Shown here: piece by piece, positions 1 to 64,000 of the stretch
How the letters are laid out: the number at the start of each line of letters is the position of its first letter
Numbering within the stretch: the stretch's first letter is position 1
Assembly: GCA_964561875.1 (NCBI GenBank)
Contig: CAZLQL010000002.1
Span: forward strand, 23,613-87,612
Length of the DNA stretch: 64,000 nucleotides
DNA from: an uncultured Candidatus Saccharibacteria bacterium
GTDB lineage: Bacteria; Patescibacteriota; Minisyncoccia; Phycocordibacterales; PALSA-1337
Direction of reading: 5' to 3'
Notes under the pieces: generated by a model
Databases searched by the model: none
What the model was told of the DNA's origin: nothing
The model's input: only the letters and a program-made list of their open reading frames with translations
Translations under genes and position numbers: made by a program

Positions 1-13
1 AAAGCTTTTAGTA

Positions 14-414
14 GTGCCCCACCACCTTCTCTAAAAGAGGGTACCTAAGGTGTAACTAATTACTACTTAGTTCATAACCGCTTGGTGCCCTACCACCTTC
101 TCTAAAGTAAGGTATCTGAGGTTGAGAAAAACAAGAAATGGAGGGAGGTTGTCTTGTGCCCCACCACCTTCTCTAAAGGAGAGTACCTGAGGTTTCATCC
201 AGTTTTTTTGTATAAAGCTTTTAGTAGTGCCCCACCACCTTCTCTAAAAGAGGGTACCTAAGGTGTAACTAATTACTACTTAGTTCATAACCGCTTGGTG
301 CCCTACCACCTTCTCTAAAAGAGGGTACCTAAGGTGCATTTATTGCACTACTATCCCCTTGTGCCATTGTGCCATTGTGCCCCACCACCTTCTCTAAAGT
401 AAGGTACCTGAGGT
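14..414. CRISPR. CRISPR-like repeat-spacer array (degenerate, possibly orphan/decaying); 6 repeats of 38 bp separated by spacers of 33, 33, 33, 33 and 41 bp; continues upstream beyond the window edge
   Basis: Repeats at 14-51, 85-122, 156-193, 227-264, 298-335 and 377-414 (consensus gtgccccaccaccttctctaaaagagggtacctaaggt). The 5' half is conserved and the 3' half degenerate (3-6 mismatches). Spacer 1 (52-84) equals spacer 4 (265-297). Spacer 2 resembles the trailer at 415-447. Bases 1-13 match the end of spacer 3. No cas genes in the window. Confidence 0.45.
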
Positions 415-713
415 TAGTAAGGAAAAACAAGGAGGGTGGTTTTCTGAGAATTTTCATCTCAGCTTCATGAAGCCATTTCAAGCTTCCGGCCCGGGCACGG
501 GGCATACTAGAGAATCCATCATCCTCTAGCTGCTATTTTAGAGAATGATACCTGGGCTTCCGAAGAAGTGTTAGGTATCCTTCTCAAATCTTTAGTTCTG
601 TCGAGGAACTGACAATAACTTACATTAAATATATAATCTTGTCAAATTATCTTTGCATTTTACTAAGATTTAAGGTAATCTAACTGTTACTTCTTAATAA
701 TTAATTTTAATTT

Positions 714-2858
714 ATGAATCGCGACTACCCATTAGAAAAAGTTAGAAATTTTGGAATCATAGCCCATATTGATGCAGGTAAAACTACTACATCAGAACGT
801 ATCCTTTACTATACAGGTATGATACATAAGATTGGTGAAGTTCATGATGGAGAAACTACTACTGACTGGATGGAACAGGAAAGAGAGCGTGGTATTACAA
901 TTACCGCCGCTGCTATTACATGTTTTTGGAATCCTTCATATATGCCAAAGGAGGATACTTCAAAGAAAGTTCGTTTCAATGTTATCGACACTCCGGGACA
1001 CATTGACTTTACTGTGGAAGTAAAGAGATCTCTTCGTGTGCTAGACGGTGCTGTTGTGGTATTTGATGGAGTTGCTGGAGTAGAACCTCAATCAGAAACA
1101 AACTGGAGATATGCTGATGAAAGCAATGTGCCACGTCTATGTTTTATAAATAAAATGGATAGAATGGGTGCGTCATTTGAAAGATCATACGCATCTATAT
1201 TAGAGAGACTAAATAAAAGAGCTGTAAGATTTCAAATTCCTATAGGAACAGAAGGAGAACACAATGGTGTTATAGATCTTCTAAAGATGAAGGCTTATTA
1301 CTTCGATGGTGAAAAGGGAATAAATGTTATTGAAAAAGAAATTCCTGAAGCTTATCTTGCTGATGCAAAAAAGTATCATGCTGAGCTAGTAGAAAAATCT
1401 GTTGAGCATAATGATGTCCTAATGCAACAGTACCTTGATGGAAAAGAAATTCCAGTTGATGTTCTAAAGACAGAAATAAGAAAGTTGGTTATAGAAAATA
1501 AAATTTTCCCAGTATTCACTGGTTCTGCTCTAAAAAATGTTGGAGTTCAACTTGTACTAGATGCAGTTGTTGACTATCTACCAGCACCTACAGATCTAAA
1601 AGCTGTAAAAGGAATTGATCCAAATACAGGCGAAGAAATATTCAGAGGCCCATCTGACAATGAACCTTTTGCTGCGCTTGCTTTCAAACTTCAAAACGAT
1701 CCATTCGTAGGACAACTTACTTTCTTTAGAGTTTATTCAGGAACAATTGAAGCAGGTACATATATATACAACTCAACTACAGGAAAAAAAGAGAGACTAG
1801 GACGTATTGTTCGTCTTCAAGCTGATAAGAGAGAAGAAGTTAAAAAAGTCTTTGCAGGAGAGATCGCAGCTGCAGTAGGTCTAAAGGATGCACTTACTTC
1901 ACACACATTCTGTGACGAAGAAAAACCAATCATACTAGAAGCAATAAAATTCGTTGATCCAGTGGTATCACTACGTATTGAACCAAAGACAAAGGCTGAT
2001 CAAGAAAAAATGGGTATGGCACTTCGTAAACTTACAAATGAAGACCCTACTTTCAAAGTAAGTTCAAATCCTGAAACTGGCGAAACACTAATCGCAGGTA
2101 TGGGAGAGCTACATCTTGAAATTATGGTTGATCGTATGAAGAGAGAGTTTGGTGTCGAAGCAAATGTTGGTAAACCTCAAGTAGCATACAGAGAAACAAT
2201 TCTTGGTACTGCTGAAGCTGAACACAAATACATCAAGCAATCTGGAGGTAAGGGACAATACGGTCACGTAAAGATTACAATATCTCCAATGAAAGCTATT
2301 GAACCTGGAGCAAAAATTCCAAAGAATGTAAGTCGTTATGATGATTTCGAATTTATCGACTCAATCAAGGGAGGAGTTATTCCACAAGAATTCATCCCAG
2401 CAGTTGAAAAGGGAGTACATGAAGCTATGGATAGAGGTATAGTCGCTGGATACAAGATGGTAAATGTAAGTTGTGAACTAACATTTGGTTCATACCACGA
2501 CGTAGACTCTTCAGAAATCGCTTACAAGATAGCTGGTTCTCAGGCTTTCCAAGAAGCTGCAAGAAGAGCAAGACCAGTTATTCTAGAACCTATCATGAAG
2601 GTTGAGGTTCTATTCCCAGAAAAATACATGGGAGATATCACTGGTTCTATATCATCAAAGAGAGGAACTATAGAAGAAATGACAGAGAGAGGACAAGCAA
2701 AAGTGCTTCATGCCAAGGTTCCTCTATCAGAAATGTTCGGCTATACAACTCAACTACGTTCTATGACTTCAGGACAGGGAAGCTCTACAATGGAATTTGA
2801 CCACTATGAGGTAGTTCCACCAAATATAGAGAAAGAGATAGCTGAAGCAAGAAAATAA
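714..2858 (+). CDS. fusA: translation elongation factor G
   Basis: 714-aa ORF with an N-terminal G-domain (AHIDAGKTT, DTPGHIDF) and full-length EF-G architecture. Confidence 0.95.
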   Translation: MNRDYPLEKVRNFGIIAHIDAGKTTTSERILYYTGMIHKIGEVHDGETTTDWMEQERERGITITAAAITCFWNPSYMPKEDTSKKVRFNVIDTPGHIDFTVEVKRSLRVLDGAVVVFDGVAGVEPQSETNWRYADESNVPRLCFINKMDRMGASFERSYASILERLNKRAVRFQIPIGTEGEHNGVIDLLKMKAYYFDGEKGINVIEKEIPEAYLADAKKYHAELVEKSVEHNDVLMQQYLDGKEIPVDVLKTEIRKLVIENKIFPVFTGSALKNVGVQLVLDAVVDYLPAPTDLKAVKGIDPNTGEEIFRGPSDNEPFAALAFKLQNDPFVGQLTFFRVYSGTIEAGTYIYNSTTGKKERLGRIVRLQADKREEVKKVFAGEIAAAVGLKDALTSHTFCDEEKPIILEAIKFVDPVVSLRIEPKTKADQEKMGMALRKLTNEDPTFKVSSNPETGETLIAGMGELHLEIMVDRMKREFGVEANVGKPQVAYRETILGTAEAEHKYIKQSGGKGQYGHVKITISPMKAIEPGAKIPKNVSRYDDFEFIDSIKGGVIPQEFIPAVEKGVHEAMDRGIVAGYKMVNVSCELTFGSYHDVDSSEIAYKIAGSQAFQEAARRARPVILEPIMKVEVLFPEKYMGDITGSISSKRGTIEEMTERGQAKVLHAKVPLSEMFGYTTQLRSMTSGQGSSTMEFDHYEVVPPNIEKEIAEARK

Positions 2859-3093
2859 AATATAGTTAAAATAAATAGCAGTTGTGGATAACTACGATTG
2901 CAAAGAAAAATATAAGTAGTATTCTTATCACTAAGAGACACTACTCGAAAATCGGGCACAGGAAACTGGCTCGAATTTTTCTTTTTATAAACTGCTTGGA
3001 TATATAAAATATCTATATCTTATCGATAATTTATATAGTATTTAAAGGCAGATGTATTGATCAGTGTAAATTATAAGTTATTAAAAAATAAAA

Positions 3094-4509
3094 ATGTTCT
3101 CACAGCACCACAAACATGTAATTGCAGTAGCTATCCTTATGGTAGCTTCTTATTCATTGCCTCAAGTAAAACAGGCTTTAGCAGTTACAAATATAGATAT
3201 GGCAAGTTGTCCGATAGGGTATATATGTGAACCAAAGGTAAATACTTCATATTCTACTGTGACACCAAAAGTTGAACAGTCTGCTCCAACTGCTGTTCCA
3301 ATAATAGTGGCAAGTCAGAAAGAGGTAGGTCAGAAGTATTGTTATACATTTAATCAAAACCTAGATTCAGATAATCTAGGTAATGGTATATCTATAGAAA
3401 AGAGTAGTGGTGTATCTCTTTTCAATCTTCAAACAATTTTGCAAGATAAAGAAAATATAAATGTAGATAATAATGAGAGAGATATAAAAAATCCAAAATT
3501 TGGTAATTCAACAAAATCTGCTGTAATAGCTTTTCAAAAGAAGTATGGTATTCCTGCAATAGGGGTTGTAGGACCAATGACTCGTGCAAAATTAAATAAG
3601 ATATATGGTTGTGGTAATGATAATGTTTTATTAAATAAAGTTTTGCCAACTACTACACTATCAAATAGTGCAAATAATGTAGGACCACAAAATAAAACTC
3701 TACCAGTATCTGAAAAAGCAAAATATTATTCAAATACATCTATAAGTAATGTAAATATCATAGATTCAAAGACATATTCTAAACTTGTTGATGGATCAGT
3801 GGTTACAAAGGGAAATACATATAGAATAACTTGGGATGCATCAGAAGTCCCTGAGAGTGCAAGATTTACTATAATATTTCAGTCACCAACAGATCCAAGT
3901 GTTTATGGTGTTATGAGAACTGGTTTGATCGATGCAAGTAAGAGATATTATGATTGGAAAGTTGAAAGTACATTCCAAGATAATGTAAATATAAGAATAA
4001 TAGTAGAGGTAGGTAGTTTGAGAGCGTATTCACCATTAATAAAAATATCATCGCCTACTGCTAACAGTACTATATTGGATGCGGGATTGGACTCAACTGC
4101 AAATCCTAAAACTTCAGAATATAAGAAGACTGAAGTTGAAAAATCTCCCTCATCTATATCATTGATACCAGGTATCAAAACTATGTATCCAAGTTCAGGT
4201 GCACCAGGTACAAAAGTAACACTTACACTTTCAAATCCAAAAAGGGAAATAGTGTCTTATGGCGATTTTAACTTCGGAAATTTTGGCTTACCAAATTTCA
4301 CAAATACAAATAATGAAGTTATAACATTTACAGTTCCAAACGATGCAAAAGCAGGAATTTATGAAGTTGTTTGGTTTAGTTCAACAGATATGTATGTAAC
4401 AAAATTCAATGTTATTTCACAATCTGCTCCTGTATCTAAAGCTGGTGGATGGCATTATGTAGCGTCAGTTTTCGACACAGTCATTACTCTCGCTTCTATA
4501 GTTATGTAA
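3094..4509 (+). CDS. secreted protein with a putative peptidoglycan-binding (PG_binding_1-like) segment and a C-terminal Ig-like (IPT/TIG-like) domain
   Basis: Signal-peptide-like N-terminus. The motif AVIAFQKKYGIPAIGVVGPMTRAKL resembles PG_binding_1. The C-terminal ~90 aa (SGAPGTKVTLT...VVWFSS) is paralogous to the C-terminus of ORF 46026-47846. Confidence 0.55.
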   Translation: MFSQHHKHVIAVAILMVASYSLPQVKQALAVTNIDMASCPIGYICEPKVNTSYSTVTPKVEQSAPTAVPIIVASQKEVGQKYCYTFNQNLDSDNLGNGISIEKSSGVSLFNLQTILQDKENINVDNNERDIKNPKFGNSTKSAVIAFQKKYGIPAIGVVGPMTRAKLNKIYGCGNDNVLLNKVLPTTTLSNSANNVGPQNKTLPVSEKAKYYSNTSISNVNIIDSKTYSKLVDGSVVTKGNTYRITWDASEVPESARFTIIFQSPTDPSVYGVMRTGLIDASKRYYDWKVESTFQDNVNIRIIVEVGSLRAYSPLIKISSPTANSTILDAGLDSTANPKTSEYKKTEVEKSPSSISLIPGIKTMYPSSGAPGTKVTLTLSNPKREIVSYGDFNFGNFGLPNFTNTNNEVITFTVPNDAKAGIYEVVWFSSTDMYVTKFNVISQSAPVSKAGGWHYVASVFDTVITLASIVM

Positions 4510-4576
4510 TTGTTAACACAATATAATTGTCTTATTGTGTTAAAATAGTTGGGTAATATTATTTATAATTATTTAT

Positions 4577-5773
4577 ATGAAAATTAAAAATAGATTTTTT
4601 GTGGTAATGCTTGCATTTTTGATAGTAGGTATTCCACTTGTTTCTTTTGGACAAAATCAAACTATTACTTGTCCTCAAAATTTAATATGTACACCTATAC
4701 CTCCACAACCCGCTGGTTGTCCTGTAGGTTTTACTTGTAAGTTAAATATAGTCGGTACAGATCCTAATGTGGCTGTTCTAATTACTAATACAAGTACATA
4801 TTCACCGGTTGCTAAGTCTGTTTTACCTGATAGTAATGTCTTACTAGGTGTATTTGAAATAACAGATATGAATAAGACATCTACCTTAAAGTCTATATCT
4901 TTTAATATACCAGTTTCAGGGAGATTACCTGCGGATATATTTAATAATCTATACATAAAATCTGGAGACAAAATTGTACCCGCTGATTCTATAAGTTCAA
5001 ATCCTAAATTCTCAAATATCGATAAAATTTTAAGTAGAGATACTACATATACTTTAGCTGTATATGGAGATGTTAAGTCAAACACACCAGATAATACAAA
5101 AGTGTATGTTAGATTGAATGCTGCCAACTCAACAATATATGCCGTTGACTCTGATGGTGTAGCAGCAAAGGTGACTGAGCAGATATCAACATCTAGCACC
5201 ACGACATTTGTGGGTAAGGTTGCTGTATCTAATGTAAGTGCAAAAGCAGAATCAATAGATAATGGAACTTCTCGTCCTAATTTAGCTTCTATCAATATTG
5301 AATTTAATGTAGATAATCTATCTAATAAAGATGTGTTTATAAGTAAGAATCCAAATATAGCACTATCAACATCTTCAACACCAATTAATTCAATTGTGGG
5401 ATTAAAATTCGCTACACCTAATCCTCAAATTTTATCTGGTGACACAGCTGAATCTTATGTGATACCAGCAAATTCTTCAAGAAAATTCTCTTATCTTGGA
5501 GTTATGCTTAGACCAGTAAATGGTGGAGCTGTTTCATTTAAGATATCTCGTCTAAAGTATGGATTTAATTCAAAAAATGGTTTACCAGAACCAGTATTAG
5601 CTACACCAAATACAAATACTGAAAGTAATACTACTTATGATTTTAGAAATATTGGTATTACATATACCCTGGCAACAAGTGACGATGATAATAATATTCT
5701 AGCAACTAGAAATCTTCGCGATAGTTTAGTTGCTTCTGTGTTCGGTTTTGCTAAATTGATATTAGGTTTCTAG
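4577..5773 (+). CDS. secreted hypothetical protein (Cys-rich N-terminal motif)
   Basis: Signal peptide MKIKNRFFVVMLAFLIVGIPLVSFG. CP..C motifs similar to those in the preceding ORF. Low GC, so it is native-looking. Confidence 0.5.
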   Translation: MKIKNRFFVVMLAFLIVGIPLVSFGQNQTITCPQNLICTPIPPQPAGCPVGFTCKLNIVGTDPNVAVLITNTSTYSPVAKSVLPDSNVLLGVFEITDMNKTSTLKSISFNIPVSGRLPADIFNNLYIKSGDKIVPADSISSNPKFSNIDKILSRDTTYTLAVYGDVKSNTPDNTKVYVRLNAANSTIYAVDSDGVAAKVTEQISTSSTTTFVGKVAVSNVSAKAESIDNGTSRPNLASINIEFNVDNLSNKDVFISKNPNIALSTSSTPINSIVGLKFATPNPQILSGDTAESYVIPANSSRKFSYLGVMLRPVNGGAVSFKISRLKYGFNSKNGLPEPVLATPNTNTESNTTYDFRNIGITYTLATSDDDNNILATRNLRDSLVASVFGFAKLILGF

Positions 5774-5932
5774 TACTAACATATATATTTGACTTTAAAA
5801 TGTGTACTGTGCTACTATAGCCAGTACGCATTTTTCTTTGCGTTCATTACTTATTAATTAACAATTTATCTTTAGTCTTGCTTCAACTGGCATTCACGCC
5901 CGATTGAAAAAGGACTAAAGCACTAAAATCAT

Positions 5933-7117
5933 ATGGCAGAATTCAATCGTACAAAGCTTCATGTAAACGTTGGTACAATCGGTCACGTTGACCATGGTAA
6001 GACTACTCTTACTACATCAATTTTGGCTGTTCAAGCTAAGGATGGTCTTGCTCAAAACAAGGCTTATGCTGATATTGCAAAGGGAGGTACAGTAAGAGAT
6101 GCTTCAAAGATCGTTACTATTTCTCTAGCTCACGTAGAATATGAGTCAGCAGCTCGTCACTATGCTCACATAGATGCACCAGGACACGCAGACTACATAA
6201 AGAACATGATTACAGGTGCCGCTCAGATGGACGGTGCTATTCTAGTAGTTTCAGCACAAGATGGAGTTATGCCACAAACAAGAGAGCATATCCTTCTAGC
6301 AAAGCAGGTTGGTGTTCCAAGAGTTGTAGTTTTCCTAAACAAGTGTGATATGGTTCCAGAAAAGGACCTTATAGACCTAGTTGATGAAGAAGTGCGTGAA
6401 CTTCTTACAAAGAACGGTTTTGATGGAAAAAATGCTCCAGTTATACGTGGTTCAGCCCTAAAGGCTCTTGAAGGTGATCCAGAGTGGGTAGCAAAGATCA
6501 AGGAACTTATGAACGCTCTTGATACATATATACCAAACCCAGTTCGTGAAGTTGATAAGCCATTCCTAATGCCTATAGAAGACATCTTCTCAATAGAAGG
6601 TCGTGGAACTGTAGTAACAGGACGTATTGAAAGAGGTGTGATAAAAGTTGGAGAAGAAGTTGAAGTTATAGGTTTCAGAGATACTTCAAAGACAACTATC
6701 ACAGGTATAGAAATGTTCAATAAGTCTCTAAAAGAAGGTATTGCCGGAGACAATGCTGGACTTCTACTAAGAGGTACATCAAAGGATGATGTTACTCGTG
6801 GTATGGTTCTTGCAAAGACAGGATCAGTTAAGCCTCATACAGAATTCGAATCAGAAGTATACATCCTAAAGAAAGAGGAAGGAGGAAGACATACACCATT
6901 CTTCACAGGATATAAGCCTCAGTTCTATATCAGAACAACAGACGTAACAGGAGAAGTAACACTAGCTACTGGAGTAGAAATGGTTATGCCAGGAGATACA
7001 GTTACATTTAAGGTTAAGCTTGTTTCACCAGTTGCCCTAGAAGATAAGCAAAGATTTGCTATTCGTGAAGGAGGTAAGACAGTAGGTGCTGGAGTTATAA
7101 CAAAGATAGTTGCATAA
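5933..7117 (+). CDS. tuf: translation elongation factor Tu
   Basis: [15 protein letters not shown] and NKCD motifs; 394 aa. Confidence 0.95.
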
Positions 7118-7126
7118 TACAATCTC

Positions 7127-7507
7127 ATGACTACTGCTACAAAAGAAGTAAAAAAGAAAGTAACACGAGCAAAAGCTATAAAGGCACCAGTAGAAGGTGA
7201 TGGAGCAAGACTACGCATACGTGTACGTGCTTATGAGCACAAGATTCTTGATGCTTCTTTGAAGCAGATTATGGATACTGCTATCAGATATGATATGAAG
7301 TTCTATGGTCCTATACCACTCCCAACAGAAATAAAGAAATATACAGTAAACAGAGCTGCATTCGTATACAAAAATACTCGTGAACAGTTCGAAATGAGAG
7401 TACACAAGAGACTTATAGACATAATAAATCCAAATCAGAAGATCATCGAAGCACTTACAAACCTTAGTCTACCTGGGGGTGTAAACATAGATGTAAAAAT
7501 GATGTAA
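7127..7507 (+). CDS. rpsJ: 30S ribosomal protein S10
   Basis: [13 protein letters not shown]...[10 protein letters not shown] is S10-like; first gene of the S10 operon order. Confidence 0.9.
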
Positions 7508-7530
7508 TCATTATATTAATTAATACTGCA

Positions 7531-8136
7531 ATGAAATTTATTCTTGGACGAAAGCTAAATATGACTCAGATATTCGACAAAGATGGTGTTGTTCAACCAA
7601 CAACTCTAGTTGAAGCTAGTCCTATAGTTGTAACACAAGTTAAGACAAACGAGTCTGATGGTTACAATGCTGTACAAGTTGCAAGTGGAGCAAAAAAGGT
7701 AGAAAGACTAAATAAGGCTCTTAAGGGACATATGAAAGATCTAGGTGCTTTTGCTTCTCTTAGAGAATTTAGAGTTAATGAAGTAAATCATAAGGTTGGA
7801 GATAAGATAGACTTAGCACAATTCAAAGAGGGTGATTCTATAGAAGTTAGTGCAATTTCAAAGGGAAAAGGCTTCCAAGGAGTAGTTAAGAGACATGGTT
7901 TCGGTGGAGGTCCTCGTACACACGGTCAGAAGCACTCAGAGAGAGAGCCAGGATCTATCGGAGGAGGTCTTAGAAATAAGGTTCCAAAGAAAATGAGAAT
8001 GGCAGGAAGAATGGGTAGTGATAGAGTTACAATAAAGAATTTGAAAGTATTACACGTAGATCAAAATACAAATATTCTTTATATCTCTGGTGCAATTCCT
8101 GGTAAAAGAGGAACACTGGTTGAAATAATCGGATAA
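7531..8136 (+). CDS. rplC: 50S ribosomal protein L3
   Basis: GRKLNMTQIFDKDG...KGKGFQGVVKRHGF is L3-like. Confidence 0.9.
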   Translation: MKFILGRKLNMTQIFDKDGVVQPTTLVEASPIVVTQVKTNESDGYNAVQVASGAKKVERLNKALKGHMKDLGAFASLREFRVNEVNHKVGDKIDLAQFKEGDSIEVSAISKGKGFQGVVKRHGFGGGPRTHGQKHSEREPGSIGGGLRNKVPKKMRMAGRMGSDRVTIKNLKVLHVDQNTNILYISGAIPGKRGTLVEIIG

Positions 8137-8157
8137 AAATGATAGAAAGACAAAACA

Positions 8158-8823
8158 ATGGAAACAAAAATGGAAACAAAAATACATAATCAAAGAGGAG
8201 AAGAAGTTGGAAAGATAAGTCTACCAACAGAAGTATTTGGTCTACCATGGAACTCAAACCTAGTTCATGGAGTGGTTGTTTCTATGATGTCATCTAGTCG
8301 TGATCCTATTGCTCATACAAAGACTCGTGGTGAGGTAAGTGGAGGAGGTAAGAAGCCATGGCAACAGAAAGGTACTGGTCGTGCTCGTCACGGATCTACA
8401 AGATCTCCTATATGGGTAGGTGGAGGTATCGCTCATGGTCCAAGAAATGATAAGAATTATGATAGAAAGATAAATAAGAAGACTAAAGCAAAGGCTTTGT
8501 ACACTATTCTCTCAAAGAAATTTAAAGACGGTGAATTGCTATTTATAGATTCAATATCTTTTGAAAAGCCAAAAACAAAAGACGCAAAGGTTACTGTTGA
8601 GTCATTTGGAAAAATAAAAGGTTTTGAAAAGTTTACAACTAAACCAAAAAATGTAGCCATAATAGCTATGGATAAAAAATCAGATAATGTTTCAAAGAGT
8701 TTTGGTAACTTCGGAAATATTTCTATAGAAGAATTTAGAAATATAAATCCAGTTTCTATCCTTAACCACAAGTATCTGGTTATTGTTAATCCAAAGGATA
8801 GTCTAAAAACTTTTAATAAATAA
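8158..8823 (+). CDS. rplD: 50S ribosomal protein L4
   Basis: KKPWQQKGTGRARHGS is L4-like. The start is duplicated (METKMETK), so the true start may be the second ATG at 8170. Confidence 0.9.
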   Translation: METKMETKIHNQRGEEVGKISLPTEVFGLPWNSNLVHGVVVSMMSSSRDPIAHTKTRGEVSGGGKKPWQQKGTGRARHGSTRSPIWVGGGIAHGPRNDKNYDRKINKKTKAKALYTILSKKFKDGELLFIDSISFEKPKTKDAKVTVESFGKIKGFEKFTTKPKNVAIIAMDKKSDNVSKSFGNFGNISIEEFRNINPVSILNHKYLVIVNPKDSLKTFNK

Positions 8824-8828
8824 AATAT

Positions 8829-9245
8829 ATGGCTTTATTCGGAATAAAAAAGAATACTGAAAGTAAGGTTGAGACAAAAAAGCCTGCTTCAAAAATAGCA
8901 AAGGTTACAAAGACTACAAAAAAGCCAGTTGTTAAGGCTGTAGCAGAAAGAGTAAATAAAGGAACAACAATTCAAAGTGATGTAATCATAAGACCTAGAA
9001 TAACTGAGAAATCAGGTTTAGCAATAGAATCAAGCAATATTTACACTTTCGAAGTAAAGAAAGATGCTACAAAGGAATCTATTTCTAAGGCAATAAAGAA
9101 TATGTATAAAGTTACACCTATAAAGGTTAGAACTATTCATCTTCCAGCCAAGGCAGTTTTTGTTAGAGGAAAACATGGTGTTCAATCATCTATAAAGAAA
9201 GCTCTAGTCTATTTAAAGAAGGGAGATAAGATAGAAATTGCATAA
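8829..9245 (+). CDS. rplW: 50S ribosomal protein L23 (Lys-rich N-terminal extension)
   Basis: IIRPRITEKS...VRGKHG core; operon position. Confidence 0.85.
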   Translation: MALFGIKKNTESKVETKKPASKIAKVTKTTKKPVVKAVAERVNKGTTIQSDVIIRPRITEKSGLAIESSNIYTFEVKKDATKESISKAIKNMYKVTPIKVRTIHLPAKAVFVRGKHGVQSSIKKALVYLKKGDKIEIA

Positions 9246-9264
9246 ATAAATTTATAATAAATAT

Positions 9265-10122
9265 ATGAAACACTATCACCCAACAACACCATCAAGACGT
9301 CACATGACAACACTTCCTTTCAAGAAGTATTTGACTACATCTGAACCTTATAAACCTCTTACAAAAGGTATGAAGAGAGACGTTGGAAGAAATAGCCAAG
9401 GTCGTATCACAGTAAGACACCAAGGAGGTGGACATAAGAAACTATATAGAGAAATAGACTTCTTCTACAATAAGAAGGATATGAAAGCTACTATAAAGAC
9501 TATTGAGTATGATCCATTTAGAACAGGCTATATTGCTCTAGTTCAATACGCTGACGGAGAAAGAAGATACATACTTGTACCAAAGACAATGAAGGTCGGT
9601 AATACATTCATGGTATCTGAGAATGCTCTAGTAGAAACAGGAAATAGATTACCTCTAAAGAAGATTCCAGTTGGAACATTTGTTTACAATATAGAAGTTA
9701 AGCCAAATGGAGGTTCAAAATTGGTAAGATCAGCTGGAACATTTGCTCAGGTTATTGCAAACGATGCTGGATATACACATATCAAACTTCCTTCAACAGA
9801 AGTTAGAAAAGTTCATGAAACTGCTTGGGCAAGTGTTGGTACTGTATCAAATGAAGAATCTCGTCTAGTTAATATAGGAAAAGCTGGACGTTCACGCTGG
9901 TTGGGTATACGTCCAACAGTTAGAGGATCTGCTCAGAACCCTGTGGATCACCCATACGGAGGAGGAGAACAGAGAACAGGTCGAGGTCTACGTAGACTAA
10001 AAACTCGTTGGGGTAAACCAGCAGGAAAGGGTCAGAAGACAAGAACACCAAAGAAATATTCAAATGTGTTCATTGTTTCAAGAAGAAAGGTTGGAAAAAA
10101 GTCAGCAAATGATCAGATATAA
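9265..10122 (+). CDS. rplB: 50S ribosomal protein L2
   Basis: GGGHKKLYREIDF, HPYGGGEQRT. Confidence 0.95.
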   Translation: MKHYHPTTPSRRHMTTLPFKKYLTTSEPYKPLTKGMKRDVGRNSQGRITVRHQGGGHKKLYREIDFFYNKKDMKATIKTIEYDPFRTGYIALVQYADGERRYILVPKTMKVGNTFMVSENALVETGNRLPLKKIPVGTFVYNIEVKPNGGSKLVRSAGTFAQVIANDAGYTHIKLPSTEVRKVHETAWASVGTVSNEESRLVNIGKAGRSRWLGIRPTVRGSAQNPVDHPYGGGEQRTGRGLRRLKTRWGKPAGKGQKTRTPKKYSNVFIVSRRKVGKKSANDQI

Positions 10123-10198
10123 TATCAAAAAAAGCTTATATTTCTTGACTTTAATCAATGATTTGCTAGTATTTGAAGACTTCAAACAAAAATAAAAC

Positions 10199-10546
10199 AT
10201 GTCACGATCACTAAAAAAAGGACCATATATCGAAGAAAGACTGCTAAAGAAAATAGCAGGTAAAAAGCCAATAGAGACTGGGGTTATTAAGACATGGTAT
10301 AGAAGAAGCCAGATTGCTCCTGAAATGGTCGGTTTTATTTTTGGTGTATACAATGGAAAGCAACATATAGAAGTTCTAGTCACCGAGGAAATGGTAGGAC
10401 ACCGCCTTGGTGAATTTTCTCCTACAAAGAAATTTATAAGACACGGAGGAAAGATGCAGAAGGAACTTGAAATGAAAGCTAAGGAAGCTGAGGTTAATGC
10501 TGCAAAAGCTGCTAAGGAAGCTGTTGCTTCACCAGCAAAAAAATAA
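10199..10546 (+). CDS. rpsS: 30S ribosomal protein S19 (C-terminal Lys/Ala-rich extension)
   Basis: [10 protein letters not shown]...[10 protein letters not shown]. Confidence 0.9.
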
Positions 10547-10560
10547 TTTAAATAAAAGCC

Positions 10561-10968
10561 ATGATCAACGCTTCACTAAAAAACTACAGACAATCACCAC
10601 GTAAAATGAGAGGCGTGGCAAATCTAATAAAGGGTAAACCAGTTACTATTGCTTTAGATACATTGGCACATATAAATAAGAAGGCAGGAGATCCACTATA
10701 TGCTCTACTTGCTTCTGCAGTTTCAAATGCAAAAAATAATTTTAATATGGATAAAGAAGGTTTGATAGTAAAGGATATAAGAATAGACTCAGGTTTTATA
10801 TTGAAAAGAAATATGCCAAGAGCTCGTGGTATGGCATATAGAATAAATAAGAGAACAAGCCATGTAAATATAACATTGGCTCCTAAGCCAGAAAAAGCAC
10901 CTAAAGTAAAAGTTGCTTCAAAGGTAGAAGATAAAAAAGAAGTAAAGGTTAAAAAAGAACAAAAATAA
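10561..10968 (+). CDS. rplV: 50S ribosomal protein L22
   Basis: YRQSPRKMRGVANLIKG; operon position. Confidence 0.9.
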   Translation: MINASLKNYRQSPRKMRGVANLIKGKPVTIALDTLAHINKKAGDPLYALLASAVSNAKNNFNMDKEGLIVKDIRIDSGFILKRNMPRARGMAYRINKRTSHVNITLAPKPEKAPKVKVASKVEDKKEVKVKKEQK

Positions 10969-10969
10969 C

Positions 10970-11674
10970 ATGTCAAAATCAGTCCACCCATATTCACATA
11001 GACTAGGAGTAATACGCGATTGGAAAAGTCGTTGGTTTAGACAGAACAAAGACTATAGAGATTCACTAAAAGCAGATTTACTTATAAGACAGTTTCTTAC
11101 AAAAGAGCTTAGAACATTTTATCTATCAGATGTTCAAATAGAAAGAAATCAAAAATCACTTAAGGTTATAATCAGAACTTCACGTCCTGGAATGATAATA
11201 GGAAGAAGTGGTGATGGTGTTGTAAAACTTAGAGAAAAAATACTTTCAATACTAAAAAAGAATAAGGTAGATCTACAAGGACAAGAATTGAAGCTTGATA
11301 TAGAAGAAGTTAGAAATCCAGAAGCAAATGCAGCTATAGTTGCTATGATGGTTGCTGAAGGACTAGAGAAGAGACTTCCTTTCAGAAGAGTGTTGAAGCA
11401 AACTATCGAAAAGGTAATGGCAAATAGAGAAGTTCAAGGAGTAAAGATAAAACTAGGTGGTCGTCTTGGTGGAGCAGATATGGCTCGTACAGAAGACTTG
11501 AAGAGAGGACGTATTCCACTTCAGACTTTGAGAGCAGATATTGACTTTGCTCGTGAAAAAGCAAATATGACATATGGTGGAATAGGTATAAAGGTTTGGA
11601 TATATAAAGGTCAGATATTCGAAAGAGATCTAAAGACAGCACGTGAGAGAGAGGCTGTTAATAACAGATCATAA
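10970..11674 (+). CDS. rpsC: 30S ribosomal protein S3
   Basis: HPYSHRLGVIRDWKSRWF and a KH domain. Confidence 0.95.
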   Translation: MSKSVHPYSHRLGVIRDWKSRWFRQNKDYRDSLKADLLIRQFLTKELRTFYLSDVQIERNQKSLKVIIRTSRPGMIIGRSGDGVVKLREKILSILKKNKVDLQGQELKLDIEEVRNPEANAAIVAMMVAEGLEKRLPFRRVLKQTIEKVMANREVQGVKIKLGGRLGGADMARTEDLKRGRIPLQTLRADIDFAREKANMTYGGIGIKVWIYKGQIFERDLKTAREREAVNNRS

Positions 11675-11688
11675 TTTATTTAAATATC

Positions 11689-12120
11689 ATGTTTTTTCCT
11701 AAAAAAGTAAAATTCAGAAAGTGGCATACAGGACGCAAGAATGCAAAAAAGCTTGCAGTTGCTGTTGAGACACGTGGTACAAAACTAGCATTCGGATCTT
11801 TTGGTTTGAAAGCACTTGAATTTGGAAGATTGACTTCAAATGAAATTGAAGCAGCAAGAAAAGTTATGGCACGTTATGCTACAAAGTCTGGAAAGGTTTG
11901 GGTTAGAATTTTCCCAGATAGACCATACACACAGAAGCCACCTGAAGTAAAACTAGGAAAAGGAAAGGGTGATCCAGTAGGATTTGTTGCGGAAGTTAGA
12001 GCTGGAAGAATACTTTTTGAAGTAGATGGAGTTACAGATGTAGTTGCGGCAGAAGCATTGAGAAAGGCTGGTACAAAGATCTCTGTAAAGACAAAAGTTG
12101 TAAATCGTAACTTAATATAG
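11689..12120 (+). CDS. rplP: 50S ribosomal protein L16
   Basis: PKKVKFRKWHTGR. Confidence 0.95.
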   Translation: MFFPKKVKFRKWHTGRKNAKKLAVAVETRGTKLAFGSFGLKALEFGRLTSNEIEAARKVMARYATKSGKVWVRIFPDRPYTQKPPEVKLGKGKGDPVGFVAEVRAGRILFEVDGVTDVVAAEALRKAGTKISVKTKVVNRNLI

Positions 12121-12129
12121 TATAAACAT

Positions 12130-12327
12130 ATGAAAGAGTATAAGAATAAAACAATAGAAGATCTAAACAAGCTAATCAATGAAAAGAGAGCTTCAATACG
12201 TGATTTCCGCTTCGGTTCTACAGGAAGCAAGACAAAGAACGTAAAGTTGTCAGCTACTCTTAGAAAAGATATAGCTAGAATAATGACTGAACTTACCCTA
12301 AGAAGGAAAGCAGAGTCAAAGAAATAA
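12130..12327 (+). CDS. rpmC: 50S ribosomal protein L29
   Basis: 65 aa; ELRELS-like N-terminal helix; operon position. Confidence 0.85.
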   Translation: MKEYKNKTIEDLNKLINEKRASIRDFRFGSTGSKTKNVKLSATLRKDIARIMTELTLRRKAESKK

Positions 12328-12342
12328 AGGATTATAAACAAA

Positions 12343-12606
12343 ATGGAAACAAAAACAACACAAAACAATATATCAGCACCAAAGAGACAGAAACTTTCTG
12401 GGGTTGTTGTATCTGATAAAATGAAAGATACAGTTGTTGTACTAGTAGAAAGATTTGTTAAAGATCCTAAATACCAAAAGTATATGAAGCTTAGAAAGAG
12501 ATATAAGGTTCATGATGCTGGTAATACAAAGAAGATAGGTGATAAGGTTGTTATAGAGTCATGCAGACCTATATCAAGACATAAGTCTTTCAAAATTTCA
12601 GCATAA
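12343..12606 (+). CDS. rpsQ: 30S ribosomal protein S17
   Basis: GVVVSDKMKDTVVVLVER...HD..N. Confidence 0.9.
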   Translation: METKTTQNNISAPKRQKLSGVVVSDKMKDTVVVLVERFVKDPKYQKYMKLRKRYKVHDAGNTKKIGDKVVIESCRPISRHKSFKISA

Positions 12607-12624
12607 TAATTTAAATAAACTTCC

Positions 12625-12996
12625 ATGATACAGCCACGTTCAATAGTAAGAATAACAGACAATTGCGGAGCAAAAATAGGCCGTATATTCAAGGTGCTAG
12701 GAAGCTCAAAGAAGAGATATGCAACAATAGGCGATCTAGTTGTACTTTCTGTACAAAAAGCAGAACCTAGAAAAACAATAAAGAAGAAGGATGTTCTACA
12801 AGCAGTTGTTGTAAGACAAGTTCAACCATTTAGAAGAAAGGATGGTTCATACATAAAGTTTGATGAAAATGCAGTTGTTATAGTTGAAAAGGGTAAGAAG
12901 GAACCTGTTGCAGGACGTATATTCGGTCCTATACCACGCGAAATAGCCGAACAAGGTTTCCAAACTATTGCTTCACGTGCACCAGAAATAGTATAA
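12625..12996 (+). CDS. rplN: 50S ribosomal protein L14
   Basis: MIQPRSIVRITDNCGAK. Confidence 0.95.
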   Translation: MIQPRSIVRITDNCGAKIGRIFKVLGSSKKRYATIGDLVVLSVQKAEPRKTIKKKDVLQAVVVRQVQPFRRKDGSYIKFDENAVVIVEKGKKEPVAGRIFGPIPREIAEQGFQTIASRAPEIV

Positions 12997-13003
12997 AAAT
13001 TAT

Positions 13004-13246
13004 ATGAATATCAAGAAAGACAACAATGTAATAGTGCTTGTAGGAAAAGATAAGGGTAAAACTGGAAAAGTTTTGAAAATGCTTCCTAAAGAAAATAAAC
13101 TTATAGTATCTGGTTTAAACATGGTCAAAAAGCACCAGAAGCCAAGACAGAAAGGACAGAAGGGTCAAACAGTAGAAGTTTCAATGCCAATTCACATTTC
13201 AAATGTTGCACTAGAGTCAGAATATAAGAAAGGAAAGAAGAAATAA
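13004..13246 (+). CDS. rplX: 50S ribosomal protein L24
   Basis: KOW-like VIVLVGKDKGKTGKVL. Confidence 0.85.
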   Translation: MNIKKDNNVIVLVGKDKGKTGKVLKMLPKENKLIVSGLNMVKKHQKPRQKGQKGQTVEVSMPIHISNVALESEYKKGKKK

Positions 13247-13271
13247 GATATTGTAAGGTAGAAATAAAAAC

Positions 13272-13832
13272 ATGAAAAAAGAAACAGTAAAAAATACATA
13301 CGAATTAAACAAAAACTCTTTTGAAAATCTAAAGGGTAAGCTTGAATTTAAAAATAAGATGCAAGCACCAAGACTAGTAAAAGTTGTAATATCTTCAGGT
13401 ATAGGTTCACTTAAGGATAAAAAGAAGATGGAACTTATTGCAGACCGTCTTGCAAAGATAACTGGACAAAAGCCAGCTCTAAGAGGTGCAAAGAAATCTA
13501 TTGCAACATTTAAAGTTAGACAAGGAGATCCTGTTGGATATCAAATAACCCTAAGAGGAAAGAGAATGTGTGATTTTGTAGATCGTCTTATAAATATCGC
13601 CCTTCCTCGTACAAAGGACTTCCGTGGTATATCTAGAACAGCAGTAGATGAAATGGGAAACTACAATCTAGGAATAAAGGAACATACAATATTTGCTGAA
13701 ACTTCAGACGAAGATTTGAAAGATGTATTCGGAATGGGAATAAGCTTTGTTGTTTCTTCTAAGAAAGAAGAAGACACAATAGCTTTTCTAGAATACCTAG
13801 GTTTTCCATTTAAGAAGGTTGGGGTTAAATAA
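13272..13832 (+). CDS. rplE: 50S ribosomal protein L5
   Basis: NKMQAPRLVKVVISSGIG...GMGISF. Confidence 0.95.
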   Translation: MKKETVKNTYELNKNSFENLKGKLEFKNKMQAPRLVKVVISSGIGSLKDKKKMELIADRLAKITGQKPALRGAKKSIATFKVRQGDPVGYQITLRGKRMCDFVDRLINIALPRTKDFRGISRTAVDEMGNYNLGIKEHTIFAETSDEDLKDVFGMGISFVVSSKKEEDTIAFLEYLGFPFKKVGVK

Positions 13833-13861
13833 ATCTATTTAATAAAAATTATTTTAATAAA

Positions 13862-13898
13862 AAAACAACCGCTGGACGAACCATGCGGTGTTTTGTTA
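13862..13898. terminator. hairpin plus T/A tracts between rplE and the antisense lipoprotein gene (bidirectional terminator); member of a two-copy hairpin family
   Basis: aaaaacaaccgctggacgaaccatgcggtgttttgtt. The reverse complement (aacaccgcatggttcgtccagcggttg) matches 32461-32490 at 24 of 27 positions. Confidence 0.5.
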
Positions 13899-13916
13899 AA
13901 TTTCTTCCTTAACCTC

Positions 13917-14282
13917 TCACTTTTCCTTGATAAAGTAGGTGTAGGTGGAGATACCGAATGGATTGCTTTTCAATCCAATCTGCTCCGCCTCGATTTCTGA
14001 TCCGATTACCTGTGGTTTTGCACTTAGTGCTGACCACAGACTTTCGCGGGAATGGTTATTTAGGTCCTTGAAAACCACATTGTATAGCCCGCTCCTCACT
14101 TGGACGTTGGTAATAACCACTCCAGTAACAGTAATTGGTACGATATTTACCTTCGAACTATCAATTCCTCCACTGCTGATGAAATCAGTTTGGATCTTTT
14201 CATGCTCGGACCAGTCGCGCTTGCAACCAGTAGAGAAGAAAAGTGTTCCGACAAATACAGACAACAAGAAGAACATTTTCAT
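13917..14282 (-). CDS. lipoprotein (hypothetical), inserted antisense within the spc ribosomal operon
   Basis: Signal peptide with lipobox MKMFFLLSVFVGTLFFSTGC. GC content visibly above the flanking r-protein genes. It sits in a 640-bp gap between rplE and rpsN on the opposite strand. Confidence 0.55.
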   Translation of the reverse strand: MKMFFLLSVFVGTLFFSTGCKRDWSEHEKIQTDFISSGGIDSSKVNIVPITVTGVVITNVQVRSGLYNVVFKDLNNHSRESLWSALSAKPQVIGSEIEAEQIGLKSNPFGISTYTYFIKEK

Positions 14283-14475
14283 ACGCCCATAAGATATCAT
14301 GCATATATTAACAAGTCAATAGATATTAACTTGCCTTATTTGAGCCACTCTGCTAGTATATTGAGACGTTCGAAATAAGTATACAGGCCCTAAAAAGCAT
14401 AGTGATTGGAAGCCCATACCGCAAGGTCAAGCTAACCAATCCTCGTTTGTTTATAAAATTGTTTATAAAATAAAA

Positions 14476-14661
14476 ATGGCAAAGACATCAGTAAAAGCAA
14501 GAGCAAAGAAAGCCCCAAAGTTCAAATCAAGGGTTGTTCGTCGTTGCTTCAGATGTGGCAGAAAAAATGGATATATGAGAGATTTCGATCTTTGCCGTAT
14601 TTGTTTCAGAGAGTTCGCAAATGAAGGTGTTATTCCAGGAATAAAGAAATCATCATGGTAA
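14476..14661 (+). CDS. rpsN: 30S ribosomal protein S14, type Z (zinc-binding)
   Basis: 61 aa with a CxxC...CxxC motif (RCFRCGR...CRIC). Confidence 0.9.
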   Translation: MAKTSVKARAKKAPKFKSRVVRRCFRCGRKNGYMRDFDLCRICFREFANEGVIPGIKKSSW

Positions 14662-15047
14662 CAGACCCAATCGCAAATTTAATAATTTCAATAAAGAATG
14701 CCAATAAAGCAGGTAAGGCAAGTATTTCAATACCTTATTCTGCTCTAAAGGAATCAATAGCTCATGTCTTACTAAAGGCAGGATATGTTTCAAGTGTTGA
14801 AGCTAAAGGAAAGAAGATCGATAAGACACTTGAGATAGGACTTTCATACATAGGTGATATGCCTCGTGTAAGTGATGTTTCTCGTATATCAAAACCATCA
14901 AGAAGAATATACCAAAAGGCAAAAGATATAAGAATATTTAAGAGTGGTTACGGAAACACTGTCTTTTCTACACCAGAAGGAATACTTATAGATATCGATG
15001 CAAAGACAAGAAAGGTCGGAGGGGAAGCATTATTTAAGATCTGGTAA
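14655..15047 (+). CDS. rpsH: 30S ribosomal protein S8
   Basis: DPIANLIISIKNA; operon position. Confidence 0.95.
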   Translation: MVTDPIANLIISIKNANKAGKASISIPYSALKESIAHVLLKAGYVSSVEAKGKKIDKTLEIGLSYIGDMPRVSDVSRISKPSRRIYQKAKDIRIFKSGYGNTVFSTPEGILIDIDAKTRKVGGEALFKIW

Positions 15048-15057
15048 TATAAAAAAC

Positions 15058-15591
15058 ATGTCACGTCTAGCAAAAAAACCTATAGCAATTCCTGAAAAGA
15101 TACAAGTTACATATACTGGTGGTGTGTTTACAGCAAAAGGACCACTTGGAGAAATAAAGAAAGATCTACGTCCTGATGTAAATATCAAGATTGAGAATAA
15201 TGAAATACTTCTTACTCCAGCAAATAACTCTATACAAACAAAAGCCTTACTTGGTACTTATGCTTCTCATATAAAGAATATGATGTCAGGTGTAAATAAA
15301 GCATATGAAAAGAAACTTATAATAGAAGGAATTGGTTTCAAATCTGAAGTTAAAGGAAAAGAATTGCACCTAGCACTAGGTTTTTCACACCCAATAAAGG
15401 TTACTATACCTGATGGTCTAAAGGTTACAGCAGAAAAAAACATCGTTACAACATCAGGAATAGATTGTGAAATGGTGGGTCAGTTTGCTGCAAAGATAAG
15501 AGCAATGAAGAAACCTGAACCATATAAGGGTAAGGGTATAAGATATGAGAAGGAAGTTATAAGACGTAAGCAAGGTAAGAAAGCTGCATAG
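15058..15591 (+). CDS. rplF: 50S ribosomal protein L6
   Basis: MSRLAKKPIAIPEKIQV... The ORF track extends upstream into rpsH; the start at 15058 removes the overlap. Confidence 0.9.
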   Translation: MSRLAKKPIAIPEKIQVTYTGGVFTAKGPLGEIKKDLRPDVNIKIENNEILLTPANNSIQTKALLGTYASHIKNMMSGVNKAYEKKLIIEGIGFKSEVKGKELHLALGFSHPIKVTIPDGLKVTAEKNIVTTSGIDCEMVGQFAAKIRAMKKPEPYKGKGIRYEKEVIRRKQGKKAA

Positions 15592-15604
15592 TATTTGAAA
15601 ATAT

Positions 15605-15955
15605 ATGAATACAAGTAAACAAAAACAATTAAAGATAGCTAGAAGACACAAGAGAATTCGTGCAATACTTTCTGGTACAACAGAACGTCCACGTCTATCT
15701 GTATTCAAGTCTCATAAATACATATCTGCACAAATAATAGATGATACAAAAGGACATACACTAGTTTCATTCTCATCAAAGGATGCAAAATCAAAGACAC
15801 CCGCAGAAAAAGCCTTTGAAGTGGGTACAGAGATTGCAAAAAAAGCAAAAGCAAATAAAATTACAAAAGTAGTTTTTGATCGTGGTGGATATCTGTATAC
15901 TGGAAAGATAAAATCTGTAGCAGATGGAGCTAGAGAAGGTGGTCTAATATTTTAA
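15605..15955 (+). CDS. rplR: 50S ribosomal protein L18
   Basis: RPRLSVFKSHKYISAQIIDD. Confidence 0.9.
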   Translation: MNTSKQKQLKIARRHKRIRAILSGTTERPRLSVFKSHKYISAQIIDDTKGHTLVSFSSKDAKSKTPAEKAFEVGTEIAKKAKANKITKVVFDRGGYLYTGKIKSVADGAREGGLIF

Positions 15956-15961
15956 ATAAAA

Positions 15962-16594
15962 ATGGAACAAGAAATAAAACAACCAAATACAGAAATAAAA
16001 GTAGTAGGAAATGCTCCAGTTGCTCCTTCTGCTAATCCAACTGATGCAAGATCATTTGATAGAAGATCTCGTGGCCCAAAGAGAGATGGAAGCAGACCAC
16101 CTCGTGAGCAAAAAGAAAGAATAAAACCAGAATTTGATACAAAGATCATAAACATAAGACGTGTGACTCGTGTTGTTTCTGGAGGAAGAAGATTTACATT
16201 TTCAGTAGCAGTAGTTTCTGGAGATAGAAAGGGTAGAGTTGGTGTTGGTCTAGGTAAATCAGGAGATACTTCAATGGCTATAGACAAAGCTACTCGTGAT
16301 GCAAAGAAAAATATGATAAGGATTCCACTTTCTTCAAACATGACTATTCCTCATGCTATACAAGCAAAATACTCAAGTGCAGTTGTTATGATGATGCCCG
16401 CAAAAGGAAGAGGAGTTGTAGCAGGAAGCTCAGCTAGAAATGTTGTTGAGCTAGGAGGTGTTAAGGATATTTGTGTGAAGCTTTTGTCAGGTAGTAAAAA
16501 TAAACTAAACATTGCAAAAGCTACAATAAAAGCCCTATCACTTCTTTCAAAGAACTCTGTTACAAAAATGACAAAGTCACCTGAAAAGAAATAA
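15962..16594 (+). CDS. rpsE: 30S ribosomal protein S5 (N-terminal extension)
   Basis: INIRRVTRVVSGGRRFTFSVAVVSGD. Confidence 0.9.
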   Translation: MEQEIKQPNTEIKVVGNAPVAPSANPTDARSFDRRSRGPKRDGSRPPREQKERIKPEFDTKIINIRRVTRVVSGGRRFTFSVAVVSGDRKGRVGVGLGKSGDTSMAIDKATRDAKKNMIRIPLSSNMTIPHAIQAKYSSAVVMMMPAKGRGVVAGSSARNVVELGGVKDICVKLLSGSKNKLNIAKATIKALSLLSKNSVTKMTKSPEKK

Positions 16595-16612
16595 AAATTT
16601 AATTAAAATACC

Positions 16613-17056
16613 ATGCAGATACATACACTTATACCAAAAGATAAAAACAAGAAGACCATGATAGTTGGTCGTGGTGGAAAACGTGGAAAGACATCTGGTC
16701 GTGGTGGAAAAGGTCAGACAGCAAGAGCAGGTAACAAGCGTCGTCCAGAACTAAGAGATTTTATAAAGAGAATTCCAAAGCTTCGTGGTCGTGGTGTTAA
16801 CTCAAATAAATCTATAGAAAAAGATGTAGTTCCAGTAAATCTATCTATTATAGATTCAAAGTTTAAGGCTTCAGATATAGTATCTCCAAAGACTATGGTT
16901 GAAGCAGGTGTAATTTCTACATTTAATGGTAAAATTCCTAGTGTAAAGATTTTAGCAACAGGTGAAATAACAAAGAAACTTACATTCACTGACTGTATAA
17001 TTTCAGAGAGTGCAAAAGCAAAAATAGAGAAAGCGGGTGGAAGTTTCGGTAAATAA
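16613..17056 (+). CDS. rplO: 50S ribosomal protein L15
   Basis: GRGGKRGKTSGRGGKGQ. No rpmD (L30) lies between rpsE and this gene. Confidence 0.9.
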   Translation: MQIHTLIPKDKNKKTMIVGRGGKRGKTSGRGGKGQTARAGNKRRPELRDFIKRIPKLRGRGVNSNKSIEKDVVPVNLSIIDSKFKASDIVSPKTMVEAGVISTFNGKIPSVKILATGEITKKLTFTDCIISESAKAKIEKAGGSFGK

Positions 17057-17059
17057 AAC

Positions 17060-18334
17060 ATGAATTCATTCATACAAAAGATTTCTACAGTTCTCAAAGA
17101 TCCAATGATGAGAAAGCGTATAGCTTTTACTTTAGGAGCATTGGTAGTATTTAGATTGATATCAACAATTCCTATACCTGGAATAGATGTCGCAAATCTA
17201 GAAAGATTATTGGCTGGGAATCAATTTTTCGGTCTATTAGACATATTTTCTGGTGGAGGTATATCTAGACTTTCTATAGTTATGCTTGGAGTAGGACCAT
17301 ACATTACAGGTTCTATTATTATCCAGCTGTTTACAATGATGTTCCCAAGAATGAAAGCTATGATGCAAGAGGAAGGGGATGCTGGTAGACAGAAACTTTC
17401 AAATTACTCAAGATTACTTGCAGTACCATTGGCTGCACTTCAAGGTTTTGCTTTTCTTTCATTACTTAAAACTCAGGGAGTAGTTTCAGCATCTATAACT
17501 CCTATGGAAATGATTGTAAACGTATTTGTTATAACTGCAGGATCACTATTTCTAATGTGGTTGGGTGAATTGGTATCAGAATTCGGTATAGGAAACGGAG
17601 TTTCACTTATAATATTTGCAGGTATTATTGCAGTTCTACCAACACAGATAATGCAATTCTTTGCAGGATTTGATTCTACACAAATACCACTTTATCTAGT
17701 ATTTGCTGTTATATCTATTCTAGTTATATTGGCAGTTGTTGTTGTTACAGAAGCAGAAAGACCTGTTTCAGTTACTTATGCAAAGCAAGTTAGAGGAAAT
17801 AAAGTGTATGGTGGAGTTTCAACATATCTTCCACTAAGATTAAATCAAGCAGGAGTTATTCCTATAATATTTGCTCTATCAATACTTCTATTCCCACAAA
17901 TAATCTCTAACTTCCTATCAAAAGTATCAAATACTCAGATAGCTGAAATTGCTACAAAAGTTTCAGTTTTCCTAAACGATGCTTGGGTCCATGGAATACT
18001 TTATTTCCTATTAGTGTTTGTATTTACCTACTTCTATACTGCAGTGACATTTGATCCAAAGATGATATCAGAAAATCTACAGAAGGGTGGGGCCTTTATT
18101 CCAGGAGTACGTCCAGGAGAATCTACACAGATATATCTAGGAAAGATAGTAACTCGTATAACTCTAGTCGGCGCTGTATTTCTAGGTTTTGTAGCTGTAT
18201 TACCAGTTATAATGCAAGGATTTAGTGGTAATCAATCTCTAGCTATTGGGGGTACAGCATTACTTATCGTTGTTTCTGTAGTTCTAGATCTATTGAAGAA
18301 AATCGACGCTCAAGCAAGCATGAGACAGTACTAA
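17060..18334 (+). CDS. secY: preprotein translocase subunit SecY
   Basis: 424 aa, 10-TM profile, operon position. Confidence 0.95.
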   Translation: MNSFIQKISTVLKDPMMRKRIAFTLGALVVFRLISTIPIPGIDVANLERLLAGNQFFGLLDIFSGGGISRLSIVMLGVGPYITGSIIIQLFTMMFPRMKAMMQEEGDAGRQKLSNYSRLLAVPLAALQGFAFLSLLKTQGVVSASITPMEMIVNVFVITAGSLFLMWLGELVSEFGIGNGVSLIIFAGIIAVLPTQIMQFFAGFDSTQIPLYLVFAVISILVILAVVVVTEAERPVSVTYAKQVRGNKVYGGVSTYLPLRLNQAGVIPIIFALSILLFPQIISNFLSKVSNTQIAEIATKVSVFLNDAWVHGILYFLLVFVFTYFYTAVTFDPKMISENLQKGGAFIPGVRPGESTQIYLGKIVTRITLVGAVFLGFVAVLPVIMQGFSGNQSLAIGGTALLIVVSVVLDLLKKIDAQASMRQY

Positions 18335-18381
18335 AATATCATAACTAGGTTTTTATCTAATTATGGATATAATATAGGCAT

Positions 18382-18978
18382 ATGAAAATGCCACAGAAAT
18401 CATTTATATTTACAGGAATATCTGGTTGCGGAAAAGGTACTCAGATAAATAATTTATTAAAATATTTTGAAGGTAAGGGTGAAAGTGTCCTAAATATTGA
18501 AACAGGTCATGAATTTAGGGAATTTATAAACGGTAATAGTCAAACTCAAATACTTTCAAAAAATATTTATGATAAAGGAGGTATACAACCTGCATTTCTA
18601 GCTTGTCATATTTGGTCACACACACTTATAAAAAAGTTTGATGATAAATCACATCTTATAATAGACGGTGCACCTAGAACTTATCCAGAAGCTTTAGTGA
18701 TGGATTCGGTATTTAAATTTTATTCTATTGAAAAGCCCAATGTTATTCATATTGATATAGATAGGGAACAAGCAACAAAAAGGCTTTTATCAAGAAAAAG
18801 AATTGATGACAATATAGATGATATAAATGCTAGATTAGATTTTTATTACAAAGATGTTGTTCCAGCTCTCGAGTATTATAAAAATGATAGTTTCTATAAC
18901 TATGTTCATATAAATGGTAATAAATCTATAGAGGATATATTTGAGGAAATAAAATCAAAAACAGGTTTAGATAAATAA
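18382..18978 (+). CDS. adk: adenylate kinase-like nucleoside monophosphate kinase (divergent, short LID)
   Basis: P-loop GISGCGKGTQ and IIDGAPRTYPEA resemble the Adk NMP-binding motif; position after secY. Confidence 0.7.
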   Translation: MKMPQKSFIFTGISGCGKGTQINNLLKYFEGKGESVLNIETGHEFREFINGNSQTQILSKNIYDKGGIQPAFLACHIWSHTLIKKFDDKSHLIIDGAPRTYPEALVMDSVFKFYSIEKPNVIHIDIDREQATKRLLSRKRIDDNIDDINARLDFYYKDVVPALEYYKNDSFYNYVHINGNKSIEDIFEEIKSKTGLDK

Positions 18979-18983
18979 AAATA

Positions 18984-19751
18984 ATGATTAAGATAAAGAC
19001 AAAAGAGGAAATAGCCATATTGAGAGAAGGAGGAAAGAGACATGCTGAAATAATGAGAAATATAGTAAAGTTAGTTATTCCAGGTGTTTCAACTTCCTTT
19101 TTAAATGATGAAACAACCAGAATGATAATCGAGGGTGGAGATATTCCTTCACTATTAAATTTTAGACCAAGTGGTTCAAAGAGACCTTATCCAGCTTCGA
19201 TATGTATATCGGTAAATGATGAAATAGTGCATGGTATACCAAATGAAAACCCAAGAATATTGAAGGAAGGTGATATTGTGAGTTTAGACTTTGCCATGAC
19301 TCATAAAGGAATGGTTACAGATATGGCTGTAACCGTACCTGTAGGTAATGTAAGTGAAGAGTGTATGGAATTGATGGAGATAACAAAAAAGGCTCTTATG
19401 GCAGGTATAAAGGCCGGAAAGGGTGGTAAAAAGGTTGGCGATATAAGTTCTGCTATAGAGAAAATCGGTATTATGGGTGGTTATGGGATAGTGGAAGAAC
19501 TATGTGGACACGGTGTAGGTTATGGAGTGCATGAAGAACCCATGGTTCCAAACTACGGTGAACCAAATACAGGTGACAAGCTCGTACCTGGAATGGTTTT
19601 GGCTATAGAGCCGATGTTCAATCTTGGTGATAGAAATTTAACTTTAGATGATGATGGTTATACATATAGAACACAAGATGGAAAAGTCAGTGCGCATTTT
19701 GAGCATACGGTAGTAATAACAAAGAGTGAACCAGAAATATTAACATTATAA
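18984..19751 (+). CDS. map: type I methionine aminopeptidase
   Basis: HGIP...D...CGHGVG...EHT metal-ligand pattern. Confidence 0.95.
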   Translation: MIKIKTKEEIAILREGGKRHAEIMRNIVKLVIPGVSTSFLNDETTRMIIEGGDIPSLLNFRPSGSKRPYPASICISVNDEIVHGIPNENPRILKEGDIVSLDFAMTHKGMVTDMAVTVPVGNVSEECMELMEITKKALMAGIKAGKGGKKVGDISSAIEKIGIMGGYGIVEELCGHGVGYGVHEEPMVPNYGEPNTGDKLVPGMVLAIEPMFNLGDRNLTLDDDGYTYRTQDGKVSAHFEHTVVITKSEPEILTL

Positions 19752-19753
19752 AA

Positions 19754-20350
19754 ATGAAAGAAAGAACACTTGTAATCATAAAACCAGATGGAATACAGAG
19801 ATCGCTAGTGGGTGAGGTTGTAGGTCGCTTTGAAAAAGTGGGATTAAAGATAGTTGCAATGAAAATGATGGTTGCAAACGATAGTTTGATAGAACAGCAT
19901 TATACTCTAGATCCAGAATGGAGAAGAATAACTGGTGAGAAAAATATAAAAGCTTATGAGGATAAGGGTTTAGTTCATCCATTAAAAAATGATCCATTAA
20001 AAGTTACAGAAATTATTCTTTCTAAATTAAAAAAGTATTTAACAAGTGGACCTATAATAGCAATTGTTTTAGAAGGTGCACATTCTGTTTCTATAGTGAG
20101 AAAATTGGTTGGAAGTACTGAGCCTTTGATGTCAGATGTTGGAACTATAAGAGGCGATTTTGTTCTTGATTCATATAAACTTGCAGATGATGGAGAGAGG
20201 GCTGTAAGAAACATCGTACACGCTTCAAGTTCTGTAAAAGAAGCTCAAAATGAGATAAAACATTGGTTTAATGAAAAGGAAATAATAGATTATAGACATG
20301 TAAGTGAGAGGATATTATATGATGTAGATATGGACGGTAAAAAAGAATAA
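19754..20350 (+). CDS. ndk: nucleoside diphosphate kinase (with insertions)
   Basis: ERTLVIIKPDG...N..H.S.S active-site region. Confidence 0.85.
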   Translation: MKERTLVIIKPDGIQRSLVGEVVGRFEKVGLKIVAMKMMVANDSLIEQHYTLDPEWRRITGEKNIKAYEDKGLVHPLKNDPLKVTEIILSKLKKYLTSGPIIAIVLEGAHSVSIVRKLVGSTEPLMSDVGTIRGDFVLDSYKLADDGERAVRNIVHASSSVKEAQNEIKHWFNEKEIIDYRHVSERILYDVDMDGKKE

Positions 20351-20581
20351 ACAGTTTATCCACCTCAGATATTGTTTTCTTTTTTTTAAGTTTTATAATA
20401 ACAATAGGTTACGGGAGTATTAATCCTTAACTTATATTTTGGGAGTTCGAATTGGCATACACCTTGGTGTATAGTCTGAGGACACCCACCTAGTTTTACT
20501 AGGTCTAATACTCCAGTAGCCTAATAAAATCATCTGCTTAATATAAGGCAGGTGTTTTTATTTTTGTGTATAATATATGAA

Positions 20582-20968
20582 ATGAATAAAATATTTCTTC
20601 CCGCAATCCTTGTTCTATTACTGGTTTACGTACTTCATATAATTGGTTTTACTTATGCATTTTATACTACAACATGGTGGTACGATGTTATGATGCATAT
20701 CTTAGGTGGAATAGGCATATCTCTATCTGTATTTTGGTTTTTTAAAACATTAAATAAAAACGTACTGGATAAAGATATATATGTTAAGGTCATTATATTT
20801 ACTATACTTGCTGGACTTTTGTGGGAAGGTATAGAAACTTTTTATGGAATAGCTGGAGCTCCAGTAGGTACTATTGCTTACTATGTAGACACTATAAAAG
20901 ACATAATAGACGATACTCTAGGCGCATTTATAACTTTATTTTTAATAAAACTATTTAAAAAACAATGA
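20582..20968 (+). CDS. small integral membrane protein (hypothetical)
   Basis: Four predicted TM helices; start chosen at MNKIFLP. Confidence 0.45.
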   Translation: MNKIFLPAILVLLLVYVLHIIGFTYAFYTTTWWYDVMMHILGGIGISLSVFWFFKTLNKNVLDKDIYVKVIIFTILAGLLWEGIETFYGIAGAPVGTIAYYVDTIKDIIDDTLGAFITLFLIKLFKKQ

Positions 20969-22335
20969 GTCAAAAGATCACATTTCATAGTGGAGTGGGT
21001 AGTGTAACTGGTGCAAACTTCTTATTTGAATTAGGTGATCAAAAGATTTTGGTGGATTGTGGTCTTATCCAAGGTGAAAAAGAAGCAATGGGTGACAATA
21101 GACTACCTTTTGGTTATGATCCAAAAGATATAGATATATTATTTGTTACCCATGCGCACCTTGACCATGTCGGTAGGATTCCAAGACTTATAAAAGAAGG
21201 ATTTGAGGGTGTTATATACTCTACTCCACAGACTTTAGAACTAGCTAAACTTATATTGGAAGATGCCGTTATGCTTTTGCAAAAAGCAGCACAAGAGGAT
21301 GGTTTGCCACCTATGTACAATGAAGATGACATGAGACGCTCATTTTCTCTATGGAAAACTATAGATTATCATACAGAAACACAATTTGAAGGTTTCTCAG
21401 TCTATCTAAAAGACGCTGGTCATATACTGGGTTCATCGATGATAGAGTTTACATATAAAAATGATAATGGTGAAAATAGGAAAGTAATGTTTACAGGAGA
21501 TTTGGGTAATTCACCAAGTCCGTTACTTAGAGATACTGAATCTATACAAGGTATAGATTATATAGTTATGGAAAGTGTTTATGGAGATAGAAACCATGAA
21601 CCAAAAAGTGAAAGAATAGAGAAATTGCAAAGAATAATAGAGGATATAATAAGAAAAAAGGGCACACTTGTCATACCCGCTTTTTCACTAGAAAGAACTC
21701 AAGTGCTTATATATGAAATGAATAATTTATTTGAAAATAAAGTTTTACCCCCAATACCGGTTTATATAGATTCACCTCTAGCAACAAAGATTACTGAAGT
21801 ATATAAAGACGGGGAAGATCTTTTCAATGAGAAGACAAAAGAGCAGATAAAGAGTGGTGATGATATTTTTTCTTTTAAAGGATTAACCTATACACATAGT
21901 TCAGAAGATTCTAAAGCACTAGAAAGAGTTCCGGGTCCAAAGATTATAATAGCAGGATCTGGAATGTCGGTTGGAGGTAGGGTAATAAGACATGAAGAAA
22001 TATATTTACCAGATCCAAATAGTACTATTTTACTCGTCGGGTACCAGACATTGGGAACTATAGGAAGACATTTGCTCGATGGAGATAAAAAGATTCAAAT
22101 ACATAGGGAGACTGTAAAGGTAAAAGCAAAAATAGAATCTATACTAGGTTATTCGTCACACAAAGATAGCGATCATTTGGTGGAATTGGTATCTCAAGCG
22201 AGTGATACATTGAAAAAGGTATTCGTTGTAATGGGGGAGTACAAAAGTGCAACTTTCCTAAGTCAGAGAATAAAGGATGAATTAAATATAAATACGGTTT
22301 GCCCAGAGATAGACAAACCGTATTTATTGGACTAG
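20965..22335 (+). CDS. MBL-fold beta-CASP ribonuclease (RNase J-like)
   Basis: HAHLDHVGRIP metallo-beta-lactamase motif plus beta-CASP-like downstream motifs; 456 aa. Confidence 0.8.
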   Translation: MSQKITFHSGVGSVTGANFLFELGDQKILVDCGLIQGEKEAMGDNRLPFGYDPKDIDILFVTHAHLDHVGRIPRLIKEGFEGVIYSTPQTLELAKLILEDAVMLLQKAAQEDGLPPMYNEDDMRRSFSLWKTIDYHTETQFEGFSVYLKDAGHILGSSMIEFTYKNDNGENRKVMFTGDLGNSPSPLLRDTESIQGIDYIVMESVYGDRNHEPKSERIEKLQRIIEDIIRKKGTLVIPAFSLERTQVLIYEMNNLFENKVLPPIPVYIDSPLATKITEVYKDGEDLFNEKTKEQIKSGDDIFSFKGLTYTHSSEDSKALERVPGPKIIIAGSGMSVGGRVIRHEEIYLPDPNSTILLVGYQTLGTIGRHLLDGDKKIQIHRETVKVKAKIESILGYSSHKDSDHLVELVSQASDTLKKVFVVMGEYKSATFLSQRIKDELNINTVCPEIDKPYLLD

Positions 22336-22350
22336 CTATTATAAAGTTAA

Positions 22351-22701
22351 CTAAGCTACCTTTCTTGCTATTACTTCAAAAGCCTTTGGAGCAATATTTG
22401 CTAGATTTGAAAGAGATTTTCTATCTAGTGCAATATTATTTTTCTTTAGACCACCTATAAACTTGCTGTATGAATATTTTGGATCTATAGCTCTAAGTGC
22501 AGCATTTATACGAACATTCCATAGTTTTCTGTAGTCACCCTTTTTGTCTCTTCTGTGAGCAAAAGCGTATGTACCTGCATGTGAAATAGCTTCATAAGCA
22601 GCTCTCTCTGTCTTGCTTCTACGGAAACGGTAACCCTTTACCTGTCTTAGTATATTTCTTCTTGTTTTTAGTGCATTTACACCCTTTTTTACTCTTGCCA
22701 T
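22351..22701 (-). CDS. rplT: 50S ribosomal protein L20
   Basis: MARVKKGVNALKTRR. Confidence 0.95.
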   Translation of the reverse strand: MARVKKGVNALKTRRNILRQVKGYRFRRSKTERAAYEAISHAGTYAFAHRRDKKGDYRKLWNVRINAALRAIDPKYSYSKFIGGLKKNNIALDRKSLSNLANIAPKAFEVIARKVA

Positions 22702-22725
22702 TGTATTTCTTTTATTAAATTAAAT

Positions 22726-22914
22726 TTATGCATTTACTAGAAAACGACTCTTCTCCTTTGCTGTCATATGGAAAGGAACCATAGAGTTCTTTTTCTTTAG
22801 TTGTGAACGTCTGCTCTCTTTTGAATTGAAGTGGTTTTGTCCAGCTCTTCTAGACAGAATCTTTCCATTCTTTGTTATCTTCAGTCTCTTTAAATATGAT
22901 TTATTTGATTTCAT
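22726..22914 (-). CDS. rpmI: 50S ribosomal protein L35
   Basis: 62 aa basic protein; infC-rpmI-rplT order. Confidence 0.85.
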   Translation of the reverse strand: MKSNKSYLKRLKITKNGKILSRRAGQNHFNSKESRRSQLKKKNSMVPFHMTAKEKSRFLVNA

Positions 22915-22937
22915 GATATTTTTATTAAATAGAAAAG

Positions 22938-23498
22938 CTATTTTTTCTCAATTATTGCTGTTAAGCCCTTTAGACTCTTTGTAGGTTCGCTAGATATTTT
23001 GTACTCGACCGTTATGAGCTTCAATATTCGCTCCATACGTTCCTTTAGAAAATTTTGGTCCATGTACTTTGATCTTCCAACGAGAAATAGATCTATCTTC
23101 ACTCTATTGCCTTCTTTTAGCCATTCAGAAGCCTTCTTGGCCTTAAGCTCTAGATCGTGCTCTCCAGTACCTATTTTTACCTGTATATTTTTGAGATCTG
23201 ACGTAACAGAGCGGGATTTTGCTACCTTCTGCTTCTTCTTTTCGTCATATTGAAATTTACCATAATCCATGATTTTTGCAACTGGTGGGGTGGCAGTAGG
23301 GGATATTTCAATAAGATCGAGATTTCTTAGTTTTGCTTCTTCAAGAGCTTTAGAAAGTGTAATAACACCCAGATTTTCTCCATCTGTGGTTATTACCCTT
23401 AGTTCAGGTGCTTTTATTTGAAAATTTATTTTTACTCTAGGGGTCAATTTGAGTCTTATTTGAGCCTTATTTATAGCATATATGATAGATTTAGGCAA
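22938..23498 (-). CDS. infC: translation initiation factor IF-3 (non-ATG start likely)
   Basis: IKAPELRVI...LDLIEISP...KIMDYGKFQY. The ORF-track start codon is TTG, and AUA/AUU candidates follow it, consistent with infC autoregulation. Confidence 0.9.
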   Translation of the reverse strand: MPKSIIYAINKAQIRLKLTPRVKINFQIKAPELRVITTDGENLGVITLSKALEEAKLRNLDLIEISPTATPPVAKIMDYGKFQYDEKKKQKVAKSRSVTSDLKNIQVKIGTGEHDLELKAKKASEWLKEGNRVKIDLFLVGRSKYMDQNFLKERMERILKLITVEYKISSEPTKSLKGLTAIIEKK

Positions 23499-23565
23499 TG
23501 TTTATTATAACCTTATATAACTGTAATTTATTATATATAAGGAAGTATATAAACAAGGTCTTTAT

Positions 23566-24672
23566 CTAAAGAAATTTTCTTATCAGAATAATAAGTATTT
23601 CAACTATCTTTTCAAGAAAGAATCGATTTCTCCATTCCACAAGCTTTATTTCACTTGAATCTTTAATATCATTTACAAAGTGGGAAACTATCTCTTCTGC
23701 AAATTTTCCATTACTTGTAACTATATTTGCTTCAAAGTTATATAGTAAACTAGCATTATCCATATTTAGACTACCTACACTAGACCATTTTCCATCTATC
23801 ACTATAGATTTTGTATGTATCATATTGCCAGAATATAGGAATATTCTAACTCCAGATCTAAGTAGTGTGTCAAAGAATGATCTTGCACCAAGATCTACGG
23901 CAACATGATCTGATTTTTCTGGCATTAGTATCCTAACGTCTACTTTTCTATGTGCTGCCAATTTTATAACTCTTGCTAGTCTAGCTGGTGGTACAAAGTA
24001 TGGTGTTGTTATATATATGTAAGATCTGGCATTTCTTATAGCTTCAAGTAGGGCGGAATACATATATCTTCGACCAGGTGTTGGATTGTTTGTAATATAG
24101 TTGAATTCCGGATCCTTTGGGTCCATGTATGGAGGTAGTGGAGTCTGATGTCTCGATCTCATCCACATTCTATTGAAAGCTTGAGACATTTCTTTTACTA
24201 CTAGACCTTCCAACCTCACGTTTGTGTCTCTCCAGTTTTTTAATTTACTTTCTATACATATACTTCCTGTATAACCAATTTTTTTATCAATAACTATAGT
24301 TCTTCTATGATTTCTAAGAAACCATGATCTATAGTCTGGGATTTTGAAATAATTTGGAATAAGTGTTTTCCAAAACATAAGCTCTATTCCTTTTTCTTTC
24401 AATTCATCTGCAATACTAGATCCAGAAAAAGAGAAACTTCCACCAGCATCCCAAAGAAATCTCACTCTAACTCCTGCTTTTGCTCTTTCGCTACAAATAT
24501 CTATGAGCTTTTGCCCAAATTCATCTTTTATAAATATAAACTGTTCAAGATCTATACTTTTTTCAGATTTTTTACAATCTTGCAGGATAGATTCCCAAGC
24601 CTCACTATTGTTTGCATATAGTGTGTATCTCTTTTCTTCTTCCATGTATATAAGGATACCATATTTATACAC
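23566..24672 (-). CDS. phospholipase D / cardiolipin synthase family protein
   Basis: Two HKD-like motifs, including HTKSIVIDGKWSSVGSLNMDNAS. Confidence 0.8.
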   Translation of the reverse strand: MYKYGILIYMEEEKRYTLYANNSEAWESILQDCKKSEKSIDLEQFIFIKDEFGQKLIDICSERAKAGVRVRFLWDAGGSFSFSGSSIADELKEKGIELMFWKTLIPNYFKIPDYRSWFLRNHRRTIVIDKKIGYTGSICIESKLKNWRDTNVRLEGLVVKEMSQAFNRMWMRSRHQTPLPPYMDPKDPEFNYITNNPTPGRRYMYSALLEAIRNARSYIYITTPYFVPPARLARVIKLAAHRKVDVRILMPEKSDHVAVDLGARSFFDTLLRSGVRIFLYSGNMIHTKSIVIDGKWSSVGSLNMDNASLLYNFEANIVTSNGKFAEEIVSHFVNDIKDSSEIKLVEWRNRFFLEKIVEILIILIRKFL

Positions 24673-24746
24673 ATATAAGGCTTATCATTTGCACTATTTT
24701 TCTATAATGGAGTTATAATATATAGGTATTAGACTAATAAAAAAAT

Positions 24747-25214
24747 ATGACAAAATCACAAAGTTTTTTTCTGCTTTTATTAAGACTTACTACAGGGTTT
24801 ATGATGTTTTACGCAGGTATTACAAAAGTCATCGATCCTACATGGTCATCTGTAGGGTATTTGAAAGGTGCAAAAATGCTCACTGGCTTCTATGCTTTTT
24901 TGCAAGGGTCGAGTATTTTACCTATAGTTGATTTTGTAAATGAGTGGGGACTTACACTTTTGGGAATATCACTAATACTCGGAGTCGGAGTAAGACTCTC
25001 AGCTCCTCTTGGTGCTTTGCTAATGATTCTTTATTACATACCACTCGGTTTCCCTTATCCAAACCCACATGCATTCATAGTTGATGAACATATAATATAT
25101 GCAACCATATTACTATTTTTTGCTTCAATAGATGCAGGACAGTATTTTGGTCTATCAAATAAAATGAGAGAAACATTTCTAGCCAAAATTCCTTTTTTTG
25201 GAAAATATGTATAG
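24747..25214 (+). CDS. DoxX family membrane protein
   Basis: LLLLRLTTGFMMFYAGITK DoxX-like helices. Confidence 0.75.
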   Translation: MTKSQSFFLLLLRLTTGFMMFYAGITKVIDPTWSSVGYLKGAKMLTGFYAFLQGSSILPIVDFVNEWGLTLLGISLILGVGVRLSAPLGALLMILYYIPLGFPYPNPHAFIVDEHIIYATILLFFASIDAGQYFGLSNKMRETFLAKIPFFGKYV

Positions 25215-25266
25215 AAAACAATAACTATATAAGTTTATATTTTGATTGTGTGTTAAAATTTAATAA

Positions 25267-28200
25267 ATGAATAAAAGTAACGATCGAGTTCTGATCCCAG
25301 TATTATTTTTAATTATTGTTTTTGTATTTATTACTATTTTTAAGATAGGTGGTATAAATATTTCTGGGATAAATCATAAGGCGATGGTTCATGAAGGTAT
25401 GAGTATTACGTTTAAAGACTCTTATCAACCTTCGTTTTTATCAAATCTAATTTCAAGAGTTGGATTGTCTAGTGCATATACAGCACTAAGTGGTGCTAGT
25501 AATGGAAAAATATCATATATAGAAGTTGTGCAACATGATGATATGGCCCAACTTAAAAGTTCCGAATACAATAAAATAAGAAAAGATTATGTGCCTGATT
25601 ATGCAAATATCGCTACTGTTGCTGCAAAATCTAGTGGTAATTGGAGCGATGTATTTTCTGGTTATACTTTCGATCAATCAACTATAGTACTTATACCTGA
25701 AGGAATAAGTATAAATTATGATATTGATAACAATGTTTTAATAAAAGGAATAGCAATAAAAGGTAAACTGAGTTTTGATCAAAATAAAAATACAAATCTA
25801 AAAATCGGGACAATCGTACTATATCCATCAGGAACTTATGAAGACAAACCAAGTAGTAGCGTAAGTCATAAGATTACATTTTCAGGTGAAATCGATAAGA
25901 ATATTGATCCTTTTCAAATGACTATTGGTTTGGTATCGATAGGTGGTAGGGTTGATATATATGGCAAAGATATAAAAGAATATTCAAAGATAGTTTCAGC
26001 AAATAGTAATTCTATTACAGTAGAAAATGCTTCAGGTTGGAAATCTGGTGATTCGATAATAGTTTATGAATCAGCAAAATTAAATAAGGCGAGTCTAAAA
26101 CAACAAATATTAAATATATCCTCTGTTCAAGGAAATCAGATAACATTAAATAATTCAATAGTTGGAGGTGTTGGGAAGTTTGCAATCTTGGCAACAAGGA
26201 ATGTTACATTTCAAAGTGATAGTAAGGGTGATAGAGGTCATATGATGTTTCTTGGTGATACATTAGTATCAATAAAAAATATTGCAGTGATAGATCTAGG
26301 TAGAACAACTACTAGCGCCACAGTGAGTGTAAAGAAAGTAGGTGATACATATATTCCTGGAGATAATCAGATAGGAAGATATCCGATACATGCACATCAT
26401 CTTCAAAAGAAGTTTGTTATTGAGGGAAGTATTGTTTATGGTTCACGTGACGAAAATATATTTTACTATAAAAATCTCTCAAGAAGGTTTGTAAATAACA
26501 CACCTCTGTCAGTATATATATCCACAGGAAAAGATCCTTTGGGAGATCAGATGGAGTCGGTGGTGTGGCCAACATCACATGATATAGTCGCTTCATCAAA
26601 CGGACGTTGGTGGTTTCTATACAATCCTGTTGGTGAAATGCCTGCACCCACTGCAGAGGCGACAGGATTTGCTCCATACAAAACACGCATAGGTAGCAAT
26701 AACGATGTTGAAATACTTGATTCAAATAATAATTGGGTAAAAACTGGTTGGATAAAGTATAAAGCAGTCATAAAAAATGGAAAGATATATGGCGATGGGA
26801 CTGTGGATTCTAGAATATCAGTAATAGACACACCTATTGCTTCACCAAAATGGGGTATAGTAAGTCATAATAGTTACGGTGATATAAAAAACAATGTAGT
26901 TGTAGGAGCAGAAGGCTCGGGTATAACAACAGAAGAGGGACTAGAGTCAGGCATAATAGATTCAAATCTAGTTGTGGGGTTGGGAGGTGGTACGGGTGAA
27001 CATGATGATAAAAGATGGTGGGGATTCGGTTTGAAAAAGCTTGATCTAGGATACGGTGGTGTAGCATTTTGGCATGCATCTATGGTCCCAGAGATTACAA
27101 ACAATATCGCAGATGGATTGTTTAGATTTGGTGTATATGTTGTTTATCATCCTTATGATGTTAATGGAGCTGTACCATCGATTAATAATTCAAATCAATA
27201 TAGCTTCCCAAATATTCCAGGAATGCCTTATCAATTAACAAATTATAAAGGCTTTACAAATGGAATAATGAAGTTTGAAAACAATACCTCATATGCAGAA
27301 TCTGGTCATGATGCTTCATCACTCATGCTTATAAATATAGGATCGTCAGATATTGAAACTACAAATCCATATAATGTCGTATCAAATTTTACTGCATATC
27401 ATAAAGGTATGACGGTAATTAGTATGGCCCCAATTACATTTACTGGATTGAGGTTATATGGAGATGGGGTGGGTACAGGAATAAATGCTGGTGATACTGA
27501 ATATTCTTTGATAAACAGTGAGGTTAAGTATTTTTCAAAAGGGATAAATTATGACAGGCATTCTCTAAGTATTATTGATTCGGTAGTTGATCATGTTCAG
27601 ACAAATTCACAAGCACAAGGTAAAATATATTATGATTCATTGTCTAAGAAAAGAGATAGAATATCAAAAAATAAGGATACTTATACAAAAGAAGCAATCA
27701 AGGAAAATAAAGATGCGAACTTTATCGCTGTGCTTGATCATGACAATGTATTTAATGCCATAAATAAAGATGAATCATTAAAAGGTTGGGCTACTATAGA
27801 TATAGATAAAGAAAAGCAGACTGTTACTATGAAGTGGAATCTTCATGATGGAAATAGTCCGATAATAAATATAGATGTAGTTGTTCCATCGAATGATATA
27901 GGTATACCTGCTATTATTCCTAATAAATTAAAAAGGGTATTTATGGTTTCTCAAGATAATACAAAATATAGTGGATCTTATGTTGTTACAAAAGCTGATA
28001 TAGAATCTGGAAGGTATTTCCCAGGAAAATATAATGGAGCAAAACCTCTGACATTTGAAGAATTTATAAGTTATTTAAACAAAGGAATGGTTGAGATTAG
28101 ATTTATAACCAATCATATAAACTTTGTTGATTCTGGTGCTTGGATAGAGGCACAAGGAAGTTTTGTTAAATATAAAGGTGTATCAAATTCTGATGATGTT

Positions 28201-28875
28201 AAACCTATTGAAAATAAACCAATTGAAACAACAGTTGATAAGAACAATCAGGTAAATATACCAGTTGGTCAAGTGCCAAAGGCTGTAGAATCTATGCCAG
28301 CGCCTGACACTGGATTACAAAACCTAAATCCAGTACAAACAACTATACCTATTATAAATACCAATACAAACACTAATACCAATACTAATTCTAATCCTAA
28401 TCCTAATACACAAAACACACCTGCAAACACAGACAATTCAAGTTCTAAATATGTAAAAGCATTAAATGGTTTTATTCCAAAAGGTGGAGATTCTAGTGCG
28501 GATGCTTCAAGGGTATCTGTGGATGAAGACAAGGCTTCCGCAAATTCATATTCTTCTGGATCATATAACGGCAATTCAAATGACTGGGTTTGGGATCTTA
28601 ATATCAATACTCCATCAGACAGAAAAATATATAATATAAGAATAACAGATGGAGAAAGTACATGGTCTACAAATGAGGATATTTATTGGCCACTGGTTGC
28701 ATTTAAAGATGGGAAACAAATGCATACAACAAGATCTGATCCTTTTATGATAACTGTGCCAGGGTTAAATAAAATCAGACTCTATGGACAGCAAAAAACT
28801 GCGTCATATAAAACAGTAAAAATATTTATAAACTTTGATCAGACAGACTATATAGAGGTAAGTAATGTGAGGTAG
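25267..28875 (+). CDS. giant secreted/surface protein (1202 aa), probable beta-helix with a low-complexity TNTNTNSNPNPN linker
   Basis: N-terminal TM/signal segment. A GRYPIHAHH segment may be beta-helix/G8-like, with low confidence. A hexanucleotide-repeat-encoded linker lies at 28355-28410. The stop codon falls inside a 22-bp direct repeat. Confidence 0.6.
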   Translation: MNKSNDRVLIPVLFLIIVFVFITIFKIGGINISGINHKAMVHEGMSITFKDSYQPSFLSNLISRVGLSSAYTALSGASNGKISYIEVVQHDDMAQLKSSEYNKIRKDYVPDYANIATVAAKSSGNWSDVFSGYTFDQSTIVLIPEGISINYDIDNNVLIKGIAIKGKLSFDQNKNTNLKIGTIVLYPSGTYEDKPSSSVSHKITFSGEIDKNIDPFQMTIGLVSIGGRVDIYGKDIKEYSKIVSANSNSITVENASGWKSGDSIIVYESAKLNKASLKQQILNISSVQGNQITLNNSIVGGVGKFAILATRNVTFQSDSKGDRGHMMFLGDTLVSIKNIAVIDLGRTTTSATVSVKKVGDTYIPGDNQIGRYPIHAHHLQKKFVIEGSIVYGSRDENIFYYKNLSRRFVNNTPLSVYISTGKDPLGDQMESVVWPTSHDIVASSNGRWWFLYNPVGEMPAPTAEATGFAPYKTRIGSNNDVEILDSNNNWVKTGWIKYKAVIKNGKIYGDGTVDSRISVIDTPIASPKWGIVSHNSYGDIKNNVVVGAEGSGITTEEGLESGIIDSNLVVGLGGGTGEHDDKRWWGFGLKKLDLGYGGVAFWHASMVPEITNNIADGLFRFGVYVVYHPYDVNGAVPSINNSNQYSFPNIPGMPYQLTNYKGFTNGIMKFENNTSYAESGHDASSLMLINIGSSDIETTNPYNVVSNFTAYHKGMTVISMAPITFTGLRLYGDGVGTGINAGDTEYSLINSEVKYFSKGINYDRHSLSIIDSVVDHVQTNSQAQGKIYYDSLSKKRDRISKNKDTYTKEAIKENKDANFIAVLDHDNVFNAINKDESLKGWATIDIDKEKQTVTMKWNLHDGNSPIINIDVVVPSNDIGIPAIIPNKLKRVFMVSQDNTKYSGSYVVTKADIESGRYFPGKYNGAKPLTFEEFISYLNKGMVEIRFITNHINFVDSGAWIEAQGSFVKYKGVSNSDDVKPIENKPIETTVDKNNQVNIPVGQVPKAVESMPAPDTGLQNLNPVQTTIPIINTNTNTNTNTNSNPNPNTQNTPANTDNSSSKYVKALNGFIPKGGDSSADASRVSVDEDKASANSYSSGSYNGNSNDWVWDLNINTPSDRKIYNIRITDGESTWSTNEDIYWPLVAFKDGKQMHTTRSDPFMITVPGLNKIRLYGQQKTASYKTVKIFINFDQTDYIEVSNVR
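28846..28867. repeat. 22-bp direct repeat, left copy (atagaggtaagtaatgtgaggt)
   Basis: Exact 22/22 match to 31222-31243. It overlaps the stop codon of the giant ORF. Confidence 0.85.
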
Positions 28876-28920
28876 AAGGTGTGGTTAAATAAGAAATAAA
28901 GTGTATTGAATTTTGAGTAT

Positions 28921-28958
28921 AAAAAATAACCCCACAGAACGTTTGTGTTCCGTGGGGC
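28921..28958 (-). terminator. rho-independent terminator for the minus-strand GC-rich operon
   Basis: Hairpin ccccacagaac/gttccgtgggg with a T tract on the minus strand. Confidence 0.6.
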
Positions 28959-28980
28959 CGAGCTAGCAAATTAATTTTTA

Positions 28981-29445
28981 CTATCCTAATATGTGACGTT
29001 CGATATCGAGCCAGCTTTCGACTCGAGTGGTGCTTGAGAGCTCCGCTTGCCATTTTTCAGCATCTTCCTGATTCGCTTGGAAAAGTAATCGATGGGTAAT
29101 AAAAGGCATATGACTCATGACTTCCGGTCGGTCGTCAATGAAATGAGTGATTCCAAGACGATGACAGATCGGAGCTTTGTCACGACGCTCTGCGCAGAAA
29201 TGGAGGTGGTCTGTGGCGATTCCGACAGACTGGAGAAATCGAGTCGAGCGTAGCCAAGCCTCAGCTCTGACTTGTTGTTCAGGAGTTACTCGTGAGATGA
29301 TATGCACCCTCTCACCGAATTTCTCTGATACAAGCCTTCGAATGACTCGATCTGCATCTGGGAGTAGAACTTGCATACCGTTTACACGGTGCACAATGGT
29401 TCTTCCCAGATCGATACCAAGAGCATTTTCAGTTTTTATTTCCAT
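28981..29445 (-). CDS. HAD-superfamily-like small protein (degenerate motif I), GC-rich
   Basis: GIDLGRTIV ... HFIDDRPE resembles HAD motifs I and IV, but the second Asp is replaced. Overlaps the upstream gene by 17 bp. Confidence 0.4.
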   Translation of the reverse strand: MEIKTENALGIDLGRTIVHRVNGMQVLLPDADRVIRRLVSEKFGERVHIISRVTPEQQVRAEAWLRSTRFLQSVGIATDHLHFCAERRDKAPICHRLGITHFIDDRPEVMSHMPFITHRLLFQANQEDAEKWQAELSSTTRVESWLDIERHILG

Positions 29446-30313
29446 ACTTTTTTATCCAAGTTCTGATTTCTGGCAGGTGATGCAGGTGGGTGACAAGTGT
29501 GCAGTAAGGATCGTGAGTTATTTTTCGAATGAGTACAGGGTCAAATTCCTCGATCGTTTCTCCTACGTGCAGGAAGCACAATCCAAGTTGTTTCGATAGA
29601 CCGAGCGGGGCTATCAGGTCCCAAGGTGTCTCGAAGTGTGGTCTAACAATCACTGCTCCAACTTCACCCTTCCAGACCTTGGCAAATACCGCTCCGATAC
29701 TTCCAGCAGCTACCTCAGCGTTCTTGAAGAGACCGCTATCAGTTAGGTCTACCATTCTCTGGACAATCTCTGGGTATGCAGTAGGTAGATCCTTGAGAAC
29801 AACATATTGTTTCTTGAGTGGTCGCTTTATATCCGGCTTGAGTAAAAGTCTCTTACCGAAACGAAGTCGAGTCCCCACATCTCTAGTTCCTTTAGCGAAA
29901 CCATAGATTTCTTCGGTATTGATATCTCCAATGTAAGTTGCAATCACTTTGCCATCACAGACGAGGCCCAACATAGTGGTAACTCCTTGCGAGGTATTGA
30001 GTGCGTAGGATTTGGTTCCATCGACCGGGTCGACAGTAAACCAGATATCGTGTTTGCTGTCAGTGCAAGGAATATCCAATTCCTTTTCCTCAGCAATGAT
30101 ACCGAAAGTAGGGAAGCGTTTTCGAAGTTCCCGGATATACATCTGTTGAGCTTTGAGATCACCACTGGTGACCACATCCTCTTTGATGCCATCGTAGGCC
30201 CTCTTGTCGTGGATAACTGTTTTGTGCGATTCGGTACGGATGATAGCGATCGCTTTTCTGACGATGGCGATCATATCATTCCGAATTCGTCTCATATTTG
30301 GTATATTTTTCAT
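29429..30313 (-). CDS. inositol monophosphatase / CysQ family phosphatase, GC-rich
   Basis: WFTVDPVDGTKSY (DPxDGT) plus EE and WD motifs; 294 aa. Confidence 0.75.
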   Translation of the reverse strand: MKNIPNMRRIRNDMIAIVRKAIAIIRTESHKTVIHDKRAYDGIKEDVVTSGDLKAQQMYIRELRKRFPTFGIIAEEKELDIPCTDSKHDIWFTVDPVDGTKSYALNTSQGVTTMLGLVCDGKVIATYIGDINTEEIYGFAKGTRDVGTRLRFGKRLLLKPDIKRPLKKQYVVLKDLPTAYPEIVQRMVDLTDSGLFKNAEVAAGSIGAVFAKVWKGEVGAVIVRPHFETPWDLIAPLGLSKQLGLCFLHVGETIEEFDPVLIRKITHDPYCTLVTHLHHLPEIRTWIKKYGNKN

Positions 30314-30470
30314 TCAATGTCCTTTCTGTTTCTACTATATGTTACTATCTTTAAAATTGCTGTGTTTGTATAAAATCTTGTATAGGTTTACACTTATTTG
30401 TATAAGTTTATTGAAAAATATAGGTAAATATGGTAGATTAGTTGTATAAAATAATTACAACTTATTATAT

Positions 30471-31190
30471 ATGTCAAAACACATATTAGAAAAAATTGGT
30501 TTTCTGGGTCATGAAAAAGAAATCTATCTTGCTCTTTTAGGTGTTGGTTCGTCTTCAGTTTCTGAATTAGTTCGTAAAACAGGTATTCATCGTCCTACGG
30601 TTTACAAAACACTAGCACTTCTTATTGATAAGGGTCTTGTACGCATCATGCCAGTTGGGAAATATAAAAAATATGTTGCTGAGTCGCCAGAACATTTAGA
30701 AACAATTTTTAAAGAACTTGAAGCCGATTTTACTTCAGAGATATTTGATCTAAAGGATATGTATGAAAGTAGAGATAAAAAGCCACGAATTACTTTTGTA
30801 GAAGGGTCAAAGGGTATTACTCAAGTCTTTTCTGATGTGGTTCATCGTCTCAAAAAAGGTGAAATGTACTTACGATATTCTTCACAAAAGGAATTGGATG
30901 TAAAAACATTTGTACCAAAGGACTATCGAGAGGTGAGAGATCGAAAAGGACTTGAACGCCTTATCATTACCAATGAACCGACCAAGAAACGTCATAGTAA
31001 AAAATTAGGTAGGGAAATCAAAGTTATTCCTCCTGATTTTGATTTGTTTGAATACAATATTTCACAGATTATTTATGCTGATAGAGTAGCTTTTATTGAT
31101 TACAATACAAAAACGTCAATCACCATAGAAAATCCTATTTTTGCTGAATTTCAAAGAAAGATTTTTAAGTTGTTATTCAAGAAGCTTTAA
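30471..31190 (+). CDS. TrmB-like HTH transcriptional regulator
   Basis: N-terminal EKEIYLALLGVGSSSVSELVRKTGIHRPTVYKTLALLIDKGLV is winged-helix TrmB-like. Confidence 0.6.
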   Translation: MSKHILEKIGFLGHEKEIYLALLGVGSSSVSELVRKTGIHRPTVYKTLALLIDKGLVRIMPVGKYKKYVAESPEHLETIFKELEADFTSEIFDLKDMYESRDKKPRITFVEGSKGITQVFSDVVHRLKKGEMYLRYSSQKELDVKTFVPKDYREVRDRKGLERLIITNEPTKKRHSKKLGREIKVIPPDFDLFEYNISQIIYADRVAFIDYNTKTSITIENPIFAEFQRKIFKLLFKKL

Positions 31191-31195
31191 AATGA

Positions 31196-31221
31196 GTCAA
31201 AACAAAACAAATCTTGCGAGT
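31196..31221. repeat. hairpin repeat family, copy 1 (gtcaaaacaaaac...tcttgcgagt...tgtttg)
   Basis: Shares an exact 14-nt block and an exact 10-nt block with 32648-32690. Forms a stem-loop with a TTGCGAG loop. Confidence 0.55.
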
Positions 31222-31243
31222 TGTTTGTTCATAGAGGTAAGTA
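31222..31243. repeat. 22-bp direct repeat, right copy
   Basis: Exact copy of 28846-28867. In the giant gene's frame it would read ...IEVSNVRWL*. Confidence 0.85.
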
Positions 31244-31326
31244 ATGTGAGGTGGTTATAAAGTAATAACATTACAAATTATTTATCGATAAATTGATAAT
31301 AATTTATTATGTGATAAACTTTTTTT

Positions 31327-32019
31327 ATGTTTGATAATCCTACTTCTATTAGATATTTAGACGATAATACTATAAACCAGAGTACTAATAATGACTCGAT
31401 AAGAGCAAAATCCGCAGTTTTTGCAAGAAAAAGAAAAGTTGTATCGTATTATTTCGGTACACCTTTGCAGTCTGCTACTCACATAGCAGATGCTAATTTG
31501 GATCAATTTATAACAATACAAGGTGATAAAATTAATTATTTACAACCACCACGTCCAATAGTAAAAGGAGGTCTGAATGTTTCTTTTGGCCTAGGAGGGA
31601 ATTCACCACGTCATGCATGGAAGATTCCTTCAGTAATTTACGTTACCAAGAAATACATACTTATAACCCCATCAGAAGAACAGCTAAATGCTTCAAAGTT
31701 TATATACGGTATTAGTATTGCTATGACTTTCTTATTCCTACTATTAACAATACCTTTCACGTTTATTTTCGGTCCTATTTTCCTCATATTTTCTCTTTTA
31801 TGTATATCGTTACCTATCATCAAATCCTACCTCTTCTTTTTTAAGAAAAGTTACATATCTGTAGCCCCTATTGAAGTAATAAAAAATATAAATGTAGATG
31901 AAAAGACGATTACTGTTGATGGATTTTTTAATACTGGAATTCCATCATTCTTAAAATACAAAGTATCTGCTGAATTATACGTAGGAGACAATATTTCTTT
32001 TTTTAGAGACAATATTTAA
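31327..32019 (+). CDS. hypothetical membrane protein
   Basis: Two TM helices; AT-rich and native-like. Confidence 0.4.
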   Translation: MFDNPTSIRYLDDNTINQSTNNDSIRAKSAVFARKRKVVSYYFGTPLQSATHIADANLDQFITIQGDKINYLQPPRPIVKGGLNVSFGLGGNSPRHAWKIPSVIYVTKKYILITPSEEQLNASKFIYGISIAMTFLFLLLTIPFTFIFGPIFLIFSLLCISLPIIKSYLFFFKKSYISVAPIEVIKNINVDEKTITVDGFFNTGIPSFLKYKVSAELYVGDNISFFRDNI

Positions 32020-32202
32020 ATTAATAGCTTCCGGTACAGTAGCTATTGACATATAGATTTTACTATGATATATCCATAAAGTAAGGTAAGTTCTTTGAAA
32101 GGTGTGTAGTTGAGTACGGAATAAGGGAAATAATTGACTTGCTGGCAATCGCTATGCGGATTAAATTCCTTTACTGTACTCAATACAAGAGAGAAACACA
32201 TC

Positions 32203-32436
32203 ATGAAAAAATTCGAAAAAAAATTGAAGGACGCCCTTAAGAAAATTGAGGGCAAGTCAGTCAGTCTTAGTGGCTCGAGCAACTGCATTCGCATTGTGCT
32301 CAAAGGTGGCAAAGAATACTGGGGAACGGTGAAAGAAGTCTGCAGTGACTCGTTCACGGTCTCGGTCTCGTATACGGGTGGCGGTCGTGAAAACATCGTC
32401 GTGCGTATGAGGGAAGTTGCTTCTTTCAGCGAGTGA
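32203..32436 (+). CDS. small GC-rich hypothetical protein (77 aa)
   Basis: MKKFEKKLKD... reads as a coherent ORF. GC is much higher than the flanks. It is followed by a hairpin terminator. The antisense ORF 32043-32462 is judged spurious. Confidence 0.4.
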   Translation: MKKFEKKLKDALKKIEGKSVSLSGSSNCIRIVLKGGKEYWGTVKEVCSDSFTVSVSYTGGGRENIVVRMREVASFSE

Positions 32437-32460
32437 ACCCTAAAATCCAAAATCCTTAAC

Positions 32461-32495
32461 ACACCGCATGGTTAGCCCAGCGGTGTTTACTTTTG
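32461..32495 (+). terminator. hairpin terminator, second copy of the hairpin family seen at 13866-13892
   Basis: acaccgcatggttagcccagcggtgt followed by ttacttttgc. Confidence 0.5.
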
Positions 32496-32647
32496 CTTAA
32501 ATATTCAAGTCTTTTGATATAATTTACTTTTATAGAATAGTTTTAAATAATGGCGAGAAAAACGTTGTAGTGGAAGACACTCTGGTGAATATCAAGGGTG
32601 CTTATACAGACATTTTACGACTTTCAACTCCCCAAATAGCTTCATCA

Positions 32648-32690
32648 GTCAAAACAAAACCACTCTTGCGAGTGGTCTGTTTTGTCTGTG
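32648..32690. repeat. hairpin repeat family, copy 2
   Basis: gtcaaaacaaaaccactcttgcgagtggtctgttttg forms a ~15-bp stem; related to 31196-31221. Confidence 0.55.
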
Positions 32691-32941
32691 GACACATACC
32701 GAAATACATCGAACCGCCTAAAAGACTATCTTTCTCGGTTCTGGCACTACTATCAAACTAGCCCTGATTTGCAAAAAGTCCTTGCAACAGCATGATAATC
32801 CAGTCCTGAAGTGGTCACAATAAGGGTATTGAATTCTTGTATTGCATTTCTGTACTGGCGCGTAATTTTTTTAAAAACAGATTATCCTGTAATTACATAC
32901 AAAAACGGTGAGTGATATTTTTATTGTTCACTTTATATTAG

Positions 32942-32970
32942 TTGACATAAAACTTTGCTGGATTTAGACT
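32942..32970 (+). promoter_or_regulatory. sigma70-like promoter TTGACA-N17-TAGACT upstream of the GHKL ATPase gene
   Basis: ttgacataaaactttgctggatttagact. A 10-bp palindrome tcgatatcga (33007-33016) and a hairpin (33054-33075) lie in the 5' leader. Confidence 0.4.
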
Positions 32971-33086
32971 ATTAGAGTCCTTGGTGAAGTATTGGTATCG
33001 CTAGTCGATATCGATCACAGACACTAATACAAATCTCTAATTGTATTTTATCTGCAAAACACCTCGCCAAGGGTGTTTATTAGTTT

Positions 33087-34631
33087 TTGGTATCTAGTTG
33101 GATATCGAAAATAGCAAAAATTATTATGTTTATAAAAAATCACCCTAACGCAGCAAAACTCCTCTCCTCGTTGCGTAATACGGGATATGACAGCTATGCT
33201 GCTGTTGAGGACATTATTGATAATTCTATCGACGCTGATGCTCGAAGAATTAAGATCGGTATTAGTATTGTCGGAAAAGAGCCCCGCGTTACAATTGCTG
33301 ACGATGGATCAGGAATGACGAAAGAAATTCTTGATGAGGCTTTGAAGTTGGGATCAGAAACAGAAAAAGATGAGATGTCTGATCTTGGTAAATATGGCAT
33401 GGGTCTTTGTACTGCCTCAATCTCGATGGCGAAAAGACTTAAGGTTATTACTCGAAAAGTAGATGGTGGATATTGGTCAAGTGTCCAAGATCTCGATGAA
33501 GTCGTGAAAGCAAACGATTTTATTAAGGAGTTGCAAGAATCAGACAATGATGACATTGCTCTCTTTAAAGAATTGGTAGAGAGCGATCATGGAACCCTTG
33601 TTATCTTGAGCAAAATTGATCGCCTGTCAAACACAAATGTTTCTATTTTTGCGACTACTCTTTCAAAAGAAATCGGTCGTATATACAGAAAATTCATTGC
33701 AGCCGGTATTGAGTTCAGAGTAAATGATAAGAAGGTTGAAGGCATTGATCCCCTAATGCTTGATGTTGAAGGTACACAGGTTTATTCTGACGAAGAATAT
33801 GAGGTGCCATCACACAAAGGAAAAGAAAAGGTTAATGTGCGAGTTGTGTTTCTGCCAAGTGTAAATGAACAGCTTGAAAAGGAGTATAAAATGAATATCT
33901 CATCTCAAGGGTTCTATATACTAAGAAATAATCGTGAGATCGCTAATGGAGTTACACTTGATGTTTTTAAGAAGCACAACGATCTTAATAGATTACGTAT
34001 CGAGCTTTCTTTCACTTCAAATCTCGATAATGAGATGGGTGTTCGTTTCACAAAAGATGGCGTATCTCCTAATCAGGCCATAAGCGATTTCCTTAAACAA
34101 GAAATCGGTGGCCAGATTGAATCAATTAGAAAAACCGTTGTAAAAAGTCGTGTGACCGACAAATCAAAAGAAATAAACCACGAGGAGTCTGCTGCAGTTA
34201 TTGCGAAGAAATCTAAATTACTCATTACTCCAGACGCAATAATTGAACGTCGATCACCAAAAATAAATAAAAATAACAAGAAAGAAAAAACGGAAAAAGA
34301 CGAAACTCGTGATCGAGTACCAAAGGAGACAAGGATTTCTTCAAGTGGCTTAGGGGCAAGGTTCGAAACCCTTTCTATGGGAAGAGAAGGTGCTCTATAT
34401 GATTGTTATCAGGAAGGTAAGGTTGTTGTGATTCAATGGAATGTAGATCACCCATTTTACGAGAAAATCGTACTCGCGAATAAAGATCGAAAAGATTTGA
34501 CGGCGGGCATAGATTTCTTGATATATGCACTTGCTTCAGCGGAGTTGAAAACAACAAATGATGATAATGTAAAAATTATTAGCCAGATAAAAACAATAAT
34601 GTCCGGAAATCTAAAATCATTACTATCTTAA
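33087..34631 (+). CDS. GHKL-superfamily (HATPase_c_3-like) ATPase, 514 aa
   Basis: N-box EDIIDNSIDA, G1 DDGSGM and G2 GKYGMGL motifs. The C-terminal 300 aa are of unknown function. Confidence 0.75.
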   Translation: MVSSWISKIAKIIMFIKNHPNAAKLLSSLRNTGYDSYAAVEDIIDNSIDADARRIKIGISIVGKEPRVTIADDGSGMTKEILDEALKLGSETEKDEMSDLGKYGMGLCTASISMAKRLKVITRKVDGGYWSSVQDLDEVVKANDFIKELQESDNDDIALFKELVESDHGTLVILSKIDRLSNTNVSIFATTLSKEIGRIYRKFIAAGIEFRVNDKKVEGIDPLMLDVEGTQVYSDEEYEVPSHKGKEKVNVRVVFLPSVNEQLEKEYKMNISSQGFYILRNNREIANGVTLDVFKKHNDLNRLRIELSFTSNLDNEMGVRFTKDGVSPNQAISDFLKQEIGGQIESIRKTVVKSRVTDKSKEINHEESAAVIAKKSKLLITPDAIIERRSPKINKNNKKEKTEKDETRDRVPKETRISSSGLGARFETLSMGREGALYDCYQEGKVVVIQWNVDHPFYEKIVLANKDRKDLTAGIDFLIYALASAELKTTNDDNVKIISQIKTIMSGNLKSLLS

Positions 34632-34689
34632 TAGTCGGTGTGAATTAGAGATTAAAAGACCGCTAGTTATCTAGTGGTTTTTTTAATAC

Positions 34690-35211
34690 ATGATTGAGTT
34701 TGTTGAAACGTCTCATGTTGTGTATAATATACATAACATGGCTACACAATCTAAAAATTTGTATAAGGCCGAAGACGTAGCAAAATATTTTATCTATCTA
34801 GGATCACAACAGGTTGTCGGCGACAACAAAGAAAGAGAGGGAGTAACAAATCTTAAACTCCAGAAGATACTTTATCTTGCTCAAGCGTATTTTCTTGCAA
34901 AAATTGGCAAGCCTCTTTTTGTTGATCCTATCGAAGCATGGGAGTTCGGTCCAGTTGTCCCAAATGTTTACCACAAGTTGAAGAGATATGGTAGTAACCC
35001 TATTATCGTCGAAAAAGATGAAAGCTCTGTGTTACCAGAAGATAAAGAAATTTTAGGTAAAGTTTGGGAAGCTTTTGGTGGCTATTCAGCTAGTCGTCTG
35101 GTTGATATTACTCACGCGCATACGCCTTGGAAAGAGGCTTATAATTCTTCGAATAAAGAAATTAGTAACAAAGCTATCGGTGAATATTATACGCCTTTGC
35201 TAAATAAATAA
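34690..35211 (+). CDS. Panacea (DUF4065, SocA-like) antitoxin-domain protein
   Basis: KLQKILYLAQAYFLAKIGKPLF...AWEFGPVVPNVY is the hallmark of this domain. Confidence 0.7.
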   Translation: MIEFVETSHVVYNIHNMATQSKNLYKAEDVAKYFIYLGSQQVVGDNKEREGVTNLKLQKILYLAQAYFLAKIGKPLFVDPIEAWEFGPVVPNVYHKLKRYGSNPIIVEKDESSVLPEDKEILGKVWEAFGGYSASRLVDITHAHTPWKEAYNSSNKEISNKAIGEYYTPLLNK

Positions 35212-35235
35212 TCCCTTGTATCGGTAAATACGGCC

Positions 35236-35637
35236 ATGGAAGAGATGATTACGCCTAGCAAGATAGATCTTAGATACGCTGAACACAAAGTCTTGTTTTT
35301 AATCTGCGACTGTTCTCTGGATAAACATTATTCATTTTGGAAACTCACGAGAGAACAAGCTGAAAAGTTTATTAAAAAACTTAGATACGTTGAGCAATTA
35401 ACGTGGTCTCAATTTTCAAATTTACCAAGAGATAGTACTGGTCCAACAGTAGAAAAGCAGAATACCGATAGTTTTAATATGATACATAATCAAAATACAT
35501 CAGCGGAAAAAATTGCTGAACAGTATTATTTTCATTTTCGAATTGAACCGAGAGGACTTTTTAGGGTTTTTGGATATCAGAAGAAACAATACTTTTGCAT
35601 AACCCATATTGATTACGAAGGAAGAATTCATCATTAA
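35236..35637 (+). CDS. small protein, candidate RelE/ParE-like toxin
   Basis: The C-terminus FRVFGYQKKQYFCITHIDYEGRIHH resembles the RelE/ParE C-terminal beta strands. It sits directly downstream of the Panacea-domain gene. Confidence 0.3.
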   Translation: MEEMITPSKIDLRYAEHKVLFLICDCSLDKHYSFWKLTREQAEKFIKKLRYVEQLTWSQFSNLPRDSTGPTVEKQNTDSFNMIHNQNTSAEKIAEQYYFHFRIEPRGLFRVFGYQKKQYFCITHIDYEGRIHH

Positions 35638-35711
35638 AAAATACACTGCGAATTCATATTTACAGAGAGATTAGAATATGTAGATAAAGAAGGTTGTCGA
35701 AGTAATAAAAA

Positions 35712-35738
35712 ACACCAGCAAAAGCTGGTATTTTTTTA
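35712..35738 (+). terminator. rho-independent terminator (accagcaaaagctggt plus T7)
   Basis: Perfect 6-bp stem, 4-nt loop and a T tract after the three-gene module. Confidence 0.7.
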
Positions 35739-35871
35739 TTACTGTGGAGATAGTCACGCAAAGTTGGAACCAACTCTATTCTTGGTTTTTTGAATCGTCT
35801 GGGCGATTATAGAAAGTAGGGAACATTGCGTATAAAAGAGAACTCCACAATAAGCAGAGCCTCTTGCGGAG

Positions 35872-36336
35872 TTATTGACCAAGATTTTTGATTCGTTCCA
35901 AGGTTTCGCGTCGTTCAATAGCTTGTCTCGTGATTTTCTGAACTACGTAAACGCATTTCCTCAGGTCAGCTTCACCCTCAGGGGTCGAACAAAGCCTCCG
36001 ATGAAGAACGTCTTTGGGAATTAGAAACGTTATATATTCCGCTAGGTCAGAAAGTGTTGCGTCTGATAAATTACGCAGCTCTTCCACCGTAAACCCTACA
36101 TCGCAGAATTCTTGCGAATCTTTTGCGACTTGAACCAGAAGCTCTTGATAGAGCTCCATTAGGTTTTCCTTCTGCCATGTTTCTAACTGATCCCAATCAT
36201 CAATATTGTCTCGATAGAGAGCAGTGACATCAGGAAGGAGGGTTGGAATGGACGCGATCTTTTTGAGCCCTATAAGCCAAGCCCTAACTTCTTCTTTGGT
36301 TTGCATGTTTAAAACCTTTGGTTGGATTTTTACCAA
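35872..36336 (-). CDS. GC-rich hypothetical protein adjacent to the ssrA 3' end
   Basis: 154-aa ORF with much higher GC than the genome background. Confidence 0.4.
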   Translation of the reverse strand: MVKIQPKVLNMQTKEEVRAWLIGLKKIASIPTLLPDVTALYRDNIDDWDQLETWQKENLMELYQELLVQVAKDSQEFCDVGFTVEELRNLSDATLSDLAEYITFLIPKDVLHRRLCSTPEGEADLRKCVYVVQKITRQAIERRETLERIKNLGQ

Positions 36337-36389
36337 AAAAAGCTGCTATTAAATATGATATCATATCTAGTAATAAATGTCAAATCTGT

Positions 36390-36787
36390 GGAGATGCTGG
36401 GAGTTGAACCCAGGTGCAGATGAAATCTTATACTGATTCTACATTGTATAGAATGCTTTTGCGTCTATCTATCGACAGACTATTTAACCTTTATACTTTA
36501 AAGCAAACAAAATATATAAAAGCGATTCCCAAGAGATTTGAACTATAAACAGGGAAGAGAATATAGTTCTAGTTTAATTTATATCAATCCACCACTTCTC
36601 TAAACAAAGGAGTGACGACCGTCGCTCGAGCCTAAGCTAAAGCGAAAGCAAGATTTGTACTTCCAAAAGGAGATACAACTGCCTTTGCAACTGATTTTGC
36701 AGTTACGATTTCCGTCAGATTAAAGAGTTAACGGTGCTCTACAATGCACAATATGAAGTACCTCAACTGTCGAGGCCTTTCATCCCC
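36390..36787 (-). ncRNA. ssrA: tmRNA (transfer-messenger RNA)
   Basis: On the minus strand the 5' end reads GGGGATGAAAGGCCTCGAC and the 3' end reads CTGGGTTCAACTCCCAGCATCTCCA. The acceptor stem GGGGATG/CATCTCC pairs. The internal tag ORF ends ...GSTNLAFALA*. It lies next to smpB on the same strand. Confidence 0.7.
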
Positions 36788-36830
36788 ATATTAAAATTTT
36801 CAAACAACTAAAATGAAAAATAAAGTCTAA

Positions 36831-37277
36831 TTATAAAGAAAGTTCTCTTCGCATATCGCGATCTGAGTCTCTCTTTTTAATATCTTCTCTTTTATCAAAT
36901 TTCTTTTTTCCTTTGACAATAGCGATTTCTACCTTTATTTTTCCTGATTTATTATATATCAAAATAGGCACTATTGTCAATCCCTTCTTTTGTTCTACTC
37001 CTGCGAGTTGTGAAATCTGAGCCTTATTTAACAAGAGTTTTCTATGTCTTTTTGGATCATATTCGCCTGAGGTATTCTTTTCTTGAAAAGGAGGGATTTC
37101 ACTATTCATAAGAAAGGCTTCACCACCTCTAATAGTCACATATGAACCTAGTATTGAACCTTGTCTCTTTCGCAAGCTCTTTACTTCTGTACCTAGGAGT
37201 TCTATTCCAGCTTCAAAACCCTCGACTATGTCGTAGTTCATTTTTGCCTTTTTGTTTTCTATAAGCGTTTCATTCAT
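36831..37277 (-). CDS. smpB: SsrA-binding protein
   Basis: GTEVKSLR...GGEAFL...KRHRKLLLNK...KGKKKFDKRED. Confidence 0.9.
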   Translation of the reverse strand: MNETLIENKKAKMNYDIVEGFEAGIELLGTEVKSLRKRQGSILGSYVTIRGGEAFLMNSEIPPFQEKNTSGEYDPKRHRKLLLNKAQISQLAGVEQKKGLTIVPILIYNKSGKIKVEIAIVKGKKKFDKREDIKKRDSDRDMRRELSL

Positions 37278-37321
37278 ATTGAAAGTATAGCGTATTTTTC
37301 ACTTTTGGGTATAATCACTCT

Positions 37322-39259
37322 ATGAAAGAAACATCACATATAAAACCACCACAAAATAACAATAATAAAGGTAATAATAAAAAAGGTAAAACACCTAGAA
37401 GATTCGGAATATTAAACTCGTTAATGTTCGGTCTTATAATTTTGTTTTTATTGAGTGGATTGTATTCTGCAATAGTAGAGGGTGTATCTAGTACTCCAGT
37501 TATACCTATATCAGAATTGGTAAACAATATAGGTATGGGTAAGGTTAGTTCTATAACAGTAAGTGGTGATGATCTTACTGTTAACTATTCAGACAACACC
37601 ATAAAGAAATCAAAAAAAGAAACTGATTCTTCTATAACAGAAACACTTACTAGATATGGACTTACTCCAGAAAAATTGAATGCTGTAAAAATCACAGTAG
37701 AAGGACCAAGTGGATTTTGGTTTTGGGTAGGACAATTGGCACCATTTATTGGGCCAATATTCCTTCTATTGCTTATAGTTTGGTTTATGACCAGACAGGT
37801 AAAGGGTGCGGGATTACAAGCTTTTTCTTTCGGTCAATCAAAAGCACGTATTACTTTGCCAGATGATAAAAAACAAAAAGTTACTTTTAAAGACGTGGCG
37901 GGTGCAAAAGAGGCTAAACAAGAATTGTCAGAAATTGTAGATTTTTTGCGTAATCCAAAGAAGTTTCTAGAAATTGGTGCAGTAATTCCAAAAGGGATAT
38001 TGCTCATGGGAGCTCCCGGAACTGGAAAAACATTGCTTGCTCGTGCCGTAGCAGGGGAAGCTGGTGTAGCATTTTTCTCAATATCAGGTTCAGAATTTGT
38101 AGAGATGTTTGTGGGAGTAGGTGCTTCGAGAGTTAGGGATTTATTTAAAATGGCAAAAGAAGCTTCACCATCTATAATCTTTGTCGATGAAATAGATGCT
38201 GTGGGAAGAGTAAGAGGTACTGGTGTTGGAGGAGGAAATGATGAAAGAGAACAAACATTAAACCAAATCCTTGTTGAGATGGATGGTTTCGAACCAAATG
38301 AAAAGGTTATTGTTATGGCTGCCACAAATAGACCAGATGTTCTAGACCCCGCTCTACTTCGTCCAGGAAGATTTGACCGTAGAGTAACTATAGATCTACC
38401 AGATAGAAATGATAGAGAAGAAATATTGAAGATTCATTCCATAAAAAAGCCTTTGGCAGAAGATGTTGCACTGAGAGTTATTGCAGAGAGAACACCGGGT
38501 TTTTCTGGAGCTGATCTATACTCACTTATGAATGAAGGGGCAATACTTGCAGCTCGTGAAAATCGTACAAAAGTCTCACAGTATGATCTTATAAGAGCAA
38601 TAGAAAAAGTGATGCTCGGTCCTGAAAGAAAGAGTCACCTTCTTTCAAAAAAAGAAAAAGAAATAACTGCATACCATGAAGCTGGTCACGCATTAGTTGC
38701 TTCTGTTCTTCCATATGCAGATCCAGTACATAAAATATCTATAATCTCTCGTGGAAGAGCGGCTGGTTATACTCTCCATTTACCTATTGAAGATAGAAAG
38801 ATGCAATCAAAAAATGAGTTTTTAGATGATATCGCTGTTTCATTGGGTGGATATGCTGTAGAGAAAATGATGTTCGGTGATGTTACTACAGGTCCATCAA
38901 ATGATCTTCAAGTTTCAACTGCACTCGCACGAGACATGGTTACAAAATATGGTATGTCAGATAAAATAGGTGCTCTTGCTCTAGAAGGATCAGGCGGAAG
39001 GGCAATGTTTGGAAAGGGTATAGAAGATAAAGAATATTCAGAAAAAGTAAGTGCAGATATAGATGCTGAAGTATCAAAAATCATGTCAGAAGGTATGGCT
39101 AAAGCAAATGAGACTATAGTAAAATATAAAAATGCACTTGATGCTATAGCAAAAAGATTGATTGATGTGGAAACTATAGAAAGAGAGGAATATGAATCAA
39201 TAATTATTTCACATGGTATAACACCAAAACGAAAACTGGATATTGAACATCAATCATGA
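37322..39259 (+). CDS. ftsH: ATP-dependent zinc metalloprotease FtsH
   Basis: AAA Walker A GAPGTGKT and the HEAGH zinc motif. Confidence 0.95.
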   Translation: MKETSHIKPPQNNNNKGNNKKGKTPRRFGILNSLMFGLIILFLLSGLYSAIVEGVSSTPVIPISELVNNIGMGKVSSITVSGDDLTVNYSDNTIKKSKKETDSSITETLTRYGLTPEKLNAVKITVEGPSGFWFWVGQLAPFIGPIFLLLLIVWFMTRQVKGAGLQAFSFGQSKARITLPDDKKQKVTFKDVAGAKEAKQELSEIVDFLRNPKKFLEIGAVIPKGILLMGAPGTGKTLLARAVAGEAGVAFFSISGSEFVEMFVGVGASRVRDLFKMAKEASPSIIFVDEIDAVGRVRGTGVGGGNDEREQTLNQILVEMDGFEPNEKVIVMAATNRPDVLDPALLRPGRFDRRVTIDLPDRNDREEILKIHSIKKPLAEDVALRVIAERTPGFSGADLYSLMNEGAILAARENRTKVSQYDLIRAIEKVMLGPERKSHLLSKKEKEITAYHEAGHALVASVLPYADPVHKISIISRGRAAGYTLHLPIEDRKMQSKNEFLDDIAVSLGGYAVEKMMFGDVTTGPSNDLQVSTALARDMVTKYGMSDKIGALALEGSGGRAMFGKGIEDKEYSEKVSADIDAEVSKIMSEGMAKANETIVKYKNALDAIAKRLIDVETIEREEYESIIISHGITPKRKLDIEHQS

Positions 39260-39294
39260 TATAAAATAGGGGTATAAATAAAATATACCCATAT

Positions 39295-39368
39295 GCGCGT
39301 GTAGCTCAGTTGGTTAGAGCATCGAGCTTATACCTCGAGGGTCCCTGGTTCGAGTCCAGGCACGCGCA
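39295..39368 (+). tRNA. tRNA-Ile with anticodon UAU
   Basis: Cloverleaf with acceptor GCGCGTG/CACGCGC, anticodon stem TCGAG/CTCGA, loop CTTATAC and T-loop TTCGAGT. Confidence 0.85.
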
Positions 39369-39395
39369 CCGAGCGTAGTATATAAAAAAGAAAAA

Positions 39396-39421
39396 CCGCG
39401 TCCAAAAGGGCGTGGTTTTTT
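39396..39421. terminator. bidirectional terminator hairpin
   Basis: A5-ccgcgtcc-aaaa-gggcgtgg-T6. Confidence 0.65.
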
Positions 39422-39450
39422 CGAGGAAAATTCACAGAAAATTTACATCT

Positions 39451-40368
39451 TTACATCATCCAAGCAAATTTTGCGCTCAGTTTTTCGGAAAGCATTTTTA
39501 CGTATACTTCAGAAAAACAAGAACCAATGAAATTTGTCATTAGACCAATGGTCATACCTGACATCATACTAGCTACCACATACCCAGTTCTAATACCGAT
39601 AACTGTACCTACACTTGCACCAACAAGACTCGCTAATCTCCCGTTGTTGTGTGCAAGTAAACAGGTTTTTGCAATAACGAACCAGATGAGCTGAATGATG
39701 ATAGGGATTTGGTGTAATAGTTTCCAGGTGAACTTTGAAACAATAATTATAGCCATCACTACTTTCCATATAGCCGTGAAGGGTAGTGATATGGGATTTG
39801 TAATGAGTAGTATTCTAATTTGATTCTTGAAATCAAAAGGTCCCCAACCATTTACTATTCTATAGTTTAGGGCAAGTGCGCGCCTGTTTTCTTTGCATTT
39901 GATTACTGAATATAAATCATTAAAAGAAAATAAGATTCCAATTGCTATAACTGCCAAATAAAGAAGCAAGCTATACATTAAGAAAGCACCTCCGACTATA
40001 TTTACACGACTTTCCGGTAATTTACTACGTGTAAACATTATAATTATTAAGCAGTGCAAAGCTATTGAACCAATAGCTTGGCAACATATAAATGGTGCTA
40101 GCGAACGTTTTAGGGCTCTCGGTAAGATATCTTTCCAAGGTTCTTCCCAAAGCTCTCGAATATGAGAATGTGTGTTATTAAAGGTCTCTTTGAGTACACT
40201 GAAAAATGTACTAATGAGAGTTATGGGACTGAATACAATCCAGCCACAGGCCCCACCGATAAGGGTTGCGAGAATAAGCCACACTCCCGACATGAATGTC
40301 GTACCCAGACCATATCCAATAGTCGCGCCACAAGCGCTTGCGATCGCTATCCTTTGATTTGTTTTCAT
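39451..40368 (-). CDS. polytopic membrane protein (hypothetical)
   Basis: 305 aa with multiple TM helices. Confidence 0.5.
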   Translation of the reverse strand: MKTNQRIAIASACGATIGYGLGTTFMSGVWLILATLIGGACGWIVFSPITLISTFFSVLKETFNNTHSHIRELWEEPWKDILPRALKRSLAPFICCQAIGSIALHCLIIIMFTRSKLPESRVNIVGGAFLMYSLLLYLAVIAIGILFSFNDLYSVIKCKENRRALALNYRIVNGWGPFDFKNQIRILLITNPISLPFTAIWKVVMAIIIVSKFTWKLLHQIPIIIQLIWFVIAKTCLLAHNNGRLASLVGASVGTVIGIRTGYVVASMMSGMTIGLMTNFIGSCFSEVYVKMLSEKLSAKFAWMM

Positions 40369-40453
40369 GTGACATCCTTACTGTTTTTATTATAAACTCA
40401 AAAAACTTCCTAAGTATTTATATAACTAATAAGTAGGTTTGTCAAACTAGATT

Positions 40454-41284
40454 TTACTTAACAATTATTATTGCTATTATTCCAAGGATTATAAATGATA
40501 ATAGTGCACTATATTTTCCTATATTTTGTTTTATATTTGTCTTTATATAACCAAACTTTCCTTGCTCTGTACTATTGTTTTTATCTGAAATGATATTTGA
40601 CCCTCCACTAGTGTTGTCTGATTTATTATCTATTTTATTTCCATCATTTAAATTTTTGTCTGTAACACTGTTTTTTGTATAGAAGTTTTTATTCTGTATA
40701 GACTCATCAACCTGAGCTTTATTGTCTGTGTTTTTGAAATAATTAACTATTCCATTTGTATAGTCACTTATAAAACCACTTCCACCACTAGTATTGCTTC
40801 CACCAGAGGAACTTCCTGATGAGCCTGATCCAGATGAGCTTGGTCTCCATGTAGTATTTACATTACAGTTTGTACAATCAAAACTAATTCTTCCTCCTGT
40901 AGTATCGACTGTACCAGCTGTTCCAGTAAAAGTACCAGATGAGTTTATACTAGCTCCCGTCATATCTATCCATCCTGTTTGTTCTGACCATGCACTTCCA
41001 CCTAGTGTTCCTGAAGTTGTATTTGTTACACCTTGACCAGAGTTTGTGGGGCTAAAGTTTATCCAGCCATAAAGTGAGCTCCATGCATAACCAGTAATTG
41101 CTGAGTCAGTAATAGTCAATCCAATATAGTTATTTGAACTATCTCTAGGTGCAAAATTTATCCAACCTAGATTTTCTCCCCAAGCGTATTTGTTTGTAGA
41201 ATCTATAGTGCCAGTAGATGCAAGGGCAGTGTTAAAAAAAGATATGGTTAAAATTATAAATAGTATTTTAAAGATTTTATTCAT
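40454..41284 (-). CDS. cell-surface protein with three Trp-rich repeats and a C-terminal membrane anchor
   Basis: Signal peptide; repeats YAWGENLGWINF, YAWSSLYGWINF and SAWSEQTGWIDM; Ser/Gly-rich linker; C-terminal hydrophobic tail. Confidence 0.55.
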   Translation of the reverse strand: MNKIFKILFIILTISFFNTALASTGTIDSTNKYAWGENLGWINFAPRDSSNNYIGLTITDSAITGYAWSSLYGWINFSPTNSGQGVTNTTSGTLGGSAWSEQTGWIDMTGASINSSGTFTGTAGTVDTTGGRISFDCTNCNVNTTWRPSSSGSGSSGSSSGGSNTSGGSGFISDYTNGIVNYFKNTDNKAQVDESIQNKNFYTKNSVTDKNLNDGNKIDNKSDNTSGGSNIISDKNNSTEQGKFGYIKTNIKQNIGKYSALLSFIILGIIAIIIVK

Positions 41285-41356
41285 AGAATAATTTTATCAT
41301 TATATTTTGTATGACGATAGTGTATTGATTGTGTGGATAGTATAGACACAGTTCTT

Positions 41357-43579
41357 CTATTCTAAATGAGTTTCTCTATGTGATTTTTCTACCAATTCCT
41401 TTAATTTAGGATATTTTTTGAATATATTTTCATCTTCAAATAGTTTTTTTGCTTCCTCTTTTGCTAGTTCAACCATCTTTATATTTTTTAGTGATTCCAT
41501 AGCTATATCTGAAACACCCCATTGTTTATTACCTGATAGCTCACCGGCACCACGAAATTTGAGATCGTATTCTGCAAGTTCAAAGCCATTTTTTGCATTT
41601 TTTAAAGCACTTAATCTTTCAAATGTCTTCTCACTTTCTTTTTCTGTAAAAATAAAACAGTATGGTTTGTGGGTTGAACGCATAACTCTACCTCTAAGCT
41701 GATGTAATTGTGCTAGACCAAATCTCTCTGCTCCCTCGATTATTATCATTGTGGCATTTGGTACATTTACACCAACTTCCACAACAGATGTAGAACATAG
41801 TATATCTATCTTTCCATCTTTAAAATCTTTCATAACTTTATCCTTTTCCTCAGTTTTCATTTTACTATGCATAATTCCTATACTAAATTCTGGAAATATA
41901 TCTTTTTTCAATCTCTTTGCTTCTTCTTTTACAGATTTTAATTGAAGAACTTTTTCTTTATCTGGGTCAGGTTCATCTATTCTAGGGCATATTACATATG
42001 CCTGTCTTCCGTTCTTTATTTCCTCACGAATCTTTTCGTACACATCTTTTCTATCATTTGTTTTTACTATTTCTGTAGTTATTGCTTGGCGACCCTTTGG
42101 AACTTCATCAAGAAGTGTAAGATCCAAATCTCCGTATATAGTAAGGGCAAGAGTTCGGGGAATAGGTGTTGCTGTCATTGATAATAAATGTGGTGCACGA
42201 GTTATACCTGCTTCATCTCTTTTTATGAGTGCTCTTCTTGTATTTATGCCGAAACGATGTTGTTCATCTATTATTGCATATGCGAGATTTTTAAATTTTA
42301 CTGTCTTTTGGATAAGTGCATGAGTTCCTATTACTACGGATATTTCACCCTCTTTTATCCACTTTAACAGTTGTGACCTAGATATATCAGTCCAACCTTT
42401 TGGGTTTACTTTTGAAGGGAATTTTCTACAACCACTTCCAGTTATGAGGGCAATTTGAATTCCTAAATATGAGAAATATTGAATAAATGATTCGAAATGC
42501 TGAGTTGCAAGTATTTCTGTAGGACACATATATGCTACCTGAAGACGTCCTGGCCCAAGAAGACTCATCTTACTTTTTACATCAGGTTTTCCTAGATCAT
42601 CTTTTTCCAAACTTGCCTTTGTTGTAACTACGGCATATGTAGTAGTTGCAGCTACCGCAGTCTTTCCTGAACCTACATCACCTTCGAGTAAACGAGACAT
42701 TGCATATCCTTTTCCAAAATCATTTATTATGGCATTTGTGGCTTTTGTTTGTGCGTCAGTTGGTTTAAATGGAAATCTTTTTATGAATTGATCTATGTGG
42801 TCATAACCTGGCTTTATGATAAAGGTTGGATTTTTCCTGTACTCTTTTCTAGAGTATTCATTTTGAAGTTGTATAAAAAATATTTCTTCGAAAGCAAATC
42901 TTTTTCTTGCTGATTCTGCATCAGCTTTTTTCATAGGAGTATGAATCCAGATAAGAGCAGTTTTTATACTTGGTAAATTATATTTTTTTAATATATCTTC
43001 TGGAATAGGGTCTTCGATATTTGAAAGTAAGTCACTTTTAAATATTTCATTTATCTTATGATAAATCCAGTTTGAGGTTATACCATTTGATTCTTTATAA
43101 ATAGGGTATAGGGTATGTGCTTCACCATCTTTACCAAATAGAGAATCACCAACAGCAATAGGTAGTTTGTTCATAACCTCAATTTTCGGATTTGAAAAAT
43201 ATATCTCATTATCCTTTTTTCTTTTTGAAACTTTACCTTGTATTCTAACCATACTTCCATCATTTACCATTTTTGCCATATATGGTTGATTGAACCACAC
43301 ACACTTTATACCCCCAGTTTCATCTTCGACATAACCATTTGCCATGGCTATCTTTGTTTTAAATCCTTTACCAGTTTTTAGACCAGATATTTTTCCAAAT
43401 ATAACAGCATCTTCACCAGCAATTAGATTACCAATACTTTTTGTTTCTGAAGTATCACCATATCTAGTAGGGAAATGATAAAGTAGATCAAGTACAGTAT
43501 TTATACCAAGTTTCGATAGAGCCTTCTTTTGAAAAGGGTTTAGTCTAGATATTTCTGATATTTTTGTAGATATAGTCAT
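41357..43579 (-). CDS. recG: ATP-dependent DNA helicase RecG
   Basis: Wedge domain plus helicase motifs GDVGSGKT and DEQHRFG. Confidence 0.9.
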   Translation of the reverse strand: MTISTKISEISRLNPFQKKALSKLGINTVLDLLYHFPTRYGDTSETKSIGNLIAGEDAVIFGKISGLKTGKGFKTKIAMANGYVEDETGGIKCVWFNQPYMAKMVNDGSMVRIQGKVSKRKKDNEIYFSNPKIEVMNKLPIAVGDSLFGKDGEAHTLYPIYKESNGITSNWIYHKINEIFKSDLLSNIEDPIPEDILKKYNLPSIKTALIWIHTPMKKADAESARKRFAFEEIFFIQLQNEYSRKEYRKNPTFIIKPGYDHIDQFIKRFPFKPTDAQTKATNAIINDFGKGYAMSRLLEGDVGSGKTAVAATTTYAVVTTKASLEKDDLGKPDVKSKMSLLGPGRLQVAYMCPTEILATQHFESFIQYFSYLGIQIALITGSGCRKFPSKVNPKGWTDISRSQLLKWIKEGEISVVIGTHALIQKTVKFKNLAYAIIDEQHRFGINTRRALIKRDEAGITRAPHLLSMTATPIPRTLALTIYGDLDLTLLDEVPKGRQAITTEIVKTNDRKDVYEKIREEIKNGRQAYVICPRIDEPDPDKEKVLQLKSVKEEAKRLKKDIFPEFSIGIMHSKMKTEEKDKVMKDFKDGKIDILCSTSVVEVGVNVPNATMIIIEGAERFGLAQLHQLRGRVMRSTHKPYCFIFTEKESEKTFERLSALKNAKNGFELAEYDLKFRGAGELSGNKQWGVSDIAMESLKNIKMVELAKEEAKKLFEDENIFKKYPKLKELVEKSHRETHLE

Positions 43580-43641
43580 TTATGACAATATATCAGAGTC
43601 ATATAGAAAAATGAATGAGGGTGTGGTAATGTTTATGTGTT

Positions 43642-43731
43642 GGAACCGTGGTGGAGTGGTTTAACATACCTCTTTGCTAAAGAGGCGAGCCCTTTAAAGG
43701 CTCCGAGGGTTCGAATCCCTCCGGTTCCGCA
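43642..43731 (+). tRNA. tRNA-Ser (anticodon GCU), class II with a long variable arm
   Basis: Acceptor GGAACCG/CGGTTCC, anticodon loop TTGCTAA, variable arm GAGCC-TTTAAA-GGCTC and T-arm GAGGG-TTCGAAT-CCCTC. Confidence 0.85.
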
Positions 43732-43962
43732 ATGATCCACAAGGAAGCCTAAATGGCTTCCGAGTGGATTATCATTTCGTAAATCGAAGTGATGAGAAAG
43801 CCGGACTGAGCGAAGGCGAAGGAGGCGGGTGAGCTTGGGTGAGGGACCCAAGCGCAAGACCTTTTGAGATTGTAATCAATCCAAAAGGTATACTGGCCCT
43901 GTAAGGGTCGCGGGCGAGGCTAGCAAGCCGAGACCTGTGACCGAATCCCTCCGGTTCCGCCA
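43732..43962 (+). repeat. structured GC-rich repeat element, copy A (231 nt), starting immediately at the tRNA-Ser 3' end and ending with a 24-nt tRNA-Ser-3'-end-like sequence
   Basis: The first ~80 nt match 45790-45870 at 79 of 81 positions. It shares the 3' block gtcgcgggcgaggctagcaagccgagacctgtgaccgaatccct. It has a ~75-nt extra segment with a perfect hairpin (cttgggt-gagg-gacccaag). It ends in gaccgaatccctccggttccgcca. Confidence 0.7.
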
Positions 43963-44001
43963 TTAGCAGGTAGCACGACATGCTATCTGAAATAGGTAAA
44001 C

Positions 44002-44026
44002 AAAAAGCACCGATCGGTGCTTTTTG
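44002..44026. terminator. bidirectional terminator hairpin (aaaaagcaccgatcggtgcttttt)
   Basis: Perfect palindrome GCACCGATCGGTGC flanked by A5 and T5. Confidence 0.7.
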
Positions 44027-44035
44027 TTTAGTTAA

Positions 44036-44641
44036 TTAAGATATGTCAATACCGATACTTTTAATATATTTAACAAAAGAATCACTATTAGTGTAGATAA
44101 AACCCTGCATACCAAGAGCAATAGCGCTATCCACATTCACTTTACTATCATCAATAAAAAGAGATTCTCCTGGCTGCGAATTTATTTTTTTGAGTGTATG
44201 TTCGTAGATATCTTTGTAAGGTTTTACCATACCCACCTCTGATGAGATAACTATTTCATCAAACAAGTCTTTAAACTCAGGATAAGTTGGGTATATTTTT
44301 CTCTCAAAAAATGAAGCGTTAGCATTGGAAAGGAGGACTGTTTTAAATCCTTTATTTTTTAGTGATTGAATTATTTTTACTAATCCGTTATCAATACCCA
44401 AATAGGAATCAATCTGTTCCCTCATTTCTTCCTTGGTCAAATTAACTCCCTCATACTTCAAGAAATAATCTACAATATCATTCTCTGACAATTTACCTAG
44501 ATCAAACTTTTCAAAAACATTTTTTAAATTTTCATCAACCAATCCTTTTTTGAGTCGATTATCTCTGTACCACCCATTTAAAACAGGGTCACAAATAACC
44601 CCAAAGCAGTCAAATATAATAGTGTTTATTTGAGACTCCAT
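44036..44641 (-). CDS. HAD-superfamily hydrolase
   Basis: IIFDCFGVI motif I-like, LLSNANASF and FIDDSKVNVDSA motifs. Confidence 0.7.
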   Translation of the reverse strand: MESQINTIIFDCFGVICDPVLNGWYRDNRLKKGLVDENLKNVFEKFDLGKLSENDIVDYFLKYEGVNLTKEEMREQIDSYLGIDNGLVKIIQSLKNKGFKTVLLSNANASFFERKIYPTYPEFKDLFDEIVISSEVGMVKPYKDIYEHTLKKINSQPGESLFIDDSKVNVDSAIALGMQGFIYTNSDSFVKYIKSIGIDIS

Positions 44642-44644
44642 AAA

Positions 44645-45343
44645 CTATTTACTTGGTCGCTTAATTATCAAATCAACTTCGGGACTTTCTGATTTTAGAT
44701 TCGTAATTACTTTTTCTACAACAGTTTCAACTTCCATGTAATCCTTGAGATCATCAGGATATTTTTCCTTATAAATATCTGTTTGCATACCACCAGGGAA
44801 TACTCCGTAAACTTTGATATCCGTATCTTGAATTTCCTTGCGGATAGATTCAGTCAAACCTTTGATCGCAAATTTAGACGAAGCATAAGCAGATATGCCC
44901 GGCTTACCATCAAGTCCAGCTGTTGAGTTTATATTTATAATTACACCATTTCCTTGGGTTTTCATTTGAGCCAAAGCCACCTGACAACCGTAGAAATAAC
45001 CGAAGAAGTTTATATCAAATAAATTATGTAGTTTCTTAATATCTACTTCTTCAACTAAACTTGGAGCAATTTGGATCCCAGCATTATTTATCCAACAATC
45101 TAATTTGTCGTATTTCTTAATGACATAATCTGCCAGCTTTTTAATATCTTCAGGTGAAGTTACGTCAGCGAGAAAATGATCTACAGAGAGTTCTTTTGCT
45201 GTAGATTCTAAGTGTTCAATTTCATGACTAGAAATGACAACTTGTGCGTTTTCAGCTTTAAATGCCTTAGCGAGAGATTTACCAAATCCCTGACTTCCAC
45301 CTGTTATTACGATAACTTTGTCTTGGATCTTCATAAAACCCAT
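44645..45343 (-). CDS. short-chain dehydrogenase/reductase (SDR) family oxidoreductase
   Basis: VITGGSQGFGKS, NNAG, YASSKFAIKG. Confidence 0.85.
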   Translation of the reverse strand: MGFMKIQDKVIVITGGSQGFGKSLAKAFKAENAQVVISSHEIEHLESTAKELSVDHFLADVTSPEDIKKLADYVIKKYDKLDCWINNAGIQIAPSLVEEVDIKKLHNLFDINFFGYFYGCQVALAQMKTQGNGVIININSTAGLDGKPGISAYASSKFAIKGLTESIRKEIQDTDIKVYGVFPGGMQTDIYKEKYPDDLKDYMEVETVVEKVITNLKSESPEVDLIIKRPSK

Positions 45344-45359
45344 TTTATCATTTTTGACC

Positions 45360-45701
45360 CTATTTCTCCAGAGTAATCTTCTTCTGCGCCAGAAAGATTC
45401 TACTCTTCAAACACCCAAGCAATTCTCGTTTCTTTTCGTTTGAACCCTCTTTCAGTACATACTTTGCATATCCTCGAATATCTACACTCGGTACGGCAAC
45501 TTTTTCCTTGGTTCCCAGAAAGAATTTCTGCATCTTTGAAAACTGCTCAAGATCAGCTTTGATCTTTTCCTTAACCTCGATTTCATTAAGGGTGATGTTT
45601 TCAACTAACTCCTCAAACTGTTTCAATATATCTTTCTCTTCCGTATATAAAGACTTTAATGACTGGACGATTACACAAATAATGCAGTAATTGGAGCGCA
45701 C
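45360..45701 (-). CDS. hypothetical protein, possibly a truncated gene remnant
   Basis: Lys/Glu-rich 113-aa ORF with an unclear start, next to repeat element copy B. Confidence 0.3.
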   Translation of the reverse strand: MRSNYCIICVIVQSLKSLYTEEKDILKQFEELVENITLNEIEVKEKIKADLEQFSKMQKFFLGTKEKVAVPSVDIRGYAKYVLKEGSNEKKRELLGCLKSRIFLAQKKITLEK

Positions 45702-45789
45702 GAGATGCGTCGATTAAGATTCTGAAAAAGTGCTAAAATGACCTTACAGGGCTTGTCGGCATTTAGTTCTAACACGACGCTCTCCGCAA

Positions 45790-45942
45790 TGATCCACAAG
45801 GAAGCCTAAATGGCTTCCGAGTGGATTATCATTTCGTAAATCGAAGTGATGAGAAAGTCGGAGCGAGCGAAGGCGAGCGAGACGGGGTCGCGGGCGAGGC
45901 TAGCAAGCCGAGACCTGTGACCGAATCCCTAAGGTCTCCGCA
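45790..45942 (+). repeat. structured GC-rich repeat element, copy B (153 nt)
   Basis: Same 5' nested-hairpin block atgatccacaaggaagcctaaatggcttccgagtggattatcat and the same 3' block. Ends gaccgaatccctaaggtctccgca. Also preceded by tccgca. Confidence 0.7.
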
Positions 45943-46025
45943 ACAACAATCCTAACCGAGCATTGCTTAGCAATCACTAGTATCGAGGATAAAGATCTGA
46001 TAATAAACGAGTGTTAAATTTGTAA

Positions 46026-47846
46026 TTGATATATAATATATGTATGTATCAAAATAAAATTAATCTCGAATCTTTTTTTATTACTAAATATATCCTTGTC
46101 ATTTTTTTATTAATCCTATCTATATTTACCTTTGCAAACGCTCAAACAAATAATATTGGTGCTATGCAGTTGAGTCTTGTATCAAACCACGAGGATTCTA
46201 GTGTTCAAATAAAGATAGATATGACTAAACTTAATTATAAAGACTATTTAAGTCTAGGTGTTTATTGTGTTAAAGAAAATGGAAAAACTGATTTTGCTGT
46301 AAAGAATATATCTCCAGTTTGTGGAAATGTTTTAAATAATATTGAAAATAAGATATATACAACAACAGTCTCAAATCTAAATCCAAGTAGTGAATATGAA
46401 TTTTGTCTAAATGGTACAAGTTCAAAATACACATCAACAGGGAATTTTGAATGTGCAAAGATAAATACACAGTCAAAAAAGTCTTCAGTTGCAATGATAT
46501 ATATAAATTATGATGTTTCTCAAAATACTAGGAATTTGATTAAAAGATATGAAGATAGTATTCGTCTTTCAAATCCAGACGTAAGTATTGTCGAATATTC
46601 ACCACAACAAACCGTATCTAGCAGTGAGCTTTTGGAAAAATTGCGTAATACATACAAGAGTTCAAATTTAAAGTATTTATTAATGATAGGATTTGATCTA
46701 CCCGTACCTATGACTCAGGAGTCTGTATATTTTGCTGATCCTTACAGACATTTGTCTATTGATGAAGTAAATATGAAAAGAGATTTTCTGTATACATTAA
46801 ACAGTGAAATATCTATATCTGTTATAAAGGCTGAAGATGAAAAAGAAATGCAGGATTATTTCAATCGTCTTCACAGATTTTATACAGGTGAATTGAAGTT
46901 TGATAAAAAATTGTTTATTGCTGATGCAATGATACCAAGCGAATCATCGATAAACCTTTCAGATGTTCCAGCTCGATACAATCTAACCTCAACTGATTAT
47001 ATAAACGGTATAACTTCTTATTATGATTCAAAGGATATTGATATAACAAAATGGCAAAATGATTACCAAAATTTACTGTCAAAAAGTCATGAAATAACAA
47101 TAATAAACGCTCATGGTGCAACAAATTTTCATATGCCATGTAGGATGAATGCTTCAAATAATGAACAAGGATGTATCTCAAGTAGTTTTATAAAAAATAC
47201 AAAACCAAATTCTCAATTTATAATAGGTGTTTCATGTAATATAGGTAACTTCATGACCAAAGGTTCACCTATGAATGCTTATATATTTTCTGGAAATGCT
47301 TTGGCTGGATTGGGTGCTGAAGTGCCACTATGGGATCAGAATAGTTATTTAGCAAAGAATCTTTTAAAATCTTTGTCTGAAGGTGTGCGAATAGGGGATT
47401 TGTCTTTAAAAAATGGTTTGGTAGTTATAGGCGATCCATTTTTAAAGATTGGTCTTGTACAAAATTATAAATCAAAAATAGAGATTGAAGGAATAAAAAG
47501 CATGTATCCAGTTTCTGGTGCACCAGGCACAAAGGTGACTTTGACTATTTCAAACCCAGATAATATACCTATCGGTGTCGGCGATTTTAATTTTGGGTCA
47601 TATGGTTTAGTTAATTTCTCAAATTCAAACAATACAATTACTTTTAATGTTCCTAAAGATGCAAAATCTGGATATTATGATGTCGTTTGGTTCAGTTCAA
47701 AAGATTCATATAGTGTTAAATTTAATGTTGTTTCAAGTAATTCTCCTGTATCGATAAACACTTCAGATAAAGAAATGTATAAATTTGATTTCGGTAGTTT
47801 ATTATCAAATATTTCTATAGGATTCGGTAATTTGTTTAATAAGTAG
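46026..47846 (+). CDS. secreted clan-CD (C25/gingipain-like) cysteine peptidase candidate with a C-terminal Ig-like domain
   Basis: Signal peptide. His/Cys dyad context INAHGAT and GVSCNIGNF. A GDPFL motif. The C-terminal domain is paralogous to ORF 3094-4509. Confidence 0.45.
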   Translation: MIYNICMYQNKINLESFFITKYILVIFLLILSIFTFANAQTNNIGAMQLSLVSNHEDSSVQIKIDMTKLNYKDYLSLGVYCVKENGKTDFAVKNISPVCGNVLNNIENKIYTTTVSNLNPSSEYEFCLNGTSSKYTSTGNFECAKINTQSKKSSVAMIYINYDVSQNTRNLIKRYEDSIRLSNPDVSIVEYSPQQTVSSSELLEKLRNTYKSSNLKYLLMIGFDLPVPMTQESVYFADPYRHLSIDEVNMKRDFLYTLNSEISISVIKAEDEKEMQDYFNRLHRFYTGELKFDKKLFIADAMIPSESSINLSDVPARYNLTSTDYINGITSYYDSKDIDITKWQNDYQNLLSKSHEITIINAHGATNFHMPCRMNASNNEQGCISSSFIKNTKPNSQFIIGVSCNIGNFMTKGSPMNAYIFSGNALAGLGAEVPLWDQNSYLAKNLLKSLSEGVRIGDLSLKNGLVVIGDPFLKIGLVQNYKSKIEIEGIKSMYPVSGAPGTKVTLTISNPDNIPIGVGDFNFGSYGLVNFSNSNNTITFNVPKDAKSGYYDVVWFSSKDSYSVKFNVVSSNSPVSINTSDKEMYKFDFGSLLSNISIGFGNLFNK

Positions 47847-47875
47847 AATTAGGTTAAATAAAGTAAATAAGGATT

Positions 47876-48529
47876 CTACCTCGCCAAAGATAAAACATCT
47901 ACATTTTTGTATCCAGATTTTATGAAAACCTCATAAGCCTGTTTTGCTGTACTTCCTGTAGTCACCACATCATCTATTATGACTATTGTTTTATCTTTTA
48001 TTTCATTATCTATTTCAATAGAGAATATGCCTTTCGATTCTTGTATTCTTTCATTTCGATTTTTTAAGGTTTGCCTATCTTTATGGATTAATCTCTTTAA
48101 GATGTTGTAATTTTTACTAAATATTTTTTCTTTATCTATTTTTATTATTTGATCTATTAGTATTTCACACTGGTTGTATCCACGTTCTTTACGTCTCTTT
48201 TTTGATATTGGAATAGGGATCAGGATCGCGCCTGATTTATAGGTTTTTAATAAATACTCATATAAATAATATGAAGCAATCTCTACAGCTTTCTTATTCT
48301 TTTTATACTTTATTTGCCAGACAAGTTCTGTGATTATGGGGTGTTTGTATGAATATAAGCTATGTATAAAATCAAAAGGAGGTGTATTGGCAGGTTTTGT
48401 TTCTTTGTAAAAATCAATAATATCAATATTTCTGATCTTTAATTCCATTTCATTTGGTGGAAATATGAAATCGAGTAAAATCTGACATACTTTAAACAAT
48501 CTTGTATGTGTTTTTGATATAAATGTCAT
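47876..48529 (-). CDS. comFC: ComF-family phosphoribosyltransferase-domain protein
   Basis: C-terminal PRTase motif VIIDDVVTTGST. Confidence 0.75.
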   Translation of the reverse strand: MTFISKTHTRLFKVCQILLDFIFPPNEMELKIRNIDIIDFYKETKPANTPPFDFIHSLYSYKHPIITELVWQIKYKKNKKAVEIASYYLYEYLLKTYKSGAILIPIPISKKRRKERGYNQCEILIDQIIKIDKEKIFSKNYNILKRLIHKDRQTLKNRNERIQESKGIFSIEIDNEIKDKTIVIIDDVVTTGSTAKQAYEVFIKSGYKNVDVLSLAR

Positions 48530-48544
48530 GATATAATATTTGTT

Positions 48545-49672
48545 ATGAGTTTTCTTAGTAATATTTTATCTGCTTTCTCAAAGAAGGAACAAAGTGTCTT
48601 GGGTATTGATATTGGTTCTTCTGCTATAAAGGTTGTACAAATAAAAAAGAAGAGAGGAAGAGCTGTTCTTGAGACATATGGAGAATTGGCTCTGGGTCCT
48701 TATGCTGGTGTTGAGGTGGGTAGAGCAACTAGCTTGAGTAATGAAAAGATTATAGAGGCTTTAAAAGATATTTTAAGAGAAGCAAAGACAACTACTTTAA
48801 ATGCGGGTGTTGCATTACCACTCTCTTCTAGTTTGATTTCATTTATAAATCTTCCGAGTGTACCTGGTAAACAAATGGCAGAAGTTGTGGCTCTTGAGGC
48901 TAGAAAATATATACCTGTTCCAATGAATGAAGTAATGCTCGACTGGTCACCAGTTCCAAAAGAAGATGTGGTGCCAAGTAGTGATGAACAAATAAAAGAT
49001 GATTCAAAAAACTCTGTTAAACAGCAAACACAAGATGTATTGATAGTGGCAATTCATAATGAATATTTATCAAACTATCAAAGCATAACTCAAGGCGCAT
49101 CCATTGTACCATCATTTTATGAAATAGAATTGTTCAGTTCAATTCGTGCAGTTGTCGAACAAGGTATACAGACAGTAATGATACTTGATATGGGTGCAAG
49201 ACTTACAAAACTATATATTGTTGAGAGAGGTGTTCTAAGAGCTTCGCATATCATAAATAAAGGATCTCAAGATATAACTTTGGCTTTATCTCAAGCATTG
49301 AGTATAAGTGTAAATGAGGCTGAAAATCTAAAAAGAGTGCATGGTTTAAAGGGTGGTCCTGAACAAAAGGAATTAACAGAAATAATAACTGTAAATCTAG
49401 ACTATATATTTTATGAAGCAAATACTACCTTGTTAAATTATCAAAGAAAATATTCAAAAAATATTTCAAAAGTTATTCTTACAGGGGGAGGGGTCTTGCT
49501 TAAGGGATTTATAGATCTAGCAAAGATCAGTTTTCAGAGCGATATCGTATATGCAGATCCATTCGGTAGGTTGGAGTCACCTGCATTTCTTGAACAAGAG
49601 TTTAAAGAGGCTGGACCTGAATTTTCAGTTGCTATAGGTATAGCACTAAGGAAACTTTCTGAAAACGGATAA
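48545..49672 (+). CDS. pilM: type IV pilus assembly ATPase-like protein PilM
   Basis: Actin-like fold with N-terminal VLGIDIGSSAIKVV. Confidence 0.85.
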   Translation: MSFLSNILSAFSKKEQSVLGIDIGSSAIKVVQIKKKRGRAVLETYGELALGPYAGVEVGRATSLSNEKIIEALKDILREAKTTTLNAGVALPLSSSLISFINLPSVPGKQMAEVVALEARKYIPVPMNEVMLDWSPVPKEDVVPSSDEQIKDDSKNSVKQQTQDVLIVAIHNEYLSNYQSITQGASIVPSFYEIELFSSIRAVVEQGIQTVMILDMGARLTKLYIVERGVLRASHIINKGSQDITLALSQALSISVNEAENLKRVHGLKGGPEQKELTEIITVNLDYIFYEANTTLLNYQRKYSKNISKVILTGGGVLLKGFIDLAKISFQSDIVYADPFGRLESPAFLEQEFKEAGPEFSVAIGIALRKLSENG

Positions 49673-49742
49673 AGATATACACAGTTTCATTAAACGCAAG
49701 TATTTTTGTGTAGTATAATATTGATAATAGCTGTTTTTAAAT

Positions 49743-50444
49743 ATGGAGACAAAATTTCAAACTTCATTTATTCCCAAAAAGCCCTTAACTACAGATGGTA
49801 GTAGTAAGGTTATTCCTAGTCACTCATCTGGTGGTACTAGTATATTTATGATAATTGGGGTGTTGGTATTTATAGCTTCTGTTGCAGGTGCAGTATTTTC
49901 TGTTGTATGGAAGGGTGTTCTAATAAATTCACAAAAACAATACAAGATTTCACTAGCTAGAAATAAAGAAAGTTTCAATATTTCACTAATAGAAGATCTA
50001 AAGAAGGCAAGTGCAAAACTAGATTTAACTAGAAACCTGGTAAAGTCACACGCTTCAGTTTCTGAAGTGTTCAATATAATAGGTGCTTTAACTATCGAAG
50101 GTGTGAGATTTGATAATCTTTCATACGATGGCCCAACTGGTAATGGAGAAAGTGGAACTTTGGCAAAAGTTAGTCTAAAGGGAGTTGCAAAGGGATACAG
50201 TAGTATAGCTTTTCAATCAGATGTATTTGGTAAATCAAGTCAACTCGGTACAAATAAGGTTATAAAAAATCCTTTATTATCTGATATGTCTCTAGATCAA
50301 AATGGAAATGTTGCATTCAATTTTTCTGCAAACATTGATCCGCAACTATTTACCTATGAAAAGGTTCATGGTGATCAGTTTAAGTCAGAAAGTGTAGAAC
50401 AGGATAATTCAGCAAATGCTTCTGATGCATTAAATAATAATTAA
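49743..50444 (+). CDS. pilN: PilN-like pilus assembly protein
   Basis: Single TM followed by a coiled-coil/periplasmic region; position after pilM. Confidence 0.55.
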   Translation: METKFQTSFIPKKPLTTDGSSKVIPSHSSGGTSIFMIIGVLVFIASVAGAVFSVVWKGVLINSQKQYKISLARNKESFNISLIEDLKKASAKLDLTRNLVKSHASVSEVFNIIGALTIEGVRFDNLSYDGPTGNGESGTLAKVSLKGVAKGYSSIAFQSDVFGKSSQLGTNKVIKNPLLSDMSLDQNGNVAFNFSANIDPQLFTYEKVHGDQFKSESVEQDNSANASDALNNN

Positions 50445-50448
50445 TAGT

Positions 50449-51015
50449 ATGAATAAAAATATAACAGCTGTAATACTAATAATTTTGGCAGGAGGTATAT
50501 ATTTTACCTTCACAAGTAGTAAACTTGCTGAGCTTAAGACTATTCAAGCTGTAAATGATCAATATCAAGAAGCAATAAAGAATTCTGAAAATCTAATAAA
50601 AGTGAGAGATGAAGTAAATGCAAAGTACAGCTCGATTTCTATTGAAGATAGAGAAAGATTAAATAAATTATTACCAAACACAGTAGACAATGTGAGATTG
50701 ATAATTGATGTAAAGGATAATATTGCATCAAAGCATGGCCTATTTCTTAAGGGTATAAAGACTACATCACCAGAAGCTACTATGGCTTTAAATGCGCCTG
50801 CAAATAGAGGTGGTAGTCCAAGTACACCATCAAGCTATGGTACAGTAACTCTATCTTTTGATGTTACAACTACTTATGAAACATTCCTATCATTTTTAAA
50901 TGACCTTGAATCTAGTCTTAGAATAATGGATGTTTCTAAATTATCTGTAAAATCAAATCCAAATGGACAGTATGATTTTTCAGTAGAAATAAAAACATAT
51001 TGGTTAAAAGAATAA
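50449..51015 (+). CDS. pilO: PilO-like pilus assembly protein
   Basis: N-terminal TM plus coiled coil; gene order. Confidence 0.5.
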   Translation: MNKNITAVILIILAGGIYFTFTSSKLAELKTIQAVNDQYQEAIKNSENLIKVRDEVNAKYSSISIEDRERLNKLLPNTVDNVRLIIDVKDNIASKHGLFLKGIKTTSPEATMALNAPANRGGSPSTPSSYGTVTLSFDVTTTYETFLSFLNDLESSLRIMDVSKLSVKSNPNGQYDFSVEIKTYWLKE

Positions 51016-51016
51016 T

Positions 51017-51376
51017 ATGAATAATTCATCATCAAAAAATGGAATAATAGTTCTCGTAGTGGCAATAGTGTTTATTGGTGGTATTTACTTTTACATGAAC
51101 GGAAACCCAAGTGGTGATTCAATAAACTCTCTTTCAGCTTCTAGTTTAGATGCTGATGCGGCAAAAGAAGGGGCAGAAATATTGACACTTCTATCACAGA
51201 TAAAGTCATTGAGAATCGATACTTCTATATTTAGTGACCCAGTATATAAAACTCTTATAGATTATACTGTAGAAGTACCCCCACAAAATATCGGTAAAAA
51301 GAATCCTTTTGCAAACTTTGTTGGTACAACTGTAGTTGAGACTAAAACGACTGTTAACCCTAGAACAGGGAGATAA
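51017..51376 (+). CDS. small TM protein, PilP-like by position
   Basis: 119 aa with an N-terminal TM; gene order only. Confidence 0.3.
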   Translation: MNNSSSKNGIIVLVVAIVFIGGIYFYMNGNPSGDSINSLSASSLDADAAKEGAEILTLLSQIKSLRIDTSIFSDPVYKTLIDYTVEVPPQNIGKKNPFANFVGTTVVETKTTVNPRTGR

Positions 51377-51388
51377 AATACTAAAATT

Positions 51389-53104
51389 ATGAGTATTATA
51401 GACATACTCCTTTCAAAAAATTTGATATCAAAAGGTGATATCAAAGAAATAAAAGATAGAACAGGTAAGGGAGAAATCCTGGATCAAGTTCTTATTGAAC
51501 GTGGAATAAAACCAGAAGAAATAGTAAAAGCTAGAGGTGAATTTTTAAATATTCCAGTAAAGTCTTTGGGCGATACTACAGTACCTTTTGAAGCTTTGGA
51601 TTATATACCAGAAGAATCTGCTGCACATTACAAATTTGTTCCTATTGGTATAAAAGATGGAACACTTGAAGTTGGAATAGTGGATCCAGACAATATTGAA
51701 GCTCGAGATGCGCTAAATTTTATCGTCGCAAAGAAAAATATTCCTTACAAGATATACATAATCAGTGTTGATGATTTTAATAAAGTAATCGAATCATATA
51801 AAGGAATTTCTGGTGAAGTATCAAAGGCACTTTCTGAACTAGAAACTGTTCTATCTGTAGATAAAGAGGGTACAGTAGATAAAAAAGATGCAAAAACAGA
51901 TCCAAAATCTGAAGCTTTTATAATTGAAGATGCGCCTGTTGTAAAGATTGTGGCAACAATAGTTAGGTATGCAACAGAGGGAAATGCATCTGACGTCCAC
52001 ATAGAACGTATGTACGATAAGGTTAGAGTACGTTTCCGTGTTGATGGAGTTTTGAATACTAGTCTAGTTTTACCATCGCAAGTTCATGAAGCAGTAGTAG
52101 CAAGAATAAAAGTGCTTTCAAATATGAAGCTCGATGAAAAGAGAAAACCTCAAGATGGTCGTTTTTCTGCTCGTATAGACGGAAGAAAGATAGATTTTCG
52201 TGTATCTACTTTCCCTGCGTATTATGGAGAAAAGGTTGTGATGCGTATTCTGGATCAAGAAAAAGGTGTAAAAAAACTAGATGATATGTATATAACCAAA
52301 AAGAATTTGGATTATATAAAAGAAGCGATACAGAGACCTTACGGACTTATACTTATAACTGGACCTACTGGATCAGGAAAATCTACAACCCTTTATTCTA
52401 TGTTAAATGAAGTAGATAAAGAGAGTACAAACGTACTTTCTCTAGAAGATCCTGTTGAATACAACATGGAAGGGGTAAGTCAGTCTCAAGTTAGACCTGA
52501 GATCGGTTATACATTTGCATCAGGATTGCGTACCACTCTAAGACAAGACCCAGATGTGATCATGGTGGGAGAGATCAGAGATAGAGAAACGGCTCAACTT
52601 GCGGTGCAAGCTGCTCTTACAGGTCACCTTGTGTTTTCAACACTTCACACCAATAATGCTGCAGGTGTTATACCGCGTCTTATAGATATGGGTGTAGATC
52701 CTTATCTTATTGCACCTACTCTTATTATGGCCATTGCGCAGAGACTTGTTGGTTTGCTTTGTCCTGGAGCGGGTAAACTCGTACCAGTAGAGGGAAGTTT
52801 GAAAAAGATAATTGATAAACAATTCGAAGATTTGCCAGAAGAATATAGAAAAGATATTCCATTTTCAAATGAAGTTTATGAAATAGCCCCAACACCAGAA
52901 TGTCCTAGAGGTACAAAAGGTCGTACCTCGGTTCTAGAAGTATTTAAAATGGATAAAGATATTGAAAATGTAATCCTTAAGAGTCCGACAGAATTGGAAA
53001 TATCAAAAATACTTAGAAAGAAGGGAATGTTGACTATGAAAGAAGATGCGATGATAAAAGCTTTCCAGAAAATTATCCCCTTTGAGGAAGTAAATAAACT
53101 CTAG
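51389..53104 (+). CDS. pilB: type IV pilus assembly ATPase PilB (GspE family)
   Basis: Walker A GPTGSGKST, Asp box, His box and C-terminal CxxC tetracysteine-like region. Confidence 0.9.
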   Translation: MSIIDILLSKNLISKGDIKEIKDRTGKGEILDQVLIERGIKPEEIVKARGEFLNIPVKSLGDTTVPFEALDYIPEESAAHYKFVPIGIKDGTLEVGIVDPDNIEARDALNFIVAKKNIPYKIYIISVDDFNKVIESYKGISGEVSKALSELETVLSVDKEGTVDKKDAKTDPKSEAFIIEDAPVVKIVATIVRYATEGNASDVHIERMYDKVRVRFRVDGVLNTSLVLPSQVHEAVVARIKVLSNMKLDEKRKPQDGRFSARIDGRKIDFRVSTFPAYYGEKVVMRILDQEKGVKKLDDMYITKKNLDYIKEAIQRPYGLILITGPTGSGKSTTLYSMLNEVDKESTNVLSLEDPVEYNMEGVSQSQVRPEIGYTFASGLRTTLRQDPDVIMVGEIRDRETAQLAVQAALTGHLVFSTLHTNNAAGVIPRLIDMGVDPYLIAPTLIMAIAQRLVGLLCPGAGKLVPVEGSLKKIIDKQFEDLPEEYRKDIPFSNEVYEIAPTPECPRGTKGRTSVLEVFKMDKDIENVILKSPTELEISKILRKKGMLTMKEDAMIKAFQKIIPFEEVNKL

Positions 53105-53121
53105 TATAATATCTACATATT

Positions 53122-53520
53122 ATGGAAACTCCTGAAAATAAAAAAAGCATATTACTTATAGATGATGATAAATTTCTTATTGAAATGTATGCTCTTAAGT
53201 TTAAAAATAGTGGTTTCGAAGTAAATTCTGCTTTGGGTCCTGAAGAAGCATTAAAAATTATAAGAGGAGGTTTGGAACCTAGTATTATTTTAATGGACTT
53301 AGTTATGCCTGGTATGGATGGGTTGGAACTTCTTTCTGTAATAAGAAAAGAAGAGTTGGTAAAAAAGACTGTGATAATAATGCTTACAAATCAAGGTGTT
53401 CCAGATGATATAGCAAAAGCAAAGAAGTTAAATGTAGATGGATATATCATAAAAGCTACATCTATTCCTTCAGAGGTACTATCAGAAGTTATAAGAATAT
53501 ATGAGTCTTCAAAGAAATAA
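53122..53520 (+). CDS. CheY-like response regulator receiver protein (PilH-like)
   Basis: DDD...DLVMPGMDG...K receiver motifs. Confidence 0.8.
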   Translation: METPENKKSILLIDDDKFLIEMYALKFKNSGFEVNSALGPEEALKIIRGGLEPSIILMDLVMPGMDGLELLSVIRKEELVKKTVIIMLTNQGVPDDIAKAKKLNVDGYIIKATSIPSEVLSEVIRIYESSKK

Positions 53521-53534
53521 AATAAATAAAAATT

Positions 53535-54593
53535 ATGGAATATAAAAAAGAGATTGAAGAATTGGTACAAACTGTAGTTCATGAAGGGGCTTCTGATCTA
53601 CACCTTTCTGAAGGAAGAAATCCTTCTATTAGAGTTTCTGGAAACCTTATTCCTCTCATAAAGAAGCCGGTATTAACCCCTGCAGACATGAAGGGTATAT
53701 CAAATGAATTTCTTAGTGAGAGAAATAGACAGATTTTAGAAAAGGAAAGAAGCGCTGATTTTTCTTACAGTCTCACAAATGTGCGCTTCAGAGGTAATGT
53801 GTATTATAGACAGGGACAACTGTGTATTGCTCTACGTTTAATCCCAAAAAGTATAAGGACATTATCAGAATTGCATTTACCACCAGTACTTGAATCTTTT
53901 ACTAGAAAACCACAAGGATTCTTCCTATGTGTAGGACCTATAGGTCAAGGAAAAACAACTACTCTAGCTTCACTTATTGAAATAATAAATCAAACAAGAA
54001 GTGAGCATATACTTACAATCGAAGATCCTATCGAGTATCTTTATGATTCAAAGAAATCAATAATAGATCAAAGAGAGATAGGTACTGATGCTCCGGATTT
54101 TCACTCTGCTCTTACAGCAATGTTTAGAGAGGATATAGATGTTTGTCTTGTGGGAGAAATGAGAGATATTCAGACTATATCTACTGCAGTTACAGCAGCT
54201 GAGACAGGACACCTTATTTTTTCAACACTCCATACAAACAATGCTGCTCAAACTATAAATCGTATAATAGACTCATTCCCACCATCACAACAAGATCAGA
54301 TTCGTATACAGCTTGCAGGAAGTTTGACTGGTATCTTTTCTCAAAGATTGATACCTAGAGTTTCCGGAGGTTTGGTGCCCGCATATGAACTTCTTATAAA
54401 CAACAGTGCTGTTGCAAACCTAATAAGGGAAAAAAGAATACATGAGATAAATACGGTTATAGAAACAGGTTTAAATGAAGGAATGGTAGATATGAATCGT
54501 TCTTTGGCTGAACTAGTAAGAACAGGGGAAATAACAGTAGATAATGCATTCTTAAATTCATTTAATCCAAAAACATTGGAAAGAATGATATAA
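53535..54593 (+). CDS. pilT: twitching-motility retraction ATPase PilT
   Basis: Walker A GPIGQGKTTT; ~350 aa PilT-size. Confidence 0.9.
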   Translation: MEYKKEIEELVQTVVHEGASDLHLSEGRNPSIRVSGNLIPLIKKPVLTPADMKGISNEFLSERNRQILEKERSADFSYSLTNVRFRGNVYYRQGQLCIALRLIPKSIRTLSELHLPPVLESFTRKPQGFFLCVGPIGQGKTTTLASLIEIINQTRSEHILTIEDPIEYLYDSKKSIIDQREIGTDAPDFHSALTAMFREDIDVCLVGEMRDIQTISTAVTAAETGHLIFSTLHTNNAAQTINRIIDSFPPSQQDQIRIQLAGSLTGIFSQRLIPRVSGGLVPAYELLINNSAVANLIREKRIHEINTVIETGLNEGMVDMNRSLAELVRTGEITVDNAFLNSFNPKTLERMI

Positions 54594-54597
54594 AATC

Positions 54598-55806
54598 ATG
54601 TTATTTATATATAAAGCTATAGACAATACAGGTGTAGAGAAGTCAGGATCAATAGATGCTGTAAATGTTGATATTGCAATATCATCACTACAAAGAAGAG
54701 GTCTTGTTATAACTTCAATACATGAAAGTGGTGAAGGTAATGGATTATTTTCAAAAAATATATCTTTTTTTGATAGAGTTTCAAATAAAGATGTAGTGAT
54801 CTTATCGAGACAGTTAGCAACATTGTTTGATGCTCAAGTATCTGCTTTGAGAATATTTAGATTGCTATCATCAGAAGCAGAAAATAAATTTTTAGGTAAA
54901 TCGCTTGCTACCATATCAGATGACTTACAGGCAGGTAGCTCAGTATCAGCTGCTTTGAGTAAACACCCAAAGATATTTACAGAATTTTATACTAGCATGG
55001 TAAAAGCTGGAGAAGAGTCAGGTAAGTTGAATGATACATTTAACTATCTAGCTGATTATTTAGATAGAACATATGCTCTAGTTTCAAAAGCAAAAGGGGC
55101 TCTTATATACCCAGCTTTCGTTATTGGAACATTCATAACAGTTATGATACTTATGTTCACTACAGTTATCCCAAAGATAAGTGCAATCCTAGTAGATTCA
55201 GGACAGGAAATTCCAATATATACAAAAATAGTTTTAGGTATAAGTAATTTCTTTGTTTCTTATGGATTTATAATGCTTGGAGTAGCTATTGTAGGCGGAT
55301 TCCTACTTATTAGATACATTAGGACAAAAGATGGAAGAGTAGTTTTTGATAGATTTAAACTCTCAATACCATTTGTGAGCACATTATTTAAGAAATTGTA
55401 TCTTTCTAGATTGTCAGATAATATGAATACTATGCTTATGGCAGGTATACCTATGATCAGATCACTAGAACTAACATCTTCGGTTATAAATAACGTAATA
55501 TACAAGGCTATAATATCTGATGCAGTAGAAGGAGTAAAAGCTGGTAAACCAATATCAGAATCACTATCAAACAATACTCAAATACCAGGAATTATGATTC
55601 AGATGATGAAGGTTGGAGAAGAAACTGGAGAATTGGGTAATATATTGAAAACCCTAGCAACTTTCTATTCAAGAGAAGTAACAACTGCAGTAGATGCTCT
55701 AGTGAGTCTTATAGAACCGCTTATGATAGTTCTTCTCGGAGGAGGTGTGGCAGTACTACTAGCATCGGTGCTTATACCTATATACAATATTGCTTCTTCT
55801 CAATAG
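54598..55806 (+). CDS. pilC: type IV pilus platform protein PilC (GspF family)
   Basis: Two GspF repeats; 402 aa. Confidence 0.9.
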   Translation: MLFIYKAIDNTGVEKSGSIDAVNVDIAISSLQRRGLVITSIHESGEGNGLFSKNISFFDRVSNKDVVILSRQLATLFDAQVSALRIFRLLSSEAENKFLGKSLATISDDLQAGSSVSAALSKHPKIFTEFYTSMVKAGEESGKLNDTFNYLADYLDRTYALVSKAKGALIYPAFVIGTFITVMILMFTTVIPKISAILVDSGQEIPIYTKIVLGISNFFVSYGFIMLGVAIVGGFLLIRYIRTKDGRVVFDRFKLSIPFVSTLFKKLYLSRLSDNMNTMLMAGIPMIRSLELTSSVINNVIYKAIISDAVEGVKAGKPISESLSNNTQIPGIMIQMMKVGEETGELGNILKTLATFYSREVTTAVDALVSLIEPLMIVLLGGGVAVLLASVLIPIYNIASSQ

Positions 55807-55914
55807 GTAGGTTTTACACCAGTTATCCACATTATTAAATATGCTAACCATGGTATTTTGTTATAATAGTCCACATAAGAGTATTAAAGGTTAAATTAAT
55901 AGTAATTAAATAAA

Positions 55915-56439
55915 ATGAAAAAATATTTAAATAGAGGATTTACATTGATCGAATTGCTAGTTGTGATAGCAATCATCGGTATATTGTCATCAGTTGTTCT
56001 TGCATCACTAAACACAGCAAGAGGAAAGGGATCTGATACAGCAGTAAAGGCAAACCTTGCAAATGTAAGAGCGCAAGCAGAAATAGTTTATGATGGACAG
56101 GGATGTTATTCAAGTGATCCTTCTACAGCGTGTGCAGCAGGAGCTGTTAGTGCCGCAGTTGCATGTCCAGCTGTCGGAGCAGGTACAGCAGGAACACTAT
56201 TTAGAAATGATACAGTAGCAAATCAGATTGCTTCAGCAAAAGCAGCTGCTGGAGGATTTACAGCTTGTGCTTCTACAGCAAACCAAGCTGCTTGGGCAAT
56301 TGCTGTTCAGTTGAAACAAGATCTTAAGACTGCATGGTGTGTAGATAGTACAGGTGTTTCAAAGCAAATAGGAGACGCTTCAGCATATACACAGGCAACA
56401 TTGAGTGCAGATGTATCTGGAGGAGTTTGTGGTTCATAA
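55915..56439 (+). CDS. pilA: type IV major pilin
   Basis: Prepilin leader and N-terminal helix MKKYLNRGFTLIELLVVIAIIGIL; Cys pairs near the C-terminus. Confidence 0.8.
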   Translation: MKKYLNRGFTLIELLVVIAIIGILSSVVLASLNTARGKGSDTAVKANLANVRAQAEIVYDGQGCYSSDPSTACAAGAVSAAVACPAVGAGTAGTLFRNDTVANQIASAKAAAGGFTACASTANQAAWAIAVQLKQDLKTAWCVDSTGVSKQIGDASAYTQATLSADVSGGVCGS

Positions 56440-56458
56440 TTGATTTAGGATAGTTAAA

Positions 56459-56491
56459 ACAAAAAAACCACCCTTATGGTGGTTTTTTTTG
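56459..56491. terminator. strong bidirectional rho-independent terminator
   Basis: aaaaaaaccacccttatggtggtttttttt. Confidence 0.8.
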
Positions 56492-56501
56492 TTTGTTATA
56501 C

Positions 56502-57887
56502 CTATTGAAATTTATGCCAGTTTATTAAAAGTCTACCGAACATATTTAACCAATTTTTACATATTTCCATCCTATTTTCATTTGGATCTTTTGTAATGTC
56601 AGACATAAAGTTATCAATATCAGGATTGTTTACACTTTTTGATAGTTCTTCCATATCTTTTCTCCATGCTTCTGCTATTTGTGTATTTGTATTTGATAGG
56701 TGTAATGAATAATTGCTGATTGATTTAAGTATCTTATAACAGTAGTCTTGCATTAATAATTCAAACAATTTAGTAGGCCGATCTGTAATATCGATAAGTT
56801 TTCTACCTATTTCATTGATATTAGCTATTGGGTCAATATTATCTATTCTCATATTTGAAATTATATATGAGATAACCCTATCCATTTTTGTTAGTTCATA
56901 TACACTATTATTACCAACAGGTCTAGAACCTCTAGGTCTTTCATGACCGATAATTATAGGTGAGAAATAAGATACTTTATCTACAAAAGCTTTCCATCTC
57001 AATGTTCCATATACTAGTTCATGACCTCTACCATTAGACATAAATGGTGGTGTGGTATTTCTATTATCTATACCCATAACGGTACATATACACATAATCC
57101 CTTGATATATAGTCTCTGACATTGTCGACCAGACGATTCTTCGAGTATTTTTTATATTTTTATACTCATCTGACGTTATGTTTCCTATTTTATTAAATAC
57201 TTGGGGTAATAACATCAATGGAGTATTTGATTCCATAGGTGAGTCACCGTATATACCCATAAATGTATCTAAAATAGTGTTATTACAAATATAATCCGGA
57301 AAAGTTTTTTCATACAATATGTCTGACACTTTTTTACCTAGTGCTTTTTCATGTATCGATAAAATATCAATTTCAATTGGTTTAAATAAATCTGGAACTT
57401 TTTGGTCTTTATTCAAAAACCATGTTTCAAAGGGATTTTCTATTGTAAAACTAGGTTCAGAATCATCTGGTTTAAGTAGGTTAAAAATGACATCATAATC
57501 TATGGAAATTATAAGCTCACCTTTAGTATTTGCTAATAAATAGTTCTGACTAGATCCTACAGTGTATGCAGAATTTTTATCTCCACAAAATGCATATATA
57601 CAAACGTCTTCTGGTATATTTTTTTCTTTTGAGATTTTTATGGCATATTTTTTTCTGTCTTCTCTATCGATAAACTCAATCTTTCCTTTATATTTATCAA
57701 TAAAACCGCTTGTTATCTCTCTATTTTTATCGGTATATTTCTGTTCACTGCAGTCATCTATAACCATTATTCTTGGGGTTCTGTTGTATTTATTTAGATT
57801 GCTCAATAATCCATTTAAGGCTGATTTAACTGTCTCATTATCATTATAAGCAGGTATACAGACTGTAGTAATTTTTTGATTTTCCAT
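56502..57887 (-). CDS. family 2 glycosyltransferase with a large C-terminal domain
   Basis: VCIPAYNDNETV...RIMVIDDCSEQ GT-A N-terminal motif. Confidence 0.6.
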   Translation of the reverse strand: MENQKITTVCIPAYNDNETVKSALNGLLSNLNKYNRTPRIMVIDDCSEQKYTDKNREITSGFIDKYKGKIEFIDREDRKKYAIKISKEKNIPEDVCIYAFCGDKNSAYTVGSSQNYLLANTKGELIISIDYDVIFNLLKPDDSEPSFTIENPFETWFLNKDQKVPDLFKPIEIDILSIHEKALGKKVSDILYEKTFPDYICNNTILDTFMGIYGDSPMESNTPLMLLPQVFNKIGNITSDEYKNIKNTRRIVWSTMSETIYQGIMCICTVMGIDNRNTTPPFMSNGRGHELVYGTLRWKAFVDKVSYFSPIIIGHERPRGSRPVGNNSVYELTKMDRVISYIISNMRIDNIDPIANINEIGRKLIDITDRPTKLFELLMQDYCYKILKSISNYSLHLSNTNTQIAEAWRKDMEELSKSVNNPDIDNFMSDITKDPNENRMEICKNWLNMFGRLLINWHKFQ

Positions 57888-57957
57888 TTCTATATTATAT
57901 CTATATTTATTCGATTATAAAGATGCTCTTTATCTATTTATCTGTTAAAATATACAT

Positions 57958-58422
57958 ATGAAAATATCTTTTAAACATGGTTTTACTTTGATAGAGCTTA
58001 TGGTGGTTATGGCTATTATTGCGATACTTACAGCAGTAGTACTTTCAAATATTGGTCAGTCGAAGATGAAAGCACGTGACGGCAAAAGGGTGTCAGATCT
58101 AGCTCAGATACAGCTTGCTTTGGAATTGTATTTTGATAGATGTAATGCATACCCTGGAAGTTTGGATTTAACAAATTCAAATACTACATGTGCAACAAAT
58201 TCAAATATTAAATTGGGTAATTATATAACTGCAATTCCTACAGATCCTATAACAAAGGTTATGTATGATTATTCTGGATCAGGCAATCCTGTGGTTGACT
58301 ATGTTCTGAGATCAAAACTGGAGACAAGTAATCAGTCACTTAGTGACGATGTTGATGGTACACAACTCACTCTAGATTGTTCTGATTCACCAAATTATTA
58401 CTATTGTGTAAAGCCAAAGTAA
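57958..58422 (+). CDS. type IV pilin-like protein
   Basis: HGFTLIELMVVMAIIAIL prepilin N-terminus. Confidence 0.7.
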   Translation: MKISFKHGFTLIELMVVMAIIAILTAVVLSNIGQSKMKARDGKRVSDLAQIQLALELYFDRCNAYPGSLDLTNSNTTCATNSNIKLGNYITAIPTDPITKVMYDYSGSGNPVVDYVLRSKLETSNQSLSDDVDGTQLTLDCSDSPNYYYCVKPK

Positions 58423-59216
58423 TGAATGTTTTATTTTTAGTATTTTCTTTTATACTTGGTACTCTTATTGGAAGTTTTTTAAATGTTGTATCGTTGAGGT
58501 TTAATACGGGTATGACTCTAGGTGGAAGGTCAAAGTGTTTTTCTTGTGGCAAAACACTTACTTGGAGCGAACTTATACCTGTATTTAGTTTCTTATTTCA
58601 GAGAGGTTCATGTAAAAAGTGTAAATCCAAGATTTCTTGGCAATATCCTATAGTAGAGACAATATCAGGAATAATATTTGTTTTGATTTTTATATATTTT
58701 CCTCCAATCGGTGTGTATGAAAGTATAAATACTATATTTTATTTGCTTATAACTTGTATACTTCTTGTTATAACTGTTTATGATATAAAACATAAGATCA
58801 TACCTGATTCTTTATCTTATAGTTTTGCAATTATTGCTTTTATCCATATGTTTATATCAAAAGATCTAACATTTACGATGCCACCAATATACGATATCTT
58901 AGCAGGACCTATTATTGCTTCACCCTTCGTATTTTTATGGGTTATTTCTAAAGGTAAATGGCTTGGACTCGGTGATGCAAAACTTGTTTTAGGTATAGGT
59001 TTTACATTGGGACTTTTTGCTTCTATATCTAGTCTAATATTATCGTTCTGGATAGGAGCCTTCATTGGTGTTGCGTGGATGCTTTTTGTGGTTAAGAGGT
59101 ATAAGAAAGGTTATGAGGTACCATTTGGACCTTATCTTATTCTTGGAATGTACATCGTTCTTTTTACAAACATTACAATTATCGATATTCCGTCATTAAT
59201 TTCTTTAATTAAATAA
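58404..59216 (+). CDS. pilD: prepilin peptidase (A24 family)
   Basis: N-terminal CxxC...CxxC zinc ribbon plus polytopic A24 core with Asp motifs. Confidence 0.85.
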   Translation: MCKAKVMNVLFLVFSFILGTLIGSFLNVVSLRFNTGMTLGGRSKCFSCGKTLTWSELIPVFSFLFQRGSCKKCKSKISWQYPIVETISGIIFVLIFIYFPPIGVYESINTIFYLLITCILLVITVYDIKHKIIPDSLSYSFAIIAFIHMFISKDLTFTMPPIYDILAGPIIASPFVFLWVISKGKWLGLGDAKLVLGIGFTLGLFASISSLILSFWIGAFIGVAWMLFVVKRYKKGYEVPFGPYLILGMYIVLFTNITIIDIPSLISLIK

Positions 59217-59217
59217 A

Positions 59218-59838
59218 ATGCAATTAATTAATAAAAATAAAATAACATCATATAAAAAAGGTTTTACTCTGGTTGAACTTGTTATATCTATAGGAATATT
59301 TGCTCTTATGACTAGTGTTTTGCTTGCAAAATACGGTAACTTCAATCAAGGTGTGATACTTACAAATCTTGCTTATGATGTAGCTTTGGCAATAAGAACT
59401 TCACAATCTTACGGTATAAATGTTAAAAGTGCACCAACGGCAAGTGCTAGTTATTCAAATAGTTTTCAATATGGATACGGTATGCATTTTAGTACATTAA
59501 ATGATACGGAGAAAAAAAGAATGACCTTTTTTGTTGATAATTTGCCAGTTGATAAGGTATACAATGATAGTCCTGCGCCTGGAGAAATTATCACAGAATA
59601 TTCAGTTAAAAGGGGGCTTAAAATAAACAAATTGTGTGTAGGTGCAGATCTGGCTAGTTGTGTTGCTGTAACATCTATGGATGTTATGTTTCTACGTCCT
59701 GATCCAAATGCTATAATTACTGCAAATGGTAATGGGGGTACAACATATTCTTATGCTTATATAGAGATATTGTCACCAGATGGTAGTAGTAAAAAGATTG
59801 AAATAAGAAAAACAGGTCAAATAGAAATATCAGATTAA
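59218..59838 (+). CDS. minor pilin / pseudopilin
   Basis: KGFTLVELVISIGIFALM prepilin signal. Confidence 0.65.
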   Translation: MQLINKNKITSYKKGFTLVELVISIGIFALMTSVLLAKYGNFNQGVILTNLAYDVALAIRTSQSYGINVKSAPTASASYSNSFQYGYGMHFSTLNDTEKKRMTFFVDNLPVDKVYNDSPAPGEIITEYSVKRGLKINKLCVGADLASCVAVTSMDVMFLRPDPNAIITANGNGGTTYSYAYIEILSPDGSSKKIEIRKTGQIEISD

Positions 59839-59839
59839 A

Positions 59840-60481
59840 ATGTTTTTATTTTTAAATAAAAAAAGTACTTTCAAAAAAGGTTTTACTCTAATAGAGATAA
59901 TAGTTTCTCTAGCTATATTTAGTATTGTTTCAGTTGTGGCAGTCGGGGCACTTCTAAAGATAATTGATGCAAATAAAAAATCCCAATCACTTAAAACGGC
60001 AATAAATAACGTCAGTTTTGCTTTGGAATCAATGTCACGAGAATTAAGAGTTGGGACAAATTATTATTGTACAAAGACTAATTTTAGTTTAGCTAGCGGT
60101 GCATCTTTACCATCAAGATTGGGTTGTTCTGCTGATGTACAGGATTGGATAATTGCATTTTACTCATCAAATACAGTATCGAATGGTTCTGGAGGAAGTT
60201 GCCATCTTGTATATGCTTATCGTTTTGCAAACGGTACCATCGAAAAAGCTGAACAAACAGCATGTTCGGATTCACTCTCAAACTCATCATTTCGTCCAGT
60301 TATATCTAAAGATGTTAAGTTTTCAAAAGCTAGTTTGGCAGTAAATGTTTCAGCATCAGGTTCGTTTGTAGAGAAACAGTCGTATGCACTGATTCATTTG
60401 GTAGGTTATGTTGGAGGAAAAGAAAATGTTCAGACACATTTCGATGTTCAGACTAGCATATCTCAAAGACTTACAGATTAA
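59840..60481 (+). CDS. minor pilin / pseudopilin
   Basis: KKGFTLIEIIVSLAIFSIV. Confidence 0.65.
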   Translation: MFLFLNKKSTFKKGFTLIEIIVSLAIFSIVSVVAVGALLKIIDANKKSQSLKTAINNVSFALESMSRELRVGTNYYCTKTNFSLASGASLPSRLGCSADVQDWIIAFYSSNTVSNGSGGSCHLVYAYRFANGTIEKAEQTACSDSLSNSSFRPVISKDVKFSKASLAVNVSASGSFVEKQSYALIHLVGYVGGKENVQTHFDVQTSISQRLTD

Positions 60482-60482
60482 A

Positions 60483-61091
60483 ATGAAAAAAATAAATTTT
60501 AAAAATAGGATATTTGGTTTGTGTTGCTCAAGCAGTAATTCTGGTTTTACAATTGTAGAAACACTTGTTGCAATAACTATACTTATGATAGCTATTGCAG
60601 GTCCACTTACAATTGCTCAGAAGGGTTTATTGGCATCAAGTTATGCGAGAGATCAAATGATTGCATCTTTCCTAGCTCAGGATGGACTAGAGTATGCAAA
60701 AAATGTTAGGGATAATAATCTTAGAAATAGAGATGTTATAGACTGGTTATATGGACTATCTTCATGTACTTCTCACGATCCTTGCAGTATCAATACACTT
60801 GATGGTGATCCCACATCTGATGCAAACGTTCTAGGAGTGGATATTTGTCCATCAGGTTACGATACGAGTTCAAATTATGAATGTCCTCTATATAAAAGTA
60901 GTACAGACAATATAGGTTATACTCCTGATTCATCAAATATAGATAAAACTCAGTTTAATAGAGTATTTTATATCATACCTGATCAATTAAATTCAAATAA
61001 AGCTAGTATGGTAGTAAAAGTTTTTTGGTATAACGGTACTGTGGCAAATGAAGTTACGTATCAAGATGAAATTTATAATATAAGATTATGA
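60483..61091 (+). CDS. minor pilin / pseudopilin
   Basis: SGFTIVETLVAITILMIAI. The start at 60483 avoids overlap with the previous gene. Confidence 0.6.
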   Translation: MKKINFKNRIFGLCCSSSNSGFTIVETLVAITILMIAIAGPLTIAQKGLLASSYARDQMIASFLAQDGLEYAKNVRDNNLRNRDVIDWLYGLSSCTSHDPCSINTLDGDPTSDANVLGVDICPSGYDTSSNYECPLYKSSTDNIGYTPDSSNIDKTQFNRVFYIIPDQLNSNKASMVVKVFWYNGTVANEVTYQDEIYNIRL

Positions 61092-61591
61092 TAAATAAAA
61101 AACGATTAAATATTATATACAGTAGGGGGTATACACTTTTGTTTGCTGTGCTAGTTTCTTCTCTTGTTTTAGTTGTTGGTGTTTCTATACTTACAATAAG
61201 TAAAAAAGAATATCAATTATCAGCTTCTGCCAGAGATTCAACACTTGCTATATATGCAGCAGATGGTGCTCTGGAATGTTTTGCTTATGCAGATCAAGAT
61301 ACAAACCCTGGTGAGTTTCATTCTGATATGGCTTGTGGTGAAGATAGGGGCACAGTGTCTATTTCAAGTACAGATCCGTTACTACACACCCTTTCATTTA
61401 AAGCAAAAATGGGTAAAGGAGCAGATGATAACTCATGTGCCGATCTTTATGTAGAAAAGAGATATGCAAACAATAGATGGTCAACCGTAATACAATCTAG
61501 GGGTTATAGTACTGGTTGGGATAGTAATAATCAGGATTGTGGAAAGACTAGTGCAAAGAAAGTAGAGAGGGCAATTAGACTTTCTTACTAA
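61088..61591 (+). CDS. pilin-like protein (PilX-like minor pilin)
   Basis: RGYTLLFAVLVSSLVLVVGVSIL N-terminal helix. Confidence 0.5.
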   Translation: MINKKRLNIIYSRGYTLLFAVLVSSLVLVVGVSILTISKKEYQLSASARDSTLAIYAADGALECFAYADQDTNPGEFHSDMACGEDRGTVSISSTDPLLHTLSFKAKMGKGADDNSCADLYVEKRYANNRWSTVIQSRGYSTGWDSNNQDCGKTSAKKVERAIRLSY

Positions 61592-63634
<2,043 letters not shown>

Positions 63635-63642
63635 GTCAATTT

Positions 63643-63960
63643 TTGTTAGACTTCATTTATAAAATTATGATAACAAAAGCTGAAATAGAGAAATTGGCTG
63701 ATTTGGCTAGAATAAAGGTCACAGAAGATGAAAAAGAATCATTAGCAAATGATATAGGTGCTATTCTCTCGTACGTAGATGAAATCAAGAAAATAAATAT
63801 GGACATCGATGCAAAATCAAATATCGGTGCAGTTTCAAATGTTTCGAGAGAAGATACTGTTATATCATCATCTGAAGAAATGGTGGAAGATATAATAAAA
63901 GAATCTCCAGATAGAGAAGGTGATTTTATAGCTGTTAAAAAGATAATATCTCAAGACTAA
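63643..63960 (+). CDS. gatC: Asp-tRNA(Asn)/Glu-tRNA(Gln) amidotransferase subunit C
   Basis: MITKAEIEKLADLARIKVTEDE is GatC-like; ~100 aa. Confidence 0.8.
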   Translation: MLDFIYKIMITKAEIEKLADLARIKVTEDEKESLANDIGAILSYVDEIKKINMDIDAKSNIGAVSNVSREDTVISSSEEMVEDIIKESPDREGDFIAVKKIISQD

Positions 63961-64000
63961 TATGATAGATATAAAAAATTTAACAATTAAAAGTGCGCAT

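What the first reader, a model, noticed from the sequence alone, without database searches (positions are those of the whole stretch)
1..447. Edge-truncated CRISPR-like array with degenerate repeats and an internal 213-bp segmental duplication, directly upstream of fusA
The array has six 38-bp repeats at a strict 71-bp period with 33-bp spacers, which is CRISPR-like architecture. Three things are unusual for a live CRISPR array. The 3' halves of the repeats diverge by 3-6 mismatches. Spacer 1 equals spacer 4, and spacer 2 resembles the trailer. Bases 1-13 look like the end of spacer 3, so the whole ~213-bp block is duplicated. The repeat variants keep the ability to form a hairpin, using either ctct/agag or cctt/aagg pairing. 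The window contains no cas genes. This could be a decaying orphan CRISPR, a leader-proximal array whose cas genes lie upstream, or a non-CRISPR hairpin-repeat RNA locus.
Basis: seen in the sequence. Interest (0 to 1): 0.6.

Follow-up and report, generated by a model that had tools for sequence, protein, structure and literature searches.

The report
CRISPR array with its guide-scaffold RNA
The repeats are a real CRISPR array from a rare, very small Cas12f/TnpB-like system of Patescibacteria; it reads on the opposite strand, and its supposed "trailer" is a promoter plus a conserved, folded tracrRNA-like RNA.

Summary
There are six 38-nt repeats: the first 22 nt are conserved, and the rest comes in three variants. 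Spacer 1 equals spacer 4, and spacer 2 resembles the flank. Two corrections: the last interval is 79 nt, not 71, and the duplication ends inside repeat 2/5.

The repeat belongs to a family, GTRCCCYACCACC…AGGGT, with a 69-72 nt period. In metagenomic Patescibacteria-like contigs, arrays of this family lie beside a 390-450 aa TnpB/Cas12f-like nuclease and a short Cas1.

In relatives where the distal flank of the array is assembled, it carries the same module, and the window has it too:
- a TTGACA promoter (645-640, minus strand);
- a ~160-nt five-helix RNA (593-435; leave-one-out profile E = 3.5e-17);
- then the array.

Two single-stranded segments of that RNA, GUGCCC and ACCACC, pair with the last 13 nt of each repeat. 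One of those base pairs covaries across loci. In relatives, terminators lie at the cas-proximal end of the arrays.

The array is therefore transcribed on the minus strand, and the "trailer" is leader plus tracrRNA. Spacer 2 is a relic copy of the RNA's 3' end.

The window contains no cas genes. By analogy they should lie just left of position 1. Close relatives have rpsG-fusA at this site, so the locus is an insertion.

The parts
1..13 (-). Partial spacer, identical to the last 13 nt of spacer 3. The array runs off the window edge here.
14..51 (-). Repeat R1 (variant A).
52..84 (-). Spacer 1 (33 nt), identical to spacer 4.
85..122 (-). Repeat R2 (variant B, T at position 7, T at position 31).
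123..155 (-). "Spacer" 2: a diverged copy of the scaffold tail plus linker (415-447), not a foreign-derived spacer.
   Evidence: score 28 vs 10.5 +/- 3.5, 0/2000 shuffles
156..193 (-). Repeat R3 (variant C).
194..226 (-). Spacer 3 (33 nt).
227..264 (-). Repeat R4, identical to R1.
265..297 (-). Spacer 4, identical to spacer 1.
298..335 (-). Repeat R5: a hybrid with T7 as in R2 and the variant-A part as in R1.
336..376 (-). Spacer 5 (41 nt = 33 + 8). It contains the TTGTGCCA micro-duplication at 359-381.
377..414 (-). Repeat R6 (variant B), the repeat nearest the leader and scaffold.
415..434 (-). Linker between the scaffold tail and the first repeat.
435..593 (-). Conserved tracrRNA-like scaffold. 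In + coordinates: tail GGTGGTTTT 435-443 (RNA AAAACCACC); P5 444-462; P4 469-486; junction 487-506 with the anti-repeat GGGCAC at 493-498 (RNA GUGCCC); P3 507-529; P1/P2 535-590.
   Evidence: leave-one-out nhmmer E = 3.5e-17; folds; cofold; coordinates
594..610 (-). Small hairpin (AGTTCTGTCGAGGAACT) between the promoter and the scaffold. It is probably the 5' end of the transcript and is not conserved in relatives.
617..645 (-). Promoter for scaffold plus array: -35 TTGACA (645->640), 17-nt spacer, -10 TAAGTT (622->617).
   Evidence: TTGACA conserved 54-68 nt upstream of P1 in the six other loci scanned; scan tool confirms it in L182 and L137. The window's -10 matches only 3/6.
609..637 (+). 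Promoter-like site CTGACA-17-TATAAT (11/12) facing fusA. It overlaps the minus-strand promoter and would replace operon transcription lost through the insertion.
688..713 (+). Only stretch upstream of fusA that still matches the rpsG-fusA spacer of close relatives. The right-hand junction of the inserted locus lies between 646 and 688.

Best explanation
Window 1-645 is one arm of a compact type V CRISPR-Cas locus (TnpB/Cas12f-like nuclease plus short Cas1) that is inserted between the ribosomal-protein genes and fusA.

It reads on the minus strand. A sigma-70-type promoter (-35 at 645-640) starts a leftward transcript. Its first ~175 nt fold into a five-helix scaffold (593-435) that ends in a single-stranded tail, AAAACCACC. 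A 20-nt linker follows, then the repeat-spacer units (414 down to 1 and beyond).

Each crRNA keeps the last ~13 nt or more of the repeat, GGUGGU-R-GGGCAC, immediately 5' of its spacer. That handle pairs with two single-stranded scaffold segments: ACCACC in the tail and GUGCCC in the junction. The two segments flank hairpins P4 and P5, so the anti-repeat is bipartite. This matches what I recall of Cas12f guide RNAs. The small nuclease would bind the RNA pair and cut DNA matching the spacer.

This accounts for the pattern of conservation. Repeat positions 1-13 (+ sense) are the handle and are fixed. C/T at position 7 is the single unpaired base between the two duplexes. The variable "3' half" is the upstream part of the repeat, which only needs to keep a hairpin.

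Spacer 2 is a relic of a duplication of [scaffold end + first repeat]. The spacer 1 / spacer 3 repeat is a later unit duplication whose breakpoint lies inside a repeat.

Shown: the array; homology of repeat and scaffold to cas-linked loci; scaffold structure with compensatory changes; promoter conservation; terminators in relatives.

Inferred: transcription, processing, RNA pairing in vivo, DNA targeting, and the presence of cas genes to the left of the window.
For: 1. Repeat family. L137 and L144 were found by a DNA pattern. L182, L183-186, L187-188, L189, L190-191 and L192 were found through effector homologues. Every member shares GTRCCCYACCACC and AGGGT at the same positions and a period of 69-72 nt.

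2. Cas context. The neighbouring proteins are Cas1 (TIGR00287 E = 8e-23; Pfam PF01867) and a TnpB-like protein (NF040570 E = 7e-10). The TnpB-like proteins hit the PADLOC CAS-V-F model Cas12_x1 at up to E = 2e-34. Foldseek matches them to TnpB and AsCas12f at E = 4e-12.

3. Scaffold.
- A profile built from six non-window loci hits the window once, at 593->435 on the minus strand, E = 3.5e-17.
- All seven scaffolds fold on their own into the same architecture. The minus-sense fold is more stable in 6 of 7.
- P3 has distinct sequences in the seven scaffolds, each forming a 7-9 bp stem. Chimeras of two loci average -2.7 against -10.0 kcal/mol, and only 1 of 42 is as stable as the weakest native hairpin.

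4. Polarity.
- An exact TTGACA with a -10-like hexamer at 16-17 nt lies 54-68 nt upstream of P1 in every locus where it could be scanned (for L137).
- In L182 and L137 the scan tool places inward-facing promoters at the distal ends, and hairpin-plus-T-run terminators between array and cas genes.
- The cas-proximal repeat is truncated on the side that would be its 3' end.

5. Pairing.
- Repeat GTG goes with scaffold GGGCAC (window, L137, L144). Repeat GTA goes with GGGTAC (L182, L183, L189, L190).
- In the window, L182 and L183, RNAcofold predicts the two-segment duplex enclosing P4-P5. The gain is -12.7 to -16.9 kcal/mol across the five loci tested.

6. Insertion. Eight contigs from relatives with 97-98% identical EF-G all have rpsL-rpsG-(~70 nt)-fusA. 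Homology to the window ends ~25 nt before the ATG.
Against: - No cas gene is visible, and the source contig could not be retrieved. An orphan arm is therefore possible.
- The window's repeats carry three variants among six copies, whereas most relatives' arrays are uniform within an array.
- Only three distinct ordinary spacers exist.
- There is no full-length protospacer match.
- The window's -10 hexamer, TAAGTT, matches only 3 of 6, and the scan tool did not call it.
- L137 has GCAACA instead of ACCACC in the tail of both arms, although its repeat keeps GGUGGU.
- Swapping handles between loci did not weaken the predicted duplex, because G-U pairs and an alternative register (UGCCCC) compensate. 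The covariation therefore rests on one position and possibly one evolutionary event.
- L137 and L144 have a T-run on the opposite strand at the scaffold's outer end.
- There is no expression data.
Confidence: 0.75

Rival explanations
1. Orphan or decaying arm. The array and scaffold are remnants of such a locus whose nuclease and cas1 have been lost or inactivated. The units now change only by recombination and slippage.
For: - Three repeat variants among six copies, against uniform repeats in most relatives' arrays.
- Duplicated spacers, a leader-derived pseudo-spacer and an 8-nt slippage.
- A weak -10 hexamer.
- No protospacers.
- L190/L191 shows that degenerate versions exist: no Cas1, and crowded partial repeats.
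Against: - The scaffold is intact, with all five helices and a minus-sense MFE of -54.5 kcal/mol.
- The handle is invariant in all six repeats, and the anti-repeat matches it.
- All repeat variation falls at positions that also vary across the family.
- Unit duplications also occur in arrays that do sit next to cas genes, in L189 and L183.
Confidence: 0.3
2. The array is transcribed on the plus strand from a leader to the left of the window, and 415-600 is a trailer, or a separately transcribed plus-strand tracrRNA.
For: - L137 and L144 have a T-run after the outermost scaffold helix on that strand.
- Complementarity between repeat and scaffold exists on either strand.
- The conserved part of the repeat would then follow the spacer, as in type II crRNAs.
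Against: - The conserved TTGACA promoter points the other way in all seven loci.
- Terminators after the array point the other way.
- The minus-sense fold is more stable in 6 of 7 scaffolds.
- From established knowledge, TnpB and Cas12 guides carry the spacer 3' of the scaffold or repeat.
- The truncated terminal repeat lies at the cas-proximal end.
Confidence: 0.1
3. The 213-nt internal duplication is an assembly artefact: a cycle through repeat k-mers at a contig end, or a mix of strain variants. It is not a feature of the genome.
For: - The window starts inside the array, as expected if a contig broke there.
- The copies are identical except for five clustered differences in one repeat.
Against: - The period (71 nt) exceeds the repeat length (38 nt), so usual k-mer sizes would resolve it.
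- The hybrid repeat R5 (T7 with the variant-A part) is what recombination within a repeat would give.
- Similar duplications occur in independent assemblies of relatives.
Confidence: 0.15
4. A non-CRISPR tandem repeat or dispersed hairpin-repeat RNA family.
For: - Repeats are degenerate, one "spacer" resembles the flank, and no cas gene is in view.
- There is no Rfam match.
Against: - Homologous repeats sit next to cas1 and a TnpB-like nuclease in at least six independent contexts.
- There are no singleton copies in the 64-kb window, nor any copy in three public collections.
- Three spacers are unrelated to each other.
Confidence: 0.03

Closest known systems
Type V-F CRISPR-Cas (Cas12f / Cas14) with its tracrRNA
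   Same: - The relatives' effector is 390-450 aa.
- It hits the PADLOC CAS-V-F models (Cas12_x1, E up to 2e-34; Cas12f, 1e-7 to 8e-9).
- It superposes on AsCas12f, OsCas12f and Un1Cas12f1 (Foldseek E = 4e-12 to 9e-8, TM ~0.5).
- The guide is predicted to be a long structured RNA that pairs with the repeat through two separate duplexes around stem-loops. From my own knowledge, solved Cas12f-sgRNA complexes show this arrangement (R:AR-1 and R:AR-2).
   Different: - Sequence profiles reach TnpB (E = 4e-12) but no solved Cas12f.
- Only a short Cas1 (233-252 aa in the loci read) accompanies the effector in the loci seen. No Cas2 or Cas4 was called there.
- The scaffold lies on the far side of the array, under the array's own promoter.
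- Several loci have two inverted arms.
- The hosts look like Patescibacteria, whereas the Cas14 loci first described were, as I recall, from DPANN archaea.
TnpB with its omega/reRNA (IS200/IS605)
   Same: - These are the best structural and profile matches: ISDra2 TnpB at Foldseek E = 4e-12 and profile E = 4e-12; ISFba1 TnpB at Foldseek E = 6e-11.
- Protein size is similar.
- A ~160-nt structured RNA lies directly 5' of the guide.
   Different: - Here there is a multi-spacer array with Cas1, not a single fixed guide at a transposon end.
- No TnpA was seen.
- The RNA lies outside the gene, beyond the array.
Ultracompact "NanoCas-like" type V systems (bioRxiv 10.1101/2025.01.29.635576)
   Same: That preprint describes ~450-aa nucleases related to Cas14a. 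[quoted passage not shown] This is the same arrangement as the segment GUGCCC-P4-P5-ACCACC here.
   Different: - Their element is ~50 nt, whereas this scaffold carries ~90 nt more (P1-P3).
- No sequences were available to compare, so membership is untested.
Type V-C / V-D (Cas12c; Cas12d = CasY)
   Same: - They associate with cas1 only (PMC10691335).
- From my own knowledge, CasY occurs in candidate phyla radiation bacteria, and these types use a short non-coding RNA that pairs with the repeat.
   Different: As I recall, those effectors are ~1000-1300 aa, and CasY arrays have shorter repeats (~26 nt) and spacers (~17-19 nt). Here the effector is ~400 aa, with 38-39 nt repeats and 30-33 nt spacers.

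Membership tests
CRISPR array (generic) | Short direct repeats at a regular period, separated by unrelated spacers. | tested here: met
   - Six 38-nt repeats with periods of 71, 71, 71, 71 and 79 nt; none expected by chance.
- Spacers 1, 3 and 5 are mutually unrelated.
- Spacer 4 duplicates spacer 1, and spacer 2 is leader-derived.
CRISPR array (generic) | cas genes adjacent to the array. | not testable with these tools
   - None in the 64-kb window.
- The array runs off the left edge, and the source contig could not be fetched.
- Homologous arrays do have cas1 and an effector adjacent.
CRISPR array (generic) | Spacers match mobile elements. | tested here: not met
   - No hit in 50,697 phage records.
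- Spacer 1 20-mers are absent from IMG/VR.
- The spacer 5 and spacer 3 20-mers hit viral contigs, but the match stops after 20-21 of 33 nt, which is consistent with chance for AT-rich words.
CRISPR array (generic) | A leader with a promoter next to the first repeat. | tested here: met
   - TTGACA at 645-640 on the minus strand. The same element is present in all the other loci.
- The window's -10 is weak (TAAGTT).
Compact TnpB/Cas12f-like + short Cas1 system (the family of L137, L182, L183, L187, L189, L192) | Repeat GTRCCCYACCACC(N11-12)AGGGT, 38-40 nt long, with a period of 69-72 nt. | tested here: met
   Alignment of 11 repeats. G1 T2 C4-6 A8-C13 G28 T29 are invariant. Most members were retrieved through the protein, not through the repeat.
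Compact TnpB/Cas12f-like + short Cas1 system (the family of L137, L182, L183, L187, L189, L192) | A conserved ~160-nt structured RNA between the promoter and the first repeat. | tested here: met
   - Leave-one-out nhmmer E = 3.5e-17 at 593-435.
- The same five helices, with compensatory changes.
Compact TnpB/Cas12f-like + short Cas1 system (the family of L137, L182, L183, L187, L189, L192) | The scaffold segments GURCCC and ACCACC are complementary to the repeat's last 13 nt. | tested here: met
   - Present in the window at 493-498 and 435-440.
- The R/Y position covaries across seven loci.
- Cofold predicts the duplex.
- Exception: the tail of L137.
Compact TnpB/Cas12f-like + short Cas1 system (the family of L137, L182, L183, L187, L189, L192) | A ~400-aa RuvC nuclease and a short Cas1 are encoded next to the array. 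| not testable with these tools
   They would lie to the left of window position 1. They are not found elsewhere in the window.
Type V-F (Cas12f) as currently defined | The effector belongs to the Cas12f clade. | tested here: inconclusive
   - For the relatives' effectors only: PADLOC V-F models hit, and Foldseek cannot separate TnpB from Cas12f.
- The PDB sequence profile reaches TnpB but not Cas12f.
- No phylogeny was done.
Rfam RNA families | A match at the gathering score. | tested here: not met
   - Only tmRNA and two tRNAs are found in the window.
- Nothing significant in 1-720 (best E = 0.26).
Dispersed repeat family (REP/MITE-like) | Singleton copies scattered through the genome. | tested here: not met
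   - No further copy in the window with up to 3 mismatches.
- No exact copy in three public collections.
- The rest of the source genome was not available.

The most novel reading that the evidence does not exclude
The locus records how a CRISPR array grows out of a TnpB-type guide RNA, in three linked respects.
- The scaffold still sits directly 5' of the guides.
- One array unit (spacer 2 plus repeat 2) is visibly a duplicated copy of the scaffold's 3' end plus the first repeat. The array has therefore expanded by serial duplication of guide-RNA segments rather than only by Cas1.
- In relatives, the twin inverted arms end exactly at the -35 box, on either side of the nuclease and cas1 genes. 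They would mark a still-mobile, transposon-like cassette that has landed inside the str operon, between rpsG and fusA.
Probability: 0.2. Interest if true: 0.8.

Novelty: new variant of a known kind. Interest (0 to 1): 0.55.

Why it matters
- It settles the question asked. The array is a CRISPR array, and all of its oddities have ordinary explanations once the strand is reversed.
- It turns an unannotated 160-nt "trailer" into a candidate tracrRNA with a defined promoter, a structure and pairing rules. No Rfam family covers it.
- It points to a rare family of ~400-aa RNA-guided nucleases: only 15 clusters among 5.8 billion proteins. The family has its own adaptation gene and occurs in Patescibacteria, which have tiny genomes and few known defences. 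Nucleases of this size are sought for genome editing, and knowing the guide architecture is what allows them to be tested.
- The pseudo-spacer derived from the scaffold, and the symmetric arms of the relatives, bear on how arrays arise from transposon guide RNAs.

Tried and rejected
- **Rfam.** Gathering thresholds on the whole window and a permissive search on 1-720 gave nothing relevant.
- **Exact 22-mer of the repeat.** Zero hits in the genome, metagenome and viral collections.
- **Source contig.** Look-ups with the window's EF-G and with its 100% match P0001 returned nothing on record, and the cluster listing carried no name.
- **Three copies of ACCACCTTC in genomes.** This was a poorly chosen probe.
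- **Spacers against phage records and IMG/VR.** Only 20-21 nt partial matches, judged to be chance.
- **The 13-nt inverted match at 533-545 as an anti-repeat.** Rejected: it is one arm of scaffold helix P1 and is conserved as such in relatives. The extra complementarity to the repeat is specific to the window.
- **Plus-strand polarity.** Rejected on promoters, terminators and fold energies.
- **MAFFT plus RNAalifold on the scaffold.** Recovered only P1-P3, because the hairpins vary in length. Replaced by per-sequence folds and a chimera test.
- **Swapping handles between loci.** Not a discriminating control for the pairing.
- **Scaffold 17-mer against IMG/VR.** Three chance hits in 68-72% GC contigs, with no homology.
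- **Literature.** No paper in the held library describes this family. The supplements of PMC10691335 (V-U6 to V-U45) are not held.

Full report
**1. The observation**

The 22-mer GTGCCCYACCACCTTCTCTAAA occurs six times, at 14, 85, 156, 227, 298 and 377. It occurs nowhere else in the 64 kb, even with three mismatches allowed. Shuffled sequence gives none.

The repeat is 38 nt. The intervals are 71, 71, 71, 71 and then 79 nt. The last spacer is 41 nt because TTGTGCCA is tandemly repeated 2.9 times at 359-381.

Positions 1-22 are invariant apart from C/T at position 7. Positions 23-27, 31 and 34 vary, giving three variants: A in R1/R4/R5, B in R2/R6, C in R3.

Spacer 1 equals spacer 4, and bases 1-13 equal the end of spacer 3. 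The stretch 1-122 recurs at 214-335 with five mismatches, all inside R2/R5.

Spacer 2 aligns with the 33 nt after repeat 6, scoring 28 against 10.5 +/- 3.5 for shuffles (0 of 2000). The other spacers are unrelated to each other.

Stop codons interrupt all six reading frames across the array. Rfam has no match.

**2. Context**

EF-G identifies a Patescibacteria (Paceibacteria-like) genome.

Eight contigs from relatives with 97-98% identical EF-G all carry rpsL-rpsG-(~70 nt)-fusA. Their homology to the window stops about 25 nt before the fusA ATG. Neither rpsL nor rpsG is anywhere in the window. Window 1-687 is therefore an insertion, or a rearrangement junction, specific to this genome.

**3. 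Finding relatives**

The exact repeat is absent from the genome, metagenome and viral collections.

A two-copy probe for its first 13 nt found L137 and L144. These have a 39-nt repeat, GTGCCCCACCACCATCCCTTAGTGAGGGTGGTTGGATCC, with a period of 69-72 nt.

In L137, two inverted arrays flank a TnpB-like ORF and a Cas1. That effector has only 15 homologous clusters in 5.8 billion proteins, ranging from 359 to 471 aa.

Where contigs could be read, the effector gene is followed by a short Cas1 of 233-252 aa and bordered by arrays. L190/L191 is a degenerate exception without Cas1.

All these arrays share GTRCCCYACCACC, an AGGGT motif at the same distance, and the same period. Because most of them were reached through the protein, this agreement with the window's repeat is independent of the DNA probe.

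One host (L187) has the same TIM-PGK-HIT gene order as a close relative of the window's organism. PGK is 59% identical and HIT 66%.

**4. The "trailer" is a conserved RNA gene with a promoter**

In the same sense as the window's plus strand, every assembled distal flank reads:

GGTGGTTTTC – hairpin – CTTCAT – hairpin – CGGCCCGGGYACGGGGCATA – hairpin – CTGC..TTTGAGAA – long hairpin – CTTCTCAAATCT.

About 60 nt further on comes TGTCAA.

A profile built from the six non-window sequences hits the window once, at 593->435 on the minus strand, with E = 3.5e-17.

Folded separately, all seven sequences give the same five-helix architecture and a single-stranded 3' tail, AAAACCACC. The minus-sense fold is more stable than its complement in six of the seven.

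The helices covary. P3 has distinct sequences in the seven scaffolds, each forming a 7-9 bp stem. Chimeras of two loci average -2.7 against -10.0 kcal/mol, and only 1 of 42 is as stable as the weakest native hairpin.

**5. Polarity**

On the minus strand, TGTCAA reads TTGACA. It is exact in every locus, lies 54-68 nt upstream of P1, and is followed after 16-17 nt by a TAnnnT hexamer.

The scan tool independently calls these promoters in L182 and L137. It also calls hairpin-plus-T-run terminators between each array and the cas genes, oriented for transcripts that come from the distal end.

The cas-proximal repeat is truncated on what would be its 3' side.

The unit is therefore promoter -> scaffold -> array -> terminator. 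In the window it runs right to left: -35 at 645-640, -10 at 622-617 (TAAGTT, a weak match), scaffold at 593-435, linker at 434-415, and the array from 414 leftwards.

**6. How the RNA would work**

In minus sense each repeat ends GGUGGU-R-GGGYAC, immediately before its spacer. The scaffold has GURCCC in the junction before P4 and ACCACC in the tail after P5.

Loci with GTG repeats have GGGCAC in the scaffold (window, L137, L144). Loci with GTA repeats have GGGTAC (L182, L183, L189, L190).

For the window, L182 and L183, RNAcofold predicts that both segments pair with the handle, leaving one unpaired base between the duplexes and enclosing P4-P5. The gain is -12.7 to -16.9 kcal/mol across the five loci tested.

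The unpaired base is the window's C/T position 7. The 13 invariant nucleotides are the handle.

I recall this bipartite arrangement from Cas12f guide RNAs. A preprint on ~450-aa nucleases describes a tracrRNA with two stem-loops and two repeat-complementary single strands.

The relatives' effectors hit the PADLOC V-F models. They match TnpB by sequence profile, and TnpB and Cas12f equally well by fold.

**7. History of this array**

Spacer 2 plus repeat 2 resemble the scaffold tail, the linker and repeat 6, and both repeats are variant B. The array therefore once duplicated its leader-proximal end.

The identical copies of spacer 3 / R / spacer 1 are a more recent duplication. Its right-hand breakpoint lies inside the repeat. 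R5 combines the T7 of R2 with the variant-A part, and R6 carries the variant-B part.

Duplicated units also occur in L189 and L183.

**8. What remains open**

No cas gene is in the window. By analogy, cas1 and the nuclease should lie just to the left, but an orphan arm cannot be excluded.

Several features hint at low activity:
- repeat heterogeneity;
- few true spacers;
- a weak -10 hexamer;
- no protospacer match.

Other caveats:
- The tail of L137 does not fit the pairing model.
- The handle-swap control was uninformative.
- I could not establish whether the family already has a name. It may be among the V-U6 to V-U45 candidates of PMC10691335 or among proprietary compact systems.

Noticed in passing
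L137 92-199 and 2530-2849; L182 1092-1347 and 3363-3624; L183 7150-7892 and 10041-10437: In three relatives the nuclease and cas1 genes are flanked by two inverted arms (promoter-scaffold-array-terminator). In L182 and L183 the two arms are identical up to the -35 TTGACA plus one or two bases beyond it, and then diverge. This symmetry is transposon-like. The family also sits in a different housekeeping neighbourhood in each genome.
   Followed up: partly
window 533-545 versus repeats (e.g. 27-39): The middle of the window's repeat is 12/13 complementary to one arm of scaffold helix P1, a better match than that helix's own partner. L182 and L183 do not show this. It may be chance, or an alternative pairing.
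   Followed up: partly
L190 2223-2520 (and L191): A degenerate family member. The effector is followed by a 190-aa ORF instead of Cas1. Two full and one partial repeat are crowded together with almost no spacer, yet the scaffold and promoter are intact. It may be a fixed-guide or decaying derivative.
   Followed up: no
window 609-637 (+) and 617-645 (-): A near-consensus promoter facing fusA (CTGACA-17-TATAAT) overlaps the CRISPR promoter on the other strand. Relatives transcribe fusA as part of rpsL-rpsG-fusA, so the insertion appears to have given fusA its own promoter.
   Followed up: partly
L009 3576-3595, L010 4807-4826, L011 13618-13637: The first 20 nt of spacer 5 and the first 21 nt of spacer 3 match IMG/VR contigs exactly, but the rest of each spacer does not match. 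I judged this to be chance for AT-rich words. Under the minus-strand reading, the matched end is the one far from the handle.
   Followed up: yes
window 4577-5933 versus L001 13826-19045: Between the peptidoglycan-binding gene and tuf, relatives carry a 259-aa gene and a ~988-aa gene. The window lacks both, and L004 lacks more. This is a variable island inside the ribosomal-protein region.
   Followed up: no
window 46026-47846: A 606-aa ORF with no Pfam match, in the lowest-GC stretch of the window (29%). A 398-aa ORF at 4577-5773 also has no match.
   Followed up: no
window 36386-36787 (-), 39295-39368 (+), 43642-43729 (+): tmRNA (106.7 bits) and two tRNA genes. These are the only Rfam matches in the window.
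   Followed up: no
L137 208-1689 / P0121; Cas1 ORFs in L137, L182, L183, L187, L189, L192: The family's Cas1 proteins are only 233-252 aa. They align to Cas1 models from about position 80-100 onward, so the N-terminal domain seems to be missing. No Cas2 or Cas4 gene was called next to them.
   Followed up: no

Follow-up and report, generated by a model that had tools for sequence, protein, structure and literature searches.

An antisense lipoprotein gene at a variable site between rplE and rpsN in the spc ribosomal protein operon

Results

Organisation of the locus

The window, by which we mean the whole 64-kb stretch of DNA that was analysed, belongs to a low-GC (34%) member of the Patescibacteria (candidate phyla radiation) and carries the str-S10-spc-alpha ribosomal protein cluster on the plus strand. 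Within the spc part of this cluster the genes rplE and rpsN are separated by a gap of 643 bp, and this gap holds an open reading frame on the minus strand (Table 1). An initial annotation of this DNA had described an antisense, GC-richer lipoprotein gene inserted between rplE and rpsN, with a hairpin terminator and a promoter for restarting transcription on either side. All elements that it described were found where it had placed them, and the open reading frame, the lipobox and the G + C content at third codon positions (GC3) agree with an inserted gene of this kind. Based on the predicted promoters and terminator described below, rplE would be the final gene of an upstream transcription unit and rpsN the first gene of a downstream unit consisting of rpsN-rpsH-rplF-rplR-rpsE-rplO-secY.

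Table 1. Position of the genes and predicted features at and around the rplE-rpsN gap (window coordinates)
Feature	Position	Strand	Basis and details
str-S10-spc-alpha ribosomal cluster	700-20000	+	
rplE (ribosomal protein L5)	13272-13832	+	Pfam Ribosomal_L5 and L5_C, E 1e-17 and 4e-28
Two-way intrinsic terminator	13857-13899	both	Folding both ways; conserved in relatives
Terminator hairpin	13866-13892	both	Stem 13868-13875 pairs with 13881-13889; loop ACGAA
Minus-strand ORF, longest frame	13917-14300	-	
Predicted lipoprotein gene	13917-14282 (stop codon included)	-	ORF, lipobox and conservation among alleles
Predicted signal peptide, codons 1-19	14282-14226	-	
Cys20 codon	14225-14223	-	
Predicted lipoprotein gene promoter	14291-14319	-	Promoter scan; -35 TTGACT (14319-14314), 17-nt spacer ending in TG, -10 TATCTT (14296-14291)
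Predicted rpsN promoter	14331-14359	+	-35 TTGCCT (14331-14336), N17, TAGTAT (14354-14359); extended -10 TGCTAGTAT (14351-14359)
Conserved leader RNA motif	14404-14441	+	rpsN 5' UTR; comparison of 32 distinct versions
Leader helix P1	14404-14409 with 14436-14441	+	GAUUGG/CCAAUC
Leader bulged A	14410	+	
Leader helix P2	14411-14413 with 14431-14433	+	AGC/GCU; followed by an internal loop
Leader AA	14434-14435	+	
Leader helix P3	14418-14420 with 14425-14427	+	GCAA loop
U-rich tract UUUGUUUA	14446-14453	+	4 nt past P1
Tandem duplication TTGTTTATAAAA x2	14447-14470	+	Repeat search, family D1; directly before rpsN start codon
rpsN	14476-14661	+	61-aa zinc-type S14; Pfam Ribosomal_S14

The predicted lipoprotein gene

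The start codon of the gene (MKMFFLL...) was set by comparison with relatives. The ATG at the outer end of the longest frame was rejected as a start: it is absent in one of the relatives (L002) and lies within the gene's own predicted promoter, in the interval between the -10 and -35 boxes. The precursor is 121 aa long, of which 102 aa would remain in the mature protein. Bacterial lipoproteins follow a rule of the PROSITE PS51257 type, which asks for positive charge at the N-terminus, a hydrophobic stretch free of charged residues, a lipobox [LIVMFWSTAG]2-[LIVMFYSTAGCQ]-[AGS]-C and a position of the cysteine among the first 40 residues. The N-terminus found here, MKMFFLLSVFVGTLFFSTG/C, has Lys2, a run of uncharged hydrophobic residues and the lipobox FSTG/C with the cysteine at position 20. 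All three alleles that are available conform to the rule, and the mature part contains no further cysteine. The product is predicted to be a small, membrane-anchored lipoprotein, with lipidation expected at the lipobox cysteine.

The claim that the G + C content of the gene exceeds that of the surrounding ribosomal protein genes was borne out by a comparison with the open reading frames of the window. The G + C content of the gene is 0.427, against a mean of 0.347 (sd 0.038) for 70 open reading frames, and its GC3 is 0.492, against a mean of 0.235 (sd 0.078). The latter value is approximately 3.3 sd above the mean and is the highest of the 70. The excess is located in the third codon positions and not in the amino-acid composition, and by this measure the predicted gene is clearly of foreign composition.

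A search of 5.8 billion proteins yielded only two clusters of homologues, with 93% and 68% identity, and in an exhaustive HMMER profile search of 1.84e9 representatives the sole match was the representative of the protein's own cluster. Both homologues are encoded antisense between rplE and rpsN in independent assemblies, and another copy is present in L164; in all relatives that carry the gene, its position and orientation are the same as in the window. No match of the protein was found in Pfam, NCBIfam, PHROGs or PADLOC, and no remote homologue beyond the three alleles was found by word-indexed search, exhaustive HMMER or any of these four collections. AlphaFold2 returned a pLDDT of 40.5 with the three-sequence alignment and 45.2 for the mature protein alone, values that are too poor for use. 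Because no relatives beyond the three alleles were detected and the pLDDT is 40-45, the function can only be guessed; a strain-variable surface protein in host or phage interaction would be our guess.

The lack of a family or of a confident fold could mean that the open reading frame is a chance frame in a non-coding spacer and that the gap is a long regulatory region, the more so as a 115-aa frame on the opposite strand is also open in the window. We consider this extremely improbable. The opposite-strand frame is broken in L002, and the signal peptide and the lipobox of the lipoprotein gene are kept in all three alleles. Comparison of the diverged alleles gave a dS of approximately 0.5 and a dN/dS of 0.31-0.35 (Fisher p 1e-4 and 2e-5), and the sole length difference among the alleles is one codon, in frame. 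The two closest alleles have a dN/dS of 0.83 (p 0.73), which carries little information because they have only 12 differences. The enrichment of G + C at third codon positions is what a coding sequence would show, and the frame comes with a conserved promoter and terminator of its own. The substitution patterns of the alleles show the predicted gene to be real, and its protein to be under purifying selection.

Variability of the gap in related genomes

Via the L5 gene, 36 species-level relatives were collected; among public genomes, the closest carry the label Candidatus Paceibacteria or Paceibacterota. The rplE-rpsN gap ranges from 51 to 3610 bp across these 36 relatives. In about 30 relatives the 12 junctions from L16 to SecY were compared. 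The L5-S14 junction measured at least 81 bp, with a median of 261 bp and a maximum of 3604 bp, and exceeded 300 bp in 13 of 30, whereas the maximum for the other 11 junctions was 243 bp and their medians were 29 bp or less. L5-S14 is the only one of the 12 junctions that ever exceeds 243 bp; the initial annotation had called an antisense insertion in this highly conserved operon unusual.

The long gaps contain genes, most of them antisense, that differ from one relative to another. Their products include a PBECR1 nuclease-domain protein, a secreted 302-aa protein, EamA-like membrane proteins, a LuxR/GerE regulator and an ORF6N protein (PBECR1, EamA-like, GerE and ORF6N being Pfam matches). Further gaps hold an IS3-type transposase, which was found in L019, together with a methyltransferase, or a shikimate kinase with a threonine synthase. 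In distant Paceibacteria, rpsN is preceded not by rplE but by genes for an MFS transporter, a Mur-ligase family protein, an IS200-type (Y1_Tnp) or rve transposase, or a giant Peptidase_S74 protein.

Variation was also seen among very close relatives. An S14 protein identical to that of the window is encoded in 63 blocks of the public collection, and upstream of it five states of the gap were observed: empty (161-192 bp), the ORF6N gene alone (once frameshifted), the lipoprotein gene alone, the ORF6N gene with the lipoprotein gene, and the ORF6N gene with an unrelated gene of 120-122 aa, here called gene X. The ORF6N protein has a full-length match to PADLOC PDC-S05 (E 2e-58) and also matches phage anti-repressor PHROGs. 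The lipoprotein gene and gene X occupy the same slot, where they have the -35 box at one end and the terminator hairpin at the other end in common. Where the lipoprotein gene is absent, the whole cassette (the gene with its promoter and terminator) is absent; no relative was found in which the intergenic sequence was identical and only the open reading frame was missing. At this hypervariable site, the lipoprotein gene is one among several cargoes that can replace one another.

Terminator and promoter of the cassette

The terminator hairpin downstream of the lipoprotein gene has a G + C-rich stem of 8 bp with one bulge, and is flanked by an A-run upstream and by TTTTGTT downstream. On the plus strand it folds with -15.2 kcal/mol (z -3.35, none of 200 shuffles being as good) and on the minus strand with -16.5 kcal/mol (z -2.6), and the U-run which follows the hairpin reads UUUUGUU and UUUUUUU, respectively. 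A stable G + C-rich hairpin and a subsequent U-run are the hallmarks of an intrinsic terminator, and the hairpin that had initially been described as flanking the gene is thus predicted to act in both directions. The bulge caused a simple terminator scan to overlook it. L164, L160 and L168 have retained this hairpin, which in them lies downstream of the lipoprotein gene or of gene X.

On the other side of the gene, the -10 box of the predicted promoter lies 8 nt before the ATG, so the mRNA is expected to be leaderless or nearly so. The -35 box with its surroundings (cTATTGACTT) is common to the window, L001, L002, L164, L160 and L169, and precedes three different cargo genes. The cassette would thus be self-contained: it would have a sigma-70-type promoter of its own, yield an mRNA with little or no leader, and end in a hairpin terminator at which transcription of the convergent rplE stops as well. 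We propose that the lipoprotein gene is an independently expressed accessory gene, its transcription start and stop being predicted from these signals.

The rpsN promoter and division of the operon

The predicted promoter of rpsN points away from that of the cassette; the two stand back to back, with 11 bp between their -35 boxes. A generic promoter scan gave no entry for the rpsN promoter. The pattern TTGnnn-N17-TGnTAnnnT was present in 33 of the 36 related gaps, including the empty ones, where 8.2 were expected from shuffles. In most gaps the -10 box ends approximately 80-130 nt before the rpsN ATG, and in several empty gaps the -35 box starts only 0-11 nt past the rplE stop codon. Motif, spacer and conserved position before rpsN are those of an extended -10 promoter of the sigma-70 type, and the restart promoter TTGCCT-N17-TAGTAT of the initial annotation thereby has a counterpart at the same place in nearly all of the relatives. 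Cargo was always located between the rplE stop codon and this promoter.

From the antisense insertion it had been concluded that there is either transcriptional interference or a split of the operon. The split is supported by the promoter before rpsN, which is also present in empty gaps. Nothing in the sequence supports interference, since the two-way terminator would halt the convergent transcripts before any coding overlap and the two promoters diverge. A related possibility is that the antisense gene mainly regulates the ribosomal genes, by transcriptional interference or antisense RNA, and that its protein is secondary. The gene is convergent with rplE, and the short distance from its promoter to the rpsN -35 box would permit competition or supercoiling coupling. 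Such a role is nevertheless very improbable: it is the protein sequence that is under selection, the terminator would keep both transcripts out of the opposing coding sequences, and close relatives lack the cassette or have unrelated genes in the slot.

As the rpsN promoter, and in many relatives also the leader described below, is present in empty gaps (81-200 bp), the split appears to be ancestral and to predate the insertion. Insertions are probably tolerated here because the seam between the two units is ancestral. The spc operon would consist of two units across a large branch of the Paceibacteria, with a separate, strong extended -10 promoter for rpsN and the genes downstream of it and, in many lineages, a structured leader after this promoter. 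The downstream ribosomal genes would then be independent of read-through from rplE, and an insertion before the rpsN promoter would do little harm. With so little harm from inserted DNA, the seam could become a hotspot with different cargo in each strain.

Transfer between lineages

All sequences that were compared are metagenome assemblies. Between the window and L001, dS was 0.92 for rplE and 0.04 for the lipoprotein gene. In bins of 100 nt, identity between the two was 0.83-0.91 in the ribosomal genes and 0.94-0.99 from position 13848 onwards, just past the rplE stop codon. The flanks of the window are 91-99% identical to the lineage of L161, L163 and L167, in which the gap is empty (192 bp) and the leader hairpin differs. 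For the cassette, identity is 96-97% to L164 and L001 (90-97% when promoters and leader are included), which in their flanks share only 77-90% identity with the window. In rplE, the window has 88-95% nucleotide identity with the L161 lineage and 80-87% with the L164 lineage. A second allele, approximately 80% identical, is found in L002 and L003 on a window-like backbone. Altogether, the lipoprotein gene was found at the same site in at least four independent assemblies and on two backbones.

The mismatch in identity between cassette and flanks indicates a recent recombinational transfer. Most likely, the cassette was recently gained from another lineage via homologous recombination, for which the conserved ribosomal genes would have served as homology arms; the mechanism is deduced from the identity profiles.

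With comparison sequences that are all metagenomic, strain-switching during assembly could create or exaggerate a mosaic in a single contig, and rpsN, which is 95-100% identical between the lineages, is a place where an assembler could switch. We regard it as quite improbable that the mosaic is an assembly artefact without any real transfer. Identity between the lineages is only 80-88% at the left breakpoint, the independent assemblies L001 and L164 carry the lipoprotein gene on an L164-like backbone, and the second, 80%-identical allele of L002 and L003 is present on a window-like one.

Another route would be a self-mobilising element, or part of one (IS, MITE, integron cassette or prophage remnant), which targets this site. 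The IS3-type transposase in the gap of L019, the Y1_Tnp and rve genes that adjoin rpsN in distant lineages, the likeness of the neighbouring ORF6N cargo in relatives to phage anti-repressors, and the modular cargo, in which different genes share a -35 box and a terminator, could all be explained in this way. At the cassette of the window, however, there are no terminal inverted repeats, target duplications or attC-like sites, and no transposase, integrase or other recombinase ORF in or beside the gap; the only pair of repeats that brackets the cassette consists of two A/T-rich arms of 15 nt with 80% complementarity (I2). In addition, identity breaks at the ends of conserved ribosomal genes, as homologous recombination predicts. 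A mobile element is therefore an improbable source of the insert, and homologous recombination is the route that we prefer.

A conserved leader RNA upstream of rpsN

Comparison of the gaps revealed a conserved motif in the rpsN 5' UTR, with the consensus 5'-GAUUGG-A-AGC-(3-4 nt)-[hairpin]-(N)AA-GCU-AA-CCAAUC-3'. It was found in 32 distinct versions, exactly one per locus and always upstream of rpsN (rpsN-rpsH), at a distance of 9-63 nt from the rpsN ATG. No second copy was found elsewhere in the 64-kb window. All versions share one fold. In the 32 versions there is no variation in UUGG...CCAA of P1 or in the A-U and G-C pairs with which P2 begins; in a divergent copy in L030 the G-C pair is replaced by U-A. 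Compensatory changes were seen at two pairs of P1, and one pair of P2 changes from C-G to U-G. P1 and P2 are nearly constant and so show only weak covariation. P3 forms in all 32 versions and varies freely in length and sequence, with 20 different outer helices and a mean z of -3.1 (below -1 in 31 of 32), and structural support for the leader rests mainly on this helix. An extension of P1 by two pairs was rejected, as the added positions form no standard pair in 12 and 24 of the 32 sequences, respectively.

The ten bases that start 3 nt after P1 contain 6-8 U in all 23 aligned sequences. With this U-tract, the leader motif looks like a weak intrinsic terminator or attenuator. Its structure is conserved and it lies in the 5' UTR of a ribosomal protein operon, both of which would be required of a ribosomal leader. 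Rfam 15 gave no match at gathering score in the gap; with E up to 10 over positions 13800-14520, the single match was a fragment of RNase P within the lipoprotein gene, which we attribute to chance. A survey of ribosomal leaders from 2020 contains no rpsN or Parcubacteria motif (PMC7247131). A metagenome scan with TTGGAAGYN{8,38}GCTNACCAA returned at least 120 matches; among the matches listed, only L121 is upstream of rpsN and the rest are chance matches. A covariance model of the leader (R1) had no sense-strand match in the E. coli rrnB operon, only a weak one on the antisense strand. We give roughly even odds to the leader being an attenuator of the class that responds to ribosomal proteins. 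S8 is the first candidate for its ligand, a tentative assignment that we hold at well below even odds.

Discussion

Taken together, the observations are best explained by an accessory lipoprotein cassette that was recently acquired in a clade-wide, insertion-tolerant seam of the spc operon, a reading to which we assign a probability of roughly 0.8. The seam would be a hypervariable islet that is exchanged horizontally and has expression signals in residence, and a conserved leader RNA that was previously undescribed appears to stand at the head of the second unit.

A wider reading would join all of these elements, although as a whole it is rather unlikely. The rplE/rpsN seam of the Paceibacteria would be a dedicated docking site for accessory genes, in which a resident outward promoter and terminator express the cargo. 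The near-identical ribosomal genes would act as universal homology arms, by which surface and anti-phage genes spread between species through transformation. The lipoprotein would block phage adsorption or tune host attachment, and the leader would be a transcription attenuator stabilised by a ribosomal protein, most likely S8, which secures the independence of the downstream genes.

The S10-spc-alpha cluster is the textbook example of a frozen gene order and the backbone of the marker sets that place bacteria of the candidate phyla radiation. A hypervariable, exchanged islet in this cluster suggests that an internal promoter can divide an operon into two units and so create a safe harbour for new genes. 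Contigs or bins may break or become chimeric at the rplE/rpsN marker locus. The seam also indicates a reservoir of surface and defence genes that differ from strain to strain, in organisms that are attached to other cells. To our knowledge, no feedback control by ribosomal proteins has been described in this lineage, and the leader before rpsN-rpsH is a testable candidate for it.

In kind, the elements are familiar: hotspots flanked by core genes, insertions at operon junctions and ribosomal leaders are all known, and the present case would be a variant of these. Small lipoproteins of phages and plasmids, such as Llp of T5, Cor of phi80 and N15, and TraT, block receptors or entry. Like these, the predicted lipoprotein is small (approximately 100 aa), strain-variable and horizontally moved, and in relatives its neighbours are phage- or defence-like. 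We regard the comparison as no more than an analogy, as no sequence or structural similarity to Llp, Cor or TraT could be demonstrated.

In outline, the leader resembles the S8 site in helix 21 of 16S rRNA (E. coli sequence), with a lower stem, a bulged A, an A-U and a G-C pair and an asymmetric loop that contains A residues. The S8 site of the E. coli spc operon has an invariant internal-loop core and a distal stem that varies freely (Fu et al. 2013, PMC3616713). The leader described here is likewise a structured RNA in the spc transcript near rplE/rpsN with an invariant core and a variable distal stem. Unlike the E. coli site, it lies in the rpsN 5' UTR, does not overlap the start of rplE, and has an additional AA bulge and an additional C-G pair. 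Its U-tract suggests attenuation, whereas the S8 system of E. coli works by translational entrapment.

Pangenomes hold variable hotspots and defence islets flanked by core genes. The seam resembles such hotspots in its conserved flanks around strain-specific cargo (the defence candidate PDC-S05, a nuclease domain and IS elements) and in the exchange between lineages. It differs from them in its tiny size (0.1-3.6 kb), in flanks that are essential ribosomal genes, and in resident back-to-back promoters and a terminator that are reused by the cargo. A published study of ribosomal clusters, which covered Gammaproteobacteria and Bacilli and no Patescibacteria, found a few accessory genes between transcription units, and single genes that had been swapped by recombination with breakpoints in neighbouring conserved genes, for example rpsN in Streptococcus. 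In comparison, the site described here lies inside the canonical spc operon, between rplE and rpsN, where the clade has a predicted promoter of its own, and it is hypervariable between close strains, with cargo that is mostly antisense.

Leader RNA and upstream region of rpsN

The 5' untranslated region of rpsN contains a conserved structured RNA, of which 32 distinct versions were found across Paceibacteria. Its core (GAUUGG-A-AGC...AA-GCU-AA-CCAAUC) is invariant, the hairpin is free to vary, and a U-tract completes the element. The RNA matched no Rfam family and is a candidate for a new ribosomal-protein leader or attenuator. The 15–20 nt directly 3' of the predicted rpsN transcription start are also conserved (ACGUUCGAAAUAAG; positions 14366-14385 of the window and the equivalent positions in relatives), and in distant relatives they are replaced by a short hairpin that differs in sequence; this segment may serve as a 5'-end stabiliser. 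Immediately 5' of the start codon, the 12-mer TTGTTTATAAAA is perfectly duplicated in tandem, the second copy being 1 base shorter or longer in close relatives.

Among more distant Paceibacteria (contigs L171-L200), the gene within 700 nt upstream of rpsN is not rplE; it encodes an MFS transporter, a Mur-ligase family protein, a transposase of the IS200 (Y1_Tnp) or rve type, or a Peptidase_S74 protein of giant size. The leader differs in some of these lineages, as in L194-L199, where it contains repeated GAAGCUUC units.

Other cargo and atypical genes

Some genomes whose S14 is identical to that of the window carry an ORF6N gene between rplE and rpsN (Table). It was matched to PDC-S05, a PADLOC defence candidate (E 2e-58), as well as to phage anti-repressors, and is present alone, frameshifted, with the lipoprotein gene, or with an unrelated GC-rich gene of 120-122 aa.

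Within the window, further minus-strand ORFs have a GC3 of 0.40-0.49, far above the mean of 0.235, and are probably more foreign genes; one of them encodes an inositol-monophosphatase-family protein. The tmRNA gene, a classic integration site, is adjoined by genes for a HATPase_c_3 (GHKL ATPase) protein and a SocA/Panacea antitoxin-like protein and by two unknown ORFs, a group resembling a small islet of defence or toxin-antitoxin genes.

Table. Features in the window and in related contigs
Feature	Sequence	Position	Strand	Remark
Leader RNA	window	14404-14453	+	rpsN 5' UTR
12-mer duplication	window	14447-14470		
High-GC3 ORF	window	28981-30313	-	
High-GC3 ORF	window	32043-32462	-	
High-GC3 ORF	window	35872-36336	-	
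High-GC3 ORF	window	45360-45701	-	
tmRNA gene and adjoining group	window	33087-36787		
tmRNA gene	window	36386-36787		
tRNA-Ile gene	window	39295-39370		anticodon UAU
ORF6N locus	L160	2177-3298		
ORF6N locus	L164	2298-3326		
ORF6N locus	L165	2712-3238		frameshifted
ORF6N locus	L168	2186-3300		
ORF6N locus	L169	2711-3238		

The window also contains a tRNA-Ile gene whose UAU anticodon, uncommon among bacteria, differs from the usual CAU, which is modified to lysidine.

What the first reader, a model, noticed from the sequence alone, without database searches (positions are those of the whole stretch)
13866..13892. The same terminator hairpin follows two unrelated GC-rich cassette genes (13866-13892 and 32461-32490)
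The minus-strand reading of 13866-13892 (aacaccgcatggttcgtccagcggttg) and the plus-strand sequence at 32461-32490 (acaccgcatggttagcccagcggtgtt) share 24 of 27 nucleotides, including the loop. Each sits immediately 3' of a small GC-rich, foreign-looking ORF: the lipoprotein, and the 77-aa ORF at 32203-32436. The shared 3' module suggests a common mobile origin or a cassette-associated recombination or termination element.
Basis: seen in the sequence. Interest (0 to 1): 0.5.

Follow-up and report, generated by a model that had tools for sequence, protein, structure and literature searches.

The report
Shared portable terminator on gene cassettes
Two unrelated small, foreign-looking genes in this ultra-small (Patescibacteria) bacterium end with the same stem-loop transcription stop signal, and the same stem-loop follows other orphan genes in related bacteria, which points to a shared pool of self-contained, swappable gene cassettes.

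Summary
The hairpin at 13866-13891 (- strand) and the one at 32461-32486 (+) are 23/27 identical, not 24/27. Each lies 24-27 nt after a small GC-rich orphan ORF and is followed by a T-tract. A covariance model finds only these two copies in the 64 kb, so it is not this genome's generic terminator. The core ACCGCATGG-loop-CCAGCGGT plus a T-run also occurs in about 16 distinct contexts in other Patescibacteria contigs. It is always co-oriented with, and 7-60 nt behind, a small ORF with no Pfam or PHROG match, and the flanks are otherwise unrelated. It is absent from viral, phage and plasmid collections. At the rplE/rpsN gap, close relatives (L5 93%, 81%, 78% identical) have an empty site with no hairpin. 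More distant relatives have the same promoter and hairpin with different ORFs between them. Two pairs of near-identical genomes swap cargo with the junction at the hairpin's 5' edge. Best reading: a bulged intrinsic terminator that forms the 3' module of promoter-ORF-terminator cassettes drawn from a shared mobile gene pool, and probably also a homology patch for cargo exchange, like phage PeSLs. Termination and recombination are inferred, not shown.

The parts
13866..13891 (-). Hairpin W1: ACACCGC-A-TGG-ttcgt-CCA-GCGGTTG. It is the 3' module of the lipoprotein cassette and also folds on the + strand, so it looks bidirectional between the convergent rplE and lipoprotein genes.
   Evidence: -14.7 kcal/mol on - strand, -15.2 on + strand; 61 bits.
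13859..13865 (-). T-tract (TTTTTTT) immediately 3' of hairpin W1.
13917..14282 (-). Cargo 1: small lipoprotein (signal peptide plus lipobox FSTGC). The listed ORF runs to 14300, but that ATG overlaps the -10 box, so the start is more likely the ATG at 14282 (121 aa, near-leaderless). GC 0.43, GC3 0.49.
   Evidence: no Pfam; only 2 homologues, 92% and 68% identical.
14291..14319 (-). Cassette 1 promoter: TTGACT-17-TATCTT with TG extension. It sits back to back with the rpsN promoter (TTGCCT 14331-14336, TAGTAT 14354-14359).
   Evidence: homologous promoter in L020/L021.
13836..14330 (-). Approximate extent of the segment present in the window but absent from the empty rplE/rpsN spacers of close relatives (promoter + lipoprotein gene + hairpin + AT-rich tail). 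Edges are good to about 10 nt.
32046..32074 (+). Cassette 2 promoter: TTGACA-N14-TGATATATC. It shares CTATTGAC and ATGATAT with the cassette 1 promoter.
   Evidence: (CTATTGAC occurs only at these two promoters).
32088..32202 (+). Structured 5' leader of cassette 2. It is homologous to the leader that follows a hammerhead ribozyme in L023, where a different ORF follows, and there are compensatory changes in the long stem. It contains GCTGGC-aatc-GCTATGCGG (32141-32158), which resembles an inverted copy of the 3' hairpin.
32203..32436 (+). Cargo 2: 77-aa ORF, GC 0.47, GC3 0.58. It belongs to a conserved orphan family (13 homologues). The predicted fold is an N-terminal helix plus a five-stranded small beta-barrel, closest to Sm/LSm/Hfq.
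32461..32486 (+). Hairpin W2: ACACCGC-A-TGG-ttagc-CCA-GCGGTGT.
   Evidence: -14.7 kcal/mol; 53.1 bits.
32487..32494 (+). Interrupted T-tract (TTACTTTT) 3' of hairpin W2.

Best explanation
The two hairpins are copies of one family of bulged intrinsic (Rho-independent) terminators. The family forms the 3' module of small, self-contained expression cassettes (own sigma-70-type promoter, sometimes a structured leader, one small orphan ORF, hairpin plus U-tract) that circulate horizontally among Patescibacteria. In the transcript, the 7-bp + bulged A + 3-bp stem-loop followed by the U-tract would stop RNA polymerase. That insulates host genes from the inserted unit and the unit from host genes. At 13866-13891 it should also stop rplE transcripts coming from the other side. 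Because the same ~22-36 nt sequence sits behind many different cargos, it also gives a patch of identity at which cargos can be exchanged by recombination. The same applies to the conserved promoter or leader at the other end. Shown here: the sequence family, its distribution, its absence from empty sites, its co-orientation with cargo, and swap junctions at its edge. Inferred: termination activity, horizontal spread as the cause of sequence identity, and recombination at the hairpin.
For: Structure and context are terminator-like. Both copies fold at -14.7 kcal/mol with z about -3. A T-rich tract follows in all 23 aligned or listed copies, although its exact sequence varies. The hairpin lies 7-60 nt after a stop codon and is always on the cargo strand. 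It is not the generic terminator of this genome: only 2 copies in 64 kb and one per 8-kb locus elsewhere. It is shared across genomes: 11 of 15 GTDB-representative hits and 7 of 7 metagenome hits are Patescibacteria-type contigs with the identical core plus a T-run, while the 4 other hits are high-GC chance matches without a T-run. In most pairs of loci only about 33 nt are shared. W1 and W2 each differ from the common core (loop TTCGC) by one loop base, so they look like separate derivatives of it rather than copies of each other. The hairpin belongs to the cassette: relatives with L5 93%, 81% and 78% identical have rplE-rpsN spacers with no cassette and no hairpin, yet L011, whose L5 C-terminus is 99% identical to empty L041, carries the cassette. 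Cargo is modular. L020 and L021 are 91-98% identical around the site, but both ORFs are replaced, and one junction is at ..CCAA|CACCGC. L027 and L032 show the same pattern. W2 and L023 share the leader and the hairpin but have different ORFs. W2 and L040 share the ORF family and the hairpin but have different leaders and spacers. Cargos are orphans with GC 0.41-0.55 whatever the host GC, which ranges 0.34-0.54. Both window cassettes have their own promoters.
Against: There are no transcript data, so termination is not demonstrated. The simple terminator scan does not call either site, because the bulge breaks its ungapped-stem rule. The W2 U-tract is interrupted (UUUACUUUU). The stem is invariant in every copy found, with no compensatory changes. 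That is more than a purely structural terminator needs, although ascertainment by exact pattern explains part of it; the independently found variants (W1, W2, L011, L031, L040) also change only loop bases or the base of the stem. No vehicle was identified: there are no real hits in IMG/VR, phage or plasmid collections. A 22-36 nt homology patch is short for RecA-type recombination. The taxonomic breadth rests on record titles, at least one of which is inconsistent: L020 is labelled Saccharibacteria and its near-twin L021 is labelled Paceibacteria.
Confidence: 0.62

Rival explanations
1. An RNA element with a sequence-specific partner. In this reading the hairpin, with or without terminating, is bound by a conserved protein or pairs with the cassette's 5' leader to control mRNA stability, processing or translation. 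That would explain why the stem sequence, and not only the structure, is invariant.
For: Stems are invariant while loops, spacers and T-tracts drift. In W2 and L023 the 5' leader carries GCTGGC..GC(C/T)ATGCG, an inverted look-alike of the 3' hairpin. The pattern GCTGG-N4-10-YYATGCG occurs nowhere else in about 440 kb of searched strands apart from the hairpins themselves, so 5'-3' pairing is possible. Some copies are preceded by a covarying three-hairpin 3' element. One cargo has a predicted Sm/Hfq-like fold, and Hfq-type proteins bind terminator U-tails (the link is my inference from general knowledge).
Against: W1 and most other copies have no leader look-alike and no three-hairpin element. 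The leader pattern was chosen post hoc, and about 0.7 chance hits are expected by my estimate. The Sm-like cargo is present in only 2 of about 16 contexts. Stem invariance is partly an ascertainment effect and could also reflect recent transfer.
Confidence: 0.12
2. A folded-DNA site-specific recombination site (attC-like, or a hairpin recognised by a tyrosine, serine or HUH recombinase) that delimits cassettes and mediates their insertion and excision.
For: Cargo-swap junctions coincide with the hairpin's 5' edge in two genome pairs. The single bulged base gives the hairpin strand polarity, as extrahelical bases do in attC (general knowledge). A large serine recombinase gene lies next to hairpin cassettes in L019/L026 and L024. 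The same rplE/rpsN site is occupied in two clades separated by empty-site clades.
Against: The element is only 26 nt, against 57-141 nt for attC. There are no RYYYAAC/GTTRRRY cores and no cassette arrays (one copy per locus). No integrase or transposase was found among the window ORFs examined. No target-site duplication or terminal repeat was seen at the W1 junctions. An obligatory T-tract on the cargo strand is what a terminator needs, not what a recombination site needs. Cassettes carry their own promoters, unlike integron cassettes.
Confidence: 0.07
3. An ordinary terminator whose similarity in different genomes is convergent or vertically inherited. On this reading there is nothing mobile and nothing cassette-specific.
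For: It looks like a terminator. GC-rich CCGC/GCGG stems are common in terminators: the neighbouring unit-A terminators in L020 and L021 are CCGCACG-type.
Against: An identical 22-23-mer, including the bulge and mostly the loop, occurs in non-homologous loci of genomes with GC from 0.34 to 0.54. About 1 chance hit is expected for the 20 specified bases in 596 Gb (my estimate), and the 4 non-Patescibacteria hits lack a T-run. The hairpin is absent from empty orthologous sites. Other terminators in the window have unrelated stems.
Confidence: 0.06
4. A selfish palindromic repeat of the REP/REPIN or IS200/IS605-PATE type, spread by a Y1 (HUH) transposase, that merely tends to land behind genes.
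For: It is a short imperfect palindrome with an extrahelical base, lies in intergenic 3' positions and has a conserved sequence, which are features of REPs and of IS200/IS605 end hairpins (general knowledge).
Against: Copy number is very low: 2 in 64 kb and 1 per 8-kb locus. There are no tandem or inverted doublets. The hairpin is always tied to an orphan ORF and its promoter and is missing, together with that ORF, at empty sites. No transposase-like ORF turned up among those scanned. The same sequence is shared between genomes, whereas REPs are genome-specific (general knowledge).
Confidence: 0.04

Closest known systems
Intrinsic (Rho-independent) transcription terminators
   Same: GC-rich stem-loop followed by a U-tract, a few tens of nt after a stop codon and co-oriented with the gene. 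W1 has an A-tract on one side and a T-tract on the other, like bidirectional terminators between convergent genes.
   Different: Ordinary terminators conserve structure rather than sequence, and are not shared as identical 22-mers between non-homologous loci of different genera or classes. This one has an invariant bulged A and an invariant stem.
PeSLs (promoter-early stem-loops), the mobile regulatory cassettes of T4-type phages (PMC2839356, PMC4122927)
   Same: Conserved regulatory motifs (a strong sigma-70-like promoter plus a terminator stem-loop) flank small ORFan genes in variable regions. Closely related genomes differ by ORF replacements whose junctions lie in these motifs.
   Different: PeSLs are composite promoter+stem-loop units present about 50 times per phage genome. 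Here the promoter and the hairpin sit at opposite ends of a cassette, copies are few (2 per 64 kb), the hosts are cellular Patescibacteria genomes, and the hairpin is shared between distant genomes. No mini-circles have been shown.
Prophage 'morons' (general knowledge)
   Same: An autonomous unit of promoter + one gene + factor-independent terminator, with base composition unlike its surroundings, inserted between resident genes.
   Different: These units are not in a prophage: one sits inside the ribosomal-protein gene cluster. There were no PHROG hits and no viral-contig hits. Morons are not known to share one terminator sequence.
Minimal mobile elements (MMEs) of naturally competent bacteria (general knowledge)
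   Same: A fixed chromosomal slot between conserved genes (rplE and rpsN) holds different cargo, or none, in related strains. This fits exchange by homologous recombination in conserved flanks, and L011 is a mosaic. Type IV pilus genes are present.
   Different: MMEs are defined by the flanking core genes only. Here the cargo also brings a conserved promoter and a conserved terminator that recur at unrelated loci.
Integron attC sites / cassette arrays
   Same: An imperfect hairpin with an extrahelical base at the 3' end of each small, often orphan, cassette ORF.
   Different: The length, core sites, arrays and integrase expected for attC are all missing, a T-tract is present, and the cassettes have their own promoters (see membership test).

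Membership tests
Intrinsic terminator | Stable GC-rich stem-loop in the transcript | tested here: met
   -14.7 kcal/mol for both copies, z -3.3 and -2.7 against shuffles.
Intrinsic terminator | U-rich tract directly 3' of the stem | tested here: met
   TTTTTTT at W1 and TTTACTTTT at W2. The tract is T-rich in every other copy, although its sequence varies.
Intrinsic terminator | Position just downstream of a stop codon, on the gene's strand | tested here: met
   Gaps of 7-60 nt, always co-oriented with the upstream ORF.
Intrinsic terminator | Called by a consensus terminator scan | tested here: inconclusive
   Neither site is called. The scan needs an ungapped stem with a 3-8 nt loop, and the bulged A breaks that rule.
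Intrinsic terminator | RNA 3' ends or termination at the U-tract | not testable with these tools
   No transcript data are available.
PeSL-type mobile regulatory cassette | Conserved regulatory motif flanking ORFans, with ORF replacements between close relatives whose junctions lie in the motif | tested here: met
   L020 vs L021, L027 vs L032, W2 vs L023.
PeSL-type mobile regulatory cassette | Composite promoter + stem-loop within one short motif | tested here: not met
   The promoter is at the 5' end and the hairpin at the 3' end of each cassette. A promoter-like TGATATAAT lies about 29 nt after W2, and TTGAAAT follows some other copies, but this is not a fixed composite.
PeSL-type mobile regulatory cassette | Tens of copies per genome, clustered in hyperplastic regions of T4-type phages | tested here: not met
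   2 copies in 64 kb of a cellular genome; no viral-contig hits.
Integron attC | 57-141 nt imperfect palindrome with R''/L''/L'/R' and RYYYAAC...GTTRRRY cores | tested here: not met
   The hairpin is 26 nt. No GTTRRRY follows it: the sequences are GTTTACT and GTTGTTT.
Integron attC | Arrays of promoterless cassettes next to intI/attI | tested here: not met
   Single copies only; cassettes have their own promoters; no integrase among the ORFs scanned.
REP/REPIN or IS200/IS605-PATE | Many copies per genome, often as inverted doublets | tested here: not met
   2 copies in 64 kb and no doublets. The whole genome was not available.
REP/REPIN or IS200/IS605-PATE | Cognate Y1/HUH transposase (RAYT/TnpA) | tested here: inconclusive
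   None among the roughly 27 window ORFs scanned with Pfam. Not all ORFs were scanned, and the rest of the genome was not examined.
Prophage moron | Promoter + gene + terminator unit with atypical composition | tested here: met
Prophage moron | Located in a prophage or phage genome | tested here: not met
   W1 lies between rplE and rpsN. No PHROG hits and no viral or phage hits.
Rfam families | Match to any curated RNA family | tested here: not met
   Nothing relevant at either site, even at E<=10.

The most novel reading that the evidence does not exclude
Patescibacteria share a previously undescribed system of portable 'expression slots'. These are cassettes bounded by conserved RNA/DNA modules: a consensus promoter or a hammerhead ribozyme plus a structured leader at the 5' end, and an optional three-hairpin element plus the invariant bulged hairpin-terminator at the 3' end. 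The boundary modules would be the actual sites of cargo exchange, by short-homology or hairpin-specific recombination. Orphan genes would then be shuffled between loci and between distant lineages. This would be a cellular, cross-lineage counterpart of phage PeSLs or of integron cassettes, able to plant genes even inside the ribosomal-protein cluster.
Probability: 0.3. Interest if true: 0.7.

Novelty: new variant of a known kind. Interest (0 to 1): 0.5.

Why it matters
Patescibacteria (the candidate phyla radiation, CPR) have tiny genomes full of orphan genes, and how they gain and exchange genes is poorly understood. A terminator hairpin with an invariant sequence behind unrelated orphan genes in many such genomes is a concrete, searchable marker of a shared accessory gene pool. 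Together with the conserved promoter or leader, it defines the cassette boundaries. It gives a handle for cataloguing strain-variable genes, for example lipoproteins and small secreted or membrane proteins that may matter for the episymbiotic lifestyle. It can also be used to test whether regulatory motifs drive modular gene shuffling in cellular genomes, as PeSLs do in T4-type phages. Practically, it offers a native, compact promoter/terminator pair for genetic tools in these organisms. If it is only a terminator that hitch-hikes with transferred genes, the finding is a useful annotation but not a new mechanism.

Tried and rejected
a 27-mer search with up to 3 mismatches found only the query itself, so 24/27 is wrong and 23/27 is right.
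- **Known RNA families:** Rfam gave nothing at either site, at gathering thresholds or at E<=10.
- **tRNA origin:** I considered a tRNA T-arm or minihelix origin. The loop is 5 nt rather than 7, and ARAGORN finds no tRNA there. Rejected.
- **attC:** the core sites and the length do not fit.
- **Phage or plasmid origin:** 0 hits in IMG/VR for the hairpin, the leader and the three-hairpin element. A relaxed hairpin pattern gave 3 chance hits in 64-66% GC contigs without a T-run. INPHARED phages and PLSDB plasmids gave only partial chance matches. Cargo proteins had no PHROG hits.
- **More copies in the window:** the third-best model hit, at 35702-35741, is an unrelated CCAGC/GCTGG terminator.
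- **Hammerhead ribozyme upstream of ORF77, as in L023:** absent. The window has a promoter at that position instead.
- **Link between the window's GC-rich inositol-monophosphatase-like gene and the one next to the ORF77 homologue in L013:** only 27% identity over 62 aa, so no real link.
- **Target-site duplications or terminal inverted repeats at the W1 junctions:** none convincing.
- **Taxonomic names for host contigs via cluster look-up:** none returned.
- **DNA-uptake-sequence idea:** rejected, because uptake sequences are highly abundant in a genome and this motif is rare.

Full report
**1. The observation**

The minus strand of 13866-13892 reads aacaccgcatggttcgtccagcggttg, and the plus strand from 32461 reads acaccgcatggttagcccagcggtgtt. 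In register they differ at four positions: two in the loop and two at the base of the 3' arm. This is why a search with up to 3 mismatches returned only the query (rows W1 and W2).

Both fold as ACACCGC / bulged A / TGG / 5-nt loop / CCA / GCGGTGT-type hairpins of -14.7 kcal/mol (z -3.3 and -2.7). They are followed by TTTTTTT and TTTACTTTT respectively. The first also folds on the plus strand (-15.2 kcal/mol) with TTTTGTT after it.

Each begins 24-27 nt after a small ORF:
- a lipoprotein with signal peptide and lipobox (13917-14282/14300, minus strand);
- a 77-aa ORF (32203-32436).

These ORFs have GC 0.43 and 0.47 and GC3 0.49 and 0.58. The window has GC 0.34, and the neighbouring rplE has GC3 0.21. 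Neither ORF has a Pfam family.

**2. Not chance, and not the genome's generic terminator**

I built a covariance model from 19 copies and ran it with filters off. It scores the two sites at 61.0 and 53.1 bits. The next hits, at 21.4 bits or less, share only the A-tract, a few stem bases and the T-tract, and have different stems. So the window holds exactly two copies.

**3. Genomic setting**

The window is from a Patescibacteria genome of the Paceibacterota type, judging by its closest L5 homologues.

Hairpin W1 lies inside the ribosomal-protein cluster. The order is rpsC-rplP-rpmC-rpsQ-rplN-rplX-rplE, then the lipoprotein gene on the opposite strand, then rpsN-rpsH-rplF-rplR-rpsE. The lipoprotein gene has its own promoter, TTGACT-17-TATCTT with a TG extension, at 14319-14291. 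This promoter sits back to back with the rpsN promoter.

Hairpin W2 lies in a variable stretch (about 28.9-36.3 kb) next to the tmRNA gene. That stretch holds GC-rich genes, a TrmB-type regulator, a GHKL-ATPase (HATPase_c_3) and a SocA/Panacea antitoxin-domain gene. ORF77 also has its own promoter, TTGACA-N14-TGATATATC at 32046-32074, and a 115-nt leader.

The 8-mer CTATTGAC occurs only twice in the window, at these two promoters. The pattern ATTGAC-N-ATGATAT likewise matches only these two. The 8-mer was chosen after I saw the promoters, so I treat this as suggestive only.

**4. The same hairpin elsewhere**

I scanned one genome per GTDB species for CACCGCATGGTNNGNCCAGCGGT and got 15 hits.
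- Eleven are Patescibacteria MAGs, titled Saccharibacteria, Taylorbacteria, Harrisonbacteria, Paceibacteria or Patescibacteria. All carry the identical CACCGCATGGTTCGCCCAGCGGT followed by a T-run.
- The other four lie in contigs of 59-66% GC, have other loops and have no T-run, so they are the chance background.

The metagenome scan gave seven more, all with a T-run. A further copy, with loop TCCGC, follows an ORF77 homologue in a 53% GC soil contig.

After merging near-duplicates there are about 16 distinct contexts. Between most of them only about 33 nt are alignable. There is one copy per 8-kb locus.

W1 and W2 each differ from this common core by a single loop base. They therefore look like two separate derivatives of it rather than copies of one another.

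Caveat: the taxonomic titles are not fully reliable. L020 ('Saccharibacteria') and L021 ('Paceibacteria') are 92-97% identical. Host GC nevertheless spans 0.34-0.54.

**5. What precedes the hairpin**

In every context the hairpin is co-oriented with, and 7-60 nt behind, a small ORF of 43-229 aa. These ORFs are unrelated to each other, apart from orthologues. They have no Pfam and no PHROG hit. Their GC is 0.41-0.55 regardless of host GC. Most are preceded by a near-consensus sigma-70-type promoter.

The ORF77 family is a real, conserved gene family: 13 homologues with 22 invariant columns.

**6. The hairpin belongs to the cassette, not to the resident locus**

Relatives with L5 93% (L041-L044), 81% (L045-L048) and 78% (L049) identical have rplE followed directly by a spacer of about 190-200 nt. 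That spacer carries the rpsN promoter and a conserved GATTGGAAGC...GCTAACCAATCC leader hairpin. It has no cassette and no CACCGC hairpin.

L011 has an L5 C-terminus 99% identical to that of empty L041. Yet it carries the lipoprotein cassette (68% aa identity to the window's) and a window-like rpsN leader, so it is a mosaic.

The segment present only in filled sites corresponds to about 13836-14330 in the window. I found no convincing target-site duplication or terminal repeat at its ends.

**7. Cargo is swapped between fixed ends**

More distant relatives (L020 and L021, L5 73%) have the same slot: the homologous outward-facing promoter beside the rpsN promoter, and the same hairpin beside rplE. 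Here rplE keeps its own separate terminator. Between these ends lie two transcription units with entirely different ORFs.

L020 and L021 are 91-98% identical in the promoter, leader, inter-unit and downstream blocks. Both ORFs are replaced by unrelated sequence with sharp edges. The 3' edge of the second swap is ..CCAA|CACCGC, the 5' foot of the hairpin. L027 and L032 repeat the pattern next to pilT.

Other combinations also occur:
- W2 and L023 share a roughly 115-nt leader, with compensatory changes in a long stem, and share the hairpin. They enclose different ORFs of 77 and about 139-166 aa.
- W2 and L040 share the ORF family and the hairpin, but not the leader or the stop-to-hairpin spacer.
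- L013, whose ORF is 87% identical to ORF77, has different flanks and a different terminator.

So promoter or leader, ORF and terminator behave as separable modules.

**8. Mechanism**

The best-supported reading has three parts.

(a) The hairpin plus U-tract is an intrinsic terminator. This is inferred from four things: its structure, its position, its strict co-orientation with cargo, and a T-tract that stays T-rich while its sequence drifts.

(b) It is the 3' module of autonomous promoter-ORF-terminator cassettes that spread horizontally. This is inferred from three things: the identical sequence in non-homologous loci of diverse genomes, its absence from empty sites, and the foreign, uniform composition of the cargo.

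(c) The conserved end modules serve as the homology at which cargo is exchanged. This is inferred from junction positions only.

At W1 the hairpin probably also terminates rplE transcripts. This is tolerable because rpsN has its own promoter in both empty and filled alleles.

The invariance of the stem leaves room for a sequence-specific partner, either a protein or pairing with the leader look-alike GCTGGC..GCYATGCG found in W2 and L023. I rank that as the main rival.

An attC-like or other site-specific recombination site, a REP/PATE-type selfish repeat, and a plain convergent terminator are each contradicted by tested features (see the membership table).

**9. Comparison with known systems**

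Functionally the closest analogue is the PeSL of T4-type phages. PeSLs are conserved promoter/stem-loop motifs that flank ORFans and mediate modular shuffling between close relatives (PMC2839356, PMC4122927). This case is not a member of that family: it is not a composite motif, not high-copy and not in a phage.

The cassettes are also moron-like, but they are not in a prophage. The rplE/rpsN slot behaves like a minimal mobile element. Rfam 15 has no matching family, and a literature search turned up no description of it.

I class it as a new variant of a known kind: a sequence-conserved terminator module shared between lineages and attached to mobile orphan-gene cassettes.

**10. Limits**

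- No transcript data were available.
- Only 64 kb of the source genome was examined.
- Copies were found by exact pattern, which hides stem variants.
- Public scans were capped, so the census is a sample.
- The vehicle of transfer is unknown. There were no viral or plasmid hits, although a large serine recombinase sits beside some copies.

Noticed in passing
L023:6772-6826 (+): A type III hammerhead ribozyme (48.8 bits, just above the Rfam gathering score) sits directly upstream of the conserved cassette leader in a Saccharibacteria-labelled contig. It lies between two same-strand small ORFs, in the position where the window's cassette 2 has a promoter. It would cut the cassette mRNA free of the upstream transcript.
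   Followed up: partly
L023:7339-7394, L024:448-503, L029:3480-3535, L018:1263-1324: A roughly 55-nt element of three small hairpins (AGUGG/CCACU, CGGU-GAAGUA-ACCG, UAGC-GCAA-GCUA) precedes the terminator hairpin in four loci. Four pairs show compensatory changes. No Rfam family matches. It is absent from the window.
   Followed up: partly
window 32141-32158 (+) and L023:6871-6889 (+): The 5' leader contains GCTGGC-loop-GC(C/T)ATGCG, an inverted look-alike of the 3' hairpin with the bulge on the opposite arm. In about 440 kb of searched strands the pattern occurs only here and at the hairpins themselves. It could allow 5'-3' pairing of the mRNA, or mark inverted repeats around the cargo.
   Followed up: partly
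window 32203-32436 (+): The 77-aa cargo protein is predicted (pLDDT 85.7) to be an N-terminal helix plus a five-stranded small beta-barrel. The best PDB matches are Sm/LSm/Hfq proteins (E 2e-3 to 2e-2, TM 0.5-0.65). This may be an RNA-binding protein in a lineage where Hfq is not usually annotated.
   Followed up: partly
window 14331-14475 (+); L041:3062-3253: rpsN has its own promoter (TTGCCT-17-TAGTAT) and a conserved leader hairpin, GATTGGAAGC...GCTAACCAATCC, in all relatives whether the site is empty or filled. This is a candidate ribosomal-protein autoregulatory leader that splits the spc cluster after rplE in this clade.
   Followed up: no
window 39295-39370 (+): tRNA-Ile with anticodon UAU (ARAGORN), next to ftsH. 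This is an unusual way for a bacterium to read AUA, since most use a lysidine-modified CAU tRNA.
   Followed up: no
window 45360-45701 (-): A 113-aa ORF is about 30% identical to the C-terminal 100 residues of the large serine recombinase that sits next to hairpin cassettes in L019, L024 and L026. It is probably a recombinase remnant, about 1.6 kb from tRNA-Ser (43642-43730).
   Followed up: partly
window 32515-32690 (+): A perfect extended -10 box (TGATATAAT, 32515-32523) lies 29 nt after hairpin W2, and a bidirectional terminator (32657-32678 plus T-run) lies about 140 nt further on. Together they outline a possible small RNA or tiny-ORF transcript.
   Followed up: no
L014:4880-5380; L038:3880-4330; L013:200-310: ORF77 homologues in higher-GC contigs sit in same-strand arrays of small orphan ORFs. 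The arrays are separated by repeated intergenic elements, for example CACTTCAGAGCAGTTTTCGGTGAAGACTTTTCTGAAGTG in L014 and AACAACTTCCTCCRCTTTATTGGGTTC in L038. These are a different set of conserved regulatory repeats flanking cassettes.
   Followed up: no
L037:1-140: An ORF77 homologue lies directly beside the 3' end of a tRNA gene and next to umuD/umuC-like genes (Peptidase_S24, IMS). This is a typical island insertion point.
   Followed up: no
window 28981-30313 (-): The most GC-rich kilobase of the window (0.47) holds an inositol-monophosphatase-family gene and an overlapping 154-aa orphan. They look like another foreign insertion, but no CACCGC hairpin is present.
   Followed up: partly
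window 36355-36383 (-) and 35872-36336 (-): A third promoter of the TTGACA-N-TGATATCAT type drives a 154-aa orphan ORF right after the tmRNA gene. It ends at an unrelated bidirectional terminator (35702-35741). This looks like a further cassette-like unit with a different terminator.
   Followed up: partly

Follow-up and report, generated by a model that had tools for sequence, protein, structure and literature searches.

What is the DNA that lies beyond the 3' end of the tmRNA gene (ssrA) in the window, the whole 64,000-nt stretch analysed here, and how did it come to be there? Islands at tmRNA genes are textbook knowledge; the gain and loss of accessory genes in the ultra-small genomes of Patescibacteria is far less documented. 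A preliminary description had proposed one 4.3-kb GC-rich island, at 32100-36390, that entered an integration hotspot and has since decayed. Through comparison with 80 species representatives and further relatives (L codes below), we find that this observation and its interpretation hold in part. The ssrA 3' flank is a hotspot of integration and variability across the clade, and its accessory DNA, with its own promoters and terminators and no integrase, is consistent with decayed islands. Instead of a single island, we read the region as a mosaic of separate islets, listed here from ssrA outward.

36386..36787, minus strand: ssrA, the tmRNA gene (ARAGORN and Rfam RF00023)
36355..36383, minus strand: sigma-70-like promoter, TTGACA-17-TATCAT with TG (promoter scan, 11/12 matches)
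35872..36306, minus strand: GC-rich, ssrA-adjacent 144-aa ORF, cargo of islet E1, function not assigned
35841..35861, minus strand: terminator hairpin of the 144-aa ORF (-16.6 kcal/mol, z -4.0)
35742..35812, minus strand: relic 1, degenerate pseudo-ssrA 3' end with conserved upstream arm (pattern scan)
35701..35744, no strand: bidirectional intrinsic terminator closing the PanA-toxin operon (-19.3 kcal/mol, z -6.3)
35236..35637, plus strand: putative toxin, 133-aa ORF, RelE/ParE-superfamily fold (NCBIfam MAG6450 family)
34690..35211, plus strand: PanA-type antitoxin, SocA/Panacea domain (Pfam PF13274, 5.5e-25)
33126..34631, plus strand: GHKL ATPase of MORC/MutL type, single gene (Pfam HATPase_c_3, 1.5e-27)
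32942..33125, plus strand: promoter (32942-32970) and leader RNA (32975-33125) of the GHKL gene
32686..32715, minus strand: relic 2, pseudo-ssrA 3' end GGTTCGATGTATTTCGGTATGTGTCCACAG (pattern scan)
32618..32685, no strand: element-end sequence with hairpin 32644-32681, homologous to an ssrA mini-insert of L177
32461..32486, plus strand: terminator-like hairpin after the 77-aa ORF (-14.7 kcal/mol, z -2.4)
32203..32436, plus strand: 77-aa ORF, cargo of islet E3, compositional outlier
31327..32019, plus strand: 230-aa predicted membrane ORF, cargo of islet E3 (GC 0.309)
31192..31252, no strand: hairpin copy and 22-mer, candidate relic 3 and E3/E4 border (repeat search)
28852..31190, no strand: candidate islet E4, conserved at 91% in L087
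30471..31190, plus strand: TrmB-type regulator (Pfam)
29429..30313, minus strand: inositol-monophosphatase-like gene, GC-rich (Pfam)
28981..29445, minus strand: 154-aa ORF of E4 (GC z 3.3-3.9, with the phosphatase-like gene)
28852-28873, no strand: 22-mer, candidate relic 4, identical to 31231-31252

ARAGORN calls the tmRNA at 36388..36787 and Rfam RF00023 matches 36386..36787 (106.7 bits), both on the minus strand, so the 3' end first placed at 36390 was right to 2-4 nt. The smpB gene (36831..37277) lies immediately upstream. Accessory DNA begins 3 nt beyond the tmRNA end with the predicted promoter, which drives the 144-aa ORF; this ORF had been described at 154 aa (35872..36336, minus strand, from a TTG at 36336), and its start is likely the ATG at 36306. 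The other ORFs named at the outset (GHKL, Panacea, RelE-like and 77-aa) are likewise all present. So are the two terminators, at 35712-35738 (a stem at 35714-35729 plus T-run, the single terminator after the PanA-toxin pair) and at 32461-32495 (the hairpin followed by the U-run UUUACUUUUG). No ORF between 23.5 and 36.4 kb carries an integrase domain in Pfam, and tblastn with the serine recombinases of relatives finds no remnant in the window.

The gene order RNase J-like, rplT, infC ... ssrA, smpB, ftsH, recG is kept in about 54 of the 80 representatives, and what varies is the DNA 3' of ssrA, which measures from 0 to more than 10 kb among some 50 related species. The next core gene lies 486 bp to 6.3 kb from the end of smpB, more than 10 kb away in seven species, and 13.3 kb away here, where infC, the conserved neighbour, is reached only at 23.5 kb. 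The variable DNA is invariably on the 3' side of ssrA, also where smpB-ssrA is inverted. Four species (L034, L038, L049 and L061) encode there a 487-517-aa serine recombinase (Resolvase, Recombinase and Zn_ribbon_recom domains), convergent with ssrA, whose ORF runs exactly 22 nt into the tmRNA 3' end; L061 has an additional, smaller resolvase. Others carry repeats of the ssrA end: 22 nt bracketing about 180 nt in L091, 19 nt in L051 and L066, and in L177 the same 19 nt that end ssrA here, bracketing a 131-bp insert. A like architecture, with clear repeats of 22, 51 and 104 nt, is seen at tRNA-Ser elsewhere in the window. Viral contigs yielded no related element.

Two close relatives from independent samples, L087 and L177 (the latter 93-97% identical to the window), lack about 31.2-35.74 kb, that is, the membrane ORF, the 77-aa ORF, GHKL, PanA and the toxin; in both, TrmB is joined nearly directly to relic 1 and the 144-aa ORF. 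The missing stretch thus begins 0.9 kb to the left of the island border first drawn and ends 0.65 kb short of ssrA, and accessory DNA extends at least to 28.85 kb. The 144-aa ORF, in turn, is present in L087, L177, L088 and L090, on the ssrA side in four lineages at 48-91% aa identity. It adjoins ssrA directly in L087, L177 and L088, is separated from it by a 124-aa ORF in L090, and its L089 copy (of P0003) sits on a 1311-nt contig without ssrA. Relatives with the same genes in place were what would speak against an island; by that measure the part of the region with this ORF, which keeps its position in four related lineages, is no recent island.

The GHKL, Panacea and RelE-like genes had been taken for one module; GHKL and the PanA-toxin pair each occur elsewhere without the other. 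The PanA gene ends 25 nt before the start of the co-oriented toxin gene, so that a PF13274 protein stands next to a small putative toxin gene as in PanA-PanT pairs, and the pair recurs at the infC-ssrA site of L178. The toxin ORF has a RelE-type alpha/beta fold, scores 41.2 bits with the NCBIfam MAG6450 family (cutoff 40) and weakly matches PADLOC NsnC; it has no Pfam match and hence falls outside the RelE, YoeB and ParE sequence models. The GHKL gene, whose ORF has a 5' end given as 33087 or 33126, has more than 1000 homologues, mostly lone genes, and its nearest solved relatives in the PDB are MORC2/3/4 and MutL. Its best match in PADLOC and NCBIfam is MzaB, an identity that we reject: its NF041932 score of 123 bits falls far short of the 850-bit cutoff, and none of the partners MzaA, C, D or E is encoded nearby. 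In L091 it follows tRNA-Ser and is 88% identical to the window's copy, against 62% for SmpB, 81% for FtsH and 68% for RecG; in L093 (71% identical) it is the sole gene between infC and ssrA; and in L095 it lies within an element carrying a Prim-Pol and three serine recombinases. Its similarity across genomes exceeds that of core genes and it occupies different tRNA and tmRNA sites, which marks it as mobile cargo.

If islets entered at ssrA, traces of its 3' end should mark their borders. The last ~19 nt of the gene (36386-36404, CTCCCAGCATCTCCACAG) are the probable attachment core. A relaxed search for a duplicate of this end does not rise above chance (best local score 21, null 20.3 +/- 2.3, p 0.37); relics 1 and 2 retain just 10 and 7 contiguous matching nt (35742-35751 and 32686-32692), and the pattern of the scan that lists them was composed after both had been seen. 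What support they have comes from homology to genuine junctions in relatives (L177, L091 and L090). Relic 1, which reads GGTTCCAACTTTGCGTGAC|TATCTCCACAG over 35771..35742 and shares the exact 10-mer ATCTCCACAG with the ssrA end, is preceded by GCGTGAC, as is the repeat in L177 and L091, and L090 has two copies homologous to it (E 2.5e-5 and 3e-4); in L090, TTGACA comes after the ssrA end and after each relic copy, as it does after ssrA here. The TCCACAG of relic 2 falls inside a 75-nt, 94.7% match to an L177 junction, at which the same sequence abuts the genuine ssrA end; by blastn, 32618-32692 matches the end of the L177 insert at 94-94.7% over 68-75 nt (E 2e-28), and the match takes in the opening 7 nt of the ssrA repeat. 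We read relic 1 as the distal border of E1 and relic 2 as the E2/E3 border. Farther out, the element-end hairpin has a second copy at 31192-31229 (internal repeat, 87%), the adjoining 22-mer is identical to 28852-28873 (22/22 nt, E 5e-5), L087 and L177 part from the window sequence at ~31192-31252, and L087 carries GTGGAGAT 22 nt from the border of the E4 block, with just two copies in 6.9 kb. Relics 3 and 4 may, weakly, be further ssrA-end relics.

We propose, with a probability of about 0.65, that the region consists of small islets without integrases, set in tandem 3' of ssrA by successive site-specific integration; we read at least three or four of them between 36.39 kb and ~28.85 kb. One islet after another would have entered the tmRNA gene within its last ~19-22 nt; with every integration the ssrA 3' end would be rebuilt and the prior end displaced outward as a relic. 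From ssrA, the order would be E1 (promoter, 144-aa ORF, terminator), relic 1 (35742-35771) and E2, made up of PanA, the RelE-fold toxin and, after these, the MORC-like GHKL ATPase, which has a promoter and leader of its own; beyond relic 2 (32686-32715) would follow E3 (hairpin, 77-aa ORF, 230-aa membrane ORF) up to the 22-mer of candidate relic 3, and outermost E4 (TrmB, phosphatase-like gene, 154-aa ORF) up to that of candidate relic 4. The enzyme was most likely a large serine recombinase, like those persisting at ssrA in related species, and would have been lost here; since the window holds neither recombinase nor remnant, this is judged from species that share only 52-65% identity in SmpB. 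With the recombinase lost, the islets would now be fixed or mobilisable solely in trans (CIME-like). Simple accretion would place the newest element next to ssrA, yet E1, which is conserved, lies nearest ssrA and the variable E2 and E3 lie farther out, an order that requires an islet to have integrated at a relic site, or L087 and L177 to have lost DNA.

Alternatively, homologous recombination between conserved genes at the two ends (ssrA/smpB; infC/rplT or TrmB) may keep the hotspot variable by swapping cassettes, with no site-specific integration in this genome and ssrA-like motifs due to chance. This is unlikely, although it would account for a window with neither integrase nor significant repeat; the mosaic identity of L087 (79% over cls and DoxX, 91% over E4, 95% over E1 and ssrA) suggests recombinational exchange, and other bacteria are known to have defence hotspots that lack mobility genes (PMC10250203). 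Against it, relatives have genuine 19-22-nt ssrA repeats and ssrA-overlapping recombinases, 32618-32692 of the window is homologous to such a junction, repeat start included, and att-type repeats are clear at the window's tRNA-Ser locus.

Base composition bears on a second alternative, that the DNA is native and vertically inherited, with GC differences reflecting gene-specific constraints and a deletion in L087 and L177. The elevated GC reported for 32100-36390 holds overall (0.375 against 0.343 for the window); within it only two small ORFs are outliers relative to background genes (0.343 +/- 0.032): the 77-aa ORF, which matches no family and is the strongest (GC 0.474, GC3 0.577, z 5.7), and the 144-aa ORF (0.437, z 2.9). 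The membrane ORF is native-like and low in GC. In favour of a native origin, the GHKL gene (z 1.0), PanA (z 0.6) and the toxin (z -0.5) are near-native in composition, and L087 has the GC-rich 144-aa, 154-aa and phosphatase-like ORFs at the same positions, with 85-93% aa identity. The richest patch, 28981-30313 (0.45-0.47), lies beyond the island as first drawn, and the GC signal does not follow the islet borders. Even so, native inheritance is improbable: the 12 ORFs of 23.5-36.4 kb are absent between ssrA and infC in the 80 representatives, save one cls homologue; GHKL is more alike across genomes than core genes and sits at other loci; and for the 144-aa ORF 5.8 billion proteins yield only four homologues. 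An artefact of assembly or binning, fusing DNA from more than one organism at the conserved tmRNA gene, is hardly credible, for although short-read contigs of three runs end at the ssrA 5' end (36757-36787) and at least 12 of 80 reference contigs stop within ~800 bp past smpB, independent Logan contigs are 100% identical over 30778-36786 and 32105-36787 and cover all internal junctions, smpB-side Logan contigs share k-mer overlap with island-side ones, and ssrA, E1 and E4 are contiguous in L087.

The tandem islets are otherwise of an ordinary kind; the exception is the conserved, structured leader of the GHKL gene, which matches no Rfam family. About 150 nt long and more conserved than the coding sequence, it is predicted to fold into a three-way junction closed by a long-range stem and contains two copies of a UUGGU-stem-AUYGA hairpin with an invariant G.U pair. 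The long-range stem competes with a terminator at 33057-33078, which overlaps the 3' strand of stem P1. In the proposed structure 97.1% of cells are paired, against 39-47% when slid, and both partners have changed in nine pairs, where shuffles give 2.2 +/- 0.9. All 20 loci matched by a leader search (38-162 bits) are located 5' of GHKL. Covarying structure, fixed 5' position and terminator/helix competition are together what a cis-regulatory structured RNA of riboswitch or attenuator type would show. The leader accompanies lone MORC-like ATPase genes across Patescibacteria, in reduced form in GC-rich phyla, and the gene is found repeatedly at tRNA and tmRNA 3' ends. Tentatively, and at somewhat less than even odds, it may represent a new class of cis-regulatory RNA that moves with this gene; if so, it would respond to a ligand, or to the ATPase, by switching on a mobile, probably defensive gene. 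It is a specific new regulatory-RNA candidate linked to a mobile gene.

More widely, ssrA and tRNA 3' ends serve as docking sites throughout the family: some species keep large serine recombinases at ssrA, and others only integrase-less mini-islets with toxin-antitoxin and ATPase genes. Organisms now without genetic tools thereby gain a defined attB sequence and candidate recombinases. The hotspot also offers a marker for telling core from accessory DNA in fragmented MAGs.

Finally, the closest parallel is in Dehalococcoides, whose ssrA-specific genomic islands use DsiB/DsiA serine recombinases (McMurdie et al. 2011, PMC3146451). Those islands are tandem, as is proposed here, and lie downstream of a single-copy tmRNA gene in a streamlined genome, and some, similar to the window, have no integration module and are seemingly fixed (PMC3146451). 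Their ~500-aa recombinase lies on the reverse strand beside ssrA, and has a counterpart here only in the four recombinase-bearing relatives; the likeness of these enzymes to DsiB/CcrB is one of layout, and the 22-nt overlap with ssrA is a feature of the relatives, not drawn from PMC3146451. Unlike Dehalococcoides islands, the window has no integration module and repeats decayed to 7-10 nt; islets measure 0.6-3 kb rather than ~10-30 kb; and cargo consists of toxin-antitoxin, ATPase and orphan ORFs rather than dehalogenases. CIMEs and accreted integrative elements (PMC5704250; ICEberg 2.0, PMC6323972) are att-type-flanked and in tandem at one site, as is proposed for the islets here, and likewise without recombination and transfer genes; unlike them, the islets have no conjugation or phage machinery found nearby, reside in a Patescibacteria episymbiont-type genome, and are only proposed to be mobilised in trans. 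Among the cargo, the PanA-toxin pair resembles PanA-PanT (Kurata et al. 2022, PMC8832971) in that a Panacea protein and a small toxin are encoded side by side as one operon, within DNA that is mobile or accessory, and differs in its Patescibacteria-typical, MAG6450-like putative toxin with a RelE fold and N-terminal extension. The GHKL ATPase shares the N-terminal Bergerat-fold HATPase_c_3 domain of MORC/MutL-type proteins, including MzaB of the Mza anti-phage system; unlike MzaB, it is encoded by a solitary gene, apart from other Mza genes and preceded by a structured RNA leader.

The accessory region linked to the tmRNA gene ssrA is genuine, but the borders and the GC rationale that a preliminary description had given it (a 4.3-kb GC-rich island at 32100-36390, at the ssrA 3' end) needed correction. 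The genes that frame it are:

20965-23498: RNase J-like gene, rplT and infC, the core neighbours on the ssrA 3' side
36386/36388..36787, minus strand: tmRNA gene ssrA (ARAGORN, Rfam)
36831..37277, minus strand: smpB, directly upstream of ssrA
37322..39259: ftsH, divergent from smpB

The source genome belongs to the Patescibacteria and is Paceibacteria/Nomurabacteria-like. A tRNA-Ile gene (anticodon TAT) lies 3' of ftsH at 39295-39370 and keeps its position across the family in most relatives. An exact-protein look-up returned no record identical to the window's infC protein.

All ORFs named in that description were confirmed, namely the 154-aa ORF (144 aa when read from the ATG at 36306), the HATPase_c_3 ATPase (501/514 aa), the SocA/Panacea protein (PanA) and the 133-aa and 77-aa ORFs. 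Its two terminators are indeed hairpins, each followed by a T-run. It also held that no integrase is present; correspondingly, no ORF in 23.5-36.4 kb contains a recombinase domain, and a tblastn search with 173 ORFs from the gaps of relatives, four serine recombinases among them, detected no integrase remnant in the island.

Composition does not define the region as one unit. Its GC is 37.5%, relative to 34.3% for the window and 34.3 +/- 3.2% for background genes. The 77-aa ORF (GC 47.4%; GC3 57.7%, z 5.7) and the 144-aa ORF (GC 43.7%, z 2.9) are strong outliers, as had been claimed, but the ATPase (z 1.0), PanA (z 0.6) and the toxin (z -0.5) are not, and the neighbourhood's GC peak lies outside the region at 28981-30313, in a second 154-aa ORF and an inositol-monophosphatase-like gene (z 3.9 and 3.3). 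Elevated GC therefore marks single genes rather than an island. The two GC-rich 154-aa ORFs share no similarity and were rejected as paralogues; the look-alike sequences 3' of both are simply two terminators. Elsewhere, a 127-aa ORF without a Pfam hit (13917-14300, minus strand; GC3 0.49, z 4.4) is antisense to a 115-aa ORF, in surroundings of otherwise native composition.

Close relatives reveal which segments vary (L-numbers denote related sequences; L003-L082 are species representatives). L087, a 6.9-kb Logan contig, aligns with the window at 79-95% identity in four blocks: infC/cls, DoxX, 28918-31207 and 35814-36789. It lacks ~31.2-35.8 kb, with about 46 bp in its place, and 25205-28917, which encodes a 1202-aa G8-domain surface-type protein and gives way to about 1 kb of different DNA. 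The join of TrmB to the 144-aa ORF recurs in L177, an independent ENA contig, such that both relatives lack ~31.2-35.8 kb and keep the ORF abutting ssrA; the borders shift accordingly. A search of 5.8 billion proteins yielded only four homologues of this ORF. The ORF directly follows ssrA in three lineages (L087, L177 and L088); in L090 a 124-aa ORF intervenes, and the L089 copy sits on a 1311-nt contig, with ssrA beyond its reach. The refuting comparison proposed in the preliminary description thus divides the region: the 144-aa ORF is conserved in place, against a recent island there, while the ATPase, the toxin-antitoxin (TA) pair of PanA and toxin, and the 77-aa and 230-aa ORFs make up a presence/absence polymorphism. 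Four runs yielded Logan contigs that match the window at 100% identity across 30778-36786, which excludes a chimera. One Logan contig (L083) begins at 32105, close to the left border first proposed, and in L095/L096 a 2349-aa G8 protein adjoins a serine recombinase.

The suggestion that the ssrA 3' flank is an integration hotspot is borne out across the family by variable gap lengths, recombinases and repeats. Among 80 species representatives collected using SmpB as query, homologues of the RNase J-like gene, rplT and infC lie within 10 kb of smpB in about 54; the nearest representative (L003, SmpB 93%) gives no comparison there, as its contig stops at the tmRNA 3' end. Between smpB and the next core gene lie 486 bp (equivalent to ssrA alone) to 6.3 kb, and more than 10 kb in seven species; the window's 13.3 kb is the largest bounded case. 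The smpB-ssrA unit occurs in both orientations relative to infC/ftsH (e.g., L013, L024 and L027 versus L007, L017 and L025), and in the second, inverted arrangement the variable DNA lies between ssrA and ftsH, so that in either orientation it flanks the ssrA 3' end. The window's twelve infC-ssrA ORFs are absent from the gaps of these 80 representatives, except for one cardiolipin-synthase homologue. At least 12 of the 80 contigs stop within about 800 bp of smpB. Logan contigs (L001, L002, L083, L084 and L086; three runs) break, with k-mer overlap, inside the first ~30 nt of the tmRNA gene (36757-36787); tmRNA 5' sequence common to co-occurring relatives likely explains these short-read breaks.

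Serine recombinases account for five of 141 gap ORFs of relatives. Four species encode a 487-517-aa protein (Resolvase, Recombinase and Zn_ribbon_recom domains) convergent with ssrA, and in all four its ORF and the tmRNA 3' end share exactly 22 nt on opposite strands, which places the att crossover region inside the end of the recombinase gene:

L034 10833-10854: recombinase-ssrA overlap
L038 10400-10421: recombinase-ssrA overlap
L049 8142-8163: recombinase-ssrA overlap
L061 10904-10925: recombinase-ssrA overlap

L061 has an additional resolvase of 248 aa. The 10 kb 3' of its ssrA open with this serine recombinase pair and contain a LOOT RNA (Rfam RF03000, 71.9 bits) at 16031-16141, minus strand. 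In L051 and L066, 19 nt of the ssrA 3' end recur as direct repeats some 170-185 bp downstream. Literature searches for serine-recombinase elements of Patescibacteria gave nothing useful.

Relaxed matching for a partial ssrA 3' duplicate, as first suggested, failed in the window itself: the best Smith-Waterman score in 23.5-36.4 kb was no better than random, and BLAST of the last 91 nt of ssrA returned only chance-level 9-15-mers. Comparison with relatives points to degenerate copies (relics) in the window:

35742-35771: relic 1
32686-32715: relic 2

At the ssrA 3' end of L177, a 131-bp insert lies between copies of a 19-nt repeat, CT(A/G)TGGAGATGCTGGGAG; in L091 a 22-nt repeat is arranged in the same way. 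Window 32618-32692 matches the final 68 nt of the L177 insert, together with the first 7 nt of the repeat, at 94.7% identity (E 2e-28), from which we infer that an old element/ssrA junction survives in the island at 32686-32692. Ahead of this junction, in ssrA orientation, lies GGTTCGAT...TCCACAG, a pseudo T-loop and acceptor end. The other end of the insert (..GCGTGAC plus repeat) matches window 35742-35763 (GCGTGAC plus TATCTCCACAG), and L090 contains two homologues of the 70 nt around this site; after each comes a TTGACA promoter, as after the real ssrA end. The pattern "T-loop ... TCCACAG", devised after the fact and expected 0.9 times per 64 kb, occurs on the minus strand at the real ssrA end, 35771-35742 and 32715-32686. 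Weaker candidate relics are the copies of an exact 22-nt repeat (28852-28873 = 31231-31252; ~45 nt if one indel is allowed), which bracket the conserved GC-rich block (154-aa ORF, phosphatase-like gene, TrmB), and both lie within segments absent from L087. In L087, GTGGAGAT occurs at two places only, ssrA and 22 nt from the border of that block. GTGGAGAT is in excess on the plus strand, where three of five copies are GGTGGAGAT and would read Gly-Gly-Asp in frame; these copies do not extend into the ssrA repeat and were rejected as relics.

Most likely, incoming elements whose attP bore ssrA-3'-like sequence would have integrated into the last ~19-22 nt of ssrA, probably by means of a large serine recombinase, and repeated integrations followed by loss of the recombination genes would have left a stack of CIME-like islets. 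The islet order is puzzling, with the conserved E1 (144-aa ORF) proximal and the variable E2 (ATPase and PanA-toxin) and E3 (77-aa and 230-aa ORFs) distal; either relic 1 was the entry point of E2 and E3, or they were lost from L087 and L177 via relic-relic recombination. A hotspot generated by recombination only is a reasonable rival to serial integration, though in our estimate an unlikely one.

A second islet array lies at a tRNA gene. A ~211-nt mini-element, a 22-nt repeat, three genes (HAD hydrolase, SDR and a GC3-rich 113-aa ORF) and a second mini-element copy follow the tRNA in that order; the two copies yield the 104- and 51-nt repeats (94-96% identity) that bracket the genes:

43642-45940: second islet array
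43642-43730: tRNA-Ser(GCU) gene
43712-43733 and 43942-43963: 22-nt repeat of the tRNA 3' end
43726-43829 = 45783-45886: 104-nt repeat
43905-43955 = 45885-45935: 51-nt repeat
Window 43783-43819 and 45853-45892; L177 (reverse complement) 1098-1228; L091 2093-2267; L021 14088-14126; L004 4638-4683; L178 7462-7492: mini-element copies

Forty nucleotides of the tRNA-Ser mini-element are 97.5% identical to the L177 ssrA insert, and fragments of it directly follow ssrA or tRNA genes in L091, L004, L021 and L178. The mini-element (130-210 nt) combines a hairpin and a pseudo T-arm with a GC-rich GAGCGAGCG-type stretch. In distantly related Patescibacteria it is found again immediately 3' of tmRNA or tRNA genes; it is up to 100% identical over 39 nt between species (SmpB ~62% identical to the window's), and matches no Rfam 15 family, even at E <= 10.

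The cargo appears separable. The ATPase is a MORC/MutL-type GHKL protein that scores far under the MzaB cutoff; literature searches on MzaB gave nothing useful, nor did those on MAG6450, the toxin's family. ATPase homologues have varied neighbours: L093 (71% identical) has one alone in its infC-ssrA gap, and L091 (88% identical, with SmpB, FtsH and RecG at only 62, 81 and 68%) has one after tRNA-Ser. In L099 the gene follows tRNA-Glu and is flanked by two resolvase-domain ORFs, and in L095 it belongs to an element that also encodes Prim-Pol and three serine recombinases. The PanA-toxin pair occurs without the ATPase in the infC-ssrA region of L178 (toxin 74% identical); the toxin's H100, R102, R110, Y114 and H124 are invariant. 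These separate settings indicate two separate mobile units. Enrichment of tRNA genes beside GHKL homologues was dismissed, as the about 11% of loci with a tRNA gene within 1 kb are not clearly above expectation for such genomes. A viral origin was likewise rejected: IMG/VR held no match for the GHKL protein, a relative's recombinase or the element-end hairpin, and PHROGs matched only PanA and, weakly, the toxin and the 154-aa ORF.

The ATPase gene (plus strand, ending at 34631) is preceded by a structured leader:

32975-33125, plus strand: leader RNA, 150 nt before the ATPase start (32942-33125 with promoter part)
L091 9847-10003, L095 7840-7998, L106 6866-7024 and 17 other loci: further leaders

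It is conserved at the DNA level in every ATPase homologue of at least 51% amino-acid identity having upstream sequence, with an identity of 0.67-0.96 versus 0.63-0.79 for coding DNA; ahead of the promoter, identity is about 0.5. The RNA has a predicted fold of -42.3 kcal/mol (z -4.7), a junction with a closing 5'/3' stem whose 3' strand overlaps an intrinsic terminator; the terminator is predicted to compete with this long-range stem. Across 17 sequences, 97% of cells pair versus 39-47% with slid partners, and nine pairs changed on both sides versus 2.2 +/- 0.9 in shuffles. A covariance model recovered 20 leader loci at 38-162 bits, always 5' of the ATPase gene. The leader contains two "UUGGU-stem-AUYGA" hairpins with an invariant G.U pair. 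A "YUUGGU-stem-AUYGA" hairpin with invariant G.U and covarying pairs lies 30-75 nt upstream in 49 of 67 loci, including 40-47%-identity homologues with higher-GC leaders; since selection demanded five pairs, pairs 4-6 alone are informative. The leader matches no Rfam 15 family, even at E <= 10, and literature searches for HATPase_c_3 RNA motifs gave nothing useful.

Overall, an ssrA-linked accessory region is a feature of an ordinary kind, and its value lies in the family-wide picture and the RNA leader. In Dehalococcoides, tandem ssrA islands are bordered by 20-bp ssrA repeats, and next to ssrA, on the reverse strand, a ~540-aa serine recombinase is encoded, a module missing from some islands (PMC3146451). 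The ssrA repeats and convergent large serine recombinases of the relatives match this layout.
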